Part shown: positions 1 through 64,000 of the stretch, in pieces | Layout of the letters: the number at the start of each line of letters is the position of its first letter | How positions within the stretch are numbered: position 1 is the stretch's first letter | From: Phycisphaeraceae bacterium | Lineage (GTDB): Bacteria; Planctomycetota; Phycisphaerae; Phycisphaerales; UBA1924 | Reading direction: 5' to 3' | Length of the DNA stretch: 64,000 nt | Assembly (NCBI GenBank): GCA_019636795.1 | Contig: JAHBWW010000006.1 | Span: 39,253 to 103,252, forward strand | Position numbers and translations under genes: made by a program | The notes under the pieces: generated by a model | Databases searched by the model: none | Told to the model about the DNA's origin: nothing | The model's input: only the letters and a program-made list of their open reading frames with translations

Positions 1-2108
1 CAATACGCACGAAACTGCGACCAGCCTGTCCAGTCCGCCGACCACCGCGTCGTCGCATCGCCCGTAAACGCAAACACGCGCCCCAGCCCATACTGCCACT
101 GAGCTGCAATCGGGTCCTCTTCTTGCCCACGCAGCGTCACCATGCTCAGCCCGCCGCGATCAGCCGCCACCACATACCCCGTGATCGGAGGCACCGCCGC
201 GATCCCACGCATCGACTCGATCGGGGCCGCAACCACCGCCGGTGTAAACGCAGGCCCTTCCCAGATCAACGATCGTTTAACCGTCTGCGCTTCCTTGATG
301 AAGATCTCCGGCAGCGTCGTGATCGCCGCTTGCGAGTTCACCGGATAAAACGTCCCACCCGTGATCTCCGCCATGTCCTTGAGCGTGTTGAAGTCCGCCG
401 TCGAATGCGGGAAGACACCCACCGTGCTGATGCTCACCCCGGCAGCGGCAAACCGCGTCAGGATCGATCGGCTCAACGTCGGGTCGCCGTCCGAAATCAC
501 GATGCAGTGCTTCTGCCCCGCGTCTGCATTCATCAACCCCGCAAGCGCAAGGTTCAGCGATGGATCAAAACTCTGCATGTCGCCGAACGTCAGCTTGTTG
601 ATGGACTGCTTGATCGCCGAGCGATCGTTCAACTGCGACAACGGATGCACCCAGTCCACACCCTGCGACCAGTTCACCTCCACGATCCCCGCAAGGTCGC
701 GGCTCGAAAGCGCATCGACCGCAGCATTGCAGACCTGCTTCCCCCAGTACACCCCGTTGGGCATCTCCACCGAGTGAATCACCATCACCAGCGCGCCACG
801 TGGCATCTGCCGTTTCTGCGGCGGATCCAGTTGAATCGGCAGCGCATCCTCCAGCGGCGAGCCAATCCACCCACCCGCACCAAAACTCTCCGGCCCGCCA
901 ACCATCAAAAGCCCGCCGCCGCTGTCATGCACATACTGCCTTAGAATCTCCTGCTGCCGCTCGCTGAAGTTGTACGAAGGCTGATTCAGCATGATCACAG
1001 CTTCGTACCTGTTGAGCTCTGTCAGCGTCGTCGGCGCGCGTTCACGCGAAACAACTTCCGTGCGAACCTCCGCTTCTCCCAGTGCGCGCACAAAGTGCTG
1101 CGATTCGGCCGCTGAATCCGCAACAACCAGCACCCACCCCTCACGCCCCACAAAAGTCACGCCCTGCGCACGGTTGTTCTCTACCAGCGTATCGGCAGGC
1201 CCGATGATCTCATCGTCTTCGCTCAACGTGCCGATCGGCACAAACTCCGCATCAAACTCCTGTGGCCCCGGCGCCGACGGCGGCACCGGCACCGAAATCA
1301 CGTTCTTCCCCGCATCCAGCACCACCTCATACCCCAGCGATGCCGACGACGGATCAAGATCCACCGCCTCGCCATTCTGCGTCAGCATCAGTCGCCCCAG
1401 CGTCCGCTTGGTCGCGTTGATGACGATGCGCACATTGATCGTTTCCCCGCCACGAACCGTCGAAGGCAGCGCAACCCGCTCCACCATGACCTCGTTGTCA
1501 TAGTTGAGCCTCACCGCCAGCACATCGATCGGCACCCCCATCGCACGCGCATGCTCCGCTGCCGACCGCAGACTCCCAGCCGTCTCATTCCCATCGCTGA
1601 TCAGCACAATCCGGTTCGCCGCGTCGTTGGGCATCACCCCAAGTGCCAGTCGCAGCGCCGACGCCAGATTCGTCGAATCCGTTGAACCCACATACTGCCG
1701 TTCAAGCCCTCGCGTCATGCGACTTGGCAACATCTGCACATACGAACCCGTCCCCGCCGTCACCAACCCGAGGCGATCATCACGTCCCTTCGATGCTTCT
1801 CGCGCCTGATCGATGTAGCCGTCAATCTGCCCATCGAGCGTCCGCGGAATCGATCGGCTCACGTCCTGCACAATCGTCACCGATACGTCCTTGCCCTCGC
1901 GCCGAGACGCAGGCTCCGCCAGCGCGCCAGCCAGCAACGCAATCACCACCACACGCACCGCCAGCGCAACCCAGCGCAACTTCGTATCCATTCCCGACAG
2001 ACTCTTGCGCCCGATCCACCACGACGCCAATCCCAGCACCGGAATCAGCCACAACCACACCGGCCGATCAAACTGAATCGGTCCCAGCACCAACTCTCCA
2101 AACACCAT
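1..2108 (-). CDS. VWA-domain membrane protein with BatA-type N-terminus (N-terminal ~702 aa; C-terminus lies beyond window start)
   Basis: Not in the ORF track because there is no stop inside the window. My reverse-strand translation from ATG 2108 (alternative in-frame ATG 2126) gives MVFGELVLGPIQFDRPVWLWLIPVLGLASWWIGRKSL, a BatA-like double-TM anchor. It continues with VSVTIVQDVSRSI (DxSxS MIDAS of a VWA fold) and later IVISDGDPT, a second VWA-like segment. The frame stays open to base 1. Confidence 0.7.
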   Translation of the reverse strand, partial: MVFGELVLGPIQFDRPVWLWLIPVLGLASWWIGRKSLSGMDTKLRWVALAVRVVVIALLAGALAEPASRREGKDVSVTIVQDVSRSIPRTLDGQIDGYIDQAREASKGRDDRLGLVTAGTGSYVQMLPSRMTRGLERQYVGSTDSTNLASALRLALGVMPNDAANRIVLISDGNETAGSLRSAAEHARAMGVPIDVLAVRLNYDNEVMVERVALPSTVRGGETINVRIVINATKRTLGRLMLTQNGEAVDLDPSSASLGYEVVLDAGKNVISVPVPPSAPGPQEFDAEFVPIGTLSEDDEIIGPADTLVENNRAQGVTFVGREGWVLVVADSAAESQHFVRALGEAEVRTEVVSRERAPTTLTELNRYEAVIMLNQPSYNFSERQQEILRQYVHDSGGGLLMVGGPESFGAGGWIGSPLEDALPIQLDPPQKRQMPRGALVMVIHSVEMPNGVYWGKQVCNAAVDALSSRDLAGIVEVNWSQGVDWVHPLSQLNDRSAIKQSINKLTFGDMQSFDPSLNLALAGLMNADAGQKHCIVISDGDPTLSRSILTRFAAAGVSISTVGVFPHSTADFNTLKDMAEITGGTFYPVNSQAAITTLPEIFIKEAQTVKRSLIWEGPAFTPAVVAAPIESMRGIAAVPPITGYVVAADRGGLSMVTLRGQEEDPIAAQWQYGLGRVFAFTGDATTRWSADWTGWSQFRAY

Positions 2109-2125
2109 CACCTCGCACGCTCGCA

Positions 2126-3220
2126 TCAAGGGACGCTCCTGGACGCACGCGCCTCGCCAAACGCCCATGGCGGATTCAGCCGACGCGCCGATATCCCCGT
2201 CCGCTGCACACGATTGTTCCCCGAATCGAGCACCAACACCTCGCGACCGTTGATCGCAACCCCCCACGGGCTGGCCAATTCGCCCACCATTCTTCCCGCT
2301 GTCCCATGACTCCCAAGCGACGCGCCCGATTCAAGATCCACGATCTGCACCCGGTTGCCCAGAAACTCCACCACCAGCGCCCGCCCGCCCTCGAGCAGCA
2401 CAAGCCCTTGCGGATAGGCAAACGTCGCTTCGCCCGCATCATCTCCGATCCACGCGATCAACTCTCCCTCAAGTGTGAACCTCCCCACCCGATGGCTGCA
2501 CGTATCCGTCATCACGATCTCGCGCCGGGCATGATCGATTTCGATCGACTGAGGCCTCTGAAACTCAACCTCACGCGTTCCCACCACTCCACGCCCATCT
2601 CCAAAACGCCCGAACGCAAACGAGAATCGAATCTCGCCCTCAGCCACATCCCACACGCTGATCCGATCGTTCCCGCCATACTCCGTAACATACAACCTCG
2701 TCACCGCCCCATGCTCATCAAGAAGCGGCGCAACATCAGTCAGATACACAAACTGCCCATCCCCCGTGCCATAACTCCCAAACGAAAGCAACGGCTCGCG
2801 CGGCACCCGCGGATCCTCTCGCGAATCGCTCGGCACGTCATACACCATCACGCGGTGATAGTGCGTGTCCGCGATGTACAGCACTTGCCGCCCCGCATCG
2901 AAAGGATGCGAACCGATCGTCACGCCCGTCGGCTTGCCAAGATCAAGCTCCGGCATCCGAAACCCGCCCAGAAATTCCCCGGTCCGAGCATCCAGCCTCT
3001 GCACCCGTGCCGTCTTGTCAATCACCACCATCCAGCCCATCGAGGCGTCAATCGCACGCGGATAGCTGAACTGCCCCGGCGCGACACCGATCTCACCAAC
3101 AACCCCGTTCACTGTCAGCGGGCCATCATTCCCCCTGTCCGCACAGCCACCAAACGCAGCAATCGCCCACACCACTGCCGCGCGCCACAGGATTGGTCGG
3201 CCATTTGCCATCGACTCCAT
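2126..3220 (-). CDS. NHL-repeat beta-propeller lipoprotein
   Basis: Track ORF 2126..3313, trimmed to MESMANGRPILWRAAVVWAIAAFGGC (signal peptide plus lipobox Cys). Recurrent NHL-like units: GQFSYPRAID, GDGQFVYLTDV, FQRPQSIEID, FAYPQGLVLL, LASPWGVAING. Confidence 0.7.
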   Translation of the reverse strand: MESMANGRPILWRAAVVWAIAAFGGCADRGNDGPLTVNGVVGEIGVAPGQFSYPRAIDASMGWMVVIDKTARVQRLDARTGEFLGGFRMPELDLGKPTGVTIGSHPFDAGRQVLYIADTHYHRVMVYDVPSDSREDPRVPREPLLSFGSYGTGDGQFVYLTDVAPLLDEHGAVTRLYVTEYGGNDRISVWDVAEGEIRFSFAFGRFGDGRGVVGTREVEFQRPQSIEIDHARREIVMTDTCSHRVGRFTLEGELIAWIGDDAGEATFAYPQGLVLLEGGRALVVEFLGNRVQIVDLESGASLGSHGTAGRMVGELASPWGVAINGREVLVLDSGNNRVQRTGISARRLNPPWAFGEARASRSVP

Positions 3221-3245
3221 GGTACAGGCTTCCGCTTTCGAGGGT

Positions 3246-4925
3246 TCAAATTCCGCGCCGTGATCCCCAAATTGCAACCGAAGCCACACCTGAAAGCACC
3301 AACCCGCCCCCAATCAACCACGCCGCAGCCGCCGACAACTCCTCAAGCCGCGAAAAATGCAGGTAGCCCAGAATCTGCTGCGCAAGATTCCCCCGCCCCG
3401 GCGACTGCACCATCATCGTCGCCTCGATCTCATGGAACCCCATCAATCCAACAACAGCCGCCGCTCCGATCAACACCGGCAACTGCCAGGGCAGCGACGC
3501 CAGCCACCACCCACGTACCCCCGCCGCTCCGTCAAGCCAGCGCAGATCCCTTCGATCCCGAGGCTCACTCCACCCGACCACACAACCCGCCAGCGCCGCA
3601 ACACACCCAAATCGCACCAGATGTCCGATCACCACCAGCACATCTCCCGCGATGCCATGCCCAACTCCAACCCGCGCCAGGGCCGACCCGATCAACACCC
3701 CCGGCACCAACGCCGCAACTATCCACACCGACAACACCGCAATCACCCACCGCCGCGCCCACACGCCCCGGCCTGTCCCGATCGCGCACGCCATCGCGCC
3801 ACCGATCAACACCGCAGCCCCGGCGTCAATCGCCGCCACGATCGCGCCATGTCCAACCGCCTCCCCAGACAACATCCAGAACCGCCCGATCGAACTCCAA
3901 TGCCGAATCGACGCTGCAAACAACCCCAGCGGCACCAGCACGCTCGCGCCCCACACCACCACAGCCAGCACTTTCGCAACCCTGCTCACTCTTGCCGGCG
4001 TCGGGTCATCCTCGCGATGGTCACGATGCTGCATGCCGACCCAGAGCGCGATTGCCGCTCCGCCAACCAGCGCCGCGCCAAACAACGGCCACGCGCCCAC
4101 CCAGATTTTGTCCCAATCCACGCTGGCTGCTTCGCTCAGCCTGCGCCACAGATCAATCGCAAGCGTCTCGACCTGCGCCAAATGCAGCGGCAGCGCTGAC
4201 CCCAGCATCACCAGTGACACCGCTCCCGTCGCACCCGCGACCCCCGCCGCGTGCATCCGCAATTTTTCTCGCGCTCGTCGCAATCCACCCGCTTCCAGCC
4301 TCATCGCATCATCAACCGCCGCGCCCACGCGCACAAGCGAAGGACGCAGCATCAACGCCGCAATCGGCCACGCCCACATCGCCAACCCCACAATCGCAAG
4401 CCCGCGCCCCACCCCAATCGTCACCCACGCATGCCCCGACACCGCAAGCCTCGTCAGCATGTCCCCGACCATCCAGCTCGGATCGCGCACCAGTCCATAC
4501 CCCGAATACGCCAGGTACGGCGGCATCAACACCGGCACCAGCAACAACCCCGACCACCGCCCGCGCCCACCCGCCATCACGCACGCCGGAAACCACGCCA
4601 GCATCGTCGCCAGGAACCCAATCATCACCGCAACGCCCACCGTCACCCCGAGCACACGCATCGACCGAATCTCAAACGCGTCGCGCCCGCTCCACAGCCC
4701 GCCGGCCATCGGCACAATCACCGGCCCAAGCACCACAACACTCACCGCGCAGAGCACAATCATCGCAATCGGCAGTCGTGTTGTGTCGGCTCTGAACCTC
4801 ATCCGATTGTTCTGCTCCCATTCGATCGTGCTGCCCATCAGTGTAACGATGCCCTCGGCCGGCACGCATGACTTCGCCACACGCCCATCACCCGCGCAGC
4901 ACGCCCGCAGGCGCACTACCATCAC
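3246..4925 (-). CDS. polytopic membrane protein, probable fused two-domain ABC-transporter permease (iron(III)/thiamine-type layout)
   Basis: 559-aa ORF with about 12 hydrophobic segments. There is an EAA-loop-like segment (DDAMRLEAGGLRRAREKL) in the middle, and a tail (NLAQQILGYLHFSRLEELSAAAAWLIGGG) typical of such permeases. Start uncertain. No ATPase or binding-protein gene adjacent. Confidence 0.45.
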   Translation of the reverse strand: MMVVRLRACCAGDGRVAKSCVPAEGIVTLMGSTIEWEQNNRMRFRADTTRLPIAMIVLCAVSVVVLGPVIVPMAGGLWSGRDAFEIRSMRVLGVTVGVAVMIGFLATMLAWFPACVMAGGRGRWSGLLLVPVLMPPYLAYSGYGLVRDPSWMVGDMLTRLAVSGHAWVTIGVGRGLAIVGLAMWAWPIAALMLRPSLVRVGAAVDDAMRLEAGGLRRAREKLRMHAAGVAGATGAVSLVMLGSALPLHLAQVETLAIDLWRRLSEAASVDWDKIWVGAWPLFGAALVGGAAIALWVGMQHRDHREDDPTPARVSRVAKVLAVVVWGASVLVPLGLFAASIRHWSSIGRFWMLSGEAVGHGAIVAAIDAGAAVLIGGAMACAIGTGRGVWARRWVIAVLSVWIVAALVPGVLIGSALARVGVGHGIAGDVLVVIGHLVRFGCVAALAGCVVGWSEPRDRRDLRWLDGAAGVRGWWLASLPWQLPVLIGAAAVVGLMGFHEIEATMMVQSPGRGNLAQQILGYLHFSRLEELSAAAAWLIGGGLVLSGVASVAIWGSRRGI

Positions 4926-5041
4926 GAGCCGCGACTACACCTGGGATCGGGTGCGCTGGTAGACTTCGTTGCCGCTCAGCCGCGTAGGCTCAGCGATCTC
5001 ACACTTTTCGTTCTGTCGCATTCTCATCGAGCGACCTCATC

Positions 5042-5527
5042 ATGATTGATATTCGAAAACTCAAAGAACTCGTTCGACTCATGGTCGAAAACGAACTCAC
5101 CGAACTCGACCTTCAGGATCAGCAGGAGACCGTTAAAATCAAAAGAGGTGCCGACCTCGCACCAGTTATATATCAGGGCCACAACGCCCCAGCACCCACC
5201 TACGCACACGCTGCTTCATACGCCTCGTCCGACGACGACTCGGCACGGGCCGCAGCCAACGGCACCACCGCAATCGATGACCCCGACCTCCTCGCCATCG
5301 AATCCCCAATGGTCGGAACCTTCTACTCCGCGCCCAACCCCGACTCCGACGCCTACGTCTCCGCAGGGTCAACCATCTCCGACGACTCCGTCGTCTGCCT
5401 CGTCGAAGCCATGAAAGTCTTCAACGAAATCAAGTCCGGGGTCTCAGGTCGCGTCGAGCAGATCCTCGTCAAGGACGGCGACGCCGTTGAGTTCGGACAA
5501 AAACTCTTCCTCGTTCGCCCAAACTGA
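5042..5527 (+). CDS. accB: acetyl-CoA carboxylase biotin carboxyl carrier protein
   Basis: C-terminal lipoyl/biotinyl fold with SPMVGTFY and the biotinylation motif VEAMKVFNEI. Sits directly upstream of accC. Confidence 0.95.
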   Translation: MIDIRKLKELVRLMVENELTELDLQDQQETVKIKRGADLAPVIYQGHNAPAPTYAHAASYASSDDDSARAAANGTTAIDDPDLLAIESPMVGTFYSAPNPDSDAYVSAGSTISDDSVVCLVEAMKVFNEIKSGVSGRVEQILVKDGDAVEFGQKLFLVRPN

Positions 5528-5548
5528 TCGACCAACACGCGAGCATCC

Positions 5549-6889
5549 ATGTTCAAGAGAGTCCTCATCGCAAACCGGGGCGAGATCGCCCTTCGCATCA
5601 TCCGCGCATGCCAGGAACTCGGCATCGAGACCGTCTGCGTCTATTCCGAAGCCGATCGCGCAGCGCCATACCTCCGCCTCGCCGACCGCGCCATCTGCAT
5701 CGGACCCCCGCCCGCACGCGAAAGCTACCTCAACATCTCCCGCATCATCTCCGCAGCCGAAGTCGCCGATGTCGATGCCATTCACCCCGGCTACGGCTTC
5801 CTCTCCGAACGCCCCGACTTCTCCGAAGTCTGTCGCGACTGCAAAATCGAGTTCATCGGCCCAAGCCCCGAAGCAATGAAACGCCTCGGTGACAAAGTCG
5901 AAGCAAAACGTTTCGCAAAAGCCGCAAAAGTCCCCATCTTCCCCGGCTCCGAAGGTGCCATCGAAACCGAAGACGAAGCCGTAGAAGTCGCAAACGAAAT
6001 CGGATACCCCGTCATCATCAAGGCTGCAGCCGGCGGCGGCGGACGCGGCATGCGCGTCTGCCACAACGAAGCAACCCTCCGCGCCAACATCAAAAAAGCA
6101 CAACAGGAAGCACTCGCTGCCTTTGGCAACGGCTCAGTCTTTGTCGAAAAATTCCTCGAAGCCGCTCGTCATGTCGAAGTCCAGGTCCTCGGCGACAAAA
6201 AAGGCAACGCCGTTCACCTCTTCGAACGCGATTGCTCCATGCAACGCCGACACCAGAAAGTCATCGAAGAAGCCCCCGGCCCCGGCATCGACCGTAAAAA
6301 AATCCTCGCCGTCTGCGAATCCGCCGCACGCCTCGTCCGCAGTGCCGAATACGCCGGTGCGGCCACCGTCGAGTTCCTCATGGACTCGAAGCAGAACTTC
6401 TACATGCTCGAAGTCAACACCCGCGTCCAGGTCGAGCATCCCGTTACAGAACTCATCACAGGCATCGATATCGTCAAAATGTCGATCCTCGTCGCCTCCG
6501 GTGCCGCCCTTCCGTTCAAGCAGAAAGACATCTCCATCCGAGGCCACGCCATCGAGTGCCGAATCAACGCCGAGGACCCCACCAAAAACTTCATGCCCTC
6601 CGCAGGGCGCATCGACACCTGGGAACTCCCCGGAGGCCCCGGCGTCCGCATCGACTCCCACGTCATCCCAGGCTACTACGTCCCGCCAAACTACGACTCC
6701 ATGATCGGCAAACTCATCGTCCACGCCGACACGCGCGAAGAAGCGATCGATCGCGCAGCACGCGCACTCCGCGAGTTCCGCGTCGGACCCATCAAGACCA
6801 CCATCGACCTGCATCACCGCCTCATGCAGGATTCCGCATTCAAAACCGGTGGGATCGACATCCACTATCTCGAACGCATCCTCAAGTAA
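5549..6889 (+). CDS. accC: acetyl-CoA carboxylase biotin carboxylase subunit
   Basis: MFKRVLIANRGEIALRIIRAC, glycine loop AAAGGGGRGMRV, LEVNTRVQVEHPVTE. 446 aa, a typical ATP-grasp biotin carboxylase. Confidence 0.97.
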   Translation: MFKRVLIANRGEIALRIIRACQELGIETVCVYSEADRAAPYLRLADRAICIGPPPARESYLNISRIISAAEVADVDAIHPGYGFLSERPDFSEVCRDCKIEFIGPSPEAMKRLGDKVEAKRFAKAAKVPIFPGSEGAIETEDEAVEVANEIGYPVIIKAAAGGGGRGMRVCHNEATLRANIKKAQQEALAAFGNGSVFVEKFLEAARHVEVQVLGDKKGNAVHLFERDCSMQRRHQKVIEEAPGPGIDRKKILAVCESAARLVRSAEYAGAATVEFLMDSKQNFYMLEVNTRVQVEHPVTELITGIDIVKMSILVASGAALPFKQKDISIRGHAIECRINAEDPTKNFMPSAGRIDTWELPGGPGVRIDSHVIPGYYVPPNYDSMIGKLIVHADTREEAIDRAARALREFRVGPIKTTIDLHHRLMQDSAFKTGGIDIHYLERILK

Positions 6890-7382
6890 TCGCGCCCTTC
6901 TCCTGCCGCAGATCCGCAAACACCTCCGCAGGCACATACCGCGACACGATCTCCTCCCACCCTTCCGGCCCGATCATCCCTTTCACGAAACTCGACGAAA
7001 TCTCGCACAACTCCCGAGGCGGCATCAAAAAAACCGTCGTCAGCCCGGGGTTCAGGTCGCTGTTCACATACCGCATCCCACGCTCATACTGATAGTCCGC
7101 CTCATGGCGGATGCCGCGAATCACAAAAGCCGCGCCAACCTTCCGCGCATAGTGCGCCAGAAACTCGTTCTCGATGCTCGCAACCTCAACGTTGGGGTGC
7201 TTGCGCAACACCGTCCGTAGCCAGCCTAGACGCTGTTTCAGTGAATACGAGTACGACTTCTCAGGGTTTTGCGCCACCGCCACGATCAACCGATCGAACA
7301 ACGCCGCACTCTGTTCGATCATCCACACATGCCCGTTGGTGGGGGGGTCAAAACTGCCCGCATAAACCGCGACTTGGCTCAT
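6882..7382 (-). CDS. coaD: phosphopantetheine adenylyltransferase
   Basis: VAVYAGSFDPPTNGH nucleotidyltransferase motif, 166 aa. 8-nt convergent overlap with the accC stop. Confidence 0.95.
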   Translation of the reverse strand: MSQVAVYAGSFDPPTNGHVWMIEQSAALFDRLIVAVAQNPEKSYSYSLKQRLGWLRTVLRKHPNVEVASIENEFLAHYARKVGAAFVIRGIRHEADYQYERGMRYVNSDLNPGLTTVFLMPPRELCEISSSFVKGMIGPEGWEEIVSRYVPAEVFADLRQEKGAIT

Positions 7383-7545
7383 ACCCGCAGCATATCCGAT
7401 CCGCCCACCCCTAGCCGCCTCAAATTTTTCTGCCCTCTCCTGAGAGATTCCCCGCCCAGCAACAGAAGTATGGCGTCAGCAACCAACGCACGCACCTGTC
7501 GCCGTGCTCAACCAGGTCACTCAGCCTTTCAGGAGAAGAATCACA

Positions 7546-8235
7546 ATGAAGACTCGCACCGTAATCCTCGCCTCATCCCTTGCACTCACCCTCGCCTCTG
7601 CAGCCAACGCCTCAGTGTTCAACTTCCGTTCCGGCTACGTCGGAAACGCACCGGGCACCTTCGGCCAACTCGAAGACGACATCTCATGCCTCGGCATGCC
7701 CACCGGCACCATTCCCCTCACCGCTGCAAACTTCGCCGCCGCCTCCTCCGGTCCAATGGCCTACGTCATCCAGCCCCACAACGCATGGACCGCTCTCCTC
7801 CCCTCCGACAATCAGGCACGCTGGATCAACCCCGACATTTTCAATGCCGCCAACCCCCTCGGCGCGCCACGCTCCGCGATCTACGCCATCAACTTCACCG
7901 TCCCCAACTGGGCCTCCGCAACCAGCGCCACCTTCTCCATGGACTGGATGATCGACGACGTCCTCGGCGACAACAGCAACGTCGGGATCTACATCAACAA
8001 TCCCGCCCAGGGACTCAACATCTCCGGCGGAAACTTCGCAACCCCAACCAACGGCTTCGCAAACATCCCCACATCATGGCTCGGACTCAACAACACCCTC
8101 TACATCTACCAGTGGGACGCAGGCGCAGTCGTCAGCGGCATCATCTTCTCAGGCTCCATCCGTGTTGTCCCCACTCCAGCCTCAGCAGCACTCCTCGGCC
8201 TCGGCGCACTCGCAATCACACGCCGCCGCCGCTGA
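7546..8235 (+). CDS. PEP-CTERM-anchored secreted protein
   Basis: ATG 7546 lies behind AGGAGAAG. Signal peptide MKTRTVILASSLALTLASAANA. C-terminus VPTPASAALLGLGALAITRRRR (VPxP + TM + Arg cluster) is a PEP-CTERM sorting signal. Confidence 0.75.
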   Translation: MKTRTVILASSLALTLASAANASVFNFRSGYVGNAPGTFGQLEDDISCLGMPTGTIPLTAANFAAASSGPMAYVIQPHNAWTALLPSDNQARWINPDIFNAANPLGAPRSAIYAINFTVPNWASATSATFSMDWMIDDVLGDNSNVGIYINNPAQGLNISGGNFATPTNGFANIPTSWLGLNNTLYIYQWDAGAVVSGIIFSGSIRVVPTPASAALLGLGALAITRRRR

Positions 8236-8333
8236 ACACTCGCTCCGGCACCCGCGACATCAGTCTCACCTCTCACAGTCTCTCCCTCTCTCTCACAGCG
8301 TCGCCTCGCGCGACGTTGTGCGTTTTGTCGCGC

Positions 8334-8957
8334 CTACCACAACCGACGACTCGCCCAAGGCACCGCAACCCGCCCGATCAACACCGCAATCGCCCCCTTG
8401 ATCACCGCACCAGGCAAAAACGGATACAGCCCGCCCTCCAGCGCGCGTTCAATCCCGAACCCGTTCACCACCGCCAGCCAAGGCACCCCAACCCCGAAGA
8501 TCACAATCTCCGCCGCCAAAACCGCAACCACCAACGCCCCCCATCCACGCACCGATCCGTCGCGCCGCTTCACAATCCATCCGACCACCGGCTGACACGC
8601 CACAAACCCCACCAGATATCCCCCCGTCTGCCCCAGTATCGCCGCTGCCCCCTTCTCTCCCTCAGCAAAAACGCTCGCACCAACAATCCCCATCAGCACA
8701 TACAAACCCATCGACGCCGCCCCAAGCCGAGGCCCAAGACACATCGCCGCAAGCAGCACCGCAAGCGTCTGCATCGTCATCGGCACACCATCCGGTGGCA
8801 ACGGCACCGCTACGTGCGCCCCCAGACTCGTCAGCAGCGCAAAACCCGGCACCAGCATCAGCCGCAGGAGCGCCGCCCACCGCGCACCGCTTTCATCGCC
8901 CGCTTGCCCTATCGCTTCACGCAACATAGATCGCAAGCATACCGCTCTCGCAAGCAT
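8334..8957 (-). CDS. bioY: BioY-family biotin transporter
   Basis: GAHVAVPLPPDGVPMTMQTLAVLLAAMCLGPRLG and GGYLVGF signatures, multi-TM. The track start 8969 is TTG; the first ATG is at 8957. Confidence 0.8.
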   Translation of the reverse strand: MLARAVCLRSMLREAIGQAGDESGARWAALLRLMLVPGFALLTSLGAHVAVPLPPDGVPMTMQTLAVLLAAMCLGPRLGAASMGLYVLMGIVGASVFAEGEKGAAAILGQTGGYLVGFVACQPVVGWIVKRRDGSVRGWGALVVAVLAAEIVIFGVGVPWLAVVNGFGIERALEGGLYPFLPGAVIKGAIAVLIGRVAVPWASRRLW

Positions 8958-9028
8958 GCGACAAAACAACCGCAGCGGGCGCTCCCCTCACAGGCTCGCC
9001 CGCCGCAGTATCAATGAACTCACTCACA

Positions 9029-10600
9029 TTACGGGCAGCCGTTCGAGAACATATCGAGATAAATCAGAACGTCGAAAATGTCGTGCTGACTATCGCCATT
9101 CAGGTCCGCCCTTGGGTTTCCCGCCTGCCACATGCTGATGAAGGCAACAACGTCAAAGAAATCCAGCACCCCATCTGCAATCATGTCAGTTGCACATTCG
9201 GCCGTCGCAGGCGACGCTCCGAACTCGATCGCACCAAGATCCACAATCGGGCCCTCCCCGATCCCCGTGTCTGCCGTATCCGGGTCATCCACGAATCGCG
9301 CATTGCCCAGCAGGTCCAGCGTCACTCCGCTCGGCACCGCGCTGTTGTCGCCCGCATCGATCGCTGGCGACCCTGCCATCGGAGCAAAGTCCGCATCCAG
9401 CATCGGATGAATCTGCATCACCCCGCCGCCAATGTTCGTGTTCCAGATCGGACCGTTGACAATGCTGTTCGAAACCTGTGTCAGTCCGTTACCCCCGATC
9501 TCGTTTGATCCTGTGCCCGAGTTGCCGCTCAGAATCGAGTTCTTCACCACAGGTGACGCGTTGTACGTCGTGAACAGCGCCCACGGATTGTTCACGATCG
9601 TGCAGTTCGTGATCCGAGGCGACGAACTGTTGCAATACACCCCGCCACCAATCGCTGCCAGTGAGCCTGCCATCACCGTGTTCACAATCTCCAGCGTGCC
9701 ATCGCCCGCGATATAGAACGCCCCGCCATACGCCCCGCGATTACTGATGAATCGCGACCGATCAATCCGCCCCGATGTGTTCGACGTGTACACACCACCG
9801 CCCGCGAGCGTGTCGAACTGGATCGACCCGCTCTGCACTTCCGCAAAACCGTTGCTCTCCACGAGCATCTGCGAACCATTGATATTCACATGATTCAGCC
9901 ACAAACCACCGCCGAGCTGTCCGCATCCGTTCTCCCGCAGCTCCACCTCGCGCAGCGTCAGATGTCCCCCTTGCCCCGCCAGTCCGCCGCCGTTGTTGGT
10001 TGCACGATTGTTCTCCAACACTGTGCGCTCGATCGTGACATTCCCGCCCGCCGTGCTCACCGCACCACCAGACAAGGCCTCATTCTCCATGAACAGGGCA
10101 TCGATCACCGTAACGGTGCTTCCTTCCGCCCGCAGTCCGCCACCAAAGATGTTGCTGTTTCCCGTCACAACCACACCCTCGATCCGCGCAGTCGAGTTCG
10201 AGATCCAGATCCCTCCGCCCGTGGGGTGTGCTCCGCCGAGCGCGCCTAGCCCGCCCGTGATCGTAAACCCGCTCAGCACCGCCTCACCACCCGAAACGCC
10301 GTGCATCCGCACCACAAACGCAGCAATTCCTCCTGCGTCAATCGTCGTCACACCCGCGCCATCGCTCGATCGCACCGTGATGGCTTTGCTCCCAAACTGA
10401 AGAGTCTCCTGATACACGCCCGGCGAAACCACAATCACATCACCCGCCTGCGCAATATCGATCGCACCTTGAATCGTTGCCACGTCGCCCGGCACCGCGA
10501 TATCCGCGCTCATCGCCGCGCCCGCTGTCATGATCAAGGCAACCCCGATCAACCCCGCACGCCGCCCGGTACTCGACAGACCTTCTCTCAGAATGCTCAT
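9029..10600 (-). CDS. secreted right-handed beta-helix repeat protein with C-terminal GC-type dockerin-like domain
   Basis: Signal peptide, then many ~22-aa G/N-rich parallel beta-helix turns. The C-terminus CATDMIADGVLDFFDVVAFISMWQAGNPRADLNGDSQHDIFDVLIYLDMFSNGCP has two dockerin/EF-hand-like segments and ends in GC. ATG at 10600 (track start 10603 is GTG). Confidence 0.75.
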   Translation of the reverse strand: MSILREGLSSTGRRAGLIGVALIMTAGAAMSADIAVPGDVATIQGAIDIAQAGDVIVVSPGVYQETLQFGSKAITVRSSDGAGVTTIDAGGIAAFVVRMHGVSGGEAVLSGFTITGGLGALGGAHPTGGGIWISNSTARIEGVVVTGNSNIFGGGLRAEGSTVTVIDALFMENEALSGGAVSTAGGNVTIERTVLENNRATNNGGGLAGQGGHLTLREVELRENGCGQLGGGLWLNHVNINGSQMLVESNGFAEVQSGSIQFDTLAGGGVYTSNTSGRIDRSRFISNRGAYGGAFYIAGDGTLEIVNTVMAGSLAAIGGGVYCNSSSPRITNCTIVNNPWALFTTYNASPVVKNSILSGNSGTGSNEIGGNGLTQVSNSIVNGPIWNTNIGGGVMQIHPMLDADFAPMAGSPAIDAGDNSAVPSGVTLDLLGNARFVDDPDTADTGIGEGPIVDLGAIEFGASPATAECATDMIADGVLDFFDVVAFISMWQAGNPRADLNGDSQHDIFDVLIYLDMFSNGCP

Positions 10601-10768
10601 CACTCAATTCCTTTCCAGTTGTGACGCCCGAAACCGGGCATTCGTGAGATTCGACGCATCCGCGATGCGTCCGAGAAGCCGAACGGCTCCTTCTCGTGCT
10701 TCGCCCGGGTCACGCGGGCCGATTCACCAAAATTTGTAAAGATCTGCACCCCGCCGACAATGCGATTC

Positions 10769-11617
10769 CTACCGCGTCATCTCCACCAGCCACACCGCAA
10801 TCTCAGCGTCGCCATACGTCGCGTCCCAGGCGTTGTGATCCGCCTCCGGCAGCACCGTAAACCGGGGGGTCGAGCCCGCCGCAATCAAAACCTCAACCAG
10901 CAACTCGCTCTCCCGCATCGGCACCACCTGATCACGGGCACCATGCACCACCCACATCGGCATCTCCGCCAGCGCCGACGCATACCGAGTCAACGCCGGA
11001 TCATCCGCCTGAGTCCAGCTCCTCACTCCCCCAGGCCCCCACACCGGCGCCACATACCCGCACACCGGAACCGCAGCCCTGAATCGTTCCCGATGCCCAG
11101 CGCCGATCGCGATCGTCCCATGCCCGCCTTGACTCAACCCAGTGATCGCCACACGCTTGGAATCAATCAGCCCCGCTTCGATCGCCGCATCCACCATCGC
11201 CAGCACCGCACCCGCATGGTCCTCCCATGCATCCGCGAACTCAGGCTTCTGTGGCAGCACCACCACGAAAGGCCACCGATCAGGATCACGCTCCAGCGCA
11301 GGCCCAATCCCGACCGTCACCTGCTTGCGCCCATCCGTTCCGCACTCGCCCAGCCCATGCAGGAACACCAGCCCTGCGCAGGGCATCTCAATCCCGCTCG
11401 GCACCCACAGCGCATACCGATATTCCCGATCACCGAACATCACCGTCTCGTCGCGAAACGATCCCCCCGTCGGAACCTCAGGCTCGTTGGTCACTGCAGG
11501 ATGCAATGGTGCCGCGTCCACGTTCGGCGCCGTGCGCGCAGGTTCTCGAGCGCAACCCGACAAGCCACACCCCGCCGCACACACCGCCGCACACAACACG
11601 ACAACCCACGCCCTCAT
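10769..11617 (-). CDS. alpha/beta hydrolase (carboxylesterase / S9-like peptidase family) lipoprotein
   Basis: Lipoprotein-type N-terminus (AAGCGLSGC), nucleophile elbow GLSQGGHG, then HGARDQVVP and ADHNAW (candidate Asp/His of the triad). Its ATG overlaps the stop of the upstream M48 gene (ATGA). Confidence 0.7.
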   Translation of the reverse strand: MRAWVVVLCAAVCAAGCGLSGCAREPARTAPNVDAAPLHPAVTNEPEVPTGGSFRDETVMFGDREYRYALWVPSGIEMPCAGLVFLHGLGECGTDGRKQVTVGIGPALERDPDRWPFVVVLPQKPEFADAWEDHAGAVLAMVDAAIEAGLIDSKRVAITGLSQGGHGTIAIGAGHRERFRAAVPVCGYVAPVWGPGGVRSWTQADDPALTRYASALAEMPMWVVHGARDQVVPMRESELLVEVLIAAGSTPRFTVLPEADHNAWDATYGDAEIAVWLVEMTR

Positions 11618-12594
11618 CGCGCGTCAATCCGCGTCTCGACCGCCGCGTGCTCATCTCCCAGCGCCTCGGCCGCACACAGTCCACACCATGTCGCCGTCTC
11701 GTGCAGCGCAAAACCCTGATCCCACGCGCCACTCCTCGGCAGCATCGCCAAAGGCCTCAGCATGCGTGCCCGAAACCGGTCCTCATGAAACTCATACGCC
11801 GGGTCATCAACCATCGCGCTGTAATGCTTCTTGATGCGTTCATTGATATCCGCCACGCGCCGCTCCGGGTGCGGGTGCGTCGCAAACATCTCCGCCCCGC
11901 GCTCCGAACCCTGCGACAGGTCCGCCAAAACCTGCATCGCCCCGCGCGCGCCAAGCGGGTTGTACCCCGCTCTCACCATGTACCGCATCCCCAGCGCATC
12001 AGATTCCGACTCCTGATTCCGCCCATATCGCAGCAGATACAACCCCGTCCCCGCCCCGATCACCGCAGGCACGCCCGCCCGCACCACTTCGCTGTCCGAA
12101 CCCTGCGCCGCGACCCCAGCCCCAACCAGCAGCACCGACGCGCCGATCTGCTGGCTGATCCTCGTGTTCCCGTGCCTTGCCGTCACATGCCCGATCTCGT
12201 GCCCCATGATGAACGCCAGTTCCGCCTCATTGCTCAGTTTCTCAACCAGCCCACGCGACATGAACGTCTTGCCACCCGGAAGTGCAAACGCATTGATCAC
12301 CGGGCTGTCGAGCAGCGTGAACTCCCAGGGCAGCGTCGCCCAATCCCCTTCAGTGTGCGCGACCATGCTCATGCACACCTCAGCCAGATACGCCTGCACC
12401 GCCTCGTTCTTCACTCTCCCGCCATATTCCTCCGACAACTGCGCCTGGGCCTGCTCTCCAATCTCGATTTCCTGCGCCCGGCTCAGCAACGCAAACTGCG
12501 ATCGCCCCAACGTCGGATTGTCCGAACACCCCGCCAGCATCAATCCTGTCGATCCAACCACAAACACCACCAAGTACTTCATCACGCTCTTCAT
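11614..12594 (-). CDS. M48-family zinc metalloprotease, lipoprotein
   Basis: HEIGHVTARH (HExxH). Signal/lipobox MKSVMKYLVVFVVGSTGLMLAGC. ATG 12594 is preceded by GAAGGAG. Confidence 0.85.
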   Translation of the reverse strand: MKSVMKYLVVFVVGSTGLMLAGCSDNPTLGRSQFALLSRAQEIEIGEQAQAQLSEEYGGRVKNEAVQAYLAEVCMSMVAHTEGDWATLPWEFTLLDSPVINAFALPGGKTFMSRGLVEKLSNEAELAFIMGHEIGHVTARHGNTRISQQIGASVLLVGAGVAAQGSDSEVVRAGVPAVIGAGTGLYLLRYGRNQESESDALGMRYMVRAGYNPLGARGAMQVLADLSQGSERGAEMFATHPHPERRVADINERIKKHYSAMVDDPAYEFHEDRFRARMLRPLAMLPRSGAWDQGFALHETATWCGLCAAEALGDEHAAVETRIDAR

Positions 12595-12638
12595 CTGACG
12601 ACTCCTTCGCACCCTGCGACAGTGTTCTACCATCGCTG

Positions 12639-13430
12639 GTGAACTCCGCATCCAAAACTACCAATCAGGACACCGTCTGGACCGACGCCACCCTGACCGA
12701 TCCTCACCACGACGCCGACAAGCCCGCAAAGGTCCGGGCAATGTTCTCCGCCATCGCAAGATCCTATGACCTCAACAACCGGGTGCATTCCCTCGGCCAG
12801 GACCAACGCTGGCGAAAACTCGCCGTCCGTGCCGCCGCCGTTCAATCAGGAGACGTCGTCGCAGACGTCGCCTGTGGCACCGGTGACCTCACTCACGCAT
12901 TCGCCCGCACACCGGCATCCTCTATCCTCGGCCTCGACTTCACCCGCGCCATGCTCGATCTCGCAGAGCACAAACGCACCACCCGCTCCATCCCAGACCC
13001 CGACCGCATCAGATATCTCGAAGCGGACGCACAAAACCTCCCACTCGAATCGGGGTCGGTCGATGTCGTCTCGATCGCCTTCGGCATCCGCAACGTCCAG
13101 AATCCCGATCAGGCTCTGGCCGAGTTCGCCCGAGTCCTCCGCCCCGGCGGGCGACTCGTTATCCTCGAATTCGATCGCCCGGCGATCGCCCCGGTCCGGT
13201 GGTTCAACGCTTTCTACTGTGGCTGGGTCATGCCTCGTACCGCAACCCTCATCAGCCGCGACCGCTCGGGGGCTTATCGCTACTTGCCAAGGTCCGTCGA
13301 ATCATTCATGTCGCGAACAGATCTTGAATCAGCCATGAATCGCCACGGATTCTCACAGATTTCCTCCCGCCCCCTCAGCCTTGGCATCTGCACCCTCTAT
13401 CGCGCCGTCCGATCAGGTCCGCAAACCTGA
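12639..13430 (+). CDS. ubiE: demethylmenaquinone/ubiquinone C-methyltransferase (UbiE/MenG family)
   Basis: MFSAIARSYDLNNRVHSLGQDQRWR plus SAM motif VADVACGTGDL and RVLRPGGRLVILEF. The track start is GTG, so the exact start is uncertain. Confidence 0.85.
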   Translation: MNSASKTTNQDTVWTDATLTDPHHDADKPAKVRAMFSAIARSYDLNNRVHSLGQDQRWRKLAVRAAAVQSGDVVADVACGTGDLTHAFARTPASSILGLDFTRAMLDLAEHKRTTRSIPDPDRIRYLEADAQNLPLESGSVDVVSIAFGIRNVQNPDQALAEFARVLRPGGRLVILEFDRPAIAPVRWFNAFYCGWVMPRTATLISRDRSGAYRYLPRSVESFMSRTDLESAMNRHGFSQISSRPLSLGICTLYRAVRSGPQT

Positions 13431-13641
13431 CCTTCAAGGCCGACTTTGCGCGTTTCAATCCACACGCCACAACACACACCCGATTGTGCGAGATTTTTCT
13501 CTGTGCCTCCGATACTCCATCGCACGGGTGGCACGGAAGCCGACCCGGCCGATCGGACGGGAGTCGATCGTCGAACCCAAATCATGCCCCGGAGCGCGGT
13601 GGAACCGACGCCGGACGTACAGACGTCGGAGCACCACCAGT

Positions 13642-14355
13642 ATGAGTTCGAATCCACTGATCGAAGGGCTCTTTGATGCCCTCATCGCGGGCGATCGTCC
13701 GCTCGCACGCGCCGTTATTCACAATGCCGCACAGACCCTCCCGCCACAGGACATCCTCATCAATCTCCTCTGGCCCTCCTACGCGCTGCTCGACAAGATG
13801 CACCGCAAGGACCAACTCAGCAAACTCAGTTATCAGCTCGGCTCACGCCTCTTACGCGTGCTCGTCGATCAGGTCGCCGCAAACCTTCCTCTCACAGGCA
13901 CCGGGCCCGGCGAAGGACGCACCATCTTCACCTGCTGTGGCCCAACAGACCCCGACGAGCTCGGCGCACAGATCGCCGTCGACCTCCTCGAATCTCACGG
14001 CTTCACAGTCCAATTCGTCGGAGGCAACGTCCCGCACGACGAGATCATCTCCGCCCTCAGTGAAGAACGACCCGCAGTCTTCCTCTGCTTCTGCTCATCA
14101 CAGACAGACCTGCCCTACCTCCGCCTGATCTTCAACACCCTCCACGAAACCGGCATCTGCCCGGACATGCAGATCGCCGTCGGTGGGGGAGTCTTCAATC
14201 GTGCCGAAGGCCTCGCCGAAGAAATGGGCGCCGACGTCTGGGTGCAGGATCCTATCGAACTCGTCGAAGTCCTCATCCACGATCGAGACCTGCGCACCAG
14301 CGTCGCGCACCGCACGTTCGGCAAGCGCCGCCGCCGCTCCAAGCCCGCAGCATAA
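13642..14355 (+). CDS. stand-alone cobalamin-binding-domain-like protein (helical cap + Rossmann-like B12-binding fold)
   Basis: ATG 13642; the upstream part of the track ORF is Arg-rich junk. GRTIFTCCGPTDPDELGAQIAVDLLESHGFTVQFVGGNVP ... AVFLCFCSS ... IAVGGGVF follows the B12-binding domain layout. Confidence 0.6.
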   Translation: MSSNPLIEGLFDALIAGDRPLARAVIHNAAQTLPPQDILINLLWPSYALLDKMHRKDQLSKLSYQLGSRLLRVLVDQVAANLPLTGTGPGEGRTIFTCCGPTDPDELGAQIAVDLLESHGFTVQFVGGNVPHDEIISALSEERPAVFLCFCSSQTDLPYLRLIFNTLHETGICPDMQIAVGGGVFNRAEGLAEEMGADVWVQDPIELVEVLIHDRDLRTSVAHRTFGKRRRRSKPAA

Positions 14356-14396
14356 TTAAAGCCCGCCCGCCAAGGCTCGCTTCAACCACACAAACG

Positions 14397-14426
14397 AAAA
14401 ACCCCGGACACACGTCCGGGGTTTTA
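14397..14426. terminator. bidirectional intrinsic terminator between convergent genes
   Basis: AAAAA-CCCCGGAC-acac-GTCCGGGG-TTTT. An 8-bp GC stem flanked by an A-run and a T-run. Confidence 0.7.
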
Positions 14427-14467
14427 TCAATTCATGGTGATTGTCGCTTCAGGATGAAGCAATCGGC

Positions 14468-15334
14468 TTACTTCACAGGCTCAAACCCGCCCGCACCCCG
14501 ATCGCGATCAAGTTCAATCGAACCGCCACTCGGAGCACCCAGCGAGCGTGCCCCGCCCGATCCTCGAACGATGTAGATCTCGACGCGACGGTTCTCAGGC
14601 GTATTGCCGCTGGCAGTGTTCGGCACCGCAGGACGGAACTCGCCCCAACCTGCCGCCTCCATGCGCCCAGGCGTCACACCAAGCCCGATGAGCGCATCGC
14701 GCACCGCAATCGCCCGGTGCGCCGAAAGGTGCATGTTCGTCGCGTGACGCTGTGCCGTCGCCGCACTCACACGCTGCGAATCCGTATGCCCCACGATGCG
14801 AGCGTCATAGTTCATCGCATCCGACGAGTTGAGAATCCCCGCCAAGGCCCGCAGGCTGTCTCCCGCAGAAGCACGCACCACCGCAGAGCCCGAGTCAAAC
14901 GTCAGATCGCTCGCAAACCGCAGCATCCCACGGTCAGCGTCATACGACACCAGCCCAGGATACCGGTTGGCAAGATCACGCAACGCACTATCCGTCACCG
15001 GGTCCAGTCGTGTCATCGACATCGACGCCAGATCATCCTCGAACTGCCTGATCCGCGCCTGCGCAGCCGCCAGCTGCTGCCTCAGCGTCGCGTTCTCGCC
15101 AGTCAATCCCGTGATCGAATCGCTCGCGCTGCCGGTCTCCCCGCGTAGCGAACTGATCAATCGATTCCGGTCATCAAGTTGTGCCTGAAGATCCGAATTC
15201 GTCGCCTTCAGGCTCCGGTTCGTGTCCACCAGACGGTCATACTCCTGCTGACTCACGCACCCGCCCAGACCCATAACGGAAAGGCACGCCAGAACGCTTC
15301 CCACCAGCCAGCGACGATGCTTCGACATGTTCAT
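14468..15334 (-). CDS. OmpA/MotB-domain lipoprotein with coiled-coil region
   Basis: ATG 15334 behind AAGGAG. MNMSKHRRWLVGSVLACLSVMGLGGC lipobox. Q/L-rich coiled-coil middle. C-terminal OmpA-like domain (IVGHTDS ... NRRVEIYIV). Confidence 0.85.
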   Translation of the reverse strand: MNMSKHRRWLVGSVLACLSVMGLGGCVSQQEYDRLVDTNRSLKATNSDLQAQLDDRNRLISSLRGETGSASDSITGLTGENATLRQQLAAAQARIRQFEDDLASMSMTRLDPVTDSALRDLANRYPGLVSYDADRGMLRFASDLTFDSGSAVVRASAGDSLRALAGILNSSDAMNYDARIVGHTDSQRVSAATAQRHATNMHLSAHRAIAVRDALIGLGVTPGRMEAAGWGEFRPAVPNTASGNTPENRRVEIYIVRGSGGARSLGAPSGGSIELDRDRGAGGFEPVK

Positions 15335-15451
15335 CTTCCATACTCCTTGCGACGGCACACCGCACGGATCGGTCCCGACCCGGCGCCCAACCCGGCGCCC
15401 AACATGGTACCCTCGTGCCAGCAACCATATCGGACTCGTCCCCGCTTTGCC

Positions 15452-16801
15452 ATGAAAGACCTCATCACAGTTATCCCAGATCGCACTCCCACACTCGTCC
15501 TCCTCAGGCCCGACGCAGTATGGGATGCCCACCGGGATCCAAACATCGGAGCCTCGCTCCTGATCCTCATTGAACGCCATCACGACCAACTCACCCGCCT
15601 CCAGACACTCCAATGTTCCCCGTCTCTCGACGCCCCTTCCGGCACACTCACTCTCCCTCTCCCCGGCACCATCCTGCTCCCAGGGTTTGTCAATGCCCAC
15701 ACGCATCTCGATCTCACCGCCATAGGCCCACGACCAAGGCCCGCCGAATCAGCCTTCGCCGCTTGGCTCGACACCGTGCGCACATCGCGCCCGCAATCCG
15801 AACCCGACATCGCCGCTGCTGTCCGTCAGGGTGTCGAACGCTCACTCGCCGGAGGCGTCGTTGCAGTCGGCGACATCGCAGGCTGCACATCCACTGGTCC
15901 CACGCTCGCCCCATGGCACACACTCGCTGCATCGCCCTTGGCAGGTGTCAGTTTCCTCGAGTTCTTCGCCATCGGCAATCGCGCTCACGATCGCATCGCA
16001 CACCTCCACCAACTCCTCAACTCCATTGCATCCCAACCACCCACATCCCACACCACCCGCCTCGGCCTCAGCCCACACTCTCCATACTCCGCCGAGCCCT
16101 CTGCCTTCGACGCCGCACTCCAACTCGCCTCAGCACACAACCTCCCCCTCACGACACACCTGGCCGAAACACTCGACGAACGCAACTTCATCCAGCACGC
16201 ACAAGGTCCGCACCGCACATTCCTCGAGTCCCTCAGCCTTTTCCCCCCGCCCACCAGCGCACACTTCGGCCTCGGGCATCATCCCATCGAGCACCTCGCC
16301 CCATACCTCGCCCGCGCTCACTGGCTCTGCGCGCATTGCAACGACTGCCCCGACCACGCACTCGCCATCCTCGCCCGCTCTCGCGCAAGCGTCGCATACT
16401 GCCCGCGCGCCAGCGACTACTTCAACGCGCCACACTTCCTGGGCCCTCACCGCTATCGCGACATGCTCGCAGCCGGCATCAATGTCTGCCTCGGCACCGA
16501 CTCCATCATCAACCTCCCCGCAGATCCACACGACCAATCCACAGGCTCCCTCTCAACGCTCGATGAAGCCCGCCTGCTCATCCATCGCGATGATCTCGAC
16601 CCGCAGACCGCACTGGCCATGCTCACCACAAACGGCGCACGCGCCCTCGGCCTCGATCCCATCGCATGGACATTCACGCCCGGTGCCCCGCTCGCAGGCA
16701 TCGTCGCCCTCCCCGCAGGCCCCAATCCAGCCGACGCTCTCACCGCCACACACAAGCCCGCACTGCTCGCAATCTGCGCCGCAAGCACCACCCACCCCTG
16801 A
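15452..16801 (+). CDS. metal-dependent amidohydrolase (chlorohydrolase / aminofutalosine-deaminase-like)
   Basis: ATG 15452. LLPGFVNAHTHLDL (HxH metal site), THLAET, CLGTDS. The substrate cannot be assigned from sequence. Confidence 0.75.
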   Translation: MKDLITVIPDRTPTLVLLRPDAVWDAHRDPNIGASLLILIERHHDQLTRLQTLQCSPSLDAPSGTLTLPLPGTILLPGFVNAHTHLDLTAIGPRPRPAESAFAAWLDTVRTSRPQSEPDIAAAVRQGVERSLAGGVVAVGDIAGCTSTGPTLAPWHTLAASPLAGVSFLEFFAIGNRAHDRIAHLHQLLNSIASQPPTSHTTRLGLSPHSPYSAEPSAFDAALQLASAHNLPLTTHLAETLDERNFIQHAQGPHRTFLESLSLFPPPTSAHFGLGHHPIEHLAPYLARAHWLCAHCNDCPDHALAILARSRASVAYCPRASDYFNAPHFLGPHRYRDMLAAGINVCLGTDSIINLPADPHDQSTGSLSTLDEARLLIHRDDLDPQTALAMLTTNGARALGLDPIAWTFTPGAPLAGIVALPAGPNPADALTATHKPALLAICAASTTHP

Positions 16802-16945
16802 TCGCATCGCGCCCGACTCAAGGGAACACGCCTCTCCCGCCGAACAGGCCAGAACGACCTAGAATCCAAACCGCTGGCCGGTGAGTGTCGCGAGTATTCT
16901 GTCGATCGTCCTCTGCCGTCGCCGCGGTCCACAAATGGGAGCGTC

Positions 16946-19495
16946 ATGAGTCAAAAGTGGCAGCGTAGCAAGGCATGGGACGATCAACACTTTCCGTCCT
17001 GGGCATGGCCCTTCAAATTTCTCCTCCGCGCCTTCAGTTCCATCACCCTCGCAGTCATCGTCCTCGTCGGCGTCGCGCTCTACGCCGTCTTCGCATCCGT
17101 CCCCATCGGCATGCTCGCGCTCATTCCCACGTGGCTCATCAAGGTCGCCACCCTCGTTGTTCCTTTCACACTCATCGCCTTCCTCATCGTCCTCGTCGCC
17201 AATCGCCTCCCCCTCAAACGCACGGTCCGCTTCCCCCTCGTCCTCGGCCTGCTCATCCTTGTCGGCGTCGCCGGCACATCCTTCTGGGCCGCCAACGTCT
17301 GGCCCGCGCTGCACTATGACGCCGCCACAAACTCCGGCTTTCGCCTCTTCCCAGCCTTCGTCAGTCAATATCAGGCCATCACGCTCCGCCGCCTGCCTCC
17401 ATTCGAAATGACCGAACTCGAGTTCTACTCCTGGTGGCCAATGCGGCTCCTGCTGATGACCTTCATCATCAACATGTTCATCGCCACCATCCGACGCATC
17501 GAGTTCACCTTCAAAAACATCGGCGTCCTCACCGTTCACACCGGCATCATCACCATCGCCCTCGGCAGCATCTACTACCAGAAACTCAAGAAAGAAGGCG
17601 ACACCCTCCTCATCTCAGGCCGCGATGTCAGCGGTGCCGCCGCAATCGGCCCGCCCCAGGCAACCTTCTACGACAACACCGCCGTCGTTCTCTACGTCGC
17701 GCAGGATCACACCGGTCTCGGGCCCACCGCATGGGAACAACGTCCCATCAAGCGACTCCCACGCTACAACGACTACGCCCTCGACGTCGGCGACGAGCAC
17801 GCACGCACCAGCCTCTGGCGCACCGGCTCAGCCTCCCCATGGCAAGGTACGCCACAACGCCCACTCAACATCCCACTCCCCCCGACCACACACCTCATCG
17901 ACGACGACATCAACTTCCGCATCGTCGGCTACTGCTCCTATGGCCGACTTCAAAGCGATTATCTTGAAGTCGCCGACTCCCCCAACTTCGCCCGCGCAAA
18001 CCCCCTCCGCGTCGTCTCCCTCTTCCTCAACATCCCCGATGACCAGGGACAGGTGCGCACAGGCCCCGCATTCGAATTCACGCTCCTCCCCAACGCGCCG
18101 ATCCAGCGCATCAGCGAAAACGAAGCCTTCGGCCTCGAATACACCATCGGCATGGACCAACGCCGATGGGACACCCTCGCCCTCGATCTCCCGCCAGACA
18201 CGTCACACGCCCTCTCCATCGAGATTCCCGGCGAACAACCCCTGCGCATCGTCACACCAATCGCAGTCGGCGACTCTCTCACCATCGGCGACTCCGGCTA
18301 TCGCATCCAGGTCGAACAGATTTCTCCCACGCCTCCGATGCCCATCATCACGCGTGGCTACGAAGACGCCCCCAGCGCCGTCGCCATCGTTCGCATCACC
18401 AACCCCGCCGGGCAGTCCTACACACGCTGGCTCTACAGCCGTTTCTCCGAAATCAATCAGGACATCCTCGACGCAGTGGGGGAGGGAGGCCGTCCCCTCC
18501 GCCGCACCGCCGACCCCGCGATTCTCATCGACTTCATCGATGCGTCACGCTTGCAGGTCTATCTCGACGAGCGCGAGGATGGATCCCTGCGCGCCCTCGT
18601 CCGTCAGATGGGCGGCGAACTGCGCGTGCTCGATCACGTACCCGCAACCGACCGCATCACCGACGTCGTCGATCGCGTCGATCTCCAGGTCACAACGCGA
18701 TGGCAGCACGCCGAACGCTTCGAACGCCCACGTCCCGTTCCACCAGAGCAGCAACAAACAAATCTCGTCGGCTCGCATCAGGAGGCCGCCGTCGCTGTCC
18801 AAGTCTCCGCCACCGTCCGAGGCGAGCAATGGGTCCGCACGCTCTGGGTCCCATTTTCGCAATACATGGGCATGGGCCCCGAGCGCGAGCGAGCCGTCAG
18901 GCTCCCCGATGGACGAGCGCTCAAACTCGCCTTCGGCCGCCGACAGCACCGCTTCCCCGACTTCCACGTTCAACTCGTCAACTTCGAAATGATCGCCTAT
19001 GACCATCGCGGCGCGCCACGCGACTATCAATCCACCCTTCGCGTCAGCCCCACAACATTCACCGGCGACTCCCCTTCATTCAACGCCTACGAACACATCT
19101 GCAAACTCAACGCCCCGCTCCGCGCCCCGTATCACTGGGATGACAGCCGCACTCTTGTCTACAACCTCTCACGCCGCTTCTTCGCCGGCATCAATCCCAA
19201 CCAGTACAAACTCAGCCAGTCCGGATGGGATCAGCAAGGCTGGAATCAGTCCCAGGAACTCGTCGACCAGGGAATCATCGACAAACCCCTCGCACAGTTC
19301 ACCATCCTCGGCGTCGGCAACAACCCCGGCATCCACGTCGTCGCGTTCGGCAGCATACTCATGGGTATCGGAATCCCCTGGGCGTTCTACATCAAGCCAT
19401 ACCTCGTCCGTCGCGAAGCCGATCGACTTCGTCAAAAGGCCGCTGCCCAACGCCACGCACCCGCACAACAGCCATTGCAGGAGGTCGGAGCATGA
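16946..19495 (+). CDS. resB: cytochrome c biogenesis protein ResB/Ccs1 (system II)
   Basis: N-terminal TM cluster, very large soluble region and a C-terminal TM (VVAFGSILMGIGIPWAFYI). The stop overlaps the ccsA start (ATGA). The call rests on architecture plus synteny. Confidence 0.75.
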   Translation: MSQKWQRSKAWDDQHFPSWAWPFKFLLRAFSSITLAVIVLVGVALYAVFASVPIGMLALIPTWLIKVATLVVPFTLIAFLIVLVANRLPLKRTVRFPLVLGLLILVGVAGTSFWAANVWPALHYDAATNSGFRLFPAFVSQYQAITLRRLPPFEMTELEFYSWWPMRLLLMTFIINMFIATIRRIEFTFKNIGVLTVHTGIITIALGSIYYQKLKKEGDTLLISGRDVSGAAAIGPPQATFYDNTAVVLYVAQDHTGLGPTAWEQRPIKRLPRYNDYALDVGDEHARTSLWRTGSASPWQGTPQRPLNIPLPPTTHLIDDDINFRIVGYCSYGRLQSDYLEVADSPNFARANPLRVVSLFLNIPDDQGQVRTGPAFEFTLLPNAPIQRISENEAFGLEYTIGMDQRRWDTLALDLPPDTSHALSIEIPGEQPLRIVTPIAVGDSLTIGDSGYRIQVEQISPTPPMPIITRGYEDAPSAVAIVRITNPAGQSYTRWLYSRFSEINQDILDAVGEGGRPLRRTADPAILIDFIDASRLQVYLDEREDGSLRALVRQMGGELRVLDHVPATDRITDVVDRVDLQVTTRWQHAERFERPRPVPPEQQQTNLVGSHQEAAVAVQVSATVRGEQWVRTLWVPFSQYMGMGPERERAVRLPDGRALKLAFGRRQHRFPDFHVQLVNFEMIAYDHRGAPRDYQSTLRVSPTTFTGDSPSFNAYEHICKLNAPLRAPYHWDDSRTLVYNLSRRFFAGINPNQYKLSQSGWDQQGWNQSQELVDQGIIDKPLAQFTILGVGNNPGIHVVAFGSILMGIGIPWAFYIKPYLVRREADRLRQKAAAQRHAPAQQPLQEVGA

Positions 19496-21252
19496 TGCGC
19501 ACGATGCGATTGATATCCACTCTGTTCGTTCTCGTTGCCTTTACCGCCTCTTCTGCCGCGCAGACCGCGCCCGCAGGTAACGCACACCCCGAATCTCAGG
19601 ACGTCTCTGCCGCATCTGTCCACGCCAGCGTCTTCGGCCAGGTTCGTCTCGATCAACCAGTCACGGTTGAACAAAAATCCGACTTCGCCAAATCCCTCGA
19701 CCTTCGCCCGCTCGAAGATCTCGCTGTCCTCCACAACGGCCGCGTCAAGATCATGCACACCCTCGCACGCGAGACCGTCCACATCGTCACCGGCTCGCGC
19801 GCATACTTCGACCTCATCCCAGGCCCCACCAATAAATCCATCAAATTCAAGTACGCCCCCCTCTTCACCCTCCTCGACACCATCATCGATCCTGTCTACT
19901 ACATCGACCGCCCCCTCATCCACGTCGACTATCTCCCACTTCGCCAGTCCTATCTCGATTTCGCTTTCAAGTCCGACGACCCCAAACGCGAACTCTGGCT
20001 CAAACTCACCCGCGTCTCGCCTCGCGTTGTCGATCATTTCTCAACCCCAATCTTCGAGGCTCATGGCGGCGACCCCACATACCGCCGCGGGCTCGACCGC
20101 GTCGAACGTGCAACGCGCCTCTTCCTCGGCTCCGAGCAGAACCTTCTCCTCGTCGCCCCCGAAATCAGCGACGCACGCTGGCAGCACCTCGCCGATCTCC
20201 CACCAGCTCACCCCGCACGCCAGGCCGCCCTCGCCCTCGGCCAGGCATGGCGCGCACGCGATGCCGACAGCGCCAACGCTGCAATCGTCGACCTCGCCGC
20301 CGTCCTCCCCACCATAAACCCCGCCGTCTACCCCACCGAGCGACGCTCTCTCGAACTCACCTACAACAAATCCAACGCCTTCGAACTCGGCTACTGGACA
20401 TACCTCGTCAGTTTCCTCATGCTCATCCTCGCCTTCGGCACCGGACGCAAATGGCTCATCGCAGGAGGCATCGCAACCCTCGTCCTCGCAATCGGTCTCC
20501 ACGGCTTCGGATTCATCACACGCTGCCTCATCGCCGAACGCTTCGCAATCCAGAATCAGTTCGAATCAATGACCGGCGTCAGCCTCTTCGCCGCACTCGT
20601 CGGCCTCGCTGTCATGCTCGCACGCCGACAATGGCTCTTCGGCGCCGCAGCCGCTGGCACCGGATTCCTCGTCCTCATCATGGCAACACAAACCGGAATC
20701 CCAGGCGCAAACATCGAACGCGAAGCCGCGATCCTCAACACCAGCGTCCTCCTCAAGTATCACGTCACCACCGTACTCACCAGTTACGGCCTCATCACCC
20801 TCGGCTTCATCATCTCCCTCTTCTACCTCGGCACTCACTACGCCACCAAACTCTTCGGCGAACGCGCCGACCTCGTCGCAGTCGCTTCCACCGCTGTCCT
20901 CGCTCCCGGCACCGGCACCGATGTCAACACCGGCCCGCAACGCACTCTCCGCGATCTCGATCGCGCAACCATGACCGTCCTTCAACTCGCATTCTGGACT
21001 CTCGGCGTCGGCATCCTCCTCGGTGCATGGTGGGCAGATCACTCCTGGGGACGTTGGTGGGCATTCGACCCTAAGGAAACTTGGGCACTCGTCACATGGA
21101 TCGTCTACCTCATCGTCATCCACGTCCGCCAGGCCGGCATCCGCAACCGAGGCCTCGTCACCGCATGGCTCAGCGTCGTCGGATTCGTCGTTATGCTCTG
21201 GACCTACTTCGGCGTCAACCTCCTCCTCCCAGGTCTCCACGCCTACGCATAA
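19492..21252 (+). CDS. ccsA: cytochrome c biogenesis protein CcsA/ResC (system II haem handling)
   Basis: ATG 19492 with signal-like MMRTMRLISTLFVLVAFTASSAAQ. Trp-rich WWD motif WWADHSWGRWWAFDPKETWALVTW. Multi-TM. Confidence 0.9.
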   Translation: MMRTMRLISTLFVLVAFTASSAAQTAPAGNAHPESQDVSAASVHASVFGQVRLDQPVTVEQKSDFAKSLDLRPLEDLAVLHNGRVKIMHTLARETVHIVTGSRAYFDLIPGPTNKSIKFKYAPLFTLLDTIIDPVYYIDRPLIHVDYLPLRQSYLDFAFKSDDPKRELWLKLTRVSPRVVDHFSTPIFEAHGGDPTYRRGLDRVERATRLFLGSEQNLLLVAPEISDARWQHLADLPPAHPARQAALALGQAWRARDADSANAAIVDLAAVLPTINPAVYPTERRSLELTYNKSNAFELGYWTYLVSFLMLILAFGTGRKWLIAGGIATLVLAIGLHGFGFITRCLIAERFAIQNQFESMTGVSLFAALVGLAVMLARRQWLFGAAAAGTGFLVLIMATQTGIPGANIEREAAILNTSVLLKYHVTTVLTSYGLITLGFIISLFYLGTHYATKLFGERADLVAVASTAVLAPGTGTDVNTGPQRTLRDLDRATMTVLQLAFWTLGVGILLGAWWADHSWGRWWAFDPKETWALVTWIVYLIVIHVRQAGIRNRGLVTAWLSVVGFVVMLWTYFGVNLLLPGLHAYA

Positions 21253-21262
21253 TCCCAGCACA

Positions 21263-21892
21263 ATGCCCACGCTCCGCAGACCCTTCTTCGCCAAACCCGC
21301 TGACGTACTGGCACGCGATCTCATCGGCTGTCGCCTCGTCCGCTTCTTCCCCAGCGGCTGCCGCGCCGCGGGCATCATCGTCGAGACCGAGGCCTACCTC
21401 GGCGCCGACGATCGCGCCTCACACGCATACAAAAACCGCCGCACACCGCGCAATGAACCAATGTTCATGCTCCCAGGCACCAGTTACGTCTACTTCACCT
21501 ATGGCATGCATTTCTGCATGAATGTCTCCGCGCTCGCCGAAGATCAGCCACACGCCGTCCTCATCCGTGCCCTCGAACCCATCGAAGGCCTCGACCTTAT
21601 GCACGCCAACCGCACCAAGCCAGGCGCAAAACCCCTCCGCGACCTCGACCTCTGTTCCGGACCCGCAAAACTCTGCAAGGCCCTCGCCATCGATCGCGAT
21701 CTCAACGCCATCGACCTTTGTTCGAGTTCTGTCCTGACTCTCCAGCGAGCCCGACGCATATCGGACGAGCACATCATCCGCTCCCCACGCATCGGCATCG
21801 CAAACGCCGCTGACTGGACTTCTCGCCCCCTGCGCTTCAGCATCCGCGACAATCCACACGTCAGTGTCCCCCCGCGCGCGCAGGTTTTTTGA
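21263..21892 (+). CDS. mpg: DNA-3-methyladenine glycosylase (Mpg/AAG family)
   Basis: ARDLIGCRLV, GIIVETEAYLGADDRASHAY, RNEPMFMLPGTSYVYFTYGMHFCMNV. Confidence 0.9.
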   Translation: MPTLRRPFFAKPADVLARDLIGCRLVRFFPSGCRAAGIIVETEAYLGADDRASHAYKNRRTPRNEPMFMLPGTSYVYFTYGMHFCMNVSALAEDQPHAVLIRALEPIEGLDLMHANRTKPGAKPLRDLDLCSGPAKLCKALAIDRDLNAIDLCSSSVLTLQRARRISDEHIIRSPRIGIANAADWTSRPLRFSIRDNPHVSVPPRAQVF

Positions 21893-21986
21893 ACCACCGC
21901 CCGATTTTATTGGTTTTTTCCACGCAAGCCGATACAGTTAGTTCTGATTCGACCGCGATTCCCGTCCTTCCAGAGGGAGGGTCAGC

Positions 21987-22430
21987 ATGTCCGAGGACTT
22001 CGACATCAAGAGCATCTTTCACCGTGCAGGCGGTTACGCTCCCGATGCCTACCGCTTCATCCGCGACGGCCTCAGCCACACCGATCAGATGGTCCACGGC
22101 CAGTCCGACTCCGCCGACTTCGATCGCCCCGCCGAAGACGAATCACGCCACGTCACCGGGCAGCAACTCTGCCTCGGCCTGCGCGACTACGCAATCCAGC
22201 GCTACGGCATGCTCGCACGCACCGTCCTGCGCCGCTGGAACATCCACGCCACCGAAGACTTCGGCCGCATCGTCTTCGCTCTCATCGACGCAAACCTCAT
22301 GCGCAAGACCGAACAGGATTGCCTCGATGACTTCATCGGCGTCTACGAGTTCGATGAAGAATTCACCGAGCCCGCACACACCACCGCCCCCGCGATCACC
22401 GATCTCGGCCTCTCCCACGGTCGCAACTGA
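21987..22430 (+). CDS. conserved hypothetical protein, Minf_1886-type (Planctomycetes/Verrucomicrobia family, recalled from memory)
   Basis: ATG behind GAGGGAGG. YAPDAYRFIRDGL ... RHVTGQQLCLGLRDYAIQRYGMLARTVLRRWNI..TEDFGRIVFALID resembles that family as I remember it. Confidence 0.5.
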   Translation: MSEDFDIKSIFHRAGGYAPDAYRFIRDGLSHTDQMVHGQSDSADFDRPAEDESRHVTGQQLCLGLRDYAIQRYGMLARTVLRRWNIHATEDFGRIVFALIDANLMRKTEQDCLDDFIGVYEFDEEFTEPAHTTAPAITDLGLSHGRN

Positions 22431-22453
22431 TCCGCCTCACACGCCGCGCGCCA

Positions 22454-23398
22454 TCAACTCCCGACAGTCCCCGCCGCGCGCTCACGAATGCCGTCAATCA
22501 TCTCCCGAATTTCCTGCGCCATGCGCGAGTTCGGAAACTCCGCGATGATTCGATCCCCAACATCCGCTGCCCGCGCCCATTGCCGATCCTGCACCGCCAG
22601 TTTGAACTGCACACCAAGATTCTCGCGCGCCTTGCCGATCACCCCCTTGGCAACCTCCCGATACGGCTCGGCCTCCGGCTCCGTCAGGTAGTGATCCAAT
22701 TCCTTCAGCAGCGACAACGCCTCCTCAGCCCGGTCCTGTTCCGACGCCAGCAGAAACCGACGCTCAAGATCCTGCTTATACCGCGCCTGTGCCTGCACCA
22801 CACGATGCCGCAAGCCCTCAATCCGCGGCGAATCCGGGTACAGCCGCGAAATCCGCGCCGCTTCCGACAACGCATCTTCCCACCGCCGACCCACAATCAT
22901 CCCGTCAAGCCCCCTGATCGCCTCATCCACACGCCGCTCCAGCGTCTGATACCGCGCCGTCTCGATCCGAGAGCGAAAGTTCTCCGCGTCCGTTCGATAC
23001 CCGAAACGCTCCGCCAGTTCCTTCACCAGCACCATCGCCGCGTCCCAGTCCTCAGCCGAAATGTCCTCCTCGATCGCGCGCCGCAGCAACTCACGCTCGC
23101 GCCCCCGATTCAGCACCCGTCTCGCATCATCCGACAGCACCTGCTCCTTGGCAAGCTGCTCAATCGCGCGCACCAATTCCCCGACATCCGTCTCCGCCGC
23201 CGCGCCCCCCGAGCCTCTCGCACCCAGCACGACCGCAATCGGCGCGCTCCCCAGAAACACAATCAGCCCGATCGTGCTCAACGTAATGCGCGTGCTGTCT
23301 CCATCGCGCATGCCCAGCAGCAGGCTCCACACGCACGCCCCGATCAGCACCAGGTAGAACAGCGAAATCACCCACAAAGTTCGCGTTGTCGCATGCAT
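22454..23398 (-). CDS. membrane-anchored helical-repeat (TPR-like) protein, function unknown
   Basis: Two N-terminal TM helices, then a ~240-aa Arg/Glu-rich helical region with repeated ..A..L..L....P.S.... units. Composition looks coding. Confidence 0.5.
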   Translation of the reverse strand: MHATTRTLWVISLFYLVLIGACVWSLLLGMRDGDSTRITLSTIGLIVFLGSAPIAVVLGARGSGGAAAETDVGELVRAIEQLAKEQVLSDDARRVLNRGRERELLRRAIEEDISAEDWDAAMVLVKELAERFGYRTDAENFRSRIETARYQTLERRVDEAIRGLDGMIVGRRWEDALSEAARISRLYPDSPRIEGLRHRVVQAQARYKQDLERRFLLASEQDRAEEALSLLKELDHYLTEPEAEPYREVAKGVIGKARENLGVQFKLAVQDRQWARAADVGDRIIAEFPNSRMAQEIREMIDGIRERAAGTVGS

Positions 23399-23417
23399 GC
23401 CCGCACTCCTTTGCCCG

Positions 23418-23786
23418 TCAACTGCCCGGAACAGGGTCCCCGCAATTTCGCGTCACTGGCACGATACAAAGAAAACGCAGCCCCTCACTCCCTGTTGCCT
23501 GAAACTGGTGCTCCGAATCCGCCGGAACGTAAATCACATCCCCCGCACGGATCGGTCTCATCGCCCCCTCAAGCAGCACCTCGCCACTCCCCGCAACGAT
23601 GTACACCTCGTGTTCGTAATCATGCGAATGCCGGGGCGTGTGCCCGCCGGCTTCCACCTCAAACTGCCGCAACGAAAAATTCGGAGCCCCATCCTCGCGC
23701 CCGACCATGATCGCCATGGTCGCGCCCTTCACTCCATCCATCTTCACCGGCGTGCGCGGCGTCTCATTGATATTGCGAATCAGCAC
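23418..23786 (-). CDS. cupin-domain protein
   Basis: GGHTPRHSHDYEHEVYIVAGSGEV and IRAGDVIYVPADSEHQF, the two cupin motifs. GTG start. Confidence 0.8.
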   Translation of the reverse strand: MLIRNINETPRTPVKMDGVKGATMAIMVGREDGAPNFSLRQFEVEAGGHTPRHSHDYEHEVYIVAGSGEVLLEGAMRPIRAGDVIYVPADSEHQFQATGSEGLRFLCIVPVTRNCGDPVPGS

Positions 23787-23853
23787 AGTTCACTCCAGCC
23801 ATATTCAGTCCAGCCCACTTTGATCCAGCACCATTGTACCTACACTGCCCGCG

Positions 23854-24519
23854 ATGCATCCAAAAACGCACACATCACCCGTCATCGAGCCATTCCCCCT
23901 CGGCGAGTTCCAGACCAACTGCTATCTCGTCCGCCACGCCGACCCCACACACTCCAACGCCTGCTGGATCGCCGATGTCAGCTTCTCCCCCGCACCCCTT
24001 CTCGATCGCGTCGAAGCCCTCGGCCTCAACGTCCAAGCCATCATCCTCACTCACGCACACGTCGATCACATCGCCGGCCTCAACGAAGCAATCGACCGCC
24101 TCGGCCCAATCCCGATCTGGATTCACGAGGCCGAACGCGATTGGCTCTCAAACCCCGTCCTCAATCTCAGCACGCCTCTGGGCCTCGCCATCACCGGCCC
24201 CGCCCCCGCACGCTTGCTCAAACACAACGAATCACTCACCCTCATCGGCGAACCATGGCGCGTGCTCCACATCCCCGGCCACTCGCCAGGCAGCATCGCT
24301 CTCTATCACGAACCCTCACGCCAGATCATCTCCGGCGATGCCCTCTTCGCAGGCTCCATCGGACGCACCGACTTCCCCAACTGCTCCTTCGAACAGCTCG
24401 CACACTCCATCCGCACACATCTCTACACACTCCCCGACGAGACCCGCGTCTACCCAGGCCACGGCCCCGACACCACCATCGGCTTCGAACGACGCACCAA
24501 TCCCTTCGTGCGCCCCTGA
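23854..24519 (+). CDS. MBL-fold metallo-hydrolase (glyoxalase II-like)
   Basis: ILTHAHVDHIAG (HxHxDH), HIPGHSPGS, GDALF.GSIGRTD. Confidence 0.85.
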   Translation: MHPKTHTSPVIEPFPLGEFQTNCYLVRHADPTHSNACWIADVSFSPAPLLDRVEALGLNVQAIILTHAHVDHIAGLNEAIDRLGPIPIWIHEAERDWLSNPVLNLSTPLGLAITGPAPARLLKHNESLTLIGEPWRVLHIPGHSPGSIALYHEPSRQIISGDALFAGSIGRTDFPNCSFEQLAHSIRTHLYTLPDETRVYPGHGPDTTIGFERRTNPFVRP

Positions 24520-24521
24520 CT

Positions 24522-25052
24522 TCACCGCATCGCCGAAGGCAGCCCCATCACACGCCTCCACGCGCTCACCTGCCCAAGGTGCATCATCGCGTGCCCACCA
24601 AACAGAAACATCGTCGCAGCACCCATCGTCGGCATGATCTCGCTGAACCGCCCACCCGCAGGGTTCGGAGCCTTGAACTCCTCTTCCGTCATCGCCTCAA
24701 CCACCACCAGCGCCGCCCGATGCCACTCGAGCATCGACTTCACCAGCTCATCCTTCCCTGGATAAATCGTCCCCTCCGCATCATCCCGACACTCCGCGCC
24801 CGCCTTGAACAGGTCGTTCCACGCCGCCGGAGGCGTTAAAGTGCTCGCATCCTTCCCCGCAAGCCCCAGCACTCGCGCCGGATAGATCGCAAGGTGTCCA
24901 TACACAAAAGCCGGATGATTCGTCACGACTCGCTTGCCATCCGCCATCGGCTGACGCGCAAAAATCTTCGCGTCAACATCCGCAGCCAAAACTTCCGCCA
25001 GCCCAAGCATGCGCTCCGCCGTAATCCTGATCGTCGTTCCCATGAAACTCAT
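24522..25052 (-). CDS. DinB-family protein
   Basis: 176 aa, helical, with C-terminal GGHAMMHLGQVSAWRR typical of the DinB/YfiT superfamily. Confidence 0.65.
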   Translation of the reverse strand: MSFMGTTIRITAERMLGLAEVLAADVDAKIFARQPMADGKRVVTNHPAFVYGHLAIYPARVLGLAGKDASTLTPPAAWNDLFKAGAECRDDAEGTIYPGKDELVKSMLEWHRAALVVVEAMTEEEFKAPNPAGGRFSEIMPTMGAATMFLFGGHAMMHLGQVSAWRRVMGLPSAMR

Positions 25053-25079
25053 CGCAACACTCCTTGTTCAAATCTCGCC

Positions 25080-26144
25080 TCACGCACCAACATACCGAGC
25101 GTAGATCGCCCGCGCCCGCTCAGCCGATCGCACCCCACGCACCAGCGCACGCCCATCCTCAAACACCGTCAGCCCGATCGCTTCGCCTTCTTCACCACGC
25201 TCTTCATCAAGCTCACCCGTCACCACCATCTCCGCGACACGAAACCGTCCCACGCCCCCAAGCCGACGTGCAAGCGCCACAAGGTCCACCCGCGTTTCCA
25301 TCGGCGGCGAAACCTGCACCACCCCGCGGCCACACAGCGACACCGCCGCACCCTCATGCCCTGCGCCCTCAAGAAACTCATACCGCCCAAGCCCGCAGCA
25401 CGGACACGCCGCATCACGCGCTTCACGCAGATCCAGCCGCGACCGCGTTCCCTCCCACAGATCAAACGTCAAAAGCGACGGCATCAACTTCTCCCTCAGC
25501 CCCAGCAGAATCTTCAACGCCTCGGCCGCCTGATACCCCGCCACAATTGACACCGCAGGCCCCAGCACCCCCGCTGTATCGCATGTCGGCTGCGAACCCG
25601 CCGCAGGCATCTCCCGAAACACGCACCGCAAACACGCCGTCTCCCCCGGCAGCACGCTCATCGACATCCCACTCGCCGCCACCACGCCCGCATACACAAA
25701 CGCAATCCCGTGCTTCACCGCAACATCATTGAGCAGATACCGCGTCTCGAAGTTGTCCGTTCCATCCAGAATCACGTCCGGCTTCCAATCGCCCGCAATC
25801 AATCGCTCCGCGTTCAAGGGCGAAAAGTCCGCAACCACGCTGCGCACGCGCACGCCGCTGTTGATCCTTGCAAGATGCCGGCGCGCAGCCTCCGCCTTTG
25901 GCGATTGCTCTGCCGCATCACGCTCATCAAACAGCACCTGCCGCTGAAGGTTGGTCAGTTCCACCACATCGCGATCAACGATCGTCAGCCGCCCGACCCC
26001 CGCACGCACCAGCATCTCGCTGCTCACGCACCCAAGCGCCCCACAACCCACCACCAGCGCATGCGACTCAAGCAGCCTCGCCTGGCCGCCTTCGCCAACT
26101 CCCGCCAGCAGCATCTGCCGCTGATATCGTGACACTTCGCCCAT
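25080..26144 (-). CDS. ThiF/MoeB-family E1-like adenylyltransferase with ~100-aa C-terminal extension
   Basis: YQRQMLLAGVGEGGQ..L....ALVVGCGALGC (Rossmann). CxxC pairs CLRC and CPCC. Confidence 0.85.
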   Translation of the reverse strand: MGEVSRYQRQMLLAGVGEGGQARLLESHALVVGCGALGCVSSEMLVRAGVGRLTIVDRDVVELTNLQRQVLFDERDAAEQSPKAEAARRHLARINSGVRVRSVVADFSPLNAERLIAGDWKPDVILDGTDNFETRYLLNDVAVKHGIAFVYAGVVAASGMSMSVLPGETACLRCVFREMPAAGSQPTCDTAGVLGPAVSIVAGYQAAEALKILLGLREKLMPSLLTFDLWEGTRSRLDLREARDAACPCCGLGRYEFLEGAGHEGAAVSLCGRGVVQVSPPMETRVDLVALARRLGGVGRFRVAEMVVTGELDEERGEEGEAIGLTVFEDGRALVRGVRSAERARAIYARYVGA

Positions 26145-26207
26145 ATCAAAGCGTAGGGCTCACGCAGCGCGCGTCAGCCCGCCAGGCACTCGTCTCGCAG
26201 GCTGTCC

Positions 26208-26744
26208 CTACCGACGCCGACGCAACGCACACAACCCCGCAAGACCCAGCAACCCCGCCGACGCCGGCGCAGGCACATACGCCCGCCTCCACGACACGGC
26301 TCCACCACCCTGAATCCCCACACCCCAACTCGTCACCATGAAGTCCACATACGCATCATGCGCCTGAAGGTACATCACCGAGTTCATCCCGACAATGTTC
26401 GGCGTAAACGCTGGCTTCGCGTCCTCCCACACATCAAAATCCCCCAGCACGATCGAACCCCCGATCACATCCGCCACCGTCCCGCCAAAGTACCACAGCG
26501 TCCCCATCGGGCTCACCGTTCCCACATACCAGGGCTCCTGAATCGGGTTGTAGATCCCCGCCAGATTGCTCCGCGTCAGCGCCACATCGCTCGTGATCAC
26601 ATCCCAGTTCGCCGCATCATTCGGATCGGCAAACGCAGCCTTGGTAAACGTGACCGTCCCGCCCGAATACTGGAAGTACGACTGCCCGCACGCACCCGCT
26701 GCAACGCCCGCCACAGCCGCACATGCCAACATCGCCTTGTTCAT
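26208..26744 (-). CDS. PEP-CTERM-anchored secreted protein
   Basis: Signal peptide MNKAMLACAAVAGVAAGACG. C-terminus VPAPASAGLLGLAGLCALRRRR. Confidence 0.75.
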   Translation of the reverse strand: MNKAMLACAAVAGVAAGACGQSYFQYSGGTVTFTKAAFADPNDAANWDVITSDVALTRSNLAGIYNPIQEPWYVGTVSPMGTLWYFGGTVADVIGGSIVLGDFDVWEDAKPAFTPNIVGMNSVMYLQAHDAYVDFMVTSWGVGIQGGGAVSWRRAYVPAPASAGLLGLAGLCALRRRR

Positions 26745-27002
26745 GGAAACGCCCTCTCATCTCTCGCATAGCCGTCAGGCCAACGCCGAATCACGCTCGA
26801 CTGGCCAACCCTCATCTCTCCAATACCGTACCGCATCCTCCCCAATCAGTCAAAGCAAAAACCAGCAGATTGCCTGTCTTTACACCCAACCAATCCCCTC
26901 CACCGGCCACGCCGTCGGCGATAACACACCAAAACCCACGACATGCAATCTCGCCGCCTTCTTCGCCAAATATCCATAAAACCGTGAACGACCAGCCGCA
27001 CA

Positions 27003-28076
27003 TCATTCCTCGGTCCAGATTCGCTCTTCGATCCCGCACGCAGCACACACACGGTAATACTTCGCACCTTCTTTGCGAATACTCACCGGCAGCCCTTTCT
27101 CGCCCACAACTCCGCACACCGAGCACACTGTCGGCATCTTCGTATTCTTGTGGCAATCACGGCAGATCCAGTAATACCCATACTTGCCCCACCGCGCCAT
27201 CAGGTTCCGTCCGCCGCAACCCTTGCACACACTATCCGGCGCACCAAACCGCTCTTTCGTGGCTGGCTGAGGCGTCACATCATCTTCACACCGCTGTGCA
27301 ACCCCAGTGCTTCTTGGTCCTCTGCCGTCACCTTCAATCGGCTGATGCCGCGAATTCAGAAACTGCTCCACTCGCGCCAGTTCATTCACGCTCATCCGCC
27401 AAACCCCATACTCATCCGATGACATCAGCCCGCCACTCGCCCGATGCTGCCGCATTTCCGCACGCAACTTCTCTGCAACCTGATCGGCTTTACAAACAAA
27501 CGACCGAAACGGCTCCGTCGGCTCCTTCCAGCCCTTCTCACGACGGATCATGCCTTCGTCGCTGATCGCAACCACGATCTGAATCGGCATCTTTGTAAAT
27601 CCTCGCTGTGTCGTCCCGTTGACCACCAACGAGAGCGGCCGCATTCCCAGCGAGACCTGCCCCAGAAGATCCGCCCGATGCTCCTGCAGCACCCTGCGCA
27701 AAAACTCCGCCTGACGCTGCGCCTGTGCAATCGGCGAGGCCATCCCTGTCCTCCTGCCCCCAAACGAACGGGTCCACTCATCCCCGCCGCTGCCATCGCC
27801 GCGCACGCTGACCGTATCACAGACCGACTTGCTCTCAACGATGAACGCACCACGCGCATGCAGCACCAGATGATCCATCTGCGCTACGCCCGACTTTCCA
27901 CACGCCTCCGGCAAAGTATCGTCAACCAGCCGCAGGCCATGGATCACCCGTACGCCCTGCTCCGTCGCAAACGCGCGATGGAGATAGTGCGCCATCTGCC
28001 TCTCAGCCCGTTCGCCGGCACTGCGTCGCGCATCTTGTTGAGATGCAGTGCGATCATTCGATTGCGATCTTGACAT
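27003..28076 (-). CDS. NERD-domain protein fused to C4 zinc-ribbon (topoisomerase-type) fingers
   Basis: HYLHRAF ... VIHGLRL ... QMDHLVLHARGAFIVESKS is a NERD core. The C-terminus has CKGCGG..WICRDC and CSVCG..CAAC. ATG 28076 (track start 28082 is GTG). Confidence 0.7.
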   Translation of the reverse strand: MSRSQSNDRTASQQDARRSAGERAERQMAHYLHRAFATEQGVRVIHGLRLVDDTLPEACGKSGVAQMDHLVLHARGAFIVESKSVCDTVSVRGDGSGGDEWTRSFGGRRTGMASPIAQAQRQAEFLRRVLQEHRADLLGQVSLGMRPLSLVVNGTTQRGFTKMPIQIVVAISDEGMIRREKGWKEPTEPFRSFVCKADQVAEKLRAEMRQHRASGGLMSSDEYGVWRMSVNELARVEQFLNSRHQPIEGDGRGPRSTGVAQRCEDDVTPQPATKERFGAPDSVCKGCGGRNLMARWGKYGYYWICRDCHKNTKMPTVCSVCGVVGEKGLPVSIRKEGAKYYRVCAACGIEERIWTEE

Positions 28077-28119
28077 GCCCACAGGCTACACAAAAACACC
28101 CACCCATGCACGCCAATCT

Positions 28120-28284
28120 TCACTCCCGCTCTTCCCTCTCAATCGTCAGCCTCACCGATGTCTGCCGCCCGCGCCCCTTGCCCCGCGCCACACGAATCGC
28201 ACGCACCACACGCCACAGCCCAAACCCCGCCGCCAACGCGCACGCCCCCGTCACAATCCAGAACTGCACATCCCCCGTCGGCAT
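28120..28284 (-). CDS. possible small membrane protein downstream of feoB (54 aa)
   Basis: Below the track size cutoff. My translation is MPTGDVQFWIVTGACALAAGFGLWRVVRAIRVARGKGRGRQTSVRLTIEREERE: one TM helix plus a basic tail. The ATG lies 7 nt after the feoB stop. Confidence 0.35.
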   Translation of the reverse strand: MPTGDVQFWIVTGACALAAGFGLWRVVRAIRVARGKGRGRQTSVRLTIEREERE

Positions 28285-28290
28285 GATCGG

Positions 28291-30207
28291 CTACCCCCCA
28301 AGCCCCAGCACAATCGCCCGCGCAATCATCGCCCCGACATACGCCACCACCGTCATCCACCCCAACTGCAGCACCGCCCACCGCACGCCCCCAGCCTCAC
28401 GCGCCGTTACCGCAAGCGTCGGCAGACACTGCATCGCAAGCACATAAAACACCAGCAGCGACCACAGCGTCGCCGTCGAAAACACCAGACTCCCGTCATC
28501 ACGACGCGCCGATTTCATCCGCTCCAGAATCCCCTCGCCTTCCTCTTCACCCGCAAGCACCACCGACATCGTGCTCACAAACACCTCGCGCGCCGCAAAA
28601 CTGCTCATCACACCGATCGAGATCTGCCAGTCATACCCAAGCGGCCCAAACACAGGTGCCGCCGCACGCCCGATCTGACCCATAAAACTCCCACGCGCCG
28701 CGTCGCGCGCCGCCATACGTTCCGCCTCAGCCCGCAACTCCGCCGCCCGATCCTCGTCGGTCGCAACCTCCGCCGCCGCCGCAAGCGCCTGCGACTCCGC
28801 ACCAGGACCAACCTCCGGATAATTCGAAAGCCACCACAACGCCATCATCATCACCAGTATCACCGTCCCCGCCTTGCGCAGAAACACGCCCGAACGCACC
28901 GCTGCTGCCTTGAGCGCCGCACCAAGCCGCGGCACACGCCACTCAGGCAACTCGATCGCAAGCGAACTCGCTGGCCCACGCAAGATCGTCCGCCGCGCAA
29001 GCAGACTCGTCGCCAGCGCCGCAACCGCGCCCAGCGCATAACACCCCGCAAACGCAGTCGCAGCCAGCGCAGGCTTGTCCGCAAACAGAAACGACACCAG
29101 CAGCGCATACACCGCAAGCCGCGCACTGCAACTCATGAATGGCAACACCAGAATCGCCGTCACACGCTCACGCACATCGCGAATCGTCCGACACGCAACA
29201 ATCGAAGGAATCGCGCACGCATGCGCACTCAGCAGCGGCACAAACGCGCTCCCAGGCAGCCCAAACGGCCTCAACACCCGATCCGCCAAGAGCGCCCCAC
29301 GCGCCAGATACCCGCTCTCTTCCAGCAGCGAGATCAGAAAAAACAACATCGCAATCTGCGGCAGAAAAACCAACGTCGCGCCCACCCCGCCCACAATCCC
29401 ATCCCCAACCAGACTCGCCACAGGCCCTTCCGGCAGCGCATTCCCAATCACCCCCGCAAGCCACGAAAAAAAACCTTCGATCCAATCCATCGGATACGCC
29501 GCAATCGCAAAAACACTATAAAACAGCCCCCACATCACCGCCGCGAAAATCAGCACACCCGCTACCGGATGCAACGCAAGCCGGTCCGCTCGATCGCCAC
29601 GCGTGCCGCTCCCCGTCGCGCTCGCCCCACGCCAAACCAATCCCGCAGTCACATCCGCCCAGTCCGCCGCAAACACCCGCGCCACAGCCCCCGTCGCCAC
29701 CACGTCGCGCGCGACACTCCCAAAAACACGCTCCGAGCCCTCAATCCCGATCGCACGCACATCCGCAGCCTTCGCAAGCGACCTCGCAACCCCGCTCGTC
29801 TCCTCCCCGCGACCCACATCCGTCACCAGCACAAACACCGCATGCCCAGCCTCGATCGACTCACGCACCACACGCAGCCCGCGCGTCACATTCGCAACGT
29901 CGATCACCACACACACCGCATCAGGCTTCTCATCGCCCGACAGCACGCGCCGACACGCTGCCGACTCCGCCGACCCATCCAGAAAACTGTACATCCCCGG
30001 CAGATCAATCAACTCAACCGTCGCATCCGCAGTCATCGCGCCAAACCGCGCTTCCTGCGTCGTTCCAGGAAAGTTCGAAGTGTGATGCGACGCCGCGCAC
30101 CACCGATTGAACAAAGTTGTTTTCCCGACGTTCGGATTCCCGATCAGCGCAACACGCACCGTCGCACCACTTCGGCCCGCTCCCGACCCATCAAAGCCCG
30201 GAGCCAT
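28291..30207 (-). CDS. feoB: ferrous iron transporter FeoB
   Basis: VALIGNPNVGKTTLFN (G1), ELIDLPG (G3), followed by a large gate/nucleoside-recognition membrane domain. Start set at MAPGF (ATG 30207); the track start is 30303. Confidence 0.92.
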   Translation of the reverse strand: MAPGFDGSGAGRSGATVRVALIGNPNVGKTTLFNRWCAASHHTSNFPGTTQEARFGAMTADATVELIDLPGMYSFLDGSAESAACRRVLSGDEKPDAVCVVIDVANVTRGLRVVRESIEAGHAVFVLVTDVGRGEETSGVARSLAKAADVRAIGIEGSERVFGSVARDVVATGAVARVFAADWADVTAGLVWRGASATGSGTRGDRADRLALHPVAGVLIFAAVMWGLFYSVFAIAAYPMDWIEGFFSWLAGVIGNALPEGPVASLVGDGIVGGVGATLVFLPQIAMLFFLISLLEESGYLARGALLADRVLRPFGLPGSAFVPLLSAHACAIPSIVACRTIRDVRERVTAILVLPFMSCSARLAVYALLVSFLFADKPALAATAFAGCYALGAVAALATSLLARRTILRGPASSLAIELPEWRVPRLGAALKAAAVRSGVFLRKAGTVILVMMMALWWLSNYPEVGPGAESQALAAAAEVATDEDRAAELRAEAERMAARDAARGSFMGQIGRAAAPVFGPLGYDWQISIGVMSSFAAREVFVSTMSVVLAGEEEGEGILERMKSARRDDGSLVFSTATLWSLLVFYVLAMQCLPTLAVTAREAGGVRWAVLQLGWMTVVAYVGAMIARAIVLGLGG

Positions 30208-30523
30208 CGCCGCCAGTCTTATTGCATGTGCAGTCAACGTAGATCCGTCGAGCAATCTCACGCCCGATCCCGATCCGGCAAACACCGCCGCACGCAAACC
30301 CAACGTTCACCACGCACGGGCTCCCAGCACGGCACACCTCAACCTCCACCCCAGGCTCGATCCCGAGCCCGCGAAGATAGTCACACTCCGCCGCACAGCC
30401 GACCGTCGCCACCACACGCCCCCGACCACCACGCGGCAGATCCGCCACCGCCGACGAATGCGCCGGAGCAACGCCTGTCACGCGGGCACGCTTGATCGGG
30501 CTGAGCAATCCACGAAACCGCAC
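30191..30523 (-). CDS. feoA: FeoA-family protein
   Basis: GRVVATVGC...LRGLGIEPGVEVEVCRAGSPCVV is a FeoA SH3-like domain. GTG start at 30523, start uncertain. Overlaps the feoB start. Confidence 0.7.
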   Translation of the reverse strand: MRFRGLLSPIKRARVTGVAPAHSSAVADLPRGGRGRVVATVGCAAECDYLRGLGIEPGVEVEVCRAGSPCVVNVGFACGGVCRIGIGREIARRIYVDCTCNKTGGDGSGL

Positions 30524-30553
30524 AGCAATCTCCTGACCGCCACACCCGACGGC

Positions 30554-30570
30554 TCAATAGAGTTTATTGA
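30554..30570. promoter_or_regulatory. AT-rich 6-5-6 palindrome upstream of feoA (candidate metalloregulator operator)
   Basis: TCAATA-gagtt-TATTGA, 31-47 nt upstream of the feoA start. It stands out as AT-rich in a GC-rich intergenic region. Confidence 0.35.
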
Positions 30571-30655
30571 GACTCAGTCGCAAAAGCAATTCCCCACCAC
30601 GCGAAAGACGCTCACCACCCCGCACGCACACCCCATTCCCGCTAACCTGTTGGCC

Positions 30656-31915
30656 ATGGCCAACCCTCCCAATCCCAATAACCACCCTGACAAACGCCCC
30701 GATTGGGCTCGCCTGCACCTCTGGCAGATTCAGCCAGTCCGCGATGTCCTTGTCGTTTTCGTCATCCTCGGCCTCCTCTGGCTCGGACAAGCCATCAGCG
30801 TCGTCACGGTCCCCGTTCTCCTCGCCATCCTCTTCGCTTACCTCTTCGAACCTGTCATTCAACTCCTTGTTCGTCGCACACGCCTCTCTCGCAAAGGAGC
30901 CGTCGCCTCCATCCTCGTCGCCGCGATCGTCCTCGTGCTCATCCCCGTCACCCTTGGTCTCTCCTACGGCGTCATCCAGACTGCCGGACTCACTGCACGA
31001 CTCACCAACAACGTCCGCCTCGTCACTTCCTTCGTGCAAGCAGACGAAGCCGCCGCCATCGAAGCCGCCCGACAAAAACTCCTTGACCACTCCGGCCAAG
31101 CCTGGATCTGGATGGGCGAACAACTCCGCGCCGAAGAAGGCGGAGACCTCGAAATCGTCTTCGCAACCGCCTCCGCATGGACTCAGGCAAACGCACAACG
31201 CATCGCACAAACCGCCGTTGGCCTCGGTACCAACGTCTTTCAAACCGCACTCCAACTCATAACCGGCGCAATCTCACTCGCATTCATGGTCTTCCTCACC
31301 GGGTTCTTCTTCTACTTCATCGCCACCAAATGGATCGAATGCAAGGGATTCGCCGTTCACCTGCTCCCCGAAATACACCGCGCTCGCTCAATCGATCTCC
31401 TCAAACGCTTCGACATCGTCGTCTCCGCATTCATCCGAGGCCGCCTCACCATCGCATTCATTCAGTCCATCCTCTTCACCCTCGGATTCATGATCATCGG
31501 TGTGCCCGCAGCATTCATCCTCGGCCCACTCGTCGCAATCCTCGCCATCGTCCCATACCTCGCCCTCATCGGCGTCCCCATCGCAATCACGCTCCTCTGG
31601 CTCGAAAACCACACCGGCATTCGCGGCAACATCATCTGGGTCATCGCCGCACCCCTCGTCCTCTACTTCCTCGTACAGGCCGCCGACGACTACGTCCTTA
31701 CTCCCATGATCCAGGGAAAGGAAACCGGCATGTCCACCCCAATGATCCTCTTCGCTTCACTCGCCGGAGGAGCCCTCTTTGGGGTTTTTGGACTCCTCAT
31801 CGCAATCCCCATTGCCGCATGCCTCAAAATCGTCATCGAAGCAATTCTCTGGCCACGCTTCCGCGATTGGACCAAAGGCCGAAAAGCAGACTTCCTCCCA
31901 ATCGACTCCAACTAA
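30656..31915 (+). CDS. AI-2E (PerM/UPF0118) family transporter
   Basis: ATG 30656. 7-8 TM segments. The layout and the tail (MILFASLAGGALFGVFGLLIAIPIAACLKIV) are typical of the AI-2E family. Confidence 0.8.
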   Translation: MANPPNPNNHPDKRPDWARLHLWQIQPVRDVLVVFVILGLLWLGQAISVVTVPVLLAILFAYLFEPVIQLLVRRTRLSRKGAVASILVAAIVLVLIPVTLGLSYGVIQTAGLTARLTNNVRLVTSFVQADEAAAIEAARQKLLDHSGQAWIWMGEQLRAEEGGDLEIVFATASAWTQANAQRIAQTAVGLGTNVFQTALQLITGAISLAFMVFLTGFFFYFIATKWIECKGFAVHLLPEIHRARSIDLLKRFDIVVSAFIRGRLTIAFIQSILFTLGFMIIGVPAAFILGPLVAILAIVPYLALIGVPIAITLLWLENHTGIRGNIIWVIAAPLVLYFLVQAADDYVLTPMIQGKETGMSTPMILFASLAGGALFGVFGLLIAIPIAACLKIVIEAILWPRFRDWTKGRKADFLPIDSN

Positions 31916-32142
31916 ACCCAACCTTTCCCTGACCCGTCCACGCCTGAACCCCGCCTCGAACTCCTCTCCAACTCCAACTTTCTCCCCAAACGCGCAAAAA
32001 TCGACACCTTCGCGCCAAACATGCCGCCTCATTCTGGCCAAACTTGCCCACACGCGCCGATCAACTCCTCCGAACCAGCCACTCATCGGACGCGGGAGTC
32101 GCGCCCGGGCACACATTCAACCACTGACCGAAGGAGTCGATC

Positions 32143-32658
32143 ATGGCCTCAACAACATCAAACAACACCGAGATGACCGTCATCGGGCGTGACACCCGTA
32201 TCAAGGGTGAAATGTACTTCGAAGGCGGCGCACGCATCCTCGGTACCTTCGAAGGCAAAATCAATGCCGCAGGCGAAGTCCAGGTCGGACGCGGCGCAAC
32301 CTGCCGCGCAACCATCGAAGCCGAACGTGTCGTCGTCGATGGACAAATCGAAGGCGACATCGTCGCAACCGAACTTCTCACCCTCAATGCCGACGCTCGA
32401 GTCGAAGGCGACATCACCGCTTCCAAACTCGTCGTCATCGAAGGCGCAACATTCACCGGCCAATGCCGCGTCGGTCAGATCGGAGCGCCCTCCACGCAGA
32501 CTCAACCCGAATCACGCACCCGCACCGCACCTGCCTCCGCACCATCTCTTCACACCCCGCGCGCCACAACCCTCCGCTCCGCTGCCGAGCCAAAACCCGT
32601 CGTCGAAACCAGGCCCCTCTCCCTCGACATCGACTCACGCGCCGCAGACGTCGCCTGA
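32143..32658 (+). CDS. bactofilin
   Basis: AAGGAG RBS. DUF583-type windings VIGRDTRIKGEMYFEGGARILGTFEGKI ... VVVDGQIEGDIVATELLTLNADARVEGDITASKLVVIEGATFTG, followed by a Pro/Thr/Ser-rich tail. Confidence 0.85.
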   Translation: MASTTSNNTEMTVIGRDTRIKGEMYFEGGARILGTFEGKINAAGEVQVGRGATCRATIEAERVVVDGQIEGDIVATELLTLNADARVEGDITASKLVVIEGATFTGQCRVGQIGAPSTQTQPESRTRTAPASAPSLHTPRATTLRSAAEPKPVVETRPLSLDIDSRAADVA

Positions 32659-32781
32659 CATTCAACCCCAACGACACCGCTCACGACAGAGCCGTAGTCT
32701 GGCAAAAATCAGTTCCTCAACACCTCGTGCTGCATGCACCCGCATGCAACGCGCATTTTCACCGCCTCGTGCTCACTCCCC

Positions 32782-33222
32782 ATGACCACCGACGCACTTT
32801 CCATCCGTTCAGCAATCGTCGGCCGCCAAGGCACCGTTCCCGCCTGCTGCTACCACTGCGGAAACTCCATCAAGATCCCCGCTTCCGCAATGACCGTCAC
32901 ATGCCCCGAATGTTATAAACAACTCAACCTCGAAGACATCTCCGTCCGCGCCATGCACTGGGGAGGCAGCCTCCGAACCACCGGCGTCGTCGTCATCCAC
33001 AAAAAAGCTCGCGCCGTCTGCAACGACGTCATCGCAAGCCAGGGTGTCCGCATTCTCGGCTCGCTCGAAGCATCAGTCCGATCCGCAGGCCCCGTATACC
33101 TCGGCCCAAACGCAACAGTCAAGGGCGCCATCAACGCACCCAAACTCATCGTCGAGCCCGGCGCACAACTCCTCGGCGGGCCCTTCCGCGTCCCCGGCGC
33201 ATTCATCGAACCACGCCACTGA
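32782..33222 (+). CDS. bactofilin-like protein with N-terminal zinc ribbon
   Basis: CCYHCGNS...CPECY, followed by windings VVIHKKARAVCNDVIASQGVRILGSLEASVRSAGPVYLGPNATVKGAINAPKLIVEPGAQLLG. Confidence 0.65.
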   Translation: MTTDALSIRSAIVGRQGTVPACCYHCGNSIKIPASAMTVTCPECYKQLNLEDISVRAMHWGGSLRTTGVVVIHKKARAVCNDVIASQGVRILGSLEASVRSAGPVYLGPNATVKGAINAPKLIVEPGAQLLGGPFRVPGAFIEPRH

Positions 33223-33226
33223 CGCC

Positions 33227-34195
33227 TCACCCCGCCGCCATCTCCTCCCGCACCCTCTCAAGCAACTTCTTCGTCGCCCTGATCCCCGCATACTCATCGA
33301 GCACCCCGCCCTCATACTCGATACCCACAAACCCGCGATACCCAGCCTCAATCACAATCTTCATCATGAGGCGATAGTCCGTGTGCTTCTCATTCCCATC
33401 CTCATCAAAATCATGCGACTTGGCGCTCACCGCCTTCGCAAATGGCATCAACTCCGCAACCCCCTTGTACCGGTCATACGCCTCCGTCGCACTCACATTG
33501 AAATTCCCAAAATCCGGCAGCGTCCCGCATCGCTCATCGCCAAACTTCTTCATCACCCCCGCAAGCCACGCACCATTCGACGACAGCCCCCCGTGATTCT
33601 CCACAATCACGTTCAAACTCATCGGCCTCGCCCGCTCCGTCAGCCGCCTCAGCCCATCCGCCGCACGCTCCATCTGCTCTTCATAACTCCCAGAACTCTG
33701 CGCATTAACCCGAATCGAATGGCACCCCAGCGCCTTGGCCGCCTCAAGCCACCGCACATGATTCTCGATCGCTCGCGCCCGCCGATCCTCATCAGCATCG
33801 CCCAGCGCCCCCTCCCCATCCACCATGATCAGCAGATGCTTCACGCCAACATCGCGCGCCCGCTCATTCAGCGCCGCCAGATACTCCTCGTCCCGCGCCT
33901 TGTCCTTGAAAAATGTATTCACAAACTCAATCGCCTCGATCCCGAACTCCTCGCGCGCCACCTTCGCAAAATCCAGCGTCGTCAACTTCCCCGACTGCAG
34001 CGCCCGGTGCAGCGACCACTGCGCCAGCGAAATCCGAAACAACGGCTCGCGCAGCCACTCCCGCGCCAGCCCAGGCCCCGCCGCAACCGCCGCAAGCACG
34101 CCCCCGATCGCCGCACGACGACTGATGCCGCAACCCTTCGCCTCGATCGCGCTCGCCGCCCGTCTCGCATCATTCATCATCGCATCTCCCATCAT
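33227..34195 (-). CDS. Tat-exported sugar phosphate isomerase/epimerase (xylose isomerase-like TIM barrel)
   Basis: Twin-arginine signal [23 protein letters not shown]-barrel family pattern ([30 protein letters not shown]). Confidence 0.8.
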
Positions 34196-34221
34196 CGCTG
34201 TGTCGCATCACCCGCCGCACT

Positions 34222-34788
34222 TCACCCGCTCAGTCCCTTGATCCCGCCCATCCGCCGCAGATCCGAGTACCGCGCCAGCGAATTCTCGATGATCGCGTGC
34301 GCCATCTCCGCAGGCATGATCTCATCGACCTCCACGCCCTTGCCCTCGAGCATCTTGTAATCCTCGAAGAATCGCTTGAGCATCTTGAACGTGTGCCGCG
34401 GAAAGTCCGACGCCTTGTGATAATCCGCATACTCCGGATCGTTCACCAGCACCGAAACGATCTTGTGGTCCGGCTGCCCGTCATCCACCATCGTCATCAC
34501 GCCCACCGCCCGCGCCTCGCAGATGCACAGCGGCGGGATCTCCTCCGAGCAGAACACCAGCACATCCAGCGGGTCATCATCCTCCGCCATCGTCTGCGGT
34601 ATGAACCCATAGTTCGCCGGGTAGTACACCGCGCTCGACAGCACCCGGTCCAGCCGAATCATCCCCGTGTGCTTGTCCAGTTCGTACTTGTTGCTCGATC
34701 CCTTCGGGATCTCGATGATCGCCTTGAAAAACTCCGGCAGCGCCAGCCCGCTCACTCCAGGAGATACGTCATGCCACGGATGAATCAT
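34222..34788 (-). CDS. ppa: inorganic pyrophosphatase (family I)
   Basis: HPWHD, EIPKGSSNKYELD, YPANYGFIPQT..EDDDPLDVLV. Confidence 0.95.
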   Translation of the reverse strand: MIHPWHDVSPGVSGLALPEFFKAIIEIPKGSSNKYELDKHTGMIRLDRVLSSAVYYPANYGFIPQTMAEDDDPLDVLVFCSEEIPPLCICEARAVGVMTMVDDGQPDHKIVSVLVNDPEYADYHKASDFPRHTFKMLKRFFEDYKMLEGKGVEVDEIMPAEMAHAIIENSLARYSDLRRMGGIKGLSG

Positions 34789-34842
34789 GCACTCAGGATA
34801 GGCCCGCCCATTTCCGCTCCCAAGCCCGCTCAATCCTCAGCA

Positions 34843-35871
34843 TCAGACCTGGCTCAGGAACCGCAGATCGTTCTCAAACAGCATCCGTATATCTGGGATC
34901 CCGTACTTGCCCATCGCAATGCGCTCAATCCCAAACCCGAACGCAAACCCGGTCCATTCCTCCGGGTCGATGCCGCACGCCGACAGCACATTCGGATCCA
35001 CCATCCCGCAGCCGCCCAATTCCACCCATCCCGGAGCCTGCCCGGGCTTGAGCGCGATCTTCATGTCAAACTCTGCGCTCGGCTCAGTAAACGGGAAGAA
35101 ACTCGGCCGCAGACGAACCTCCGCATCCGGGCTGAAATACGCCCGCGCAAAGTGCATCAGCGTCGATTGCAGATCCACCATCGTCACATCGCGATCAATA
35201 TACAAACCCTCGATCTGATGAAACATGAACGAATGTGTCGCATCCACAGTGTCAGGCCGATACACCCGCCCCGGCGAAACAACCTTCAGTGGGGGCCCCC
35301 AGCCCCTCGCCACCGCATCCTCCATCGTCCGAATCTGCACCGTCGAAGTCTGGCTCCGCAGCATCCGCGGCCGCTGGGTCGTCGCAGGATTGTCAACATA
35401 AAAATTATCGATCGGATCACGCGCCGGGTGCTCAGCCGGAATGTTCAATTTGATAAAATTATGTTCGTCGTCTTCCAGCTCCGGCCCCGTCGCAACTTCA
35501 AACCCCATCCGCCCGAAAACATCGACCAGTTCATCCCGAACACGCGAAATAATGTGCCGCCTCCCAAGAGCCGACGACTGAATCACCCCCGGCTCCGTCA
35601 GATCAATCGCCGGCCCCGAACTCCCCGACGCCGCCATCGCAGCCGCACGCAGCGCAAACTCAGCCTCAAGCACAGCCTTCATCGCATTCACCGCCTGCCC
35701 ATACGCAGGCTTGTCCCCAGGCGCCACATCCTTCATCGCCCCCATCGCGGCGCGCACCTTCCCCTTCGAGCCAAGGTACTCCACACGCCAGCCTTCCAAA
35801 GCCGCCTGGTCGGCAACAGCAGCAAGTTCAGCAAGCGCCGCAGACTGAGTTGTACGAAGTGAATCAAGCAT
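34843..35871 (-). CDS. pheS: phenylalanine--tRNA ligase alpha subunit
   Basis: Class II motifs FPFTEPSAEFD, GCGMVDPNVL, GFAFGFGIERIAM. ATG 35871 (track start 35901 is GTG). Confidence 0.95.
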   Translation of the reverse strand: MLDSLRTTQSAALAELAAVADQAALEGWRVEYLGSKGKVRAAMGAMKDVAPGDKPAYGQAVNAMKAVLEAEFALRAAAMAASGSSGPAIDLTEPGVIQSSALGRRHIISRVRDELVDVFGRMGFEVATGPELEDDEHNFIKLNIPAEHPARDPIDNFYVDNPATTQRPRMLRSQTSTVQIRTMEDAVARGWGPPLKVVSPGRVYRPDTVDATHSFMFHQIEGLYIDRDVTMVDLQSTLMHFARAYFSPDAEVRLRPSFFPFTEPSAEFDMKIALKPGQAPGWVELGGCGMVDPNVLSACGIDPEEWTGFAFGFGIERIAMGKYGIPDIRMLFENDLRFLSQV

Positions 35872-35948
35872 CCAGTCACTATAGGATTCCGCACCCGACA
35901 CGCGGGCCTGTCACAACGAAATCAACGTGTGCGAAATCGAGGTGTGCA

Positions 35949-36191
35949 ATGACTCTTGAACTCGTCCGCGAACTCCTGCTGTGGTGCACAATCGTCAACG
36001 CTGCGATCCTGATCGTCTGGTTCGCCCTCTTCACCCTGGCCCGAGGTTGGATCAAGCGGCTGCACGGGCGCTGGTTTCGGCTCAGCGATGAGCAGTTCGA
36101 CGCAATCCACTACCTCGGCCTGATGCTGTACAAGTTGGGCATTTTCGTCTTCAATCTGGTACCCATGCTCGTCCTCTACGCCATCGGGTGA
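35949..36191 (+). CDS. small two-TM membrane protein, function unknown
   Basis: ATG 35949. MTLELVRELLLWCTIVNAAILIVWFALFTL ... LGIFVFNLVPMLVLYAIG. Confidence 0.5.
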   Translation: MTLELVRELLLWCTIVNAAILIVWFALFTLARGWIKRLHGRWFRLSDEQFDAIHYLGLMLYKLGIFVFNLVPMLVLYAIG

Positions 36192-36236
36192 TTGACCCAC
36201 CCCCCCCGGCACCAGCACCGCCAGCACAAACGGGCC

Positions 36237-36264
36237 AAAAAAAGCCCCGGCGTTTGGCCGGGGC
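36237..36264 (-). terminator. intrinsic terminator downstream of tRNA-Arg
   Basis: The minus strand reads GCCCCGGC-caaac-GCCGGGGC-TTTTTTT. Confidence 0.7.
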
Positions 36265-36279
36265 TGGTGGCGATAAAAG

Positions 36280-36353
36280 CACGGGCGAAAGGATTCGAAC
36301 CCTTAACCTCCTGATCCGTAGTCAGGTGCTCTATCCAGTTGAGCTACGCCCGC
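36280..36353 (-). tRNA. tRNA-Arg (anticodon ACG)
   Basis: Reverse complement: GCGGGCG-TA-GCTC-AACTGGATA-GAGC-A-CCTGA-CTACGGA-TCAGG-AGGTT-AAGGG-TTCGAAT-CCTTT-CGCCCGT-G. The cloverleaf folds with G1-U72 and one G-U pair in the T stem. No CCA encoded. Confidence 0.9.
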
Positions 36354-36567
36354 AGGATGTCGCAGATAGGTTAAGCGTCCCGGGCGTCCTCGGCAAGGGG
36401 GCCGGGGCATGGAGTTGATTTCTTTTGAGGTGCGTGCAAGCATATTGACCGGGTTGGGCCTACAGTTTGGGCCCTAGGCCGACGGCGGTAGTTGGCGGGA
36501 ATAATGGGCCTGGATTCAGGCTCACGAGGTTCAGGCAAACTGGTTTCCCGTATAGAGGTGTTTTCAT

Positions 36568-36837
36568 ATGGCTCACTCGAAGTCAGCGCAGAAGCGCGTT
36601 CGTCAGAATGAATCGGCTCGTGCTCGCAATCGCTGGCGTCTCCGGACCATGCGCGAAGCGATCAAGTCGTTCCAGACGGCGTGCGCAAGCGGGAGCGCTG
36701 AGGAGGCAGCCAAGGCGTATCAGTCGTGTGCGTCGATCATCGACAAGACAGCGTCCAAAGGCGTGATTCACAAGAATCAGGCCTCGCGTCGCAAGAGCCG
36801 ACTGCACGCACACCTGAAGGCCAAGAATTCGGCCTGA
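36568..36837 (+). CDS. rpsT: 30S ribosomal protein S20
   Basis: MAHSKSAQKRVRQNESARARNR ... IHKNQASRRKSRL. Confidence 0.95.
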   Translation: MAHSKSAQKRVRQNESARARNRWRLRTMREAIKSFQTACASGSAEEAAKAYQSCASIIDKTASKGVIHKNQASRRKSRLHAHLKAKNSA

Positions 36838-36910
36838 CGGGTGGGTTTACGAATGTTTTGCGTGGGTGGTTGAGGTCGCGTCGAGATCACGTTGAGAACA
36901 CGTTGAGATC

Positions 36911-37684
36911 ATGGCCCGACGCTCGACCACAGCACCACATCGACGAAAAAATCGCGAAGATGCGGAACTTGCCGGGTATGCGCGCGCATCAAAGGCGCCG
37001 TGGCAGATTCTGTGCCTGTTGCTGCCGCTGATTGTGGTGTATGAGGTTGGATCGCTGATCTATCTGACCAGTCCGGAGACGGATCAGGTGGCAACAGTTG
37101 AGGCCGACCGGCTGTTGGGAGCCGCATTCGAGCGCTTCGGTGTCACGGGGCTGCACCTGCCGGGGGTTGTGGTCGTAGTTGTTCTGCTGGTGTGGCACCT
37201 GCTGACGCGGGATTCGTGGCGGATTCGGTGGACAGTGCTGCTGGGGATGGTTGCGGAATCGGCGCTGTGGACGTTTCCGCTCCTTGTAATTGCGGTGCTG
37301 CTGGACCCCACAGCCCTGGCGCAAGGGACCGATGTGCGGTCGTGGGATCTGGGGGCGCGGATCACAATCTCAATCGGTGCAGGACTATATGAAGAACTCC
37401 TGTTCCGAATGATCATCATCGCGGCAGCCCACTTCGCCCTTGTCGATCTCCTCCGCGTCCCAGAACGAGCCGGTGCCATCGCAGCCGTTGCCATCTCCGC
37501 CGTCCTCTTCGGCTGGTATCACCTCCCAGCCGGGATGGGGTTCGATCTGGGCTGGTTTTTGTTTTATTGTGCTGCTGGTGCGTATTTCGGCGTGGTGTAC
37601 CTGCTTCGCGATTTCGGGATCGTTGTCGCCACTCACGCAATTTATGACCTGATCGTCCTGGTGCTGCTGGCAGGTGGCAGTTGA
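36911..37684 (+). CDS. CPBP-family intramembrane glutamic endopeptidase (CAAX protease-like)
   Basis: GLYEELLFRMII (EExxxR), FGWYHL, ATHAIYDL. Confidence 0.85.
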   Translation: MARRSTTAPHRRKNREDAELAGYARASKAPWQILCLLLPLIVVYEVGSLIYLTSPETDQVATVEADRLLGAAFERFGVTGLHLPGVVVVVVLLVWHLLTRDSWRIRWTVLLGMVAESALWTFPLLVIAVLLDPTALAQGTDVRSWDLGARITISIGAGLYEELLFRMIIIAAAHFALVDLLRVPERAGAIAAVAISAVLFGWYHLPAGMGFDLGWFLFYCAAGAYFGVVYLLRDFGIVVATHAIYDLIVLVLLAGGS

Positions 37685-37916
37685 GGTGCCAGGGGAGGGT
37701 TGACTGGAGCCGCAAGACCCCCTAAAGTGGGGTGTTGATGTTGGGGAAGATGTGGAAGTTGTGTGGAAGGGTATGGACAACGGCTCCTGAATCCGATAGA
37801 TTAGTGGTGGAGCCACCTTTTGTATTGGGAGGACCGATGACCGTGCGCACGGGCATCGGGTGAGTGTTTGGCTGTCAGGGTGGACAGCCTTGGCGATCGT
37901 GTGCTAGGGGCTTGTC

Positions 37917-38219
37917 ATGGGTCTGGACTTTGCGATTGACGAGTTGTACGCGACGGGGTGGTCAGCGCTGGACACGGTGGGCTGCGAGCACCACACCGAT
38001 GGCCGATCGTTTCCTCGATCGAGCCGGGTCAGTGCAGAGTTCGAGTCTGCTGGTTTCGACTTTTCGGTGAGGCACATTCAGTTGTTCGACTGCTATCGCG
38101 CAGAATGGCGCGAACGTGGCGGCAGTGCCGCCGGTGCAGTCGTCGGCCAGACCGAATCCGAAGCCTCCGTCTATGCACTCAGCCAACTCCGCCGCAACAT
38201 GTCAACCGCGACCGTGTGA
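37917..38219 (+). CDS. hypothetical protein (100 aa)
   Basis: ATG start with balanced amino-acid composition, unlike the neighbouring artefact ORFs. No motif recognised. Confidence 0.4.
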   Translation: MGLDFAIDELYATGWSALDTVGCEHHTDGRSFPRSSRVSAEFESAGFDFSVRHIQLFDCYRAEWRERGGSAAGAVVGQTESEASVYALSQLRRNMSTATV

Positions 38220-38332
38220 ACGATCGGCGTAATAGCGCCATCAACATATCCGCCGCATCGAGAAGCGCGGAGGGCGATTTGACCCTCTGTCGGCTGCGGC
38301 TACTGTTGTGCGAAACGAAGTCCGCATTGTCG

Positions 38333-38407
38333 GGCCCCATCGTCTAGTCTGGTCCAGGACGTCAGGTTCTCATCCTGAAAACTGGGGTTCGAATCCCCAT
38401 GGGGTCA
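38333..38407 (+). tRNA. tRNA-Glu (anticodon CTC)
   Basis: GGCCCCA-TC-GTCT-AGTCTGGTCC-AGGAC-G-TCAGG-TTCTCAT-CCTGA-AAAC-TGGGG-TTCGAAT-CCCCA-TGGGGTC-A. D-arm and T-arm closely resemble bacterial tRNA-Glu. Confidence 0.9.
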
Positions 38408-38593
38408 TTTCCACCAAGCCTCGCCCCGTTTCGCGAGCCGCGCTCATGCATCGAGCGCCACATCCCCCCGGCCAGCAAATCTCATTAAGACACGTCCCAA
38501 CGAGAAGAGTGTGAAGGCCCCTTCGCCGGGTGCCCGTCGTTATCCCATCAACCCTCACCATCTTTTCTGGCCACCGGGCTTGACGTGGCCGCA

Positions 38594-39070
38594 ATGTTCG
38601 CTATTCTTTACATCATGTCAACAACAATAGACGCCGCGTCAACAATGCCGTACCAAGAAAAGATCGCCTGGCTCTCTCTCGCCGGGATGATGCTGGCTTA
38701 CATCCCTTACTTCACCTGGGTGGCCGTCGTGCAACCGTCAAACCAACTTCCAGACCTCAAAACCATGAAGGTCTTCGCAGCCGCTGCGCTCGTCCATGCC
38801 GCGACCTCAATCGCGGGGCGGATCGTGCTCTTCATGCGCTCGCCCGACGACGCCAGAGCACCACTTGATGAACGCGACCAGGCCATCGCGCAGCGAAGCA
38901 TCAGCCTCGCCTACTGGCTCCTGATCGTCGGCATCATCCAGGTCGGCTGCGTCATGCCGTTCATCACTGGCGGCTGGCCCCTCATCAACGTCGCGATCGC
39001 CACGATCGTGCTGGCCGAAACAGTGCGATATGGCATTGTGATTGTCAGTTATCGCCGCTGGTGGGGGTGA
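38594..39070 (+). CDS. four-TM membrane protein (partner of the downstream XRE regulator; DUF2178-like arrangement)
   Basis: Hydrophobic segments IAWLSLAGMMLAYIPYF, VFAAAALVHAATSIAG, LAYWLLIVGIIQVGCV, LINVAIATIVLAE. The stop lies 3 nt before the regulator ATG. Confidence 0.55.
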   Translation: MFAILYIMSTTIDAASTMPYQEKIAWLSLAGMMLAYIPYFTWVAVVQPSNQLPDLKTMKVFAAAALVHAATSIAGRIVLFMRSPDDARAPLDERDQAIAQRSISLAYWLLIVGIIQVGCVMPFITGGWPLINVAIATIVLAETVRYGIVIVSYRRWWG

Positions 39071-39073
39071 TGA

Positions 39074-39367
39074 ATGGACAAACTCCGAATCGTCAACGAC
39101 ATTCGAACACTGCGATTCCTCTCTGGCGAAATGACACAAACCCAGCTGGGCCATCGCGTGGGACTAACGCGACAGACCATCGCAGCGATCGAATCCGGCA
39201 AGTACTCGCCATCCCTCGAAGCCGCATTCCGAATCGCAGAGGTATTCGGCAAGCGCATAGATGAAGTCTTTCGACACGAATCACCCGACGTCAAACCCGA
39301 CGTCAAACCCGACACCAAACGCGATGACAGCGGGCGACATGCCCCCGCCGCTTCAACGCGGGCATAA
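39074..39367 (+). CDS. XRE-family helix-turn-helix transcriptional regulator
   Basis: QTQLGHRVGLTRQTIAAIESGKYSPSLEAAFRIAEVF. The tail has a short PDVK repeat. Confidence 0.85.
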   Translation: MDKLRIVNDIRTLRFLSGEMTQTQLGHRVGLTRQTIAAIESGKYSPSLEAAFRIAEVFGKRIDEVFRHESPDVKPDVKPDTKRDDSGRHAPAASTRA

Positions 39368-39804
39368 TCGCCAGCCCGGTGCCGTGTGCATACGTGTGAG
39401 TGGGGACGTGGCACCGACTGCAAGCCATGATTCATCCCCCCGTGCCACCCGCCTCCAGTCAGGACTCAGAGCGCGCCAGTCACGACTTGGAGAGTTCCAG
39501 TCATGACTGGAGGAGGGCCATTCGCCCACTCACTATCCACAATTCGGCCCTGGCGCGGTCAGGAACGCGGTTTTGCCCCGCCCGGCTCCCCAGAACTGAA
39601 ATCGGAAGCCCGCCAGAAGCCGCAGGCACCCCAATCGGCGGTATTCACACGGTTCAAGTTAGGAGACATCGGGGCGCTCTGGCTGGAGCCCAACCCTGAC
39701 GGCGCGGCACCGACCGCAATCGCTGATCTCATGCCCCCGAACACCGTCAGCCATGTCTCCTGTCTATACACAAAGCCGCGGTCCGATGGCACGACCCCAA
39801 GCAA

Positions 39805-41025
39805 TTATCTCGTACCGTCGGTGCTGCCCGCCTGCACAGCCGGATCCCGAATCTCCCCCGCAATGGCGGCGACTTCCCGCAGAATGCCGCGCGGCGGTCG
39901 CTGCAGATCCAGCGTGCGAACCCGCACGTTCCGAGCCGCGCCTTCGATGACGTGCGTGACCGAGGTCAATCCGGCATCCGCAGCGTAGATGAGCATCCCG
40001 GACTGCAAGCCAGTCGCGATGAGATACACGAGCATCTGGTACACGTCGGCGTTCTGGTAGCCAGCCGCACTAAGCCGCTTGTATTTCGCATCGCCCACCC
40101 AGAAGATGGTGCCATTCGAGATCAGACTCAGGTCAGGCTTGAGTGGAATGCGTTCCGCAGCATCAAGTCGGAGACGCGGTGACTTATCCGGGAACTCCGC
40201 GAGCGAACATCCAAGCGCTTCTCGCAGAGCCACGCGGAGAAACATCTCGAATACGGCGTTCATGTCGACGAGAAAAGCGTCAGCTCGACGGATGCCGCCC
40301 CCGCAATCAACCGATGCCGAGCGAAGAACCAGCCGGGCGATTCGTAGAGCGGGATCGTAGTGCCGGTTCAACTGCGTGATCATTGGTTCGGGGATGGTGT
40401 GCCTTTGGTAGTGACACAGTTCCACGCCTCCGAAGAGCCTGGCGGCCCGCTGGATCTCATGCTTGATTTTTGAGGACCGCAATGGGAGACGGCGGAGACA
40501 GGCGAGAGCACTAAACAGGATCCGATTCTCGACGATGTCTGTCGTGAAGAGGTCGTGCTCAATCTCGATGGGCGGTGCTTGTCCAAGACGCTGACTCAAC
40601 TGCTCGGAAAAGCGAATTCGACCGCGGGGTGCCGAGAGTGACTCCTCATGCGACCGGTAGCCGGCAAGAAGTCCTCGCCTTGTCGCCCGCTCGATGTTGC
40701 GGCACAAGACAGCAGCGACAAGGTCCATCAGCGTGGCATCGTCTTTCCACGCCGTCTCCATTGGGGACCATTTCACGCGGTCCGCCGCGTACGAGACAAG
40801 GAAGACCACCGAGGACATCGGCATCTTGGGCTGGATCTCGATGGTGACCGATGAGAGCTGAACCACACCGATATGCTGATCCGGTGTAAGATCGACTCGC
40901 CCGGGCAACCCGATCGATGGCTCTATCCGAAGGGTGGGATGCGCGCGGCGGAGCATCGCAACCTCATCGGAGTTGAGGTGCAGCCCAGTGGCGGTGACGT
41001 ACTCAGTCAGCGTCAGACGACGCAT
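39805..41025 (-). CDS. mcrC: McrC-like restriction endonuclease subunit
   Basis: FLVDMNAVFEMFLRVAL and WVGDAKYK (PD-(D/E)xK core as in McrC). Directly downstream of, and overlapping, the McrB-like gene. The track start 41049 is TTG; ATG at 41025. Confidence 0.8.
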   Translation of the reverse strand: MRRLTLTEYVTATGLHLNSDEVAMLRRAHPTLRIEPSIGLPGRVDLTPDQHIGVVQLSSVTIEIQPKMPMSSVVFLVSYAADRVKWSPMETAWKDDATLMDLVAAVLCRNIERATRRGLLAGYRSHEESLSAPRGRIRFSEQLSQRLGQAPPIEIEHDLFTTDIVENRILFSALACLRRLPLRSSKIKHEIQRAARLFGGVELCHYQRHTIPEPMITQLNRHYDPALRIARLVLRSASVDCGGGIRRADAFLVDMNAVFEMFLRVALREALGCSLAEFPDKSPRLRLDAAERIPLKPDLSLISNGTIFWVGDAKYKRLSAAGYQNADVYQMLVYLIATGLQSGMLIYAADAGLTSVTHVIEGAARNVRVRTLDLQRPPRGILREVAAIAGEIRDPAVQAGSTDGTR

Positions 41026-42769
41026 CTTCGTCCTCCGCTTGATCGGCAACGACGTCGTCAGAGGTAACCCGATCTCTCATAGTGTCGTATCGAAACTGGC
41101 TCATCTCACTGGGGTTATCGAAGAACCGATCGGCGAGTGCCGGCATGACCGAGTGGTCCCAGATCTGCTTGGCCCACTCCTCGGTCAGTGCTCTCGGATC
41201 GTCGGTCAGGAAGTGGCTTGGGCCAATTGCTGCGTGCCGATCGTCCACAATCTTGTTCACGCAATCGATCATGTCTGCGAGGTAGACCATGTCTGGCGCG
41301 TTGATGTCAAGGAAGCGTTTAAGGAGTCCATCAATGGGTTTCTCGCCAGGCACGAGATCGATGAAACGGAACCTCCGACGCAGCGCCATGTCGAGCAAGG
41401 CGATTGAGCGATCGGCGGTGTTCATTGTCGCGATGATCAGGAGGTTTCGCGGCAGGCGGAACGGGGCTTCGGAGTACTGGAGCGTGATCGCCTCGTCGCG
41501 GTACTCCAGCAGGAAGAGCAGCTCTCCGAATACCTTGGCGATGTTGCCCCGGTTGATCTCGTCGATGAGCAACACGAAGCGGGCGTCGGGCTCAGCCGCT
41601 GCGCGTATTGCAATCCGCTTGAGTGGTCCGTCCTTGACCTCGAAGTGGTTCGGACCAGCCGGGCGAAAGCCCTCAACAAAATCCTCGTACGCATAGGACG
41701 GATGAAACTGGACGATGGTCACCCGATCCGATGTGCCCGCAAGCGACTCTGCCATCTTGCGAGCGATGAAGGTCTTGCCAGTACCAGGAGGGCCCTGAAT
41801 AATGATCTGGCCCTTCTCGACGAGCAATGCTGCCCAACGCGACAGGGTGTCCGTCGGTTCCAGCATGAGGGTTTCTGCCAGATTGTCGAGCGACTCAATC
41901 ACAGCCGGAGCGTCGCTTGCCGACAGACCTGGACCGGGCTGCGTGATCTTTGGGGATTCGCCGTCTGACTGCTTCTTCGGCTTCGGTTCCTTGGGCTCCT
42001 TCCACTGCTGAATGAAGGGCTGGCGGTAGAAGTGAAAGCCGGCCCCAGCTTCCTTTTCCAGTGCATTTCGGATGACAAGCAAGTCGCGGTCGATGTTCTC
42101 GGTTGCTCCATCTGGCAACAAGTGCATAAAGGTACTTTGGATGGCCTTCTTGTCATTGCGCGATGAGATGTTCTCGAAAGTGTCTGGGAACGCGATGTAC
42201 AGCCAAGCCTCGCGCATCGGCTGGAATGCCTGCAGCGAAGTCTTGAGTCCAAGGACGTCTTCGCGGAACGCCCACGGATCCTCAAGCAGGCGCGTCCGTT
42301 CCGGTTCCAGGAGCTCATGCCAGTGGAGCAGATACTCGTTTACCCAAGCCAGATGCCAAGGTCGGTGCTGGTTGAAACTCTGGTCTCCCGCATAGCCCCT
42401 GGCACCTTCGACCGCCCATTCGGGCACCTCGACAGGCCGATCGCACCAAGCCAGCACCTCGCGGACGTTCTCGATCTTCTTCGGCGCGCCGGTCTGGGTC
42501 GTGAAGATTTGTTGGACGTACATCAACTCTGCAGCGAGTTGCATCGTGTCGTCATCTGCACCGTCGAGCTGATGGCGATACTTGTTGAGGAACGTCCCTT
42601 CCCCTTCATCGAATCGCTGGACAAACATCTCGTGGTGCCGCTGGAGATTCCGCGCCGTCCAGATCTTCCGCTCCGGAGTAAAGAGACTGCCAAAGCCGAC
42701 CAGCGCGGTCTCCCGTACTCGACGGAGAGCTTCGTAGCAAGCGTCTGAACAACCGTTTAGCTTCGCCAT
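41003..42769 (-). CDS. mcrB: McrB-like AAA+ GTPase restriction subunit with large unassigned N-terminal domain
   Basis: IIIQGPPGTGKTFIARKMAE (Walker A), FVLLIDEINRGNIAKVFGELLFLLEYRD (Walker B plus McrB signature), LLIIATMNTADRS. ATG 42769 (MAKLNG). Confidence 0.85.
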   Translation of the reverse strand: MAKLNGCSDACYEALRRVRETALVGFGSLFTPERKIWTARNLQRHHEMFVQRFDEGEGTFLNKYRHQLDGADDDTMQLAAELMYVQQIFTTQTGAPKKIENVREVLAWCDRPVEVPEWAVEGARGYAGDQSFNQHRPWHLAWVNEYLLHWHELLEPERTRLLEDPWAFREDVLGLKTSLQAFQPMREAWLYIAFPDTFENISSRNDKKAIQSTFMHLLPDGATENIDRDLLVIRNALEKEAGAGFHFYRQPFIQQWKEPKEPKPKKQSDGESPKITQPGPGLSASDAPAVIESLDNLAETLMLEPTDTLSRWAALLVEKGQIIIQGPPGTGKTFIARKMAESLAGTSDRVTIVQFHPSYAYEDFVEGFRPAGPNHFEVKDGPLKRIAIRAAAEPDARFVLLIDEINRGNIAKVFGELLFLLEYRDEAITLQYSEAPFRLPRNLLIIATMNTADRSIALLDMALRRRFRFIDLVPGEKPIDGLLKRFLDINAPDMVYLADMIDCVNKIVDDRHAAIGPSHFLTDDPRALTEEWAKQIWDHSVMPALADRFFDNPSEMSQFRYDTMRDRVTSDDVVADQAEDEDASSDAD

Positions 42770-42870
42770 GTGGTCCTTTCTCTGACGTATGGTACATGCC
42801 ATGGAGGCGGGCGGTTGGGGGTCCGGGGGGTCGCGGGTCTGGCACGTTGAGTTGCCGCATATCCTCACTC

Positions 42871-43749
42871 ATGACCAAGCCTCATCCCGGCACTCTTCTC
42901 CGCTCCGCCATGGCTTCCGGAGTCGTCGCCGCGCCCGGAGCTTTCAATGCTCTGGCGGCACGCGCGGTTGCACGCGCCGGGTTCAACGCCTGTTACGTCT
43001 CCGGGGCCGCGACCAGCGTCTCGGCCGGCGTGCCCGATGTCGGGCTGCTCTCGCTCGAAGCCTTCTGCCGCACCATCCGCGACGTCGCCGACGGCAGCGG
43101 CCTGCCCGTCATCGCCGATGCCGACACCGGTTTCGGCGAAGAAGAGATGGTCCGCCGGACCGTCATCGACTATCACCGCGCCGGGGCCGCCGGGCTGCAT
43201 CTCGAAGACCAGGTCTTCCCCAAACGCTGCGGCCATCTCGACGGCAAGACGCTCGTCGGCGTCGAACACTGCGCCAGCAAGATCGCGTGGGCGGCCGAAG
43301 CGGCGCGGGCGTGCAGCGGCGGGGCGTTCATCGTCATCGCGCGGACCGATGCGGCCGGGGTCGAAGGCTTCGACGCGGCCGTCGCGCGCGCGAAGGTCTA
43401 CCGCCAGGCCGGGGCGGACATGATCTTCCCCGAAGGCCTGCACAGCGAAGACGAGTTCGCGCGCTTCGCCGAGGCGCTGCGGCCGACGGGCGCACTGCTG
43501 CTGGCCAACATGACCGAGTTCGGCAAGTCGCCACTGATTCCGCTGGCGCGCCTCGGCGCGCTGGGCTACGACCTGGTGATCTATCCGGTGACGCTGCTGC
43601 GCATCGCGATGAAGGCGGTGGCCGATGCGCTGGGCGTGCTGCGCGACAGCGGCAGCGCCGAGGGGCTGCTGGAGCGGATGCAGACGCGGGCCGAGCTCTA
43701 CGACCTGATCGGCTACACGCCCGGCGAGCCGTGGGAGTTTCGGGCGTAA
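42871..43749 (+). CDS. isocitrate lyase/PEP mutase family enzyme (methylisocitrate lyase PrpB-like)
   Basis: GAFNALAARAVARAGFNACYVSGAA, ADADTGFG, HLEDQVFPKRCGHLDGK. Confidence 0.85.
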   Translation: MTKPHPGTLLRSAMASGVVAAPGAFNALAARAVARAGFNACYVSGAATSVSAGVPDVGLLSLEAFCRTIRDVADGSGLPVIADADTGFGEEEMVRRTVIDYHRAGAAGLHLEDQVFPKRCGHLDGKTLVGVEHCASKIAWAAEAARACSGGAFIVIARTDAAGVEGFDAAVARAKVYRQAGADMIFPEGLHSEDEFARFAEALRPTGALLLANMTEFGKSPLIPLARLGALGYDLVIYPVTLLRIAMKAVADALGVLRDSGSAEGLLERMQTRAELYDLIGYTPGEPWEFRA

Positions 43750-43815
43750 ACCCGATCGCGCGCGGGCGGTTGTCGCGGCTACAGTCCGGTCCATTCATGA
43801 GAAAGGACCGACTGG

Positions 43816-44913
43816 ATGTTCAACCCGCTTGCTGATATCACTCGCATTACTGCTGGCCGCACCCGCTCGATCTGTGCTGAGAACCCCAAGGGCAAGAAGG
43901 GGGGCGGCGCGCAGGCCAAGGTCGGCGATGATCAACATTGCACCGAGGCGGCGAGCGAGCTGGGCAAGGGCTGGAAGGTGCGGCCTTGCCTGAAGAACTT
44001 CGCGCCCGGGCAGACGCTGACGCTGGCCGACATCGAGGGGCCGGGGGTGATCCAGCACATCTGGTGTACGGTGCTGCAGGGCGTACATCGGCATATTGCG
44101 CTGGAAGTGTTTTATGATGATGCGAAGGAGCCGAGCATTCGCTGTCCGCTGGGCGATTTCTTCGCCAACGGGGTCAATGGCAAGGCGCTGGTGAACTCGG
44201 CGACGGTGGTGGTGGCGCCGATGGGCGGGCAGAACTCGTATTGGCCGATGCCGTTTCGCAAGCGGATACGGATCACGGTGCGCAACGACGGGCCGGAGAT
44301 GATTCCGGACTTCTTTTATCAGATTACGTATGCCGAGCAGGAGGTCGGGGCCGATGCGGGGCTGCTGCACGTGGCGTGGAACCGGAGCCTGACGACGCGC
44401 CAGAATCCTGAACACGTGATTCTCGAAGGCATCAAGGGCAAGGGGCACTACGTCGGGACGTACCTGGTGTGGAATCAGTTGAGTTCGTGCTGGTGGGGCG
44501 AGGGGGAAGTGAAGTTCTTCATCGACGGCGACAAGCACGACGCGCCGACGATCTGCGGGACGGGGACGGAGGACTATTTTGGCGGGGCGTGGGGGTTTGT
44601 GATGGATCATGATGATCCGGCGCTGCCGCCACAGGTGTATTCGACGCCGTACCTTGGCTATTGCCAGTTCGAGGAGGGGTACAAGAAGAAGTGGGGCCCG
44701 CGCGTGCCGGCGCATGGTTTGTATCGGTGGCATCTGCCCGACCCGGTGCGGTTTGCCAGGGATCTGCGCGTGACGGTGCAGGCGCTGGGGTGGTACGAGA
44801 CGAAGAAGTATCAGCCACTGACCGACGACATCGCCTCGACGGCGTTCTGGTATCAGGCCAAGGCGATCGGGGCGCCGAAGTTGCCGGCGCTGAATGAGCG
44901 GCTGCCGCGGTGA
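43816..44913 (+). CDS. DUF2961 / GH172-family protein
   Basis: 365 aa. ICAENPKG N-terminus and GEGEVKFFIDGD...GTGTEDYFGGAWG motif, recalled for DUF2961. Confidence 0.75.
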   Translation: MFNPLADITRITAGRTRSICAENPKGKKGGGAQAKVGDDQHCTEAASELGKGWKVRPCLKNFAPGQTLTLADIEGPGVIQHIWCTVLQGVHRHIALEVFYDDAKEPSIRCPLGDFFANGVNGKALVNSATVVVAPMGGQNSYWPMPFRKRIRITVRNDGPEMIPDFFYQITYAEQEVGADAGLLHVAWNRSLTTRQNPEHVILEGIKGKGHYVGTYLVWNQLSSCWWGEGEVKFFIDGDKHDAPTICGTGTEDYFGGAWGFVMDHDDPALPPQVYSTPYLGYCQFEEGYKKKWGPRVPAHGLYRWHLPDPVRFARDLRVTVQALGWYETKKYQPLTDDIASTAFWYQAKAIGAPKLPALNERLPR

Positions 44914-45385
44914 GTTGGGAGAGCGCGGGGGCGTGCGTGGGGGCTTGCGTGCCGGGCGGTTGTGTGCCGGGCGTGTTGGGCGAGACGCACAGTGATCTGA
45001 AGAGCCGTCCTGCGGCGGAGATGGCGCGGGTGTGGGTCTGGCGATCGCGCGGGGTGTCGGTGGGCGCGGTCTGAAGAAGATCGACCAGTGCGCTGACGGC
45101 GAGCGATGCAAGTTCGGCGGCCTGGACGCGGGCGCGGGCGATGGCGGCGCGCTCGACGAGGGCGAGCTTGTCCTGGATGTGGGGGAGTTCGAGCCAGCGG
45201 GCGATGATGGTGACGGAGATGTTGAACTCGGCGGCGATCTCGGGGAGCGGGAGGCTTGAACGCAGAAGCGTGCTGAAGAGTTCGGACTCGCAGACGTGAG
45301 GCGGGAGGGGTGAAGTCGAGATCGGGTGATCGGGCGCGGCTCGTGAGGCGCAGGGTGTGTCGTGTGGTGCGATCATGAAGTGCAT
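44519..45385 (-). pseudogene. HTH-containing ORF whose reading frame runs 394 nt antisense into the GH172 gene (possible decayed or fused gene)
   Basis: Only the N-terminal ~110 aa look protein-like (LPLPEIAAEFNISVTIIARWLELPHIQDKLALVERAAIARARV). The rest is Pro/Thr/Ala/Arg-rich, and no stop occurs before 44519. Confidence 0.3.
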
Positions 45386-45496
45386 GATGCACACCTGCGG
45401 GGGAAATGCAAGAGGGAAGCGTGGAAGGGACGGAATGTTGCGCGCGCGGGTGGGAGATGCGGAGGGAATTGTGGGCAGCGGGGAGGTGGGATGGGG

Positions 45497-45594
45497 GTTG
45501 TTGGCAGGGGTGTTACAAGAGACCAAGACACACCGACCGCTCAGAGCCGCGGATCGGTGGCACGGGGATCGACGGTTTTGGTCGGTGTCACCTG
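45497..45594 (+). repeat. REP-like double-hairpin element, copy 1 (with 5' extension TTGTTGGCAGGGGTGTTACAAGAGACCAAGA)
   Basis: CACACCGACCGCTCAGAGCCGCGGaTCGGTGGCACGGGGATCGACGGTTTTGGTCGGTGTCACC. One base is inserted in the first stem. Confidence 0.9.
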
Positions 45595-45625
45595 CCTATC
45601 CTGCCCGCAACAAGAAGCCAAAGGG

Positions 45626-45690
45626 CACACCGACCGCTCAGAGCCGCGGTCGGTGGCACGGGGGATCGACGGTTTTGGTCGGTGCCACCC
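45626..45690 (+). repeat. REP-like element, copy 2
   Basis: CACACCGACCGCTCAGAGCCGCGGTCGGTGGCACGGGGGATCGACGGTTTTGGTCGGTGCCACC. Stem 1 is CACCGACCGC/GCGGTCGGTG; stem 2 is GGTGGCAC/GTGCCACC. Confidence 0.9.
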
Positions 45691-45729
45691 GCCATCACCA
45701 TTATTGAGCACGTCAATCTCCCATAAATC

Positions 45730-46341
45730 ATGCCATACACACTATTTACATCTCCAGTCGGCTTTAACTGTATCGAGATGACTCGAACGCAGGCAAAGCA
45801 ATTTTTTGAGCATTTCATGAATCAAATGCCGGAGCGTATCCAAATGTTGAGCCTTGAAGTTCGTGAGACATCCGGTTTTGAGGCATGGATTCCGGATGGG
45901 AGTGAACAATCTGTTCTTGGACTTGGGTTATGGCTCAAAGATCAAGCCAAAGCTCGGGAACTCACTGAGGAAGACCGTCAACAAATTGGTATTATCGACG
46001 ACAATCCGCTAAACGAGTGGATTGCAAGAACTCACATCGAAATGTCTGCAAAAACTTACTCGTACAGCATAGATTCTGGCATGTACTTCGGGGAAATTAT
46101 TCGAACCCGTCATCCGGCTACCGCGTGGCGGATCGGGTCAAAACCTAAGCGCGGAGTGAATTATAATCGTCCAGTCGTTGCGACGGAGGATGATTATTTT
46201 ATTATTGATCCAGTTGGGTGGATAGCCAATAGTCTTCATGGCTATTTATTGTATCGTCATGGAGTACCCGGATACGCGTCTGCCAGGAATTTTGACTTGT
46301 TGCGTGACCTGCATGAAAGAGAGCGTCATATTCAGCGATAG
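45730..46341 (+). CDS. hypothetical protein encoded by a conspicuously AT-richer gene
   Basis: 203-aa ORF with an ATG start. Normal mixed composition (K, E, I, N, F, Y frequent), unlike neighbouring genes. No motif recognised. Confidence 0.6.
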   Translation: MPYTLFTSPVGFNCIEMTRTQAKQFFEHFMNQMPERIQMLSLEVRETSGFEAWIPDGSEQSVLGLGLWLKDQAKARELTEEDRQQIGIIDDNPLNEWIARTHIEMSAKTYSYSIDSGMYFGEIIRTRHPATAWRIGSKPKRGVNYNRPVVATEDDYFIIDPVGWIANSLHGYLLYRHGVPGYASARNFDLLRDLHERERHIQR

Positions 46342-46483
46342 GGATCGGAATTGATCAGTTTTACGAGCAATGATACGTATTGTCATTGCCCTTCTGATCT
46401 TGGTCTTTGTTTGTACAACGTTTCCTGATCTCTCTATCTCCCATGACGGCATGAACTGGCTAGTGTGGGTGTGCGTGGACGGC

Positions 46484-46554
46484 AGGTGGCACCGACCGTC
46501 GACTTGGATTGACTTCTTCGTGCCACCGACCGCGGCTTTAAGCGGTCGGTGTGT
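46484..46554 (-). repeat. REP-like element, copy 3 (inverted orientation, divergent spacer)
   Basis: Reverse complement: CACACCGACCGCTTAAAGCCGCGGTCGGTGGCACGaagaagtcaatccaagtcgaCGGTCGGTGCCACC. Confidence 0.85.
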
Positions 46555-46579
46555 TTTCGAGTGAGTCAGTTCGATCGGT

Positions 46580-47260
46580 TCATACATATCCCTCCCACAT
46601 GGCCCAGGCGCGGGGGTCGCCTGGCGGCCAATCGCATGGGACATCTGCTGGATCCTGCTCGTGGCTTCGCTGGCGTGCGAACCACCATCGCGCACTTGAC
46701 CAGCGCCAATCGAGCGGCGCTGCGACCAGACCTCGTGCGACCGGGTTGTGGTGTGTGTAGCGAATGGCTTTATTAAGTTCGGTCTGCTCGCGAACATTGC
46801 GGTCGAAGCCGCCGCCCTTCTGCCAGAATCGGGTCGCTCCATCGGCCCGGACGATCTCTGACGCGAGCGGATCGCCTGAGTGTCGAAGGAAACGAAGAAC
46901 ACGTTGCTGGATCGAGAGTTTAAGGGATTTGAGAACAGGAGCAAGCGGGGATCCGTCAGGTGGAATGAGGAGAAGGTGGGTGTGTTCGGGCATGGCGACC
47001 CAGGCCAGCAACTTGAAGCTCAGTCGGTCTCTGGCTTCGCGGAGCGAACGTGCGAAGAGATCGCGAGCGTCGGGGGAGCCGAGCAGCGGGAGCCGACGTT
47101 CGCAGGAGAATGTTATAAATCGGACGCCGCCCGGAACCTCGCGGCGGGTCATGTGTTTTCGTATGGGATGTGGACTACCGCTCGCATCCGAGGTTGTAGG
47201 CTTGGAGGAGGATGTGGCTTCAGGTCGGGGGTCGCTGTTCATCGCTGCAGCATACCGCAT
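46580..47260 (-). CDS. REP-associated tyrosine transposase (RAYT; IS200-like Y1 HUH transposase family)
   Basis: GGVRFITFSCERRLPLL, MPEHTHLLL (HUH), AIRYTHHNPVARGL (catalytic Tyr + HxNP), WRWSS. Start uncertain: ATG at 47260, 47242 or 47152; the track GTG is at 47320. Confidence 0.8.
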   Translation of the reverse strand: MRYAAAMNSDPRPEATSSSKPTTSDASGSPHPIRKHMTRREVPGGVRFITFSCERRLPLLGSPDARDLFARSLREARDRLSFKLLAWVAMPEHTHLLLIPPDGSPLAPVLKSLKLSIQQRVLRFLRHSGDPLASEIVRADGATRFWQKGGGFDRNVREQTELNKAIRYTHHNPVARGLVAAPLDWRWSSARWWFARQRSHEQDPADVPCDWPPGDPRAWAMWEGYV

Positions 47261-47317
47261 CCGTCGGAGGGGAAATGGATGTGCATTGCGGATGGAACGG
47301 GTTGAAGGTGGGGAAGG

Positions 47318-47380
47318 CACACCGACCGCTCAAAGCCGCGGTCGGTGGCACGGGGGATCGACGGTTTTGGTCGGTGCACC
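47318..47380 (+). repeat. REP-like element, copy 4
   Basis: CACACCGACCGCTCAAAGCCGCGGTCGGTGGCACGGGGGATCGACGGTTTTGGTCGGTGCACC. Abuts the 5' end of the RAYT ORF. Confidence 0.9.
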
Positions 47381-47390
47381 CGCCGGGGAG

Positions 47391-47461
47391 GGGATTGTTG
47401 GCAGGGGTGTTACAAGAGACCAAGACACACCGACCGCTCAGAGCCGCGGTCGGTGGCACGG
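47391..47461 (+). repeat. REP-like element, copy 5 (5' extension as in copy 1; only the first hairpin is present)
   Basis: GGGATTGTTGGCAGGGGTGTTACAAGAGACCAAGACACACCGACCGCTCAGAGCCGCGGTCGGTGGCACGG. Confidence 0.85.
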
Positions 47462-47737
47462 TGAGCGTGGATGGCGAGGGGTGGTTGGTGCCACAACGCT
47501 GTTGGCGCGGGAATCTGGAGTTGTGGGAGAGGGATGAGGCTTTGTGAACTTTCGTTTCCTCTGCCCCTTCGGGGCAGGGTTGGAGAGATGCGGGTCTGTT
47601 CCACGGGTTGCGCTGCGCCCGGCTGGGGCCGGGCTGCGCTTCACCCGTGGCTACAAGCCTTCGCCCCTTCGGGGCGAGGACGTGCGGGAGCGTAATGGGT
47701 ACGACTGCGCGAGCTGATCGGCTGCGAGTCGTGGCGC

Positions 47738-47870
47738 GCGAGGTGGGAGTTGGGGCACGCGAGGTGGGAGTTGTGGCACGCGAGGTGGGAGTTGTGGCAC
47801 GCGAGGTGGGAGTTGTGGCACGCGAGGTGGGAGTTGTGGCATGTGAGGTGGGAGTTGTGGCATGTGAGGG
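47738..47870. repeat. 21-bp tandem repeat array, about 6.3 units
   Basis: GCGAGGTGGGAGTTGTGGCAC repeated head-to-tail at 47738, 47759, 47780, 47801, 47822 and 47843, plus a partial unit. Variants occur only at unit edges (GGGGCAC, GGCAT, GTGAGG). Confidence 0.95.
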
Positions 47871-47962
47871 ACGGGTGTTGTCGCACCGAAGTCGCAGAGC
47901 CGACTTCGGTGGCACGCCGACATCGTGGCACGGGTCATGAGACGGTTCGAAAGGGCGAAGAC

Positions 47963-48025
47963 ACACCGACCGCTCAGAGCCGCGGTCGGTGGCACGGGGG
48001 ATCGACGGTTTTGGTTGGTGTCACC
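47963..48025 (+). repeat. REP-like element, copy 6
   Basis: CACACCGACCGCTCAGAGCCGCGGTCGGTGGCACGGGGGATCGACGGTTTTGGTTGGTGTCACC. Confidence 0.9.
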
Positions 48026-48048
48026 AGCCGGAGAGAGTGGTCGGAGAA

Positions 48049-48070
48049 CCCAGGGATTGGGATCCCTGGG
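48049..48070. repeat. palindromic hairpin repeat, copy a
   Basis: CCCAGGGAT-tggg-ATCCCTGGG embedded in GAGAACCCAGGGATTGGGATCCCTGGGCTTGGGGG. Confidence 0.9.
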
Positions 48071-48226
48071 CTTGGGGGTCGGGTGGGTTTGGTGTTGGGC
48101 ATCATGGATGTTCATGATGGGCCTTGGGCGGCGTATTGCAAGGGGTTTTGGAGGTTGGGTCGGGAACTTGCGAGCGTGGGGGGATGGGGGGAGATTTTGG
48201 GGAGGTCGGGTTGAAGTCGGGGAAGG

Positions 48227-48289
48227 CACACCGACCGCTCAGAGCCGCGGTCGGTGGCACGGGGATCGACGGTTTTGGTTGGTGTCACC
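48227..48289 (+). repeat. REP-like element, copy 7
   Basis: CACACCGACCGCTCAGAGCCGCGGTCGGTGGCACGGGGATCGACGGTTTTGGTTGGTGTCACC. Its 3' end supplies the stop codon of the PPTase ORF. Confidence 0.9.
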
Positions 48290-49172
48290 AGCCGGAGAGA
48301 GTGGTCGGAGAACCCAGGGATTGGGATCCCTGGGCTTGGGGGAGTGTGGTTGGAGAACCCAGGGATTGGGATCCCTGGGCTTGGGGGTCGGTGGCATGGG
48401 GAGGGTGGATGGCGAGTGCGGCGGTGTGGGCAGGGTCGGCGGGATCGAGTGCGAGGTTGGTCAGGTGGATGGGTGCGGGGCTCTTGAGCGCGTTGGGGCT
48501 GGGGAGCGCGACGGTATTGCGGCTGGGCAGTGCGACGGCACCTGGGCTTGGGGGAATGACGGTATTGGGGCTGGGGAGCATGATGGTATCGGGGCGGGTG
48601 TCGATGGTTTGGGGGTTGGTGGCGAAGCCGGTGCCGAGGGCTTTGAGGAGGGCTTCTTTGCGGGTCCAGAGTTGGAAGAAGTGCTGCGGTTGTGCGGTGG
48701 GCGGGAGTGCGGCGTGGGCTGCGAGTTCGTCCGGGTGCATGAAGATGCGGGCGGCGTCGAGGGTTGCGTGGGCGGGGTCGATGTGGGCCAGGTCGATGCC
48801 GAGGCGGCGGTGCGGGGCGAGCGCGAGGGCGGCGATGTTGCCAGCGGACGCGGTCGAGAGGTGGATGTGTGTGAGGTGATGGGGGGCGGTGATGGTGGGG
48901 CAGCCTAGGGCGTCGTGGGTGATGCGGATGTCGGCGGGGGCGAGGTTGAAGGTGCGGGCGATGAATTGGGTGCGCCACCAGCGGCGGCAGATGAAGCGGG
49001 CGCGGTGAAGACCAGAGCGCAGCGATGCGGCGCGGGTTTGCTCGGCTGGGTCGAGGGTTGCGGCGAGGGCGTCGAGGGGTTCGCTTATGGTGTCGAGCGC
49101 GATCATGGCGGTCAGGACGCCATCGAAGGGCTCGGGCAGCGCGAGGGGCGAGGTGGAGAGTGCGAAGGTCAC
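48285..49172 (-). CDS. Sfp-type 4'-phosphopantetheinyl transferase (with repeat-encoded C-terminal tail)
   Basis: RRLGIDLAHI and FFQLWTRKEALLKALGTG, the PPTase motifs. Lies 30 nt downstream of the NRPS stop. GTG start at 49172 (alternative ATG 49106). Confidence 0.85.
   Translation of the reverse strand: MTFALSTSPLALPEPFDGVLTAMIALDTISEPLDALAATLDPAEQTRAASLRSGLHRARFICRRWWRTQFIARTFNLAPADIRITHDALGCPTITAPHHLTHIHLSTASAGNIAALALAPHRRLGIDLAHIDPAHATLDAARIFMHPDELAAHAALPPTAQPQHFFQLWTRKEALLKALGTGFATNPQTIDTRPDTIMLPSPNTVIPPSPGAVALPSRNTVALPSPNALKSPAPIHLTNLALDPADPAHTAALAIHPPHATDPQAQGSQSLGSPTTLPQAQGSQSLGSPTTLSGW
48313..48334. repeat. palindromic hairpin repeat, copy b
   Basis: CCCAGGGAT-tggg-ATCCCTGGG. Confidence 0.9.
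48358..48379. repeat. palindromic hairpin repeat, copy c
   Basis: CCCAGGGAT-tggg-ATCCCTGGG. Confidence 0.9.
48498..48617. repeat. imperfect 24-bp tandem repeat x5 inside the PPTase ORF tail
   Basis: Units GCTGGGGAGCGCGACGGTATTGCG / GCTGGGCAGTGCGACGGCACCTGG / GCTTGGGGGAATGACGGTATTGGG / GCTGGGGAGCATGATGGTATCGGG / GCGGGTGTCGATGGTTTGGGGGTT. Confidence 0.7.
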
Positions 49173-49202
49173 GGGGGGATTGTTGGCGCGCGGGGGTTGG
49201 CT

Positions 49203-52200
49203 TCAGGTTGAGGAGGAGGTGTGAATGGGGGCGGGGGTGAGGATGCGGTCGAGTTCGCGTGCCAGGACGCCGGCGGAGCGCGGGCTAAAGAAGTTGAGAT
49301 GGTCGCAGGGGAGTGGATGGACGTTGAGCTCGCCGCGGGCGAAGTTTTCCCAGCCGAGGGCGTGGAGGTCTTTGTATTCGTCTTCCTGATGCTGGGCGCG
49401 GAGGAGGGAGATGGGTCCGGCCCAGGGGCGGGGGCGGTATTTGAAGTAGGCGGAGAGGTTGGCGAAGCGCACTGGCCAGGGGCGGAGGCGGCGCGGGATG
49501 GGGAGGTTGAAGCGTGCGCAGAGTTTGTAGGCGTTGCGTTCGACGGGGCCGATCCAGAGCGTTCGGAGGAAGTGGCGCGGGCCGGAGCGGAGTTGATAGA
49601 TGAAGCGTTTGCGGAGGGTGCGCTGGAGCGAGCGACCGGCGGCCTGTCGGAGGACTCGGGTGTCGATCATGATGATGCGTTCGACGGGCTGATCGAGTTG
49701 TGTGAGGCGGTGGGCGATTTCGAGTGCGATGGCGCCGCCGAGGGAGTAGCCGCCGAGGATGTAGGGGCCTTGCGGTTGGATGGTGCGGATGGCGTCGAGG
49801 TAATGATCGGCCATGTCTTCGATGGTGGTCAGCGGGGTTGCGTCGCCGTGGACACCGCGTGCCATGATGCCGTAGAGGGGCTGATCGGGGGAGAGGCCGG
49901 GGAGAAGGCGTTCGAGGAAGAGGACGTTGCCGTCCATGCCGTGGATGCAGAAGAAGGGGATGCGTGAGCCGGTGGTGCGGAAGGGGGCGATGACGGAGGT
50001 GTCGTGTGGGGATTGATTGCCTTCGATGAGGTCGCGCAGGGCGGCGGGGGTGGAGGCGCGGAGGAGGGCGGCGAGGGGGATGGTCTTTTTGAACTCGGCT
50101 TCGATGCGTGCGACGAGTTTGACGGCGAGGAGGGAGTGGCCGCCGAGGTCGAAGAAGGATTGAGCAGGGCCGACGGCGGGGAGGGCGAGGAGGGATTGGA
50201 AGATTTCGCAGATGCGGCGTGTGGTGGGATCGGTGATGGGCTCGGTGGTGATGATGTTGGTGGGGTCGGGGAGGGCGGTGCGGTTGAGTTTGCCGTTGGG
50301 GGTGCGCGGGAGGTGATCGAGGGGGATGAGTGCGGCGGGGAGCATGTAGTCGGGGAGGCGGCCTTTGAGGAAGCGGCGGATTTCGGGCGTGTGGTCGGTG
50401 GGCTCGGTGCTGCCGTTGGCTGGGACGAAGTAGGCGTGGAGTGCGGTGCCGGTGTGGGTGTTGCGCGCGATGACGGCGGCTTCGAGGACGGCGGGGTGCA
50501 TGCTGATGGTGTGTTCGACTTCGCCGAGTTCGACGCGGAAGCCTCGGATTTTGGTCTGGTTGTCGGCGCGGCCGAGGTATTCGAGGTTGCCTTGGTCGTT
50601 CCAGCGTGCGAGGTCGCCGGTGTTGAAGAGGGTTGATGCGTTGAGTTCGGGGATGGGGATGGGGTTGGGGTTGGGGAGGAAGCGTTCGGCGGTGAGGTCG
50701 GGGCGGTTGTGGTAGCCATCGGCGAGGCATGGTCCGGCGACGTGGATGATGCCGGGGACGTTGGGGGGGGTTGGGTGGAGGCGATGATCGAGGAGGGCGA
50801 TTTTGACGTTGGAGATGGGGCGGCCGATGGGAATGACACCGGCGTCGATGTCGGCGGAGGTGACGACGTGTGCGGTGGCGTCGGCGGCGATTTCGGATGA
50901 GCCGTAGAGGTTGATGAGTTCGACGTGCGGGAGTGCGGCGAGGAAGCGCTGGGCGCGGTTCCAGGAGAGTGCTTCGCCGCTGGAGACGCAGATGCGGAGG
51001 TGCGGGAGGTGTTTGTGGAGGTCTGGGTGTGTGTCGAGGATGGCTTCGAGGAGTGCGGGGACGACGGTGATGCGTGAGATTTTGTTTTTGCGGAGTGCGG
51101 CGACGAGTGCGCGTGGGTCTTTGACGGTTTGGTGTGGGAGGATGTTGATGGGGACGCCGGCGAGGAGTGGACCGAAGGCTTCCCAGACGTGATCGACGAA
51201 GTTGATGGTGGTCTGCCAGGAGGTGGTTTCGTTTGGTTGGAAGGGTCGCCAGTTCCACATCCATCGGAAGCGGTTGATGGCGCCGGCGTGTGTGCCGCGG
51301 ACGCCTTTGGGGAGGCCCGTGGAGCCGGAGGTGTAGGTGATGTAGGCGACGGTTGCGTCGGGCGATGGGAGGGGGGCGTTGGAGGGTTTGATGGTGGCGA
51401 TGTTGATGACGGTTGCGAGGCTGGGAGGGAGAACGGCGGCGGTGTCGGCGGTTGCGAGGACGAATGGGGGTGCGGCGTCGCGGAGGATGTGTTCGAGGCG
51501 TGCTGCGGGGTAGGTGGGATCGAGTGGGACGTAGCAGCAGTTGGCGCGGAGGACGCCGAGGAGGGCGGTGGGGAGCTGGAGCGATGGTTCGATGCAGACT
51601 GCGATGGGGGTGTTGGGCGAGACGCCGAGGGAGATGAGGTGGGCGGCGACTGCGGCGCTCTGGCGGTCGAGGGCGGCGTAGGTGAGCGAGGAGGAGTTGT
51701 ATCGGTATGCGGTGGCGTTTGGGGTTTTGCGGGCTTGCTCGGCGAAGAGGCTTTGGATGGTGGCGGGAGGGTTTGAGGCGATGGTTTGATTGGGGAGCGT
51801 GATGAGGCGAAGGCGATCGGCGTCGTCGGTGATTTCGATTGCGTCGATGGAGAGGGCCGGATCGGCGGCGAGGCGGCGCATGGTGCGCAGGGTGTCATCG
51901 AGGAGTTGGCGGACGAGTGCGGGATCGACGGCTGCGGTGTCGAATCGGGCTTCGATGTCGAATGTTTTCCATGGGGTGACCATGAGGGTGAGGGGGACGT
52001 CGGTCCAGCCGAAGGATTTTGGGGATTCGATGGAGATTGGTGATGCGCGGCCGGAGCGTGCGTCGTCGAGGGGGTAGTTGCCGAAGACGACGATGGAGTT
52101 GAAGAGTGGGGTGCGTGGTGGGAAGTGTGCGCAGCGGTGGATGTCGGAGAGGGGGGTTTGTTCGAAGCGGGTGGAGTCGGAGATTTGTTTCTGGATTGAG

Positions 52201-53156
52201 GAGAGGAAGTCGGCGATGGTTGTGTTGCGGGGGATCTGGGCGCGGACGGGTGCGGCGTTCATGAGGAGGCCGACGATGCGTTCGATGTCTGGGGTGTCGA
52301 GTGAGCGGCCTGAGAAGGTGGTGCCGAAGATGATGTCGTCGTTGCGTGTGTAGCGGCTGAGGACGAGGGTCCATGCGGCGAGCATGAGTGTGCTGAGGGT
52401 GAAGCGATTTTCGCGTGCGAACTGCCTGATGTGTGTGTAGTCGGAGTCGGGGAGAGTTGCGGGGATGACGGTGGGTTGTCTGGAGCGTCCGGGGATGTCG
52501 TGGTCGGGGCGAGAGGCGGGGAGTGGAGTGGGGGTATCGAGGCCGGCGAGGAGAGCGGTCCAGTAGCGCTCGGCATCGGAAGCGGGGAAGCGGGCCAGAG
52601 CGGCGAGGGCGCTTTGGAATGAAGCGGGGGGAGGGAGATCGGGAGCGTGGTTCTGGGTGAGTGCGTGGTAGGTTGCGTGGACGTCGGCGAGGATGATGGA
52701 GACGGACCATGCGTCGATGAGGATGTGGTGGAATGACCAGATGACGCGGTGGAGGTTGTGTTCGAGACGCGCGAGGGCGAAGCGCATGAGTGGGGGGCGG
52801 GTGAGTTTGAAGAGTGTGGCGCGATCGCGCGCGAGATAGTCGTCGAGTGGTGGCGCGTCGGGGGTGGACCAGTCGAGGTTGGTCCAGGGGAGGTTGACGT
52901 GCTTGCGGATGATCTGGAGGGGGCGGTCGTCTTTTTGCCAGATGAATTGTGCGCGGAGGGCGGGGCAGCGGGCGATGACGGATTCCCATGCGCGCTGATA
53001 TGCGGCGGGATCGATGGGGCCACGGATGAGGAAGGTGAATTGCTCGAAGTATGCGATGGAGTCCGGGGCGTGAGCGATTTCGAGCAGCGTGAACTGCTGC
53101 ATTGGAGTCAGAGGGAGGATGTCCTGAACGTTTTCAAGTGCTGGGCGGTCACTCAT
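49203..53156 (-). CDS. non-ribosomal peptide synthetase, terminal module C-A-T-TE (1317 aa)
   Basis: ATG 53156 overlaps the upstream NRPS stop by 8 nt (GATGAGTGA). C domain: LPLTPMQQ, SFHHILIDAWS. A domain: AYITYTSGSTGLPKGV, NLYGSSE, NTGDLARW, GRADNQTKIRGFRVELGEVE, PNGKLNR. T domain: FFDLGGHSLLAV. TE domain: GYSLGGAIALE. Confidence 0.95.
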   Translation of the reverse strand: MSDRPALENVQDILPLTPMQQFTLLEIAHAPDSIAYFEQFTFLIRGPIDPAAYQRAWESVIARCPALRAQFIWQKDDRPLQIIRKHVNLPWTNLDWSTPDAPPLDDYLARDRATLFKLTRPPLMRFALARLEHNLHRVIWSFHHILIDAWSVSIILADVHATYHALTQNHAPDLPPPASFQSALAALARFPASDAERYWTALLAGLDTPTPLPASRPDHDIPGRSRQPTVIPATLPDSDYTHIRQFARENRFTLSTLMLAAWTLVLSRYTRNDDIIFGTTFSGRSLDTPDIERIVGLLMNAAPVRAQIPRNTTIADFLSSIQKQISDSTRFEQTPLSDIHRCAHFPPRTPLFNSIVVFGNYPLDDARSGRASPISIESPKSFGWTDVPLTLMVTPWKTFDIEARFDTAAVDPALVRQLLDDTLRTMRRLAADPALSIDAIEITDDADRLRLITLPNQTIASNPPATIQSLFAEQARKTPNATAYRYNSSSLTYAALDRQSAAVAAHLISLGVSPNTPIAVCIEPSLQLPTALLGVLRANCCYVPLDPTYPAARLEHILRDAAPPFVLATADTAAVLPPSLATVINIATIKPSNAPLPSPDATVAYITYTSGSTGLPKGVRGTHAGAINRFRWMWNWRPFQPNETTSWQTTINFVDHVWEAFGPLLAGVPINILPHQTVKDPRALVAALRKNKISRITVVPALLEAILDTHPDLHKHLPHLRICVSSGEALSWNRAQRFLAALPHVELINLYGSSEIAADATAHVVTSADIDAGVIPIGRPISNVKIALLDHRLHPTPPNVPGIIHVAGPCLADGYHNRPDLTAERFLPNPNPIPIPELNASTLFNTGDLARWNDQGNLEYLGRADNQTKIRGFRVELGEVEHTISMHPAVLEAAVIARNTHTGTALHAYFVPANGSTEPTDHTPEIRRFLKGRLPDYMLPAALIPLDHLPRTPNGKLNRTALPDPTNIITTEPITDPTTRRICEIFQSLLALPAVGPAQSFFDLGGHSLLAVKLVARIEAEFKKTIPLAALLRASTPAALRDLIEGNQSPHDTSVIAPFRTTGSRIPFFCIHGMDGNVLFLERLLPGLSPDQPLYGIMARGVHGDATPLTTIEDMADHYLDAIRTIQPQGPYILGGYSLGGAIALEIAHRLTQLDQPVERIIMIDTRVLRQAAGRSLQRTLRKRFIYQLRSGPRHFLRTLWIGPVERNAYKLCARFNLPIPRRLRPWPVRFANLSAYFKYRPRPWAGPISLLRAQHQEDEYKDLHALGWENFARGELNVHPLPCDHLNFFSPRSAGVLARELDRILTPAPIHTSSST

Positions 53157-56100
53157 CCGTGAACTCGCTTGCGTCGAAGAGTGCGGACAGACGTGCGAGG
53201 CCTTCATCGTCGAGGCCTGCGAGGGGGAAGGCGCTGGCTGCTGCGGGAGCGGTGTTTGATGCTGCTGCGGCGTCGCGGATGATGTGGGCGATTGCGGTAG
53301 AGAAGTTTGCAGCGAGCGACTGGATCGTGGATTCGTTGTGGAGCGCGGAGCTTGCGATCCAGTCGATGCGGAGTACGTCATCGACGATCATGGCGTCGAC
53401 TTCGATGATGGCTGGGCGTGTGTTTGAAGGGTGGCGTGTTGGGCCACAGGAAGTGCGTGCGATGCGGAGGCTCCAGCCCTGGGAGAGGGATTGATCGAAT
53501 TGTCCAAGGTAGTTGAATGAGAGTGCGGCGGGCGCGGCCTGGCGGATAGCGCTCCCGAGATCGGTGGTATCCCATGAGCGTGCGAGGCCGAAACCGATGC
53601 CGCGTGCAGGGATCTGTCGGAGGTGTTCGCGTGCAGCGTTGATTGCGGAGGCGGGGTTGGTCATTGTGTGAAGTGGGAGGGCGACGGGGAAGAGGGTGGT
53701 GAACCAGCCGACGGTGCGTGAGACGTCGAGATCGTCGGAGATTGCTTCGCGGCCATGGCCCATCATGTCGATGCGAAGGGTGTCGCGGCTGACCCATTGG
53801 CGGAGGGTGATGCCGAGTGCTGCGAGGAGAATGTCGTTGATCTGTGCGTGATATGAGGCTGGGACATCGTGGAGGAGTGCGCGCGTTGCGGCGGGGTCGA
53901 TGATGGTGGTGTGGACGATGGCGGATGCTTCGGTGTTGTCGGCTGCGGGGTGATCGAGGGGGATCTGCGGTGAGGCGGCGAGTTCGCGCATCCACCATTC
54001 GCGCTGTTGCGGCGAAGCGGAGATTGAGGGTGTGTGTTGCTCGAGCGCGTGTGCCCAGTCGCGGAGGGAGTGGGTCTTTTGTGGGAGGGAGGGGGACTGG
54101 CCCTGCGAGATGTGTTCGCAGGCGAGCATGAGGTCTTCGATGATGAGGCGCCAGGAGAAGCCATCGAGGACGAGGTGATGTGCTGCCATGAGGAGGCGTG
54201 CGGAGCCGCCGTTGCGTTCGCGGAAGAGGACTGCGCCGAAGAGGGGGCCTTGTGCGAGATTGAAACCTGTCTGGAGGGTGGTGCCGTGGCGTTCGACGGA
54301 GGCATCGGCGGCGGGGGTGGAGAATTGATCGACGAGCGCGGTGTGGAATGCGAGATTGGTTGCGTCGGGGGTGTCGAAGTGCTGGGTCCAGGTCTGATCG
54401 TTTCGTTGGTAACGGAGGCGCAGGGCATCGTGATGATTGACGACGGCGAGCAGTGCGCGTCGGAAGGTGAGGTCGTCGATGCGTGAGGGGACTTCGAGCA
54501 TTATGGCTGCGTTCCAGTGCGATGGCTGGGCGAGGTTCTGATCGAGGAGCCACTGCTGGATTGGAATGAGCGGGGAGTGTCCGGTGACGGGGCCCTGATG
54601 TGCGGTGAGTGCTGCGGCTTGTCGAGCGTGCGGGGCGAGGAGTGCGATTGTTGGATGATCGAAGAGTTGGTTTGGGGTGATGAGGATGCCGTGGCGGCGT
54701 GCGCGTGCGCAGATCTGAATGCTGAGGATGGAGTCGCCACCGATTTCGAAGAAGTTGTCGTTGAGTGCGACGGAGTCGAGGCGGAGGACTTGAGCCCAGA
54801 CGGCGGCGAGGGTTGACTCGAGATCGGTCGCGTGCTCGGCGGCAGAGCGATCGGCGGCGGATGCGGCGGCGCGCGAGGGGGCAGGGAGTGCGCGGCGGTC
54901 GAGTTTGCCGTTGGAGGTGACGGGGAGCGAGTCGAGGGTGACGAAGGCTGCGGGGACCATGTATTCGGGGAGTGTGCGCGCGAGTGCGGCGCGGAGGGTT
55001 GCGTGATCGGCGCTACCGACGATGTATGCGACGATGCGTGGGCTGGCGGGGATGTCTTCGCGTGCGATGACGACGGCGTGCTGGACGTTGGGCTGGTGAG
55101 CGATTGCGTGTTGGATTTCGCCGAGTTCGATGCGGAAGCCTCGGATCTTGACCTGATCGTCGAGTCGGCCGAGGTATTCGATGGATCCATCGTTGAGGAA
55201 GCGTGCGAGGTCGCCGGTTTTGTAGAGTTTTTCGGCAGGGCGGAATGGGTGCTGGATGAAGCGTTCGGCGGTGAGTTCTGGTCGGTTGACGTATCCGATG
55301 CCGACCTGGATGCCTCCGATGTAGAGCTCGCCGGGAGTGCCGATGGGGGCGAGTTCGAGGCGTGGATCGAGGACGAGCAAGTGGGTGTTTGCGATGGGGA
55401 AGCCGATGGGGATGATGTTTCGTGGGTCGCGTGGGGCGCATTCCCATGCGGTGACATCGACTGCGGCCTCGGTTGGGCCATAGAGGTTTGCGAGGCGTAC
55501 AGCGGGGAGGATGGTGAAGAATCGCTGAACGAGATCGAATGGGAGGGCTTCGCCGGAGCAGACGACGCGGCGGAGGGAGGTGATGCGTGGGAGGGTTGGT
55601 TCTTCGAGGAATGCGCGGAGCATGGAGGGGACGAAGTGCATGACGGAGACGTTGTGGTGCTGGATGATGTGTGCGAGGTATGCGGTGTCGCGGTGACCTT
55701 CTGGTTTTGCGACGACGATTGCGGCGCCGGTGATGAGTGGCCAGAAGAACTCCCAGACGGAGACGTCGAAACTGAAGGGAGTTTTCTGAAGGACGCGATC
55801 GCTGGGGGTGAGTTGGTATTCGTCCTGCATCCAGAGGAGGCGGTTGATGATGGCGCGGTGGGCGTTGAGTGCGGCTTTGGGGCGGCCGGTGGAGCCTGAG
55901 GTGAAGATGGCGTATGCGGGGTCGTCGGGAGTTGCGGTGGAGGCGGGGGGGGTTGAGGGGGAAGTTGCGAGCGACGGATCGTCGAGGAAGAGAGTTGGTC
56001 CTTGCCAGTTGAGGGTGGCGAGTTGGGCGGAGGAGGATGGAAGCGTGGGGTCGGATGCGGAGGTGATGAAGGCGGCGAGGGCGGCGTCGTCGATCATGTT

Positions 56101-59100
56101 GGCGAGGCGCTCGGGGGGATAGGTTGGATCGAGGGGGACGTATGCGGCGCCTGCGCGCATGACGCCGAGGAGGGCGGCGACGAGCTCGGTGCTGCGCTGG
56201 AGGCAGACTCCGACGAGGGAGTGTGGTTTGACGCCGAGGGCGAGAAGTCGGTGTGCGATGCGGTTTGCGTTGGCGTCGAGTTGTGCGTAGGTGGTGGTCT
56301 GGTCGCTGAAGATGACGGCTGGTGCGTGAGGGGTTGCGGCTGCCTGTTGTGCGATGAGTTGATCGAGGGTGAGGTTTTGTGGATAGGGTCGTGCGGGGCC
56401 TGCGAAGTCATCGAGGAGTTGTCGTTTTTCGCTTTTTGGGAGCATGGCTGCGGGGGAGGCGGGCTGGTGAGGGTCGGCGGCGATGGCGCGGAGTGCGGCG
56501 AGGTAGTATCGGCCGATCTGCTTGACCTGATCGCGGGTCATGTGTTTGTTGTTGTAGTTGAGGACGACATCAAGGCGTTTGTCGTATGCGTCGACGCGGA
56601 AGTTTGCGACGAGGACGTAGTGGAATGGGTCGGTGAAATCGACGCGGAGGAACTCGATATCGTCGCGTCCGGCGAGGCGGTCGTAGACGTGGAAATGTGT
56701 GTAGTTGAAACCGGTTTCGAAGAGGTTGTCCTGACCTGCGCGGCCGAGATCGCGGAGGAGTTGTGCGCCGATGTATCGGCGGTGTGGGAGTGCGGCGAGT
56801 TCGGCGTGGTGTGCTGATTGTGCGAGTTCGAACCAAGTCTGGTCGGCGACGTGGAGGCGGTAGGGCATGGTGTTGAGGTGGTTGCCGAGGGAGGAGTCGC
56901 CGCCCGGGTCTTCGATGCGGCCGTTCATGACGAGGCCTGTGACGACGTCGTCCTGATGAGCGAGCATGCCGAGGACGCGCGTGTGCGCGGCGAGGTAGAA
57001 GGACTTGAGCGGGATTGCGAGTTCGCGTGCGCGTTCGATGACGCGCTGGTTGACGTCGGCGGGGATGGGGACGATGAGGTCGAGATTGCGTGCGACGGGG
57101 ACATCGGCTCCGACGCCGGGGATGCGCGGGACTTGTGTGAAGGGGGCGTCGTCCATGAGTCCGGCCCAGAAAGTCTGGGCGTCGTGGGAGTTGAGGGTGG
57201 TGCGTTCGAGGGCGACGAAATCGCGGTATGTGATGGGGTTTGGTGTGAGATCGAGATCGGGGGCGCCGGCGAGCATGTTGACGTAGCGGGAGAAGATTTC
57301 GGTCATCATGTTCGACGTGCTCCAGCCGTCGAGGATTGCGTCGTGGAAGGTGATGCCGAACTGGAAGGTGTCGGGGGAGCGTTTGTGGACGGTGTATTTG
57401 AGGAGCGGGGGGCGAGACCAATCGAATTCGTATTCGGCTTCGTCGTCGATCCATCGGGCGAGGAGGGCTTGCTGCGATTCGGAGGGGAGGTGGGAGATAT
57501 CGTGGTATTCGATTGGGGCTGAGGCGGCAGCGTGTACGAGTTGCATTGGTTCGGCGAAGGTGCCGAGGTCGAAACTGGTGCGGAGGATGGGATTGCGTGC
57601 GACGACCTGATCGACGGCGCGCTGGAGGAGCGTGAGGTCGAGTCGTGCGCGGACATGGAGGCTCATGGCGACTTGATAGAGGTATGAGCCGATGGCGCGT
57701 TCGCTGTGAAAGACCATGCCGCTCTGGAGTGCGCTGAGGGGGTAGGCGTCGATGATGTCGGGGGGGAGTTTTGCGCGGTCGTTTGCGGAGATGAGTTGGA
57801 ATGGCTGGGTGCGCGTGGTGGCGGTGGATTGAGCAGTTGCAGCGGTTGAGGCGAGGGCGCGGACGGTGGGCGCGCGGAAGAGGTCGTGGACTGCGATATG
57901 GATGTCTGCGTCGGAGGCTTTTGCGACGATGCGGAGGGCGAGGATTGAGTCGCCGCCGATTTCGAAGAAGTTGTCGTCGATGGAGACACGCGGGAGGTTG
58001 AGGACCTGGGCCCAGATTTGTGCGAGTTGTGCTTCGGTGTCGGAGGTTGGGGCGACAAAGGGGCGATCGGAAGCGAAGGCGGAGCCGCGGGGCGGGGCGG
58101 GGAGTGCGCGGCGATCGAGTTTGCCATTTGCGGTGACGGGGAGAGCATCGAGGGTGACGAAGGCAGCGGGGACCATGTATTCGGGGAGGAGTTTTGCGAG
58201 TGCATCGCGGAGTGCGCTGTGGGTGGCGCTGCCGACGATGTATGCGACGAGGCGTTTGGTGCCTGGGACATCTTCGCGTGCGAGAACGACGGCTTCCTGA
58301 ACGTCGGGTTGGGCGGAGAGGACGAATTCGATTTCGCCAAGTTCGATGCGGAAGCCTCGGATCTTGACCTGGTCGTCGAGTCGGCCGAGGTATTCGATGG
58401 AGGCATCGGGGAGGAAGCGTCCGAGGTCTCCGGTTTTGTACATTTTCTCGCCGGGGCGGAATGGGTTCTGGATGAAGCGATCGGCGGTGAGTTCTGGTCG
58501 GTTGACGTAACCCATGCCGACCTGTATGCCTCCGATGAAGAGTTCGCCGGGGACGCCGGTTGGTGTTGGGGTCAGGTGATCGTCGAGTGCGTACATGAAG
58601 GTATTTGGGACGGCGCTGCCGATTGGGACGATGCCGCGTGGGTCGTTGGGGTGGCATTCCCATGCGGTGACATCGACGGCGGCCTCGGTTGGGCCATAGA
58701 GGTTGGCGAGGTGAGCGTTTGGGAGGCGCGAGAAGAATCGTTCGACGAGATCGAAGGGGAGTGCTTCGCCGGAGCAGACGACGCGGCGAATGGTGGTGCA
58801 ACTGGTGACGTTGCGCTCTTCGATGAAGACGCGGAGCATTGAGGGGACGAAGTGGAGGACAGTGACGGCGTGGTGTGCGATGAGGTCTACGAGGTAGGCG
58901 CTGTCGCGGTGGCCTTCGGGCTTGGCGACGACGATGGTGGCGCCGGTGATGAGTGGCCAGAAGAACTCCCAGACGGAGACGTCGAAGGAGTATGGTGTTT
59001 TCTGGAGGACGCGGTCGGTGGGGGTGAGTTGATAGTGCTCCTGCATCCACATGAGGCGGTTGATGATTGCGACATGTGCGTTGGCGGCGCCTTTTGGTTT

Positions 59101-61260
59101 GCCGGTGGAGCCGGAGGTGAAGATGACGTATGCGGGGTCGTGCTCAGTTGCGGGGCATGTGGGCGTGTGGGCGGGGTTAGCAGCGAGGGAGGGATCATCG
59201 ACGAAGAGGGTTTGGCCTTGCCAGTCGAGGGATTTGTAGAGGGGTGTGGTTGAGTGAGATGAGGGTGAGTTTTGTGACGTGACGAGGACGGCGAGGTGTG
59301 CGTCTTCGATCATGTTTTTGAGGCGTTCGATGGGGTATGAGGGGTCGAGGGGGACGTAGGCGCCGCCGCTCTTGATGACGGCGACGAGGGTTGCGACGAG
59401 TTCGGTGCTGCGTTCGAGGCAGACGCCGACGAGTGAGCCGGGCTTGACGCCCTGTGCGATGAGACGGTGTGCGATGCGGTTGGAGAGCGCGTCGAGTTGT
59501 GCGTAGGTGGTGATGGTGTCGTTGAAGATGACAGCGGGCGCATCGGGGTGCTGGGCGACCATGCGGGCGATGAGATCGGCCAGGGTGATGCCGCGTTCGT
59601 AGTTGCGTGTGGGTCCTGCGAAGGTTTCGAGGACACGGCGGCGTTCTGCGGGAGTCAGAATGGAGAGGCGTGAGCCGAGTTCGTGAGGAGCAGCGGAGGC
59701 CTGGGCGAGGAGTTGCTGAAATTGTGCGGCGATGTCGATGGCCTGATCGGTTGGGACGGCATCGGTGCGGAAGCGGAGGGAGCAGCCGGTGTCGGAGGGG
59801 AGGAGTGTGATGGCGGCGCGGCTGGAGGCGTGAGGGGTGAGTTCGATTGCGGCGTGCCAGAGATGGGTTGAGCGCAGTTCGGCGATATCGCGGAGGCGTG
59901 TGCTGCGTGCGAGCAGATCGCGGGCGTAGGTTGGGTGCTTTGCCAGGGTTTCGAGTTCGGCGGTGATGGCGTGTTGTATGGACTGGAAAGAGGTTTCGAG
60001 GTTGAGATCGACGCGCATCGGCGGATGAGTCTCGAAGAGTTGACCGGCGGGCGCGAGTGGGTTGGGTTGCGCGGGTGTGTGGAGCGGGAGGTCGAAACGC
60101 GTGTTGCGTGAGACGCGCGCGAGATAGATGGCGAAGGCGGCGATCTGCTGGGCGGCGGTGGAGCCGAGGGGGGTTGCGATGTCGAGTGTGCTTGTTTCGG
60201 CTGAGGGGTCGGGGTGGAGTGACTGGAGGCTGGAGATGAAGGGCGTCTGGATGGGCTGGACGTTGGCGAGGCGGTTGATCCACCAGTTTTCGGTGCGGTG
60301 TGCGGCGGAGTCGAGCGCGATGATGCGCTGAAGTTCGGCGGGGTCAAGAGGTGGGAGTTGGCGTGCGCATGCGAAGCGGGGCTCGGCGAGGTTTGCGGGT
60401 GAGCCATCAATTTCGCGCAGGCCGAGGAGGCGGATGTCGGATGAGCCTCCGGTGCTGACGCGGAGGGATGCGTCGGCGACGGAGATGATGGTTCCGGGTG
60501 CGGAGTTTGGTCCGGTGTCGGTTGGAGCGGCATTGGTGGCGAAGAGGAAGCGTGATCCGGTCCAGATGCGTGCGGTGCCGAGGCGGTTGTCGTATGGGCC
60601 GAAGTCGAGGGCGCGTACGAGGCGGAGGAGATCGGTTGCGGAGGCAGTCCAATCGAGGATGCCTGCGTGGGGCGGGCGATGGTGTCGGCCGAACCATGTG
60701 CGCTGCGATTCGGACTGTGGCGCGCGTGAGTGAGTCTGCGATTCGAGTTGTGTGAGGAGCGTGCGAAATGAGCGGAGGGCGGCTTCGTATGCTTTTGCGT
60801 TGAGGGTGAAGGCGGAGTCGGCGGCGGAGATGGGGAATGGTTCGGACGCGAGAATGTCGCCGAAGTCGACGCGGTCGGTCATGACGTGCCATGAGACGGC
60901 GTGCTCGGTTTCGCCGGCGAGAATTGCCCATGATGTGGCGTGAATGCCGGCGTAACGCGGGAGTGGTCCGTCGTGATAGTTGATGGCGAGGTGAGTTGGC
61001 CAGGTCAGGGCGGTTGATGGAAGGACGTCGTTGTTGACGATGCTCCAGAGGAGGTCGGGGGCTTGGGGGGTGAGGGAGATCAGGCCTGCGAAATCGGAGG
61101 CGAAGGGGATTGAGGCTGCGTGTGCCCATGTTGCGACGCGTGGATCGGGCGATGCGACAGCGACGACGGAGTGTCCGCGGCGGAGGAGTTCGTCGGCGCA
61201 CTGGATGAGGACACTGCCGGTGCCGATCAATGCACAGCGGAATCGAATCTGAGGATTCAC
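53149..61260 (-). CDS. non-ribosomal peptide synthetase: formyltransferase-like domain, C-like remnant, then A-T-C-A-T-E
   Basis: GTG 61260 lies 6 nt after AGGAG (the track GTG 61302 is also possible). Fmt-like: CALIGTGS, NYHDGPLPRYAGIHATSWAI, MTDRVDFGDIL. A1: AYVIFTSGSTGKPKGA. T1: FFEIGGDSILAL. C: YPLSALQSGMVFH, FHDAILDGWS. A2: AYAIFTSGSTGRPKAA. T2: FFEIGGDSILSI. E: AAHHLVLDGFSWRLI. Confidence 0.95.
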   Translation of the reverse strand: MNPQIRFRCALIGTGSVLIQCADELLRRGHSVVAVASPDPRVATWAHAASIPFASDFAGLISLTPQAPDLLWSIVNNDVLPSTALTWPTHLAINYHDGPLPRYAGIHATSWAILAGETEHAVSWHVMTDRVDFGDILASEPFPISAADSAFTLNAKAYEAALRSFRTLLTQLESQTHSRAPQSESQRTWFGRHHRPPHAGILDWTASATDLLRLVRALDFGPYDNRLGTARIWTGSRFLFATNAAPTDTGPNSAPGTIISVADASLRVSTGGSSDIRLLGLREIDGSPANLAEPRFACARQLPPLDPAELQRIIALDSAAHRTENWWINRLANVQPIQTPFISSLQSLHPDPSAETSTLDIATPLGSTAAQQIAAFAIYLARVSRNTRFDLPLHTPAQPNPLAPAGQLFETHPPMRVDLNLETSFQSIQHAITAELETLAKHPTYARDLLARSTRLRDIAELRSTHLWHAAIELTPHASSRAAITLLPSDTGCSLRFRTDAVPTDQAIDIAAQFQQLLAQASAAPHELGSRLSILTPAERRRVLETFAGPTRNYERGITLADLIARMVAQHPDAPAVIFNDTITTYAQLDALSNRIAHRLIAQGVKPGSLVGVCLERSTELVATLVAVIKSGGAYVPLDPSYPIERLKNMIEDAHLAVLVTSQNSPSSHSTTPLYKSLDWQGQTLFVDDPSLAANPAHTPTCPATEHDPAYVIFTSGSTGKPKGAANAHVAIINRLMWMQEHYQLTPTDRVLQKTPYSFDVSVWEFFWPLITGATIVVAKPEGHRDSAYLVDLIAHHAVTVLHFVPSMLRVFIEERNVTSCTTIRRVVCSGEALPFDLVERFFSRLPNAHLANLYGPTEAAVDVTAWECHPNDPRGIVPIGSAVPNTFMYALDDHLTPTPTGVPGELFIGGIQVGMGYVNRPELTADRFIQNPFRPGEKMYKTGDLGRFLPDASIEYLGRLDDQVKIRGFRIELGEIEFVLSAQPDVQEAVVLAREDVPGTKRLVAYIVGSATHSALRDALAKLLPEYMVPAAFVTLDALPVTANGKLDRRALPAPPRGSAFASDRPFVAPTSDTEAQLAQIWAQVLNLPRVSIDDNFFEIGGDSILALRIVAKASDADIHIAVHDLFRAPTVRALASTAATAQSTATTRTQPFQLISANDRAKLPPDIIDAYPLSALQSGMVFHSERAIGSYLYQVAMSLHVRARLDLTLLQRAVDQVVARNPILRTSFDLGTFAEPMQLVHAAASAPIEYHDISHLPSESQQALLARWIDDEAEYEFDWSRPPLLKYTVHKRSPDTFQFGITFHDAILDGWSTSNMMTEIFSRYVNMLAGAPDLDLTPNPITYRDFVALERTTLNSHDAQTFWAGLMDDAPFTQVPRIPGVGADVPVARNLDLIVPIPADVNQRVIERARELAIPLKSFYLAAHTRVLGMLAHQDDVVTGLVMNGRIEDPGGDSSLGNHLNTMPYRLHVADQTWFELAQSAHHAELAALPHRRYIGAQLLRDLGRAGQDNLFETGFNYTHFHVYDRLAGRDDIEFLRVDFTDPFHYVLVANFRVDAYDKRLDVVLNYNNKHMTRDQVKQIGRYYLAALRAIAADPHQPASPAAMLPKSEKRQLLDDFAGPARPYPQNLTLDQLIAQQAAATPHAPAVIFSDQTTTYAQLDANANRIAHRLLALGVKPHSLVGVCLQRSTELVAALLGVMRAGAAYVPLDPTYPPERLANMIDDAALAAFITSASDPTLPSSSAQLATLNWQGPTLFLDDPSLATSPSTPPASTATPDDPAYAIFTSGSTGRPKAALNAHRAIINRLLWMQDEYQLTPSDRVLQKTPFSFDVSVWEFFWPLITGAAIVVAKPEGHRDTAYLAHIIQHHNVSVMHFVPSMLRAFLEEPTLPRITSLRRVVCSGEALPFDLVQRFFTILPAVRLANLYGPTEAAVDVTAWECAPRDPRNIIPIGFPIANTHLLVLDPRLELAPIGTPGELYIGGIQVGIGYVNRPELTAERFIQHPFRPAEKLYKTGDLARFLNDGSIEYLGRLDDQVKIRGFRIELGEIQHAIAHQPNVQHAVVIAREDIPASPRIVAYIVGSADHATLRAALARTLPEYMVPAAFVTLDSLPVTSNGKLDRRALPAPSRAAASAADRSAAEHATDLESTLAAVWAQVLRLDSVALNDNFFEIGGDSILSIQICARARRHGILITPNQLFDHPTIALLAPHARQAAALTAHQGPVTGHSPLIPIQQWLLDQNLAQPSHWNAAIMLEVPSRIDDLTFRRALLAVVNHHDALRLRYQRNDQTWTQHFDTPDATNLAFHTALVDQFSTPAADASVERHGTTLQTGFNLAQGPLFGAVLFRERNGGSARLLMAAHHLVLDGFSWRLIIEDLMLACEHISQGQSPSLPQKTHSLRDWAHALEQHTPSISASPQQREWWMRELAASPQIPLDHPAADNTEASAIVHTTIIDPAATRALLHDVPASYHAQINDILLAALGITLRQWVSRDTLRIDMMGHGREAISDDLDVSRTVGWFTTLFPVALPLHTMTNPASAINAAREHLRQIPARGIGFGLARSWDTTDLGSAIRQAAPAALSFNYLGQFDQSLSQGWSLRIARTSCGPTRHPSNTRPAIIEVDAMIVDDVLRIDWIASSALHNESTIQSLAANFSTAIAHIIRDAAAASNTAPAAASAFPLAGLDDEGLARLSALFDASEFTDE

Positions 61261-61356
61261 AGAGCGCTCCTGCAAAGGGAATCGTGCACGCCGAGGGTGC
61301 ACGGCATGATGAGATTGGATCGGTAAGTCGGACGGAGAGGCGCGATCGGCGTGCGA

Positions 61357-61728
61357 TCAGCGGTTGTCGTAGCGGATGATTTCGTCGATTGTGTTGTCGG
61401 GCTTCATGAGGACGGCGCGGGGTTTGTGGAGGCGGTATTCGTCGTCGTTCATGAAAGCGTAGTGCATGATGATGACGACATCGCCTTTTGAGGCGAGGTG
61501 GCCTGCGGCACCGTTGATGATGATTTGTCGTGAGCCGGCTTCGCCGCGGAAGACATAGGTCTCGAAGCGTGAGCCGGTGTTGCAGTTGGCGATGACGACC
61601 TGGTCGTTTGGGCGCATGCCGCTGGCTTCGAGGAGGTCGGCGTCGATGGTGATGGAGCCGACGTAGTCGATGCGTGCTTCGGTGACGACGGCTCGGTGGA
61701 TTTTGGAGTGAAGGACTGCACGAAACAT
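61357..61728 (-). CDS. panD: aspartate 1-decarboxylase (pyruvoyl-dependent)
   Basis: MFRAVLHSKIHRAVVTEARIDYVGSITID (Gly-Ser self-processing site), NGAAGHL. First gene of the NRPS operon. Confidence 0.95.
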   Translation of the reverse strand: MFRAVLHSKIHRAVVTEARIDYVGSITIDADLLEASGMRPNDQVVIANCNTGSRFETYVFRGEAGSRQIIINGAAGHLASKGDVVIIMHYAFMNDDEYRLHKPRAVLMKPDNTIDEIIRYDNR

Positions 61729-61878
61729 GGAAAACTCCCCAGAAATGGTGTGGCAGCGATGGCGGCGCACGGACTTTTAAGTCGTAGCGTGCCTGTGATG
61801 TGGAACTCACGATATGGGATAACTGCTGGTTGGCTGATGATCTCTCTGGGCGCAATATACGAGCGTAAGGTACAGGAT

Positions 61879-61916
61879 TCAATAGAATTTGCGCCGGAAT
61901 TCAGGGGAAATTCACT
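61879..61916. promoter_or_regulatory. AT-rich motif cluster in the panD-NRPS upstream region (candidate operator)
   Basis: TCAATAGAATTT matches the feoA-upstream TCAATAGAGTTT at 11 of 12 positions. It is followed by GAATTT-gcgccg-GAATTC-agggg-AAATTC, which has dyad symmetry. Confidence 0.25.
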
Positions 61917-62106
61917 CTGGTATGGAGTCCGCTTGGACTTCAGCTCAAGGTGACTGAATGAGGGATGAATAGTTGTTGGCGGTTGAAGTGCTTTTGTCGT
62001 GTTTTGTACCTGGTATCAGACGGGCATCGTGCATGAACGGATATGGTGGCGATGTTGGGGTACGGTCGGATAACGAAGTGGATGAGTCTGAGTGTGAGGA
62101 GGATGG

Positions 62107-63996
62107 ATGCTGACGATTGATGAATTGGCGAGCGATTGGCTGAAACCTGAGCGTGAAGAGGAGTTCAGCCTGCCGGTGATAACGAACTTTCGGGGGGTGG
62201 TGCAGGCGGCGTGGGACGTTGCGGGTGTTCAGAACTGGGTGTGTGCGCCGACGGGGATGGCGACGCCTACGGGGCTGATGTTCTGGAGCGATGGCGAGCG
62301 GATTCGCCGGTATCCGCGGAGCGTTGCGTACAGGTGGAAGGCGTACGAAATCGAACGGATGGGAGTGGGGGTGGGGGCGGGTGTGAGCAGTTTTGTGCGT
62401 ATGGCGGCGGGGCTGCCGGTGGTGATGGAGCGGATTCGGTTTGCGCGGTCGATGCGGATTCATCTGGTGTTTGGGGGGCTGCCTCGAGTGTGGCGGTTTA
62501 CGGACTACTGGAATGTGCCGCCTGAGGATGTGCCGATGCTCAACGTCGAACGGCATGAGGGGCGGTTTGTCTTGACGGATACGAAGACGTTTGGCATGGC
62601 GGAGTTTCATGTGCCGGGGGAGCTTCGGGTGTTTTCGGATCTGTGCGCGTGGCGTGATGGTGATGAGGAAGTGGAGCGTGGTCGCGTTGGAGTTGCGACG
62701 GTTGATGTGGTTGCGGGCGATGAGGTGATGTGGTATGGGGTGCAGGGGTGTGAGTCTGGGTCGGTGGTGGATGTTGAAGAGGCGTGGGACTCGGGGCGTG
62801 AGGAGTGGGAGCGGACGTGGAAGGCGGCGTTTGAGCCGGGAAATACGGTGTTTTCGGGGAGTCTGCCGAGGCGAGAGCGTGGGGGCGGGCTTGAACGGTT
62901 GTATGACATGTCGGTTTTGTCGTTGTTGATGACGCGGCGGGAGATGCCGGAGTTATCGGAGAGAGCGGGCGTTGCGACCGGGGGGCAGTGCATCTGGACG
63001 GAGGAGGTTCGGCCTTTGAAGACGGCGTATGTGATCGGTGGGCCTGAGGGTGCGCCGACGACGTGTTTTTTGTGGGAGATGGAGTTTCAGGCGTCGATGC
63101 TGGCGCGGTTGGACCCGGCGGTGCTGCGCGAGATGATGGAAGCGATGATGCGCGTGGACCTGCACGAGCATTGGGGCGTGGAGATGGTGAGCGGGCGCGG
63201 GGCGGGGATGGGGTATGGGATCAATGCGGGGGCGTTTTTGTCGGTGGTTCGGGACTATGTGCGTGTGACGGGGGATCGAGCGTGGGCGATGAGGCATCTG
63301 GAGTATCTGCGGAGTTGTGCGCGGCGGGAGTTGACGGACTATGGGCACTATCAGCACATTCTGGAGTGTGTGAGTTCGTATGAACACACGATCGCGTCGT
63401 TCAATGCGCTGAATGTCGCGGGGTTGCGGTTTCTGGAAGAGTTGACGGGTGAGGGGGAGTATGGGCGTGCTGCCGATGAGTTGGCGGGGCGCGTGCTGGA
63501 GTTGTATGAGGGCGGGCCTTATGCGTGTGTGCTGCCGGATGGGCGTCGGCGGACGGTGAAGACGGTGCTGGATTTTGTGTATGTTGGGCGGTGTCTTGCG
63601 GAGGATCTTTCGGGGGAGATGAAGAGGGGGATGGTGGAGTTCTTTGAGCGGGACCTGAAGACGGAGGATTGGGTGTATGCGCTTTCGCCTCGGGATGAGA
63701 ATGCGCTGACGCGAGGGCTGCCGAGTTTTCAGACGTTCAGGGCGGACCATCAGGCGACGGGGGCGTATGACGGGTGGCCTGCGCGTGCGGCGGAGGTTTT
63801 GTTGCGTTTCGGCAGGCGTGACGAGGCGATTGAGTGGCTGGGTGGGATTGAACGTGTGACGCGTGAGGGGCCTTTTGGGCAGGCGCATTACATTTATGAG
63901 GATGGGGCGCGCAAGGCGAGTTTCTTCAACGGGAACATGTATCTTTCGACAGCGGGGTGTGCGTATGCGGGGGTGATGATTGAGTTTGGGGTTTGA
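62107..63996 (+). CDS. hypothetical protein (629 aa)
   Basis: ATG behind GAGGAGG. Coding-like composition throughout. Divergent from the NRPS operon. No catalytic motif recognised; only a vague resemblance to (alpha/alpha)6 glycosidase-like proteins. Confidence 0.55.
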   Translation: MLTIDELASDWLKPEREEEFSLPVITNFRGVVQAAWDVAGVQNWVCAPTGMATPTGLMFWSDGERIRRYPRSVAYRWKAYEIERMGVGVGAGVSSFVRMAAGLPVVMERIRFARSMRIHLVFGGLPRVWRFTDYWNVPPEDVPMLNVERHEGRFVLTDTKTFGMAEFHVPGELRVFSDLCAWRDGDEEVERGRVGVATVDVVAGDEVMWYGVQGCESGSVVDVEEAWDSGREEWERTWKAAFEPGNTVFSGSLPRRERGGGLERLYDMSVLSLLMTRREMPELSERAGVATGGQCIWTEEVRPLKTAYVIGGPEGAPTTCFLWEMEFQASMLARLDPAVLREMMEAMMRVDLHEHWGVEMVSGRGAGMGYGINAGAFLSVVRDYVRVTGDRAWAMRHLEYLRSCARRELTDYGHYQHILECVSSYEHTIASFNALNVAGLRFLEELTGEGEYGRAADELAGRVLELYEGGPYACVLPDGRRRTVKTVLDFVYVGRCLAEDLSGEMKRGMVEFFERDLKTEDWVYALSPRDENALTRGLPSFQTFRADHQATGAYDGWPARAAEVLLRFGRRDEAIEWLGGIERVTREGPFGQAHYIYEDGARKASFFNGNMYLSTAGCAYAGVMIEFGV

Positions 63997-64000
63997 GGTC

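What the first reader, a model, noticed from the sequence alone, without database searches (positions are those of the whole stretch)
48285..61728. Compact four-gene NRPS operon: panD, F-A-T-C-A-T-E, C-A-T-TE, Sfp-type PPTase
All four genes are on the minus strand with short gaps or overlaps. The panD stop is at 61357 and the NRPS1 start at 61260/61302. The NRPS1 stop and NRPS2 start overlap by 8 nt, and the gap to the PPTase is 30 nt. Domain motifs read directly from the translation give three modules: a loading module preceded by a formyltransferase-like domain, a second module followed by an epimerase, and a terminal module with a thioesterase. The simplest prediction is a small N-formyl tripeptide, formyl-X1, D-X2, X3, with X1 and X2 Ser-like and X3 a non-alpha amino acid. 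I recognise no matching characterised cluster, and a dedicated panD inside an NRPS operon is unusual. No MbtH-like gene, tailoring enzyme or exporter is visible next to it in the window.
Basis: partly seen in the sequence, partly recalled or inferred. Interest (0 to 1): 0.8.

Follow-up and report, generated by a model that had tools for sequence, protein, structure and literature searches.

The report
Orphan formyl-tripeptide NRPS cassette, Phycisphaerae

Summary
Four co-directional minus-strand genes lie at the stated coordinates: panD, NRPS1 (F-A-T-C-A-T-E), NRPS2 (C-A-T-TE) and an Sfp-type PPTase. All domains match HMMs with catalytic motifs intact. The adenylation codes are DVWHVSLVDK twice (identical to a published L-Ser code) and VDWTVSLADK (7/10 identical to a published beta-Ala code).

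The tools add three points.
1. The module-2 C domain is a CmodAA (dehydrating) type. Its closest solved relatives are McyA and AmbE. Its active site reads HDxxxDG instead of HHxxxDG, and this is invariant in all orthologues.
2. A vestigial C-terminal half of a C domain sits between F and A1.
3. The cassette recurs in at least six other Phycisphaerae assemblies with unrelated flanks. One variant lacks A2 and the PPTase but keeps panD.

The best prediction is N-formyl-Dha-D-Ser-beta-Ala. An in-cluster PanD has a precedent (cahuitamycin CahF). I found no characterised homologous pathway. My verdict is a new member of a known kind (an orphan NRPS), of moderate interest. The conserved His-to-Asp change is the one feature that could hide unusual chemistry.

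The parts
61357..61728 (-). panD, aspartate 1-decarboxylase (123 aa from the ATG at 61728; the longest ORF starts at a GTG at 61770)
   Evidence: PF02261 3.5e-43. TIGR00223 143.5 bits against a cut-off of 106. The YVGS self-cleavage site is conserved in five orthologues. A panD gene lies directly upstream of NRPS1 in L001, L002, L003, L005, L012 and L013.
53149..61260 (-). NRPS1, about 2703 aa: F, C-lobe remnant, A(Ser), T, CmodAA(HD), A(Ser), T, E
60373..61260 (-). Formyltransferase (F) domain with N- and C-terminal subdomains, ArnA/Fmt-like
   Evidence: PF00551 7.4e-15 and PF02911 7.2e-06. Nearest solved structures are the ArnA formyltransferase domain (8.2e-21) and Fmt (1.1e-16); the Asn-x-His ... 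Asp triad aligns with ArnA and is conserved in orthologues.
59677..60303 (-). Vestigial C-terminal lobe of a condensation domain between F and A1; it lacks the N lobe and any HHxxxDG motif
   Evidence: Local hhalign of 45 homologous segments against a C-domain alignment: 97.9 % probability, E 4.3e-13, matching template columns 188-430 of 430.
58078..59577 (-). A1 adenylation domain, code DVWHVSLVDK (L-Ser)
   Evidence: Code read by alignment. It is identical to CahB-A1, L-Ser, in Suppl. Table 5 of PMC4757757.
57847..58029 (-). T1 carrier domain (GGDSI)
   Evidence: PF00550; motif position.
56461..57750 (-). Module-2 condensation domain of the CmodAA (dehydrating) clade. The catalytic motif FHDAILDG lies at 57325-57348, with the second His replaced by Asp.
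   Evidence: Best PDB matches are McyA 8jbr (2.8e-100) and AmbE 7r9x (2e-62); the next, McyB, scores 1.5e-31. KSFYLAAH and HRRY motifs are present. HD is invariant in five orthologues and in P0059, P0112 and P0114.
54886..56358 (-). A2 adenylation domain, code DVWHVSLVDK (L-Ser)
   Evidence: A1 and A2 are 71 % identical in this genome and 98 % identical in L005.
54634..54822 (-). T2 carrier domain (GGDSI)
53260..54582 (-). Epimerisation domain (HHLVLDG, FNYLGQ)
   Evidence: PF00668 best stretch 2241-2681. PDB matches to the E domains of PvdL, TycA and GrsA. Motif conserved.
49203..53156 (-). NRPS2, 1317 aa: DCL condensation, A(beta-Ala), T, TE
51810..53129 (-). DCL-type condensation domain (HHILIDAWS)
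   Evidence: Best PDB matches are C domains that follow E domains: McyB 1.7e-73, PvdL 4e-71, SrfA-C 2.4e-51, TycB 4.7e-50. LCL domains score far lower: TycC 1.4e-19, LgrA 1e-9.
50289..51746 (-). A3 adenylation domain, code VDWTVSLADK (beta-Ala type; the conserved Asp is shifted to the second code position)
   Evidence: CahD-A is IDVTISLADK, beta-Ala, 7 of 10 identical. Orthologues read VDW(T/V)VSLADK.
50028..50219 (-). T3 carrier domain (GGHSL)
49284..49955 (-). Type I thioesterase (GYSLGG, IMIDT, CDH)
   Evidence: PF00975 2.5e-24. The triad positions are conserved in four orthologues.
48285..49172 (-). Sfp-type 4'-phosphopantetheinyl transferase. The core is about 200 aa. The last roughly 100 codons are a repeat-derived extension absent from orthologues.
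   Evidence: PF01648 3.8e-15. HetI is the best NCBIfam hit at 1.1e-22 but lies below the equivalog cut-off. The alignment shows the WxRKEAxxKAxGTG core and the extension. Tandem repeats lie at 48297-48387 and 48493-48595.
61854..61882 (-). Candidate sigma-70-like promoter (TTGAAT-17-TATATT) about 125 nt upstream of the panD ATG
   Evidence: Weak evidence: 2 sites found against 1.5 expected in shuffles.

Best explanation
This is a self-contained NRPS cassette for a small N-formylated tripeptide. The steps below are inferred from sequence unless marked otherwise.

1. PanD decarboxylates L-aspartate to beta-alanine.
2. The Sfp-type PPTase primes the three carrier domains.
3. A1 loads L-Ser on T1, and the ArnA/Fmt-like F domain formylates its amine from N10-formyl-tetrahydrofolate.
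4. The CmodAA-type C domain dehydrates formyl-Ser-S-T1 to formyl-dehydroalanyl-S-T1 and joins it to L-Ser on T2. The formyl cap is what makes an N-terminal Dha stable, as an enamide.
5. The E domain epimerises the T2-bound seryl residue.
6. The DCL domain of NRPS2 joins formyl-Dha-D-Ser to beta-Ala on T3.
7. The TE releases the chain, most simply by hydrolysis.

The predicted product is N-formyl-Dha-D-Ser-beta-Ala, C10H15N3O6, [M+H]+ 274.103. Shown here: gene and domain content, catalytic motifs, specificity codes, C-domain subtypes, and conservation of the cassette. Inferred: every chemical step, the timing of dehydration, the release mode and co-transcription.
For: - Domain HMMs and motifs.
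- C-domain subtype: McyA and AmbE are by far the best solved relatives. The CmodAA signature motifs [K/R]SxxLAAH and RR at C6, described in PMC11342130, are present. The donor module is Ser, as for characterised dehydrating C domains that act on an N-acylated Ser thioester before condensation (review PMC10880069).
- E domain followed by a DCL domain.
- Codes: DVWHVSLVDK is the published L-Ser code. VDWTVSLADK is close to the published beta-Ala code IDVTISLADK, in a cluster that also carries a PanD.
- Conservation: the cassette is found in L002, L003, L005, L011, L012 and L013, with partial copies in L001 and L004. Flanks are unrelated between genomes.
- Selection: dN is 0.10-0.50 with saturated dS, which indicates purifying selection.
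- The L012/L013 variant lacks A2, so a single Ser-specific A domain must serve both T1 and T2. This fits Ser at both positions.
Against: - The catalytic motif of the dehydrating/condensing domain reads HDxxxDG. The second His is usually considered essential for condensation. In the only characterised CmodAA domains that lack it (BlmVI-C2 and relatives), the reaction is conjugate addition, not amide formation.
- No HD-type domain has been characterised in what I found.
- No product, transcript or activity data exist.
- Co-transcription is inferred only from spacing. A 7-bp stem-loop sits between panD and NRPS1, but terminator-like hits are not enriched over shuffles.
- The TE release mode is unknown.
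- F-domain activity is inferred from conserved residues only.
Confidence: 0.58

Rival explanations
1. The module-2 C domain only condenses, and the product is N-formyl-L-Ser-D-Ser-beta-Ala with no dehydration.
For: The HD substitution shows that this domain is not a typical CmodAA. Clade membership does not prove dehydratase activity. All other steps are the same as in the best explanation.
Against: The domain is far closer to McyA and AmbE (1e-100, 1e-62) than to any plain C domain (1e-31 or weaker). It keeps the clade-specific KSxxLAAH and RR motifs. Its donor is Ser, the substrate that these domains dehydrate.
Confidence: 0.2
2. The HD-type domain performs non-canonical chemistry. One option is condensation plus cyclodehydration of the acceptor Ser to an oxazoline, which is isobaric with the Dha product. 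Another is aza- or oxa-Michael addition onto Dha, as in bleomycin, or beta-lactam closure, as in nocardicin. In any of these cases the scaffold is not a plain peptide.
For: - The second His is replaced by Asp in every orthologue.
- Acidic replacement of this His is rare: 10 of 328 C-domain matches.
- Outside Phycisphaerae it occurs at junctions with a Ser or Thr donor. The acceptor A code there is xTADDK in 4 of 9 such domains, against 6 of 174 for HH- and xH-type domains.
- The best single-domain PDB match of that acceptor A domain is the last A domain of PvdL. From memory, that domain activates Dab.
- Acceptors with a nucleophilic side chain (Dab-like, or Ser here) therefore seem to go with the acidic variant.
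- CmodAA domains that lack the second His in bleomycin-type pathways do conjugate addition.
Against: - The evidence is purely correlative and rests on a handful of lineages.
- The Dab assignment could not be confirmed in the literature.
- The first His is retained, unlike in BlmVI-C2.
- The downstream E, DCL and TE domains are ordinary and fit a normal peptidyl intermediate.
- No amidotransferase or other helper is present to release a doubly tethered adduct.
Confidence: 0.12
3. The cassette is decaying or inactive, with a dead C domain. Alternatively, panD is simply the housekeeping gene that happens to lie next to the NRPS.
For: The catalytic His is missing. The PPTase ORF in this genome has a repeat-derived tail, and a RAYT transposase lies 1 kb away. 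The copy number of panD in the genome cannot be seen from one window.
Against: - The ORFs of about 2,700 and 1,320 codons are intact in at least five genomes at 49-71 % protein identity, with dN well below dS.
- Every other catalytic motif is intact.
- panD travels with the NRPS into at least five different genomic contexts, and it is retained even in the variant that lost A2 and the PPTase.
Confidence: 0.05

Closest known systems
Linear gramicidin synthetase LgrA (F-A-T-C-A-T-E)
   Same: NRPS1 has the same domain order, and LgrA is its best overall PDB match (5.8e-270 over A-T-C-A-T). Both start with an N-terminal formylation step on the first carrier-bound amino acid.
   Different: The F domain here is ArnA/Fmt-like, with a Formyl_trans_C subdomain plus a vestigial C-lobe. 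LgrA's F domain is not detected at E <= 0.01. The LgrA C domain scores far lower than McyA/AmbE against the module-2 C domain here, which is CmodAA-type. The substrates also differ: Ser and Ser here, against Val and Gly in LgrA (LgrA substrates from my own knowledge).
Kolossin A synthetase of Photorhabdus (one of only three F-domain NRPs listed in PMC8949500)
   Same: The 550-residue F plus C-lobe unit is 32 % identical over 96 % of its length to the N terminus of a giant Photorhabdus khanii NRPS (P0025). Both have an initiating F domain.
   Different: I did not show that P0025 is the kolossin synthetase. Kolossin is a pentadecapeptide, and no CmodAA, panD or beta-Ala is known there.
Dehydrating CmodAA condensation domains (McyA module 2, AmbE-C2, AlbB-C2/C3, Crz1-C2)
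   Same: These are the best sequence relatives. The clade motifs are present, the donor is Ser, and the donor needs an N-acyl group: a fatty acyl in corallorazine, formyl here.
   Different: The catalytic motif is HDxxxDG, not HHxxxDG. None of the 50 domains analysed in PMC11342130 is described with this pattern.
Cahuitamycin cluster (CahB-A1 Ser, CahD beta-Ala module, CahF PanD)
   Same: It has an identical Ser code, a closely similar beta-Ala code, beta-Ala as the C-terminal residue, and an in-cluster aspartate 1-decarboxylase.
   Different: Cahuitamycin is a salicylate/hydroxamate siderophore from Streptomyces. It has MbtH and a trans-acting hydrolase, and it has no F domain in cis, no CmodAA and no TE on the last module.
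Bleomycin-family BlmVI-C2 / nocardicin NocB-C5
   Same: These are C domains that use a seryl donor, form Dha, and then do something other than plain amide formation. BlmVI-C2 lacks the second His.
   Different: BlmVI-C2 lacks both His residues (Phe plus Gly/Ala). NocB-C5 belongs to the DCL clade and has HHHxxxDG (the HHH motif is from my own knowledge). I made no direct sequence comparison with either.

Membership tests
Modular (type I, linear) NRPS | A, T, C and TE domains in module order, with their core motifs | tested here: met
   Pfam matches for all domains. GGDSI, GGDSI and GGHSL carrier serines. NGKxDR A10 lysines, GYSLGG/D/H in the TE, HHLVLDG in E and HHILIDAWS in the NRPS2 C domain. 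One exception is the module-2 C domain, listed separately.
NRPS formylation (F) domain | Formyltransferase fold with the Asn-x-His ... Asp catalytic triad, placed N-terminal to the first A domain | tested here: met
   PF00551 and PF02911. INYHDGPLPRYAG and RVDFGD align with the ArnA catalytic residues and are conserved in orthologues.
NRPS formylation (F) domain | Sequence relationship to the structurally characterised LgrA F domain | tested here: not met
   A PDB search with residues 1-310 returns ArnA, Fmt, sugar N-formyltransferases and PurN, but no LgrA chain at E <= 0.01. This is a different lineage of F domain, which works like LgrA-F but is not of that subfamily.
NRPS formylation (F) domain | N10-formyl-THF-dependent formylation of aminoacyl-S-T | not testable with these tools
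   This needs an enzyme assay or the product structure.
CmodAA / dehydrating condensation domain | Clusters with McyA, AmbE and similar domains rather than with LCL, DCL or E domains | tested here: met
   McyA 2.8e-100 and AmbE 2e-62, against 1.5e-31 or weaker for others. Database homologues are annotated McyA-like.
CmodAA / dehydrating condensation domain | [K/R]SVLLAAH-like motif before C5, and Arg(-Arg) at the start of C6 (PMC11342130) | tested here: met
   KSFYLAAH and PHRRY, conserved in orthologues.
CmodAA / dehydrating condensation domain | Ser or Thr as the donor residue, N-acylated | tested here: met
   The A1 code is that of Ser, and the F domain is upstream.
CmodAA / dehydrating condensation domain | Intact HHxxxDG, as in the characterised dehydrating members | tested here: not met
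   FHDAILDG in the window and in all orthologues.
CmodAA / dehydrating condensation domain | Dehydration of the donor Ser to Dha | not testable with these tools
   This needs the product mass, thiol trapping or in vitro reconstitution.
E domain followed by a DCL domain | E-type HHxxxDG and FNYLGQ motifs, and a downstream C domain that groups with C domains following E domains | tested here: met
beta-Alanine-activating A domain | Specificity code close to known beta-Ala codes, with the conserved Asp shifted from the first to the second code position | tested here: met
   VDWTVSLADK against CahD IDVTISLADK, 7 of 10 identical and 2 conservative. Activation was not assayed.
PanD (pyruvoyl aspartate 1-decarboxylase) | Equivalog HMM above its cut-off, and a Gly-Ser self-processing site | tested here: met
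   TIGR00223 143.5 bits against 106. YVGS is conserved. The substrate (Asp, or a substituted Asp as for CrpG) was not tested.
Sfp-type PPTase | ACPS superfamily domain, two-lobed protein of about 230 aa, W/FxxKEAxxK motif | tested here: inconclusive
   PF01648 3.8e-15. HetI, AcpT and AusB are the best NCBIfam hits, but all lie below their equivalog cut-offs. The WTRKEALLKALGTGF motif is present. Sfp type is likely; the exact subfamily is not assigned.
Operon (single transcript) | Co-transcription of the four genes | not testable with these tools
   The only evidence is spacing (96 nt, -8 nt, 30 nt), conserved order in at least four genomes and one weak promoter match.

The most novel reading that the evidence does not exclude
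The conserved His-to-Asp change marks a so far uncharacterised functional subclass of CmodAA-clade condensation domains. This subclass would use the nucleophilic side chain of the acceptor residue: Ser here, and a probable Dab in Xenorhabdus vietnamensis and two metagenomic NRPSs. It would build a heterocycle (an oxazoline or tetrahydropyrimidine) or a side-chain adduct on Dha, instead of or in addition to a plain peptide bond. The Phycisphaerae product would then be a formylated heterocyclic or otherwise non-linear scaffold, not a simple tripeptide.
Probability: 0.12. Interest if true: 0.75.

Novelty: new member of a known kind. Interest (0 to 1): 0.45.

Why it matters
Phycisphaerae (Planctomycetota) are almost untouched as a source of natural products. 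This cassette is small (13.5 kb, four genes, self-sufficient in precursor supply and carrier priming), is conserved across several species, and is therefore an easy target for synthesis and heterologous expression. NRPS-embedded F domains were linked to only three known peptides in a 2022 review (PMC8949500). Here an F domain is paired with a dehydrating C domain, which suggests a minimal way to make a stable N-terminal dehydroalanine electrophile. The invariant HDxxxDG motif offers a natural experiment on the role of the 'catalytic' second histidine of condensation domains. None of this changes the category: it is an orphan NRPS made of known parts.

Tried and rejected
- Literature searches for panD plus a formylating NRPS found no matching pathway. 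The only useful returns were precedents for in-cluster aspartate decarboxylases.
- Full-text searches for candidate beta-Ala codes that I recalled (VDWVISLADK and others) and for the DIWExTADDK code found nothing. The beta-Ala comparison therefore rests on the cahuitamycin supplement. The Dab assignment rests on my memory plus similarity to PvdL.
- The kineochelin paper that matched 'panD' was a false hit on an author's name.
- The only non-Phycisphaerae HD domain in the first homologue search (Fischerella, P0091) proved to be a fragment among broken genes and is uninformative.
- Promoter and terminator scans are not enriched over shuffles.
- Rfam finds no riboswitch upstream of panD.
- There is no MbtH motif in six frames.
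- Minus-strand ORFs flanking the cassette (61945-63888, 46246-48229) have no family hits and the composition of antisense frames. I rejected them as genes, with one exception: the RAYT at 46583-47320.
- A replication-origin reading of the GC-skew switch was tested with DnaA boxes and is not supported.
- A siderophore reading was considered and rejected. There are no hydroxamate, catechol or heterocycle-forming parts and no TonB or ABC uptake genes next to the cassette in the window.
- I did not run a structure prediction. Sequence matches at 1e-100 made it unnecessary for domain assignment.
Full report
OBSERVATION

The four ORFs exist as described, all on the minus strand.
- panD is the ORF 61357-61770. 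The sensible start is the ATG at 61728, preceded by GGGGAG.
- NRPS1 is 53149-61302. The GTG at 61260, preceded by AGGAG, matches where the orthologues start.
- NRPS2 starts at the ATG at 53156, which overlaps the NRPS1 stop by 8 nt. Its stop codon is at 49203-49205.
- The PPTase is 48285-49172, 30 nt downstream of NRPS2.

Pfam finds Asp_decarbox (3.5e-43). It finds Formyl_trans_N/C, two AMP-binding, two PP-binding and two Condensation matches in NRPS1. It finds Condensation, AMP-binding, PP-binding and Thioesterase in NRPS2, and ACPS in the last gene. NCBIfam names panD above its equivalog cut-off. It puts the PPTase nearest HetI/AcpT-type (Sfp-type) enzymes, though below their cut-offs.

ANATOMY OF NRPS1

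The N-terminal 300 residues are an ArnA/Fmt-like formyltransferase with both subdomains. The Asn-x-His ... Asp triad is intact (INYHDGPLPRYAG, RVDFGD). The nearest solved structures are ArnA (8e-21) and Fmt (1e-16). The LgrA F domain is not detected at E <= 0.01, so this is another lineage of F domain.

Between F and A1 lie about 210 residues that a profile-profile comparison aligns to the C-terminal half of a condensation domain (97.9 %, E 4e-13). This is a vestigial C lobe without a catalytic motif. The 550-residue F plus C-lobe unit is widespread. It starts NRPSs in Gemmatimonadota, Acidobacteriota, rhizobia and Photorhabdus khanii, and it is a stand-alone protein inside a Burkholderia NRPS cluster. 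A 2022 review counts only three peptides known to be formylated by an F domain: gramicidin, anabaenopeptilide and kolossin A (PMC8949500).

SPECIFICITIES

I read the ten-residue codes by alignment.
- A1 and A2 both read DVWHVSLVDK. This is letter for letter the code of CahB-A1, assigned to L-Ser in the cahuitamycin paper.
- A3 reads VDWTVSLADK. CahD-A reads IDVTISLADK and is assigned to beta-Ala (PMC4757757, Suppl. Table 5).

That cluster also contains CahF, a PanD. A dedicated aspartate decarboxylase beside a terminal beta-Ala module therefore has a bacterial precedent.

THE KEY CORRECTION: THE MODULE-2 C DOMAIN

The module-2 C domain is not an ordinary LCL domain. Its best solved relatives are the McyA module-2 C domain (8jbr, 2.8e-100) and AmbE-C (7r9x, 2e-62). 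The next hit scores 1.5e-31. It carries the KSxxLAAH and Arg-Arg motifs that PMC11342130 describes as specific to the CmodAA clade.

Characterised members dehydrate an N-acylated seryl or threonyl thioester before condensation (PMC10880069). With a Ser donor and a formyl cap, the logical intermediate is formyl-Dha-S-T1. An N-terminal Dha is only stable when acylated, which gives the F domain a rationale.

The E domain (HHLVLDG, FNYLGQ) and the first domain of NRPS2 fit a D-configured second residue. That NRPS2 domain groups with C domains that follow E domains: McyB, PvdL, SrfA-C and TycB score 1e-73 to 1e-50, against LCL domains at 1e-19 or weaker. The TE has its Ser/Asp/His positions.

Predicted product: N-formyl-Dha-D-Ser-beta-Ala.

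THE ODD FEATURE: HD IN PLACE OF HH

The catalytic motif of this C domain is FHDAILDG, so the second His is Asp. The motif is identical in every orthologue, at 59-71 % overall protein identity.

I searched 1.8 billion representative proteins and took the 150 best. These yielded 328 C-domain matches.
- 224 have HH.
- About 90 vary the first His.
- Only 6 have HD: three from Phycisphaerae, plus three others, including Xenorhabdus vietnamensis WP_086110560.1.
- 4 have Ser-Glu or Tyr-Glu.

Domains with an acidic second residue have Ser or Thr donors. In 4 of 9 the acceptor code is xTADDK, against 6 of 174 for the other types. The best single-domain PDB match of that acceptor A domain is the last A domain of PvdL. 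I recall that domain as Dab-specific but could not confirm this. The pattern is a lead, not a result. It suggests that the acidic variant goes with acceptors that have a nucleophilic side chain.

In bleomycin-type CmodAA domains that lack the second His, the reaction is conjugate addition. I therefore keep a 12 % rival: the domain makes something other than a plain Dha-Ser amide, for example an isobaric oxazoline.

CONSERVATION

The genome and metagenome scans returned only Phycisphaerae assemblies.
- L002, L003 and L005 carry the same four genes in the same order, with the same 8-nt NRPS1/NRPS2 overlap in L002.
- L011 is 92 % identical in DNA to window 56086-63998.
- L001 has panD plus the start of NRPS1.
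- Flanking genes are unrelated between genomes: DUF4331/TPR; glutamine synthetase III, a hydrolase and DnaE; a kinase-WD40 protein and PurD; CusF-like and YceI. The cassette, including panD, is therefore the unit that is inherited or moved.
- L012 and L013 hold a variant whose NRPS1 lacks A2 (F, C-lobe, A, T, CmodAA(HD), T, E) and which has no PPTase, but which keeps panD. One Ser-specific A domain must then load both carriers. This independently supports Ser at both positions.
- A1 and A2 are 63-98 % identical within genomes, about as similar as orthologues are between genomes. This indicates repeated homogenisation.
- dN is 0.10-0.50 with saturated dS, so the genes are under purifying selection. 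The cassette is not a wreck.

SURROUNDINGS IN THE WINDOW

Upstream, and divergent from panD, is a 629-aa ORF with no family match. It is conserved in L011. Downstream lie tandem repeats, a REP-associated tyrosine transposase (46583-47320, 89 bits against a cut-off of 80) and a DUF2961 gene. The last roughly 100 codons of the PPTase ORF are built from two of those repeats and are absent from orthologues. There is no MbtH, exporter, tailoring enzyme or riboswitch.

COMPARISON WITH KNOWN SYSTEMS AND NOVELTY

The domain order equals that of LgrA, but the F and C domains are of other subtypes. The C domain is a CmodAA member by three of four sequence criteria and fails the fourth (HH). The beta-Ala/PanD pairing mirrors cahuitamycin. 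I found no characterised pathway with this combination, but I could not run antiSMASH/MIBiG.

Verdict: a real, intact, conserved orphan NRPS. It is a new member of a known kind, with one conserved active-site peculiarity worth an experiment.

Scores:
- Interest: 0.45.
- Confidence in the formyl-Dha-D-Ser-beta-Ala model: 0.58.
- Confidence that it is a functional formyl-(Ser-derived)-(Ser-derived)-beta-Ala assembly line of some kind: about 0.85.

Noticed in passing
window 1-64000 (switch at about 36000-44000): The strand compositional asymmetry is extreme. Plus-strand GC skew is about -0.25 to -0.39 over 1-36 kb and +0.35 to +0.48 over 45-64 kb. It belongs to the DNA strand, not the coding strand. 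GC3 skew is -0.70 to -0.84 for the minus-strand NRPS genes but +0.71 for the adjacent plus-strand ORF 62107-63996. The orthologous NRPS1 genes in L002, L003, L005 and L012 show only -0.28 to +0.10. The sign change would conventionally mark a replication origin, yet nearly all genes on both sides would then be head-on, and DnaA boxes do not cluster. This is unexplained and may be more unusual than the NRPS itself.
   Followed up: partly
window 36000-44000: A skew-neutral block sits at the switch. It holds two tRNAs (36280-36353 minus, 38333-38407 plus), an Rce1-like protease gene, a small HTH/antitoxin-like gene (39074-39364), McrC (39808-41049) and McrB (41006-42868), and a PEP-mutase/ICL-family gene at 70 % GC (42796-43746). 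It looks like an acquired island.
   Followed up: partly
window 46583-47320 (-), 47726-47869, 48297-48387, 48493-48595: A REP-associated tyrosine transposase (RAYT) gene lies 1 kb downstream of the cassette, with three tandem-repeat arrays (21 bp x 6.9, 45 bp x 2, 24 bp x 4.3). Two of the arrays lie inside the 3' end of the PPTase ORF and give it a roughly 100-aa tail that orthologues lack.
   Followed up: partly
window 62107-63996 (+); L011 3741-5630 (-): A 629-aa ORF, divergent from panD, has normal protein-like composition but no Pfam or NCBIfam match. It is conserved at the same position in the 92 %-identical relative L011 and is not part of the cassette in other genomes.
   Followed up: partly
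L012 6283-12873, L013 4048-10638: A natural variant of the cassette has an NRPS1 without the second A domain (module 2 is C-T-E) and has no PPTase gene, but panD and NRPS2 are intact. This implies that one A domain serves two carrier domains.
   Followed up: yes
NRPS1 A1 (window 58078-59577) and A2 (54886-56358); L005: The two Ser adenylation domains evolve in concert. They are 98 % identical to each other in L005 and 63-77 % elsewhere, similar to the identity between orthologues. The A1 region of L011 also aligns to the window's A2 region at 79 % DNA identity.
   Followed up: yes
P0117, P0251, P0218 (Xenorhabdus vietnamensis WP_086110560.1), P0242: Other NRPSs have CmodAA-like domains whose second catalytic His is Asp or Glu. 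In these, the domain sits between a Ser or Thr module and a module with an A code of the form DIWExTADDK or DIYNMTADDK, which is PvdL-like and possibly Dab. This combination is almost absent for HH-type domains (4 of 9 against 6 of 174).
   Followed up: partly
L006/L007 10001-11674 (Burkholderia), L008 10001-12184 (Photorhabdus khanii): The F plus vestigial C-lobe unit occurs as a stand-alone 557-aa protein inside a Burkholderia NRPS cluster that also has TauD and a luciferase-like insert in an A domain. It also forms the N terminus of a giant Photorhabdus NRPS.
   Followed up: no
L002 19459-21420; L012 2975-3466: Copper-related neighbours lie next to the cassette in two relatives: a CopC/Big_5 protein in L002 and a weak CusF-like match in L012/L013. 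The window has nothing comparable, so this may be coincidence.
   Followed up: no
window 16946-21892: Long plus-strand ORFs overlap by 230-270 nt: 16946-19495 (ResB-like), 19225-21252 (cytochrome c assembly CcsA-like) and 21023-21892. These could be true overlaps, mis-set start codons or frameshifts in the assembly.
   Followed up: no

Follow-up and report, generated by a model that had tools for sequence, protein, structure and literature searches.

Gene content and domain architecture of the operon

The window (the whole 64-kb stretch of Phycisphaeraceae DNA that was analyzed) carries on its minus strand an operon in the order panD, F-A(Ser)-T-CmodAA-A(Ser)-T-E, C-A(beta-Ala, predicted)-T-TE and a phosphopantetheinyl transferase (Table 1). 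The two central genes code for nonribosomal peptide synthetases, referred to here as NRPS1 and NRPS2, and their three adenylation domains are called A1 to A3.

Table 1. Features of the panD-NRPS operon and of the adenylation domain A3 (positions in the window).
Feature	Position	Strand	Evidence or remark
panD, aspartate 1-decarboxylase, 123 aa (MFRAV...), first gene of the operon	61357..61728	(-)	Pfam PF02261 Asp_decarbox
NRPS1, ORF of 2717 aa (2703 aa by metagenome gene calls)	53149..61302	(-)	Pfam domains
F domain, ArnA/Fmt-like, with C-terminal subdomain	60391..61062	(-)	Pfam Formyl_trans_N, Formyl_trans_C
Module 2 C domain, dehydrating CmodAA type	56383..57795	(-)	KSFYLAAH; active site HDAILDG at 57319-57345
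E domain, end of NRPS1	53260..54582	(-)	best PDB matches: E domains of PvdL, BacC, TycB, GrsA, TycA
NRPS2, 1317 aa, C(DCL)-A3-T-TE	49203..53156	(-)	Pfam
Module 3 C domain, DCL-like	51810..53129	(-)	active site HHILIDA; PDB matches McyB, PvdL 557-1006, SrfA-C, TycB
A3, code VDWTVSLADK, predicted substrate beta-alanine	50262..51764	(-)	residues 465-965 of NRPS2
A4 motif F-V-D-H-V-W-E	51180..51200	(-)	Val654 (51195-51197) = PheA 235
A3 Asp655	51192-51194	(-)	PheA position 236
A3 Trp658	51183-51185	(-)	PheA position 239
A5 motif N-L-Y-G-S-S-E (canonical NxYGPTE)	50892..50912	(-)	clade-wide signature
A3 Lys956, A10 motif PNGKLNR	50289..50291	(-)	PheA Lys517; alignment and motif reading
T domain of module 3	50028..50219	(-)	Pfam; GGHSL
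TE release domain	49284..49955	(-)	Pfam; GYSLGG
Sfp/HetI-like 4'-phosphopantetheinyl transferase, last gene of the operon	48285..49172	(-)	NCBIfam HetI 1.1e-22, below cut-off

The product of the first gene scores 144 bits against the NCBIfam equivalog model for panD (TIGR00223, cut-off 106), and its self-processing site, Gly24-Ser25, lies in the stretch YVGSITID. The catalytic residues of PanD we take to be K9, H11, Y22, G24/S25, R54, T57, Y58 and N72 (E. coli numbering).

NRPS1 is organized as F, spacer, A1, T, C (CmodAA type), A2, T and E. Both adenylation domains have the code DVWHVSLVDK, as obtained by MAFFT alignment to GrsA-PheA, with a predicted Ser-like substrate, and both show the canonical A4 motif FDVSVWE that the first-pass annotation had read in them. 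The F domain conserves the Asn, His and Asp of NYHDG...VDFGD. As in the linear gramicidin synthetase LgrA, it stands at the N-terminus in one chain with the first A-T module, so that the first residue should be N-formylated. The F domain of NRPS1 is nearer to ArnA and Met-tRNA formyltransferase (its best solved relatives, LgrA not being among the PDB sequence matches), has a Formyl_trans_C subdomain and is followed by ca. 265 residues without any Pfam family before A1.

The condensation domain of module 2 has its best PDB matches in the C domains of McyA (2.2e-100) and AmbE (2e-62), against 1e-31 or worse for ordinary C domains. Domains of the CmodAA type are recognized by a [K/R]SVLLAAH-like motif and a strictly conserved DG, the second His of the active site being mutated in 3 of the 50 catalogued domains (PMC11342130). 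Like AmbE, McyA and Crz1-C2, the domain found here has the [K/R]SxxLAAH motif and the conserved DG, and it is placed, as in Crz1, after a Ser module bearing an N-cap. It differs from the canonical HHxxxDG in that the second His is an Asp. Both this active site and the KSFYLAAH motif are kept in the orthologues.

In NRPS2, Pfam recognizes Condensation (residues 10-449), AMP-binding (471-816), AMP-binding_C (879-956), PP-binding (980-1043) and Thioesterase (1068-1291). The matched C domains of McyB, PvdL, SrfA-C and TycB are of the DCL type, and the PvdL domain concerned stands after the PvdL E domain. Pfam ACPS recognizes the orthologues of the transferase closing the operon in L004 and L005, the two nearest genomic relatives. 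The 3' end of its reading frame in the window runs into dispersed repeats.

A displaced aspartate in the A4 motif of A3

The plus strand reads ttcccagacgtgatcgacgaa over the A4 motif of A3, and its reverse complement, TTCGTCGATCACGTCTGGGAA (codons TTC GTC GAT CAC GTC TGG GAA), translates to F-V-D-H-V-W-E, residues 653-659 of NRPS2. To number the pocket, the adenylation domains were aligned with MAFFT to GrsA-PheA; the reference checks itself, since it yields DAWTIAAICK at positions 235 to 517. The alignment is free of gaps from about PheA 190 to 283 and keeps F234, W239 and E240 in register, with the same spacing from F to W as in the canonical FDxSxWE. In A3, therefore, Val occupies 235 and the Asp follows at 236, the displacement that had been suspected from the letters. 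Two further alignments, one made by phmmer with LgrA module 2 and one from the family profile, independently gave the same gap-free pairing, so that in all three A3 has a non-acidic residue at 235 and an acidic one at 236 without any indel in A4. The resulting code, VDWTVSLADK, is identical to the one previously read by eye.

The core motifs of the domain are all intact (YTSGSTGLPKG, NLYGSSE, NTGDLARW, GRADNQTKIRGFRVELGE and PNGKLNR), and the A3 region scores 355 bits against TIGR01733 (cut-off 317). The A5 motif is indeed atypical, as had been remarked, and this deviation turned out to be a signature of the whole clade to which A3 belongs.

In this clade the shift is widespread. Two orthologues from Phycisphaerae metagenome-assembled genomes have FVDHVWE and the code VDWVVSLADK, and [VLIA]D at 235/236 goes together with NLYGSSE in about 115 of the 120 best-matching homologues in the database; a sequencing quirk can thus be discarded. 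The clade spans Chloroflexota, Ktedonobacteria, cyanobacteria, myxobacteria, Acidobacteriota and others, with the consensus FVDSVWE, NLYGSSE and VDWV[VIT]SLADK. Asp-236 (D191 of the clade alignment) is invariant, S289 and S290 of A5 are nearly so, and nearly all members have Trp239, as does A3. Searches with the single sequence and with the clade profile retrieved no solved structure of a VD-type domain, and what matched best were canonical domains of the FD type, LgrA module 2 for example. Full-text literature searches for VDWVISLADK, VDWTVSLADK or their fragments gave nothing relevant, and neither did Asp235 or D235 combined with beta-Ala; the PARAS supplement held no codes and a Delftia paper no beta-Ala information. 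We take VDWVISLADK to stand for beta-Ala in the prediction tables.

Comparison with known beta-amino-acid adenylation domains

The first-pass annotation linked codes starting with V-D to beta-amino acids, and a published table bears this out, giving the characterized beta-Ala/beta-aminoisobutyrate domains the pattern xD..xSL[AG]DK: KasE (LDGTISLADK), SurC (LDTTVSLADK), CdeI (LDTTVSLGDK) and CrpD (GDAVFSLADK) (PMC12305651 SI Fig. S44). They come from the kasichelin, surugamide F, cadaside and cryptophycin pathways, respectively, whose products contain beta-Ala or beta-aminoisobutyrate (PMC12305651). The first adenylation domains of these four proteins share with A3 the Asp at 236, the S-L-[A/G]-D-K tail (S-L-A-D-K at positions 301-517 of A3) and a Thr or Val at 278. 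Counted over the 10-residue codes only, A3 is identical to SurC-A1 at 8 positions, to KasE-A1 and CdeI-A1 at 7 and to CrpD-A1 at 6. A3 and its clade differ from them in having Val235 and Trp239, where the four have Leu or Gly and Thr, Gly or Ala, respectively, and their hosts are actinomycetes or cyanobacteria, whereas that of A3 belongs to the Phycisphaerae.

The shifted-Asp solution is not universal among enzymes that adenylate beta-amino acids. VinN, IdnL1, CmiS6 and HitB also select beta-amino acids on the ANL adenylation fold, but VinN-type enzymes retain Asp235 (D230 in VinN) and owe their specificity to a beta13-beta14 loop that is one residue shorter (Heard and Winter review, PMC11253843). 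A3 has Val235 and, compared to GrsA, no gap between PheA 322 and 331, which rules it out as a VinN-type domain. The two represent different structural solutions, and VinN, with D230 equivalent to D235, is a contrast to A3 and not a precedent.

Probable substrate of A3 and possible source of the beta-alanine

In canonical adenylation domains Asp235 binds the alpha-ammonium group of the substrate and Lys517 anchors its carboxylate. In A3, with Val at 235, the acidic residue would be supplied by Asp655 (236), the next along the same element, and Lys956 would hold the carboxylate in a pocket that is otherwise small (Trp239, Thr278, Val299, Ser301, Leu322, Ala330 and Asp331). Beta-alanine would fit this arrangement, because the bound amino group appears to lie one carbon further from the carboxylate. 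Judging from code, clade and PanD, we consider it quite probable that A3 represents an intact adenylation domain, in an NRPS, of a 'shifted-aspartate' beta-alanine type within a PanD-fed pathway, the reading for which the code, the A5 motif and the panD gene had been invoked initially. By its sequence, the PanD encoded by the first gene is able to provide beta-alanine, which it would make by decarboxylating L-aspartate.

Two other kinds of substrate deserve consideration. The shifted-Asp relatives SurC, CdeI and CrpD take 3-amino-2-methylpropionate, KasE accepts both beta-Ala and BAIBA, and A3 has the Thr278 common to SurC, KasE and CdeI, unlike most of its own clade (Val). A3 might accordingly be specific for some other small non-alpha-amino acid, such as (R/S)-3-aminoisobutyrate, isoserine, 2,3-diaminopropionate via its beta-amine or GABA. 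We find this unlikely, given that Trp239, where the BAIBA-type domains have Thr, Gly or Ala, is the bulkier residue and probably leaves no space for the 2-methyl of beta-aminoisobutyrate and would favor an unsubstituted substrate. Moreover, the operon has the beta-alanine-making PanD and no aminomutase, methyl-aspartate-forming enzyme or aminotransferase, and the orthologues carry the plain consensus VDWVVSLADK. Substitution of Asp235 has also been reported in domains activating hydroxy or carboxy acids (PMC11356792), in which case A3 could be an aryl-, alpha-hydroxy- or alpha-keto-acid domain and the product a depsipeptide or a terminus-capped peptide. This would be very surprising, as an Asp, invariant throughout the clade, is kept at the neighboring position 236, the SLADK tail is that of beta-amino-acid domains, the C domain ahead of A3 belongs to the ordinary amide-forming DCL type and the module is devoid of a ketoreductase domain.

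A different objection leaves beta-alanine as the substrate of A3 and concerns its source: this PanD could be a single housekeeping copy, serving pantothenate and CoA synthesis and merely adjoining the NRPS genes or co-transcribed with them. The first-pass annotation spoke of the operon's own PanD, and while the gene is a genuine panD by both Pfam and TIGR00223, it may not be a dedicated one. The protein groups with ordinary Phycisphaerae PanDs, and its nearest relatives all come from Phycisphaerae/Planctomycetota, suggesting vertical descent and not acquisition with the cluster. PanDs of 64% identity or less, including those at 62-64%, are solitary, in variable housekeeping contexts and without NRPS genes. 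From this grouping and these contexts, it may simply be the cell's single copy, and no second PanD was found within the 64-kb window. Yet panD lies directly upstream, at about 88 nt, of both NRPS genes in all the checked genomes whose PanD is 71-98% identical (L001, L002 and L082-L088, including CP075368.1), and the same-strand adjacency to NRPS1 is kept although the flank upstream of panD varies between the Phycisphaeraceae genomes sharing panD-NRPS-NRPS. The gap is about 55-96 nt across genomes with about 63% identity in A3. This synteny comes from a PanD-centred search and contig look-ups, the 10-kb flank in L004 and L005 ending at the start of NRPS1. A promoter and terminator scan of the operon gave no more sites than shuffled sequences, and the only terminator-like hairpin near the gap overlaps the start of NRPS1. 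Finally, PanD is also present in two unrelated VD-type clusters. One is a Parvularcula NRPS-PKS locus (L021) with the identical code VDWTVSLADK in which A-T, KS-AT-KR-ACP and C are followed by an Asp_decarbox gene at the end; the other is a cyanobacterial contig (L050) where the NRPS gene directly before PanD encodes a VD-type domain. Among the 78 VD-type loci, with 1.17 Mb of flanking sequence, only these two have a PanD; chance would account for 0.15-0.39 of them, and the enrichment is modest (P about 0.01-0.06). On balance, a mere housekeeping neighbor is a real possibility that we nevertheless regard as doubtful.

The proposed feeding of beta-alanine to A3 by an adjacent aspartate decarboxylase has a parallel in corramycin from Corallococcus, where ComE is proposed to convert aspartate into beta-alanine and labelled Asp labels the beta-Ala unit of NRPS module 4 (PMC10099666). 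In both systems a cluster-encoded decarboxylation would serve an NRPS module. The corramycin module is a C-A-MT-T followed by a PKS within a line of 12 modules, whereas here it is the terminal C-A-T-TE of a tripeptide line; the Parvularcula locus is nearer to the corramycin logic than the Phycisphaerae operon. A Corallococcus locus among the VD-type hits (L060) was considered as the corramycin cluster itself and rejected, having no MT or PKS and a different architecture.

Predicted product and significance

Following the order of domains, A3 would adenylate beta-alanine and load it on the module 3 carrier domain; its condensation with the upstream formyl-dipeptidyl thioester would fall to the C domain of DCL type, and release of the finished product to the TE. 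The architecture thus suggests N-formyl-Ser (or dehydroalanine)-D-Ser-beta-Ala, where the (dehydro)Ala alternative comes from the dehydrating CmodAA type of the first C domain. A bolder version is that the operon makes a previously undescribed small electrophile, N-formyl-dehydroalanyl-D-seryl-beta-alanine, or a lactone or oligomer derived from it by the TE, using the ArnA-like F domain with its 265-residue spacer, the CmodAA domain with His replaced by Asp and the only PanD of the cell. We offer this as speculation that is probably wrong in at least some of its parts.

The assignment of beta-alanine to A3 is confirmatory, as shifted-Asp codes for beta-Ala or BAIBA and cluster-encoded aspartate decarboxylases are already known in the literature. 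The VDW...SLADK clade is, however, very large and taxonomically broad, and with no structure solved in it a single assay or structure would inform the annotation of thousands of domains. A limited literature search found no characterized nonribosomal peptide from Phycisphaerae, and the analysis provides a confident residue-level prediction, a C-terminal beta-alanine, for an orphan NRPS operon of this group that is conserved at the family level (Phycisphaeraceae). If the only PanD of the cell is indeed the one used here, the supply of a CoA precursor would be transcriptionally tied to secondary metabolism in these bacteria.

Position of the aspartate in A3

The forward strand at the motif of the third adenylation domain (A3, the one in NRPS2) is ttcccagacgtgatcgacgaa, and its reverse complement (TTC GTC GAT CAC GTC TGG GAA) encodes F-V-D-H-V-W-E on the minus strand, exactly the residues that the first-pass annotation had read. 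We have extracted the specificity codes of A3 and of the two adenylation domains of NRPS1 (A1 and A2) by MAFFT alignment with GrsA-PheA, a reference that validates itself by giving D-A-W-T-I-A-A-I-C-K at positions 235, 236, 239, 278, 299, 301, 322, 330, 331 and 517. A3 gave VDWTVSLADK, identical to the code previously estimated by eye, and both A1 and A2 gave DVWHVSLVDK. The alignment of A3 is gap-free from about PheA residue 190 to 283, with Phe234, Trp239 and Glu240 in register, and therefore the aspartate, already claimed to be displaced from its canonical position 235, is unambiguously at 236, with valine at 235. The same gap-free pairing was obtained with phmmer (A3 versus LgrA module 2) and with a profile of the VD-type clade (see below) against PDB. 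A3 comprises the Pfam domains AMP-binding (residues 471-816) and AMP-binding_C (879-956), carries the atypical A5 motif NLYGSSE as described, and has its remaining core motifs intact, including Lys956, the equivalent of Lys517. The earlier observation on this domain was confirmed in every detail.

Features of the window discussed in the text (window coordinates)
Feature	Position	Strand	Remarks
McrBC-type restriction pair	39805-42868	minus	AAA_5 ATPase (621 aa) and McrBC-family component (414 aa)
PEP-mutase/isocitrate-lyase-family protein	42796-43749	plus	
DUF2961 protein	43816-44913	plus	
Repeat region	45529-48294		
ORF	46580-47320		
Repeat region	47702-47890		
Repeat region	48261-48387		
Sfp/HetI-like phosphopantetheinyl transferase (PPTase)	48285-49172	minus	fourth operon gene
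NRPS2	49203-53156	minus	third operon gene, 1317 aa
A3	50262-51764		exactly the adenylation domain, NRPS2 residues 465-965
A5 motif of A3	50892-50912		NLYGSSE
Shifted-Asp motif of A3	51180-51200	minus	F-V-D-H-V-W-E
NRPS1	53149-61302	minus	second operon gene, ORF of 2717 aa
First C domain of NRPS1, between A1 and A2	56383-57795	minus	
Active site of this C domain	57319-57345		HDAILDG
N-terminal formyltransferase region of NRPS1	59593-61062	minus	
panD	61357-61728	minus	first operon gene

Relatives of A3

A search of 5.8 billion proteins was used to collect the best 120 homologues of A3, which share no more than about 50% identity with it. About 115 of them have [V/L/I/A]-D at 235/236, usually within FVDSVWE, and in these best homologues both the code VDWV[V/I/T]SLADK and NLYGSSE are conserved; the shifted aspartate is a feature of a clade (VD-type) and no accident. 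Scanning genomes with the A4-A5 part of the clade gave 78 loci, from Chloroflexota, Ktedonobacteria, Acidobacteriota, Gemmatimonadota, cyanobacteria, myxobacteria, Alpha- and Betaproteobacteria and others, the commonest codes being VDWVVSLADK (28 loci) and VDWVISLADK (12). Among the loci compared, A3 is nearest to domains of the Phycisphaerae MAGs L004 (64% identity across the domain) and L005 (62%), both of which preserve the NRPS1-NRPS2-PPTase order of the window with the codes DVWH[V/I]SLIDK, DVWH[V/I]SLIDK and VDWVVSLADK. These relatives make a Phycisphaerae (Planctomycetota) bacterium the most likely source of the window. Many VD-type homologues, instead of being modules within large synthetases, are free-standing A-T (adenylation-carrier) proteins of about 600-650 aa (e.g., P0008, P0016, P0026, P0055) from Ktedonobacteraceae, Corallococcus and Pyxidicoccus, which suggests a common stand-alone didomain loading beta-alanine.

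Substrate of A3

The codes of A1 and A2 are both serine-type, and the A3 pocket is a near relative of this neighbouring serine pocket: the two share their residues at positions 239, 299, 301, 322, 331 and 517, the D and V are exchanged, and another residue stands in A3 in place of His278, which presumably recognises the serine hydroxyl.

The first-pass annotation linked codes starting with VD to beta-amino-acid activation. Our full-text literature search found no text stating that VD codes denote beta-alanine, and support for the claim came from a code table in the kasichelin paper (SI Fig. S44; PMC12305651). It lists KasE-A1 (LDGTISLADK), of the module placing beta-alanine or beta-aminoisobutyrate (BAIBA) in kasichelins, and three BAIBA-specific domains, those of the surugamide (SurC-A1, LDTTVSLADK), cadaside (CdeI-A1, LDTTVSLGDK) and cryptophycin (CrpD-A1, GDAVFSLADK) clusters. 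All four resemble A3 in carrying Asp at 236 and ending in SL[A/G]DK; A3 shares eight of the ten code residues with SurC-A1 and seven with KasE-A1. Position 239 differs consistently, with Trp in A3 and nearly its whole clade and with Thr, Gly or Ala in the domains for methyl-branched substrates; the bulkier Trp would fit an unbranched substrate, beta-alanine. We have also considered VinN as a precedent for the shifted aspartate and ruled it out, since VinN-type enzymes retain the Asp235 equivalent and have a shortened beta13-beta14 loop (PMC11253843), neither of which is found in A3.

Proposed supply of beta-alanine

In support of the proposal that the first operon gene makes beta-alanine from aspartate, its product scores 144 bits with the panD equivalog model of NCBIfam (cut-off 106), matches Pfam Asp_decarbox and has the Gly24-Ser25 processing site. 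Exact copies of this PanD are found on ENA metagenome contigs bearing the same operon. In a PanD-centred search, all the closest homologues (71-98% identity) have the same NRPS pair (F-A-T-C-A-T-E, then C-A-T-TE) about 88 nt downstream on the same strand, in genomes including GCA_019636845.1, GCA_019454185.1 (CP075368.1, 3.8 Mb) and GCA_964588385.1. Upstream of panD these genomes have a protein kinase, a globin, an ECF sigma factor and a 233-aa protein, and the window has a 629-aa ORF on the opposite strand, so the neighbourhood varies but panD keeps its place next to the NRPS genes. In other Phycisphaerales, PanDs of 62-64% identity are encoded by solitary genes within unrelated housekeeping neighbourhoods. 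The association of panD with the NRPS genes is both specific and conserved.

Among the 78 VD-type loci (1.17 Mb), PanD was within reach at only two others, against 0.15-0.39 expected by chance, a modest enrichment statistically, although both cases are telling. In a Parvularcula sp. MAG (L021, LYSZ01000024.1, 1-10524) an A-T protein with a code identical to that of A3 is followed by an inserted AAA_21 ATPase gene, a KS-AT-KR-ACP PKS, a C-domain protein and PanD (Asp_decarbox). This locus is unrelated to the window operon, and its NRPS-PKS layout resembles the beta-Ala-plus-malonate logic of corramycin. In a cyanobacterial bin (L050, JBCDDJ010000544.1, 3272-4344) PanD starts 64 nt past the stop codon of an NRPS gene that encodes a VD-type domain. 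This A domain appears truncated soon after A5 and passes straight into a carrier-like segment with the Ser replaced (GGNRVS); the module may be degenerate or an assembly artefact. Corramycin is a characterised precedent for the supply logic proposed here: its proposed aspartate decarboxylase is ComE, and label from Asp was recovered in the beta-Ala of NRPS module 4 (PMC10099666).

The interpretation of A3 as a beta-alanine domain is supported by the KasE, SurC, CdeI and CrpD codes and by the panD linkage. The best explanation is that Asp236 would bind the beta-ammonium group of a substrate, beta-alanine, supplied by PanD, and we consider the substrate class probable. A dedicated role for PanD, as opposed to one that it also shares with primary metabolism, is less certain; it is the ordinary PanD of the lineage and may be the only copy, also serving CoA synthesis.

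Genomic surroundings

The G+C content of the window is 59-67%. GC skew, about ±0.3 to 0.48, changes sign with the coding strand, from about -0.25 to -0.39 over 1-36 kb to +0.35 to +0.48 over 48-64 kb, with the strand switch at about 36-44 kb; the sense strand has far more C than G. Because of this very strong asymmetry there are many long spurious Pro/Arg/His-rich ORFs in alternative frames. Just downstream of the operon, an element of about 68 nt that contains a hairpin (core CACACCGACCGCTCAGAGCCGCGGTCGGTGGC) is present in six copies. There are also seven copies of a 21-nt tandem repeat, and further repeats extend into the PPTase ORF at its 3' end; this ORF has 295 aa in the window and 235 aa in orthologues. 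The ORF in the repeat region resembles, by eye, a REP-associated (IS200-like) transposase, with no Pfam match at E<=0.001. Between this region and the McrBC-type genes lie the PEP-mutase/isocitrate-lyase-family and DUF2961 genes, for which no link to the NRPS operon was seen in the window.

Assembly line and predicted product

The formyltransferase (F) domain of NRPS1 is nearer to ArnA/Met-tRNA formyltransferase than to the LgrA F domain, which is absent among its PDB sequence matches; it includes the C-terminal subdomain Formyl_trans_C and conserves the Asn/His/Asp residues. The approximately 265 residues between it and A1 matched no Pfam family. The first C domain best matches in PDB the C domains of McyA (2.2e-100) and AmbE (2e-62), other C domains being at 1e-31 or worse, and has a KSFYLAAH motif. 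Its active site has Asp in place of the second, catalytic His, and is kept in every Phycisphaerae orthologue. By the criteria of PMC11342130, which notes that the second His is missing from a few CmodAA domains, its sequence places it in the dehydrating CmodAA type, suggesting that the first Ser becomes dehydroalanine. The last NRPS1 domain matches epimerisation (E) domains, and the C domain of NRPS2 those that come after E domains. From these domain types, the product is therefore predicted to be N-formyl-Ser (probably dehydrated to dehydroalanine)-D-Ser-beta-Ala, which the thioesterase (TE) would release.

Neither the domain type nor a cluster-linked aspartate decarboxylase is new, and A3 is a further case, in an unstudied lineage. 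Greater interest would come from the product itself and from the unusual F and CmodAA domains.
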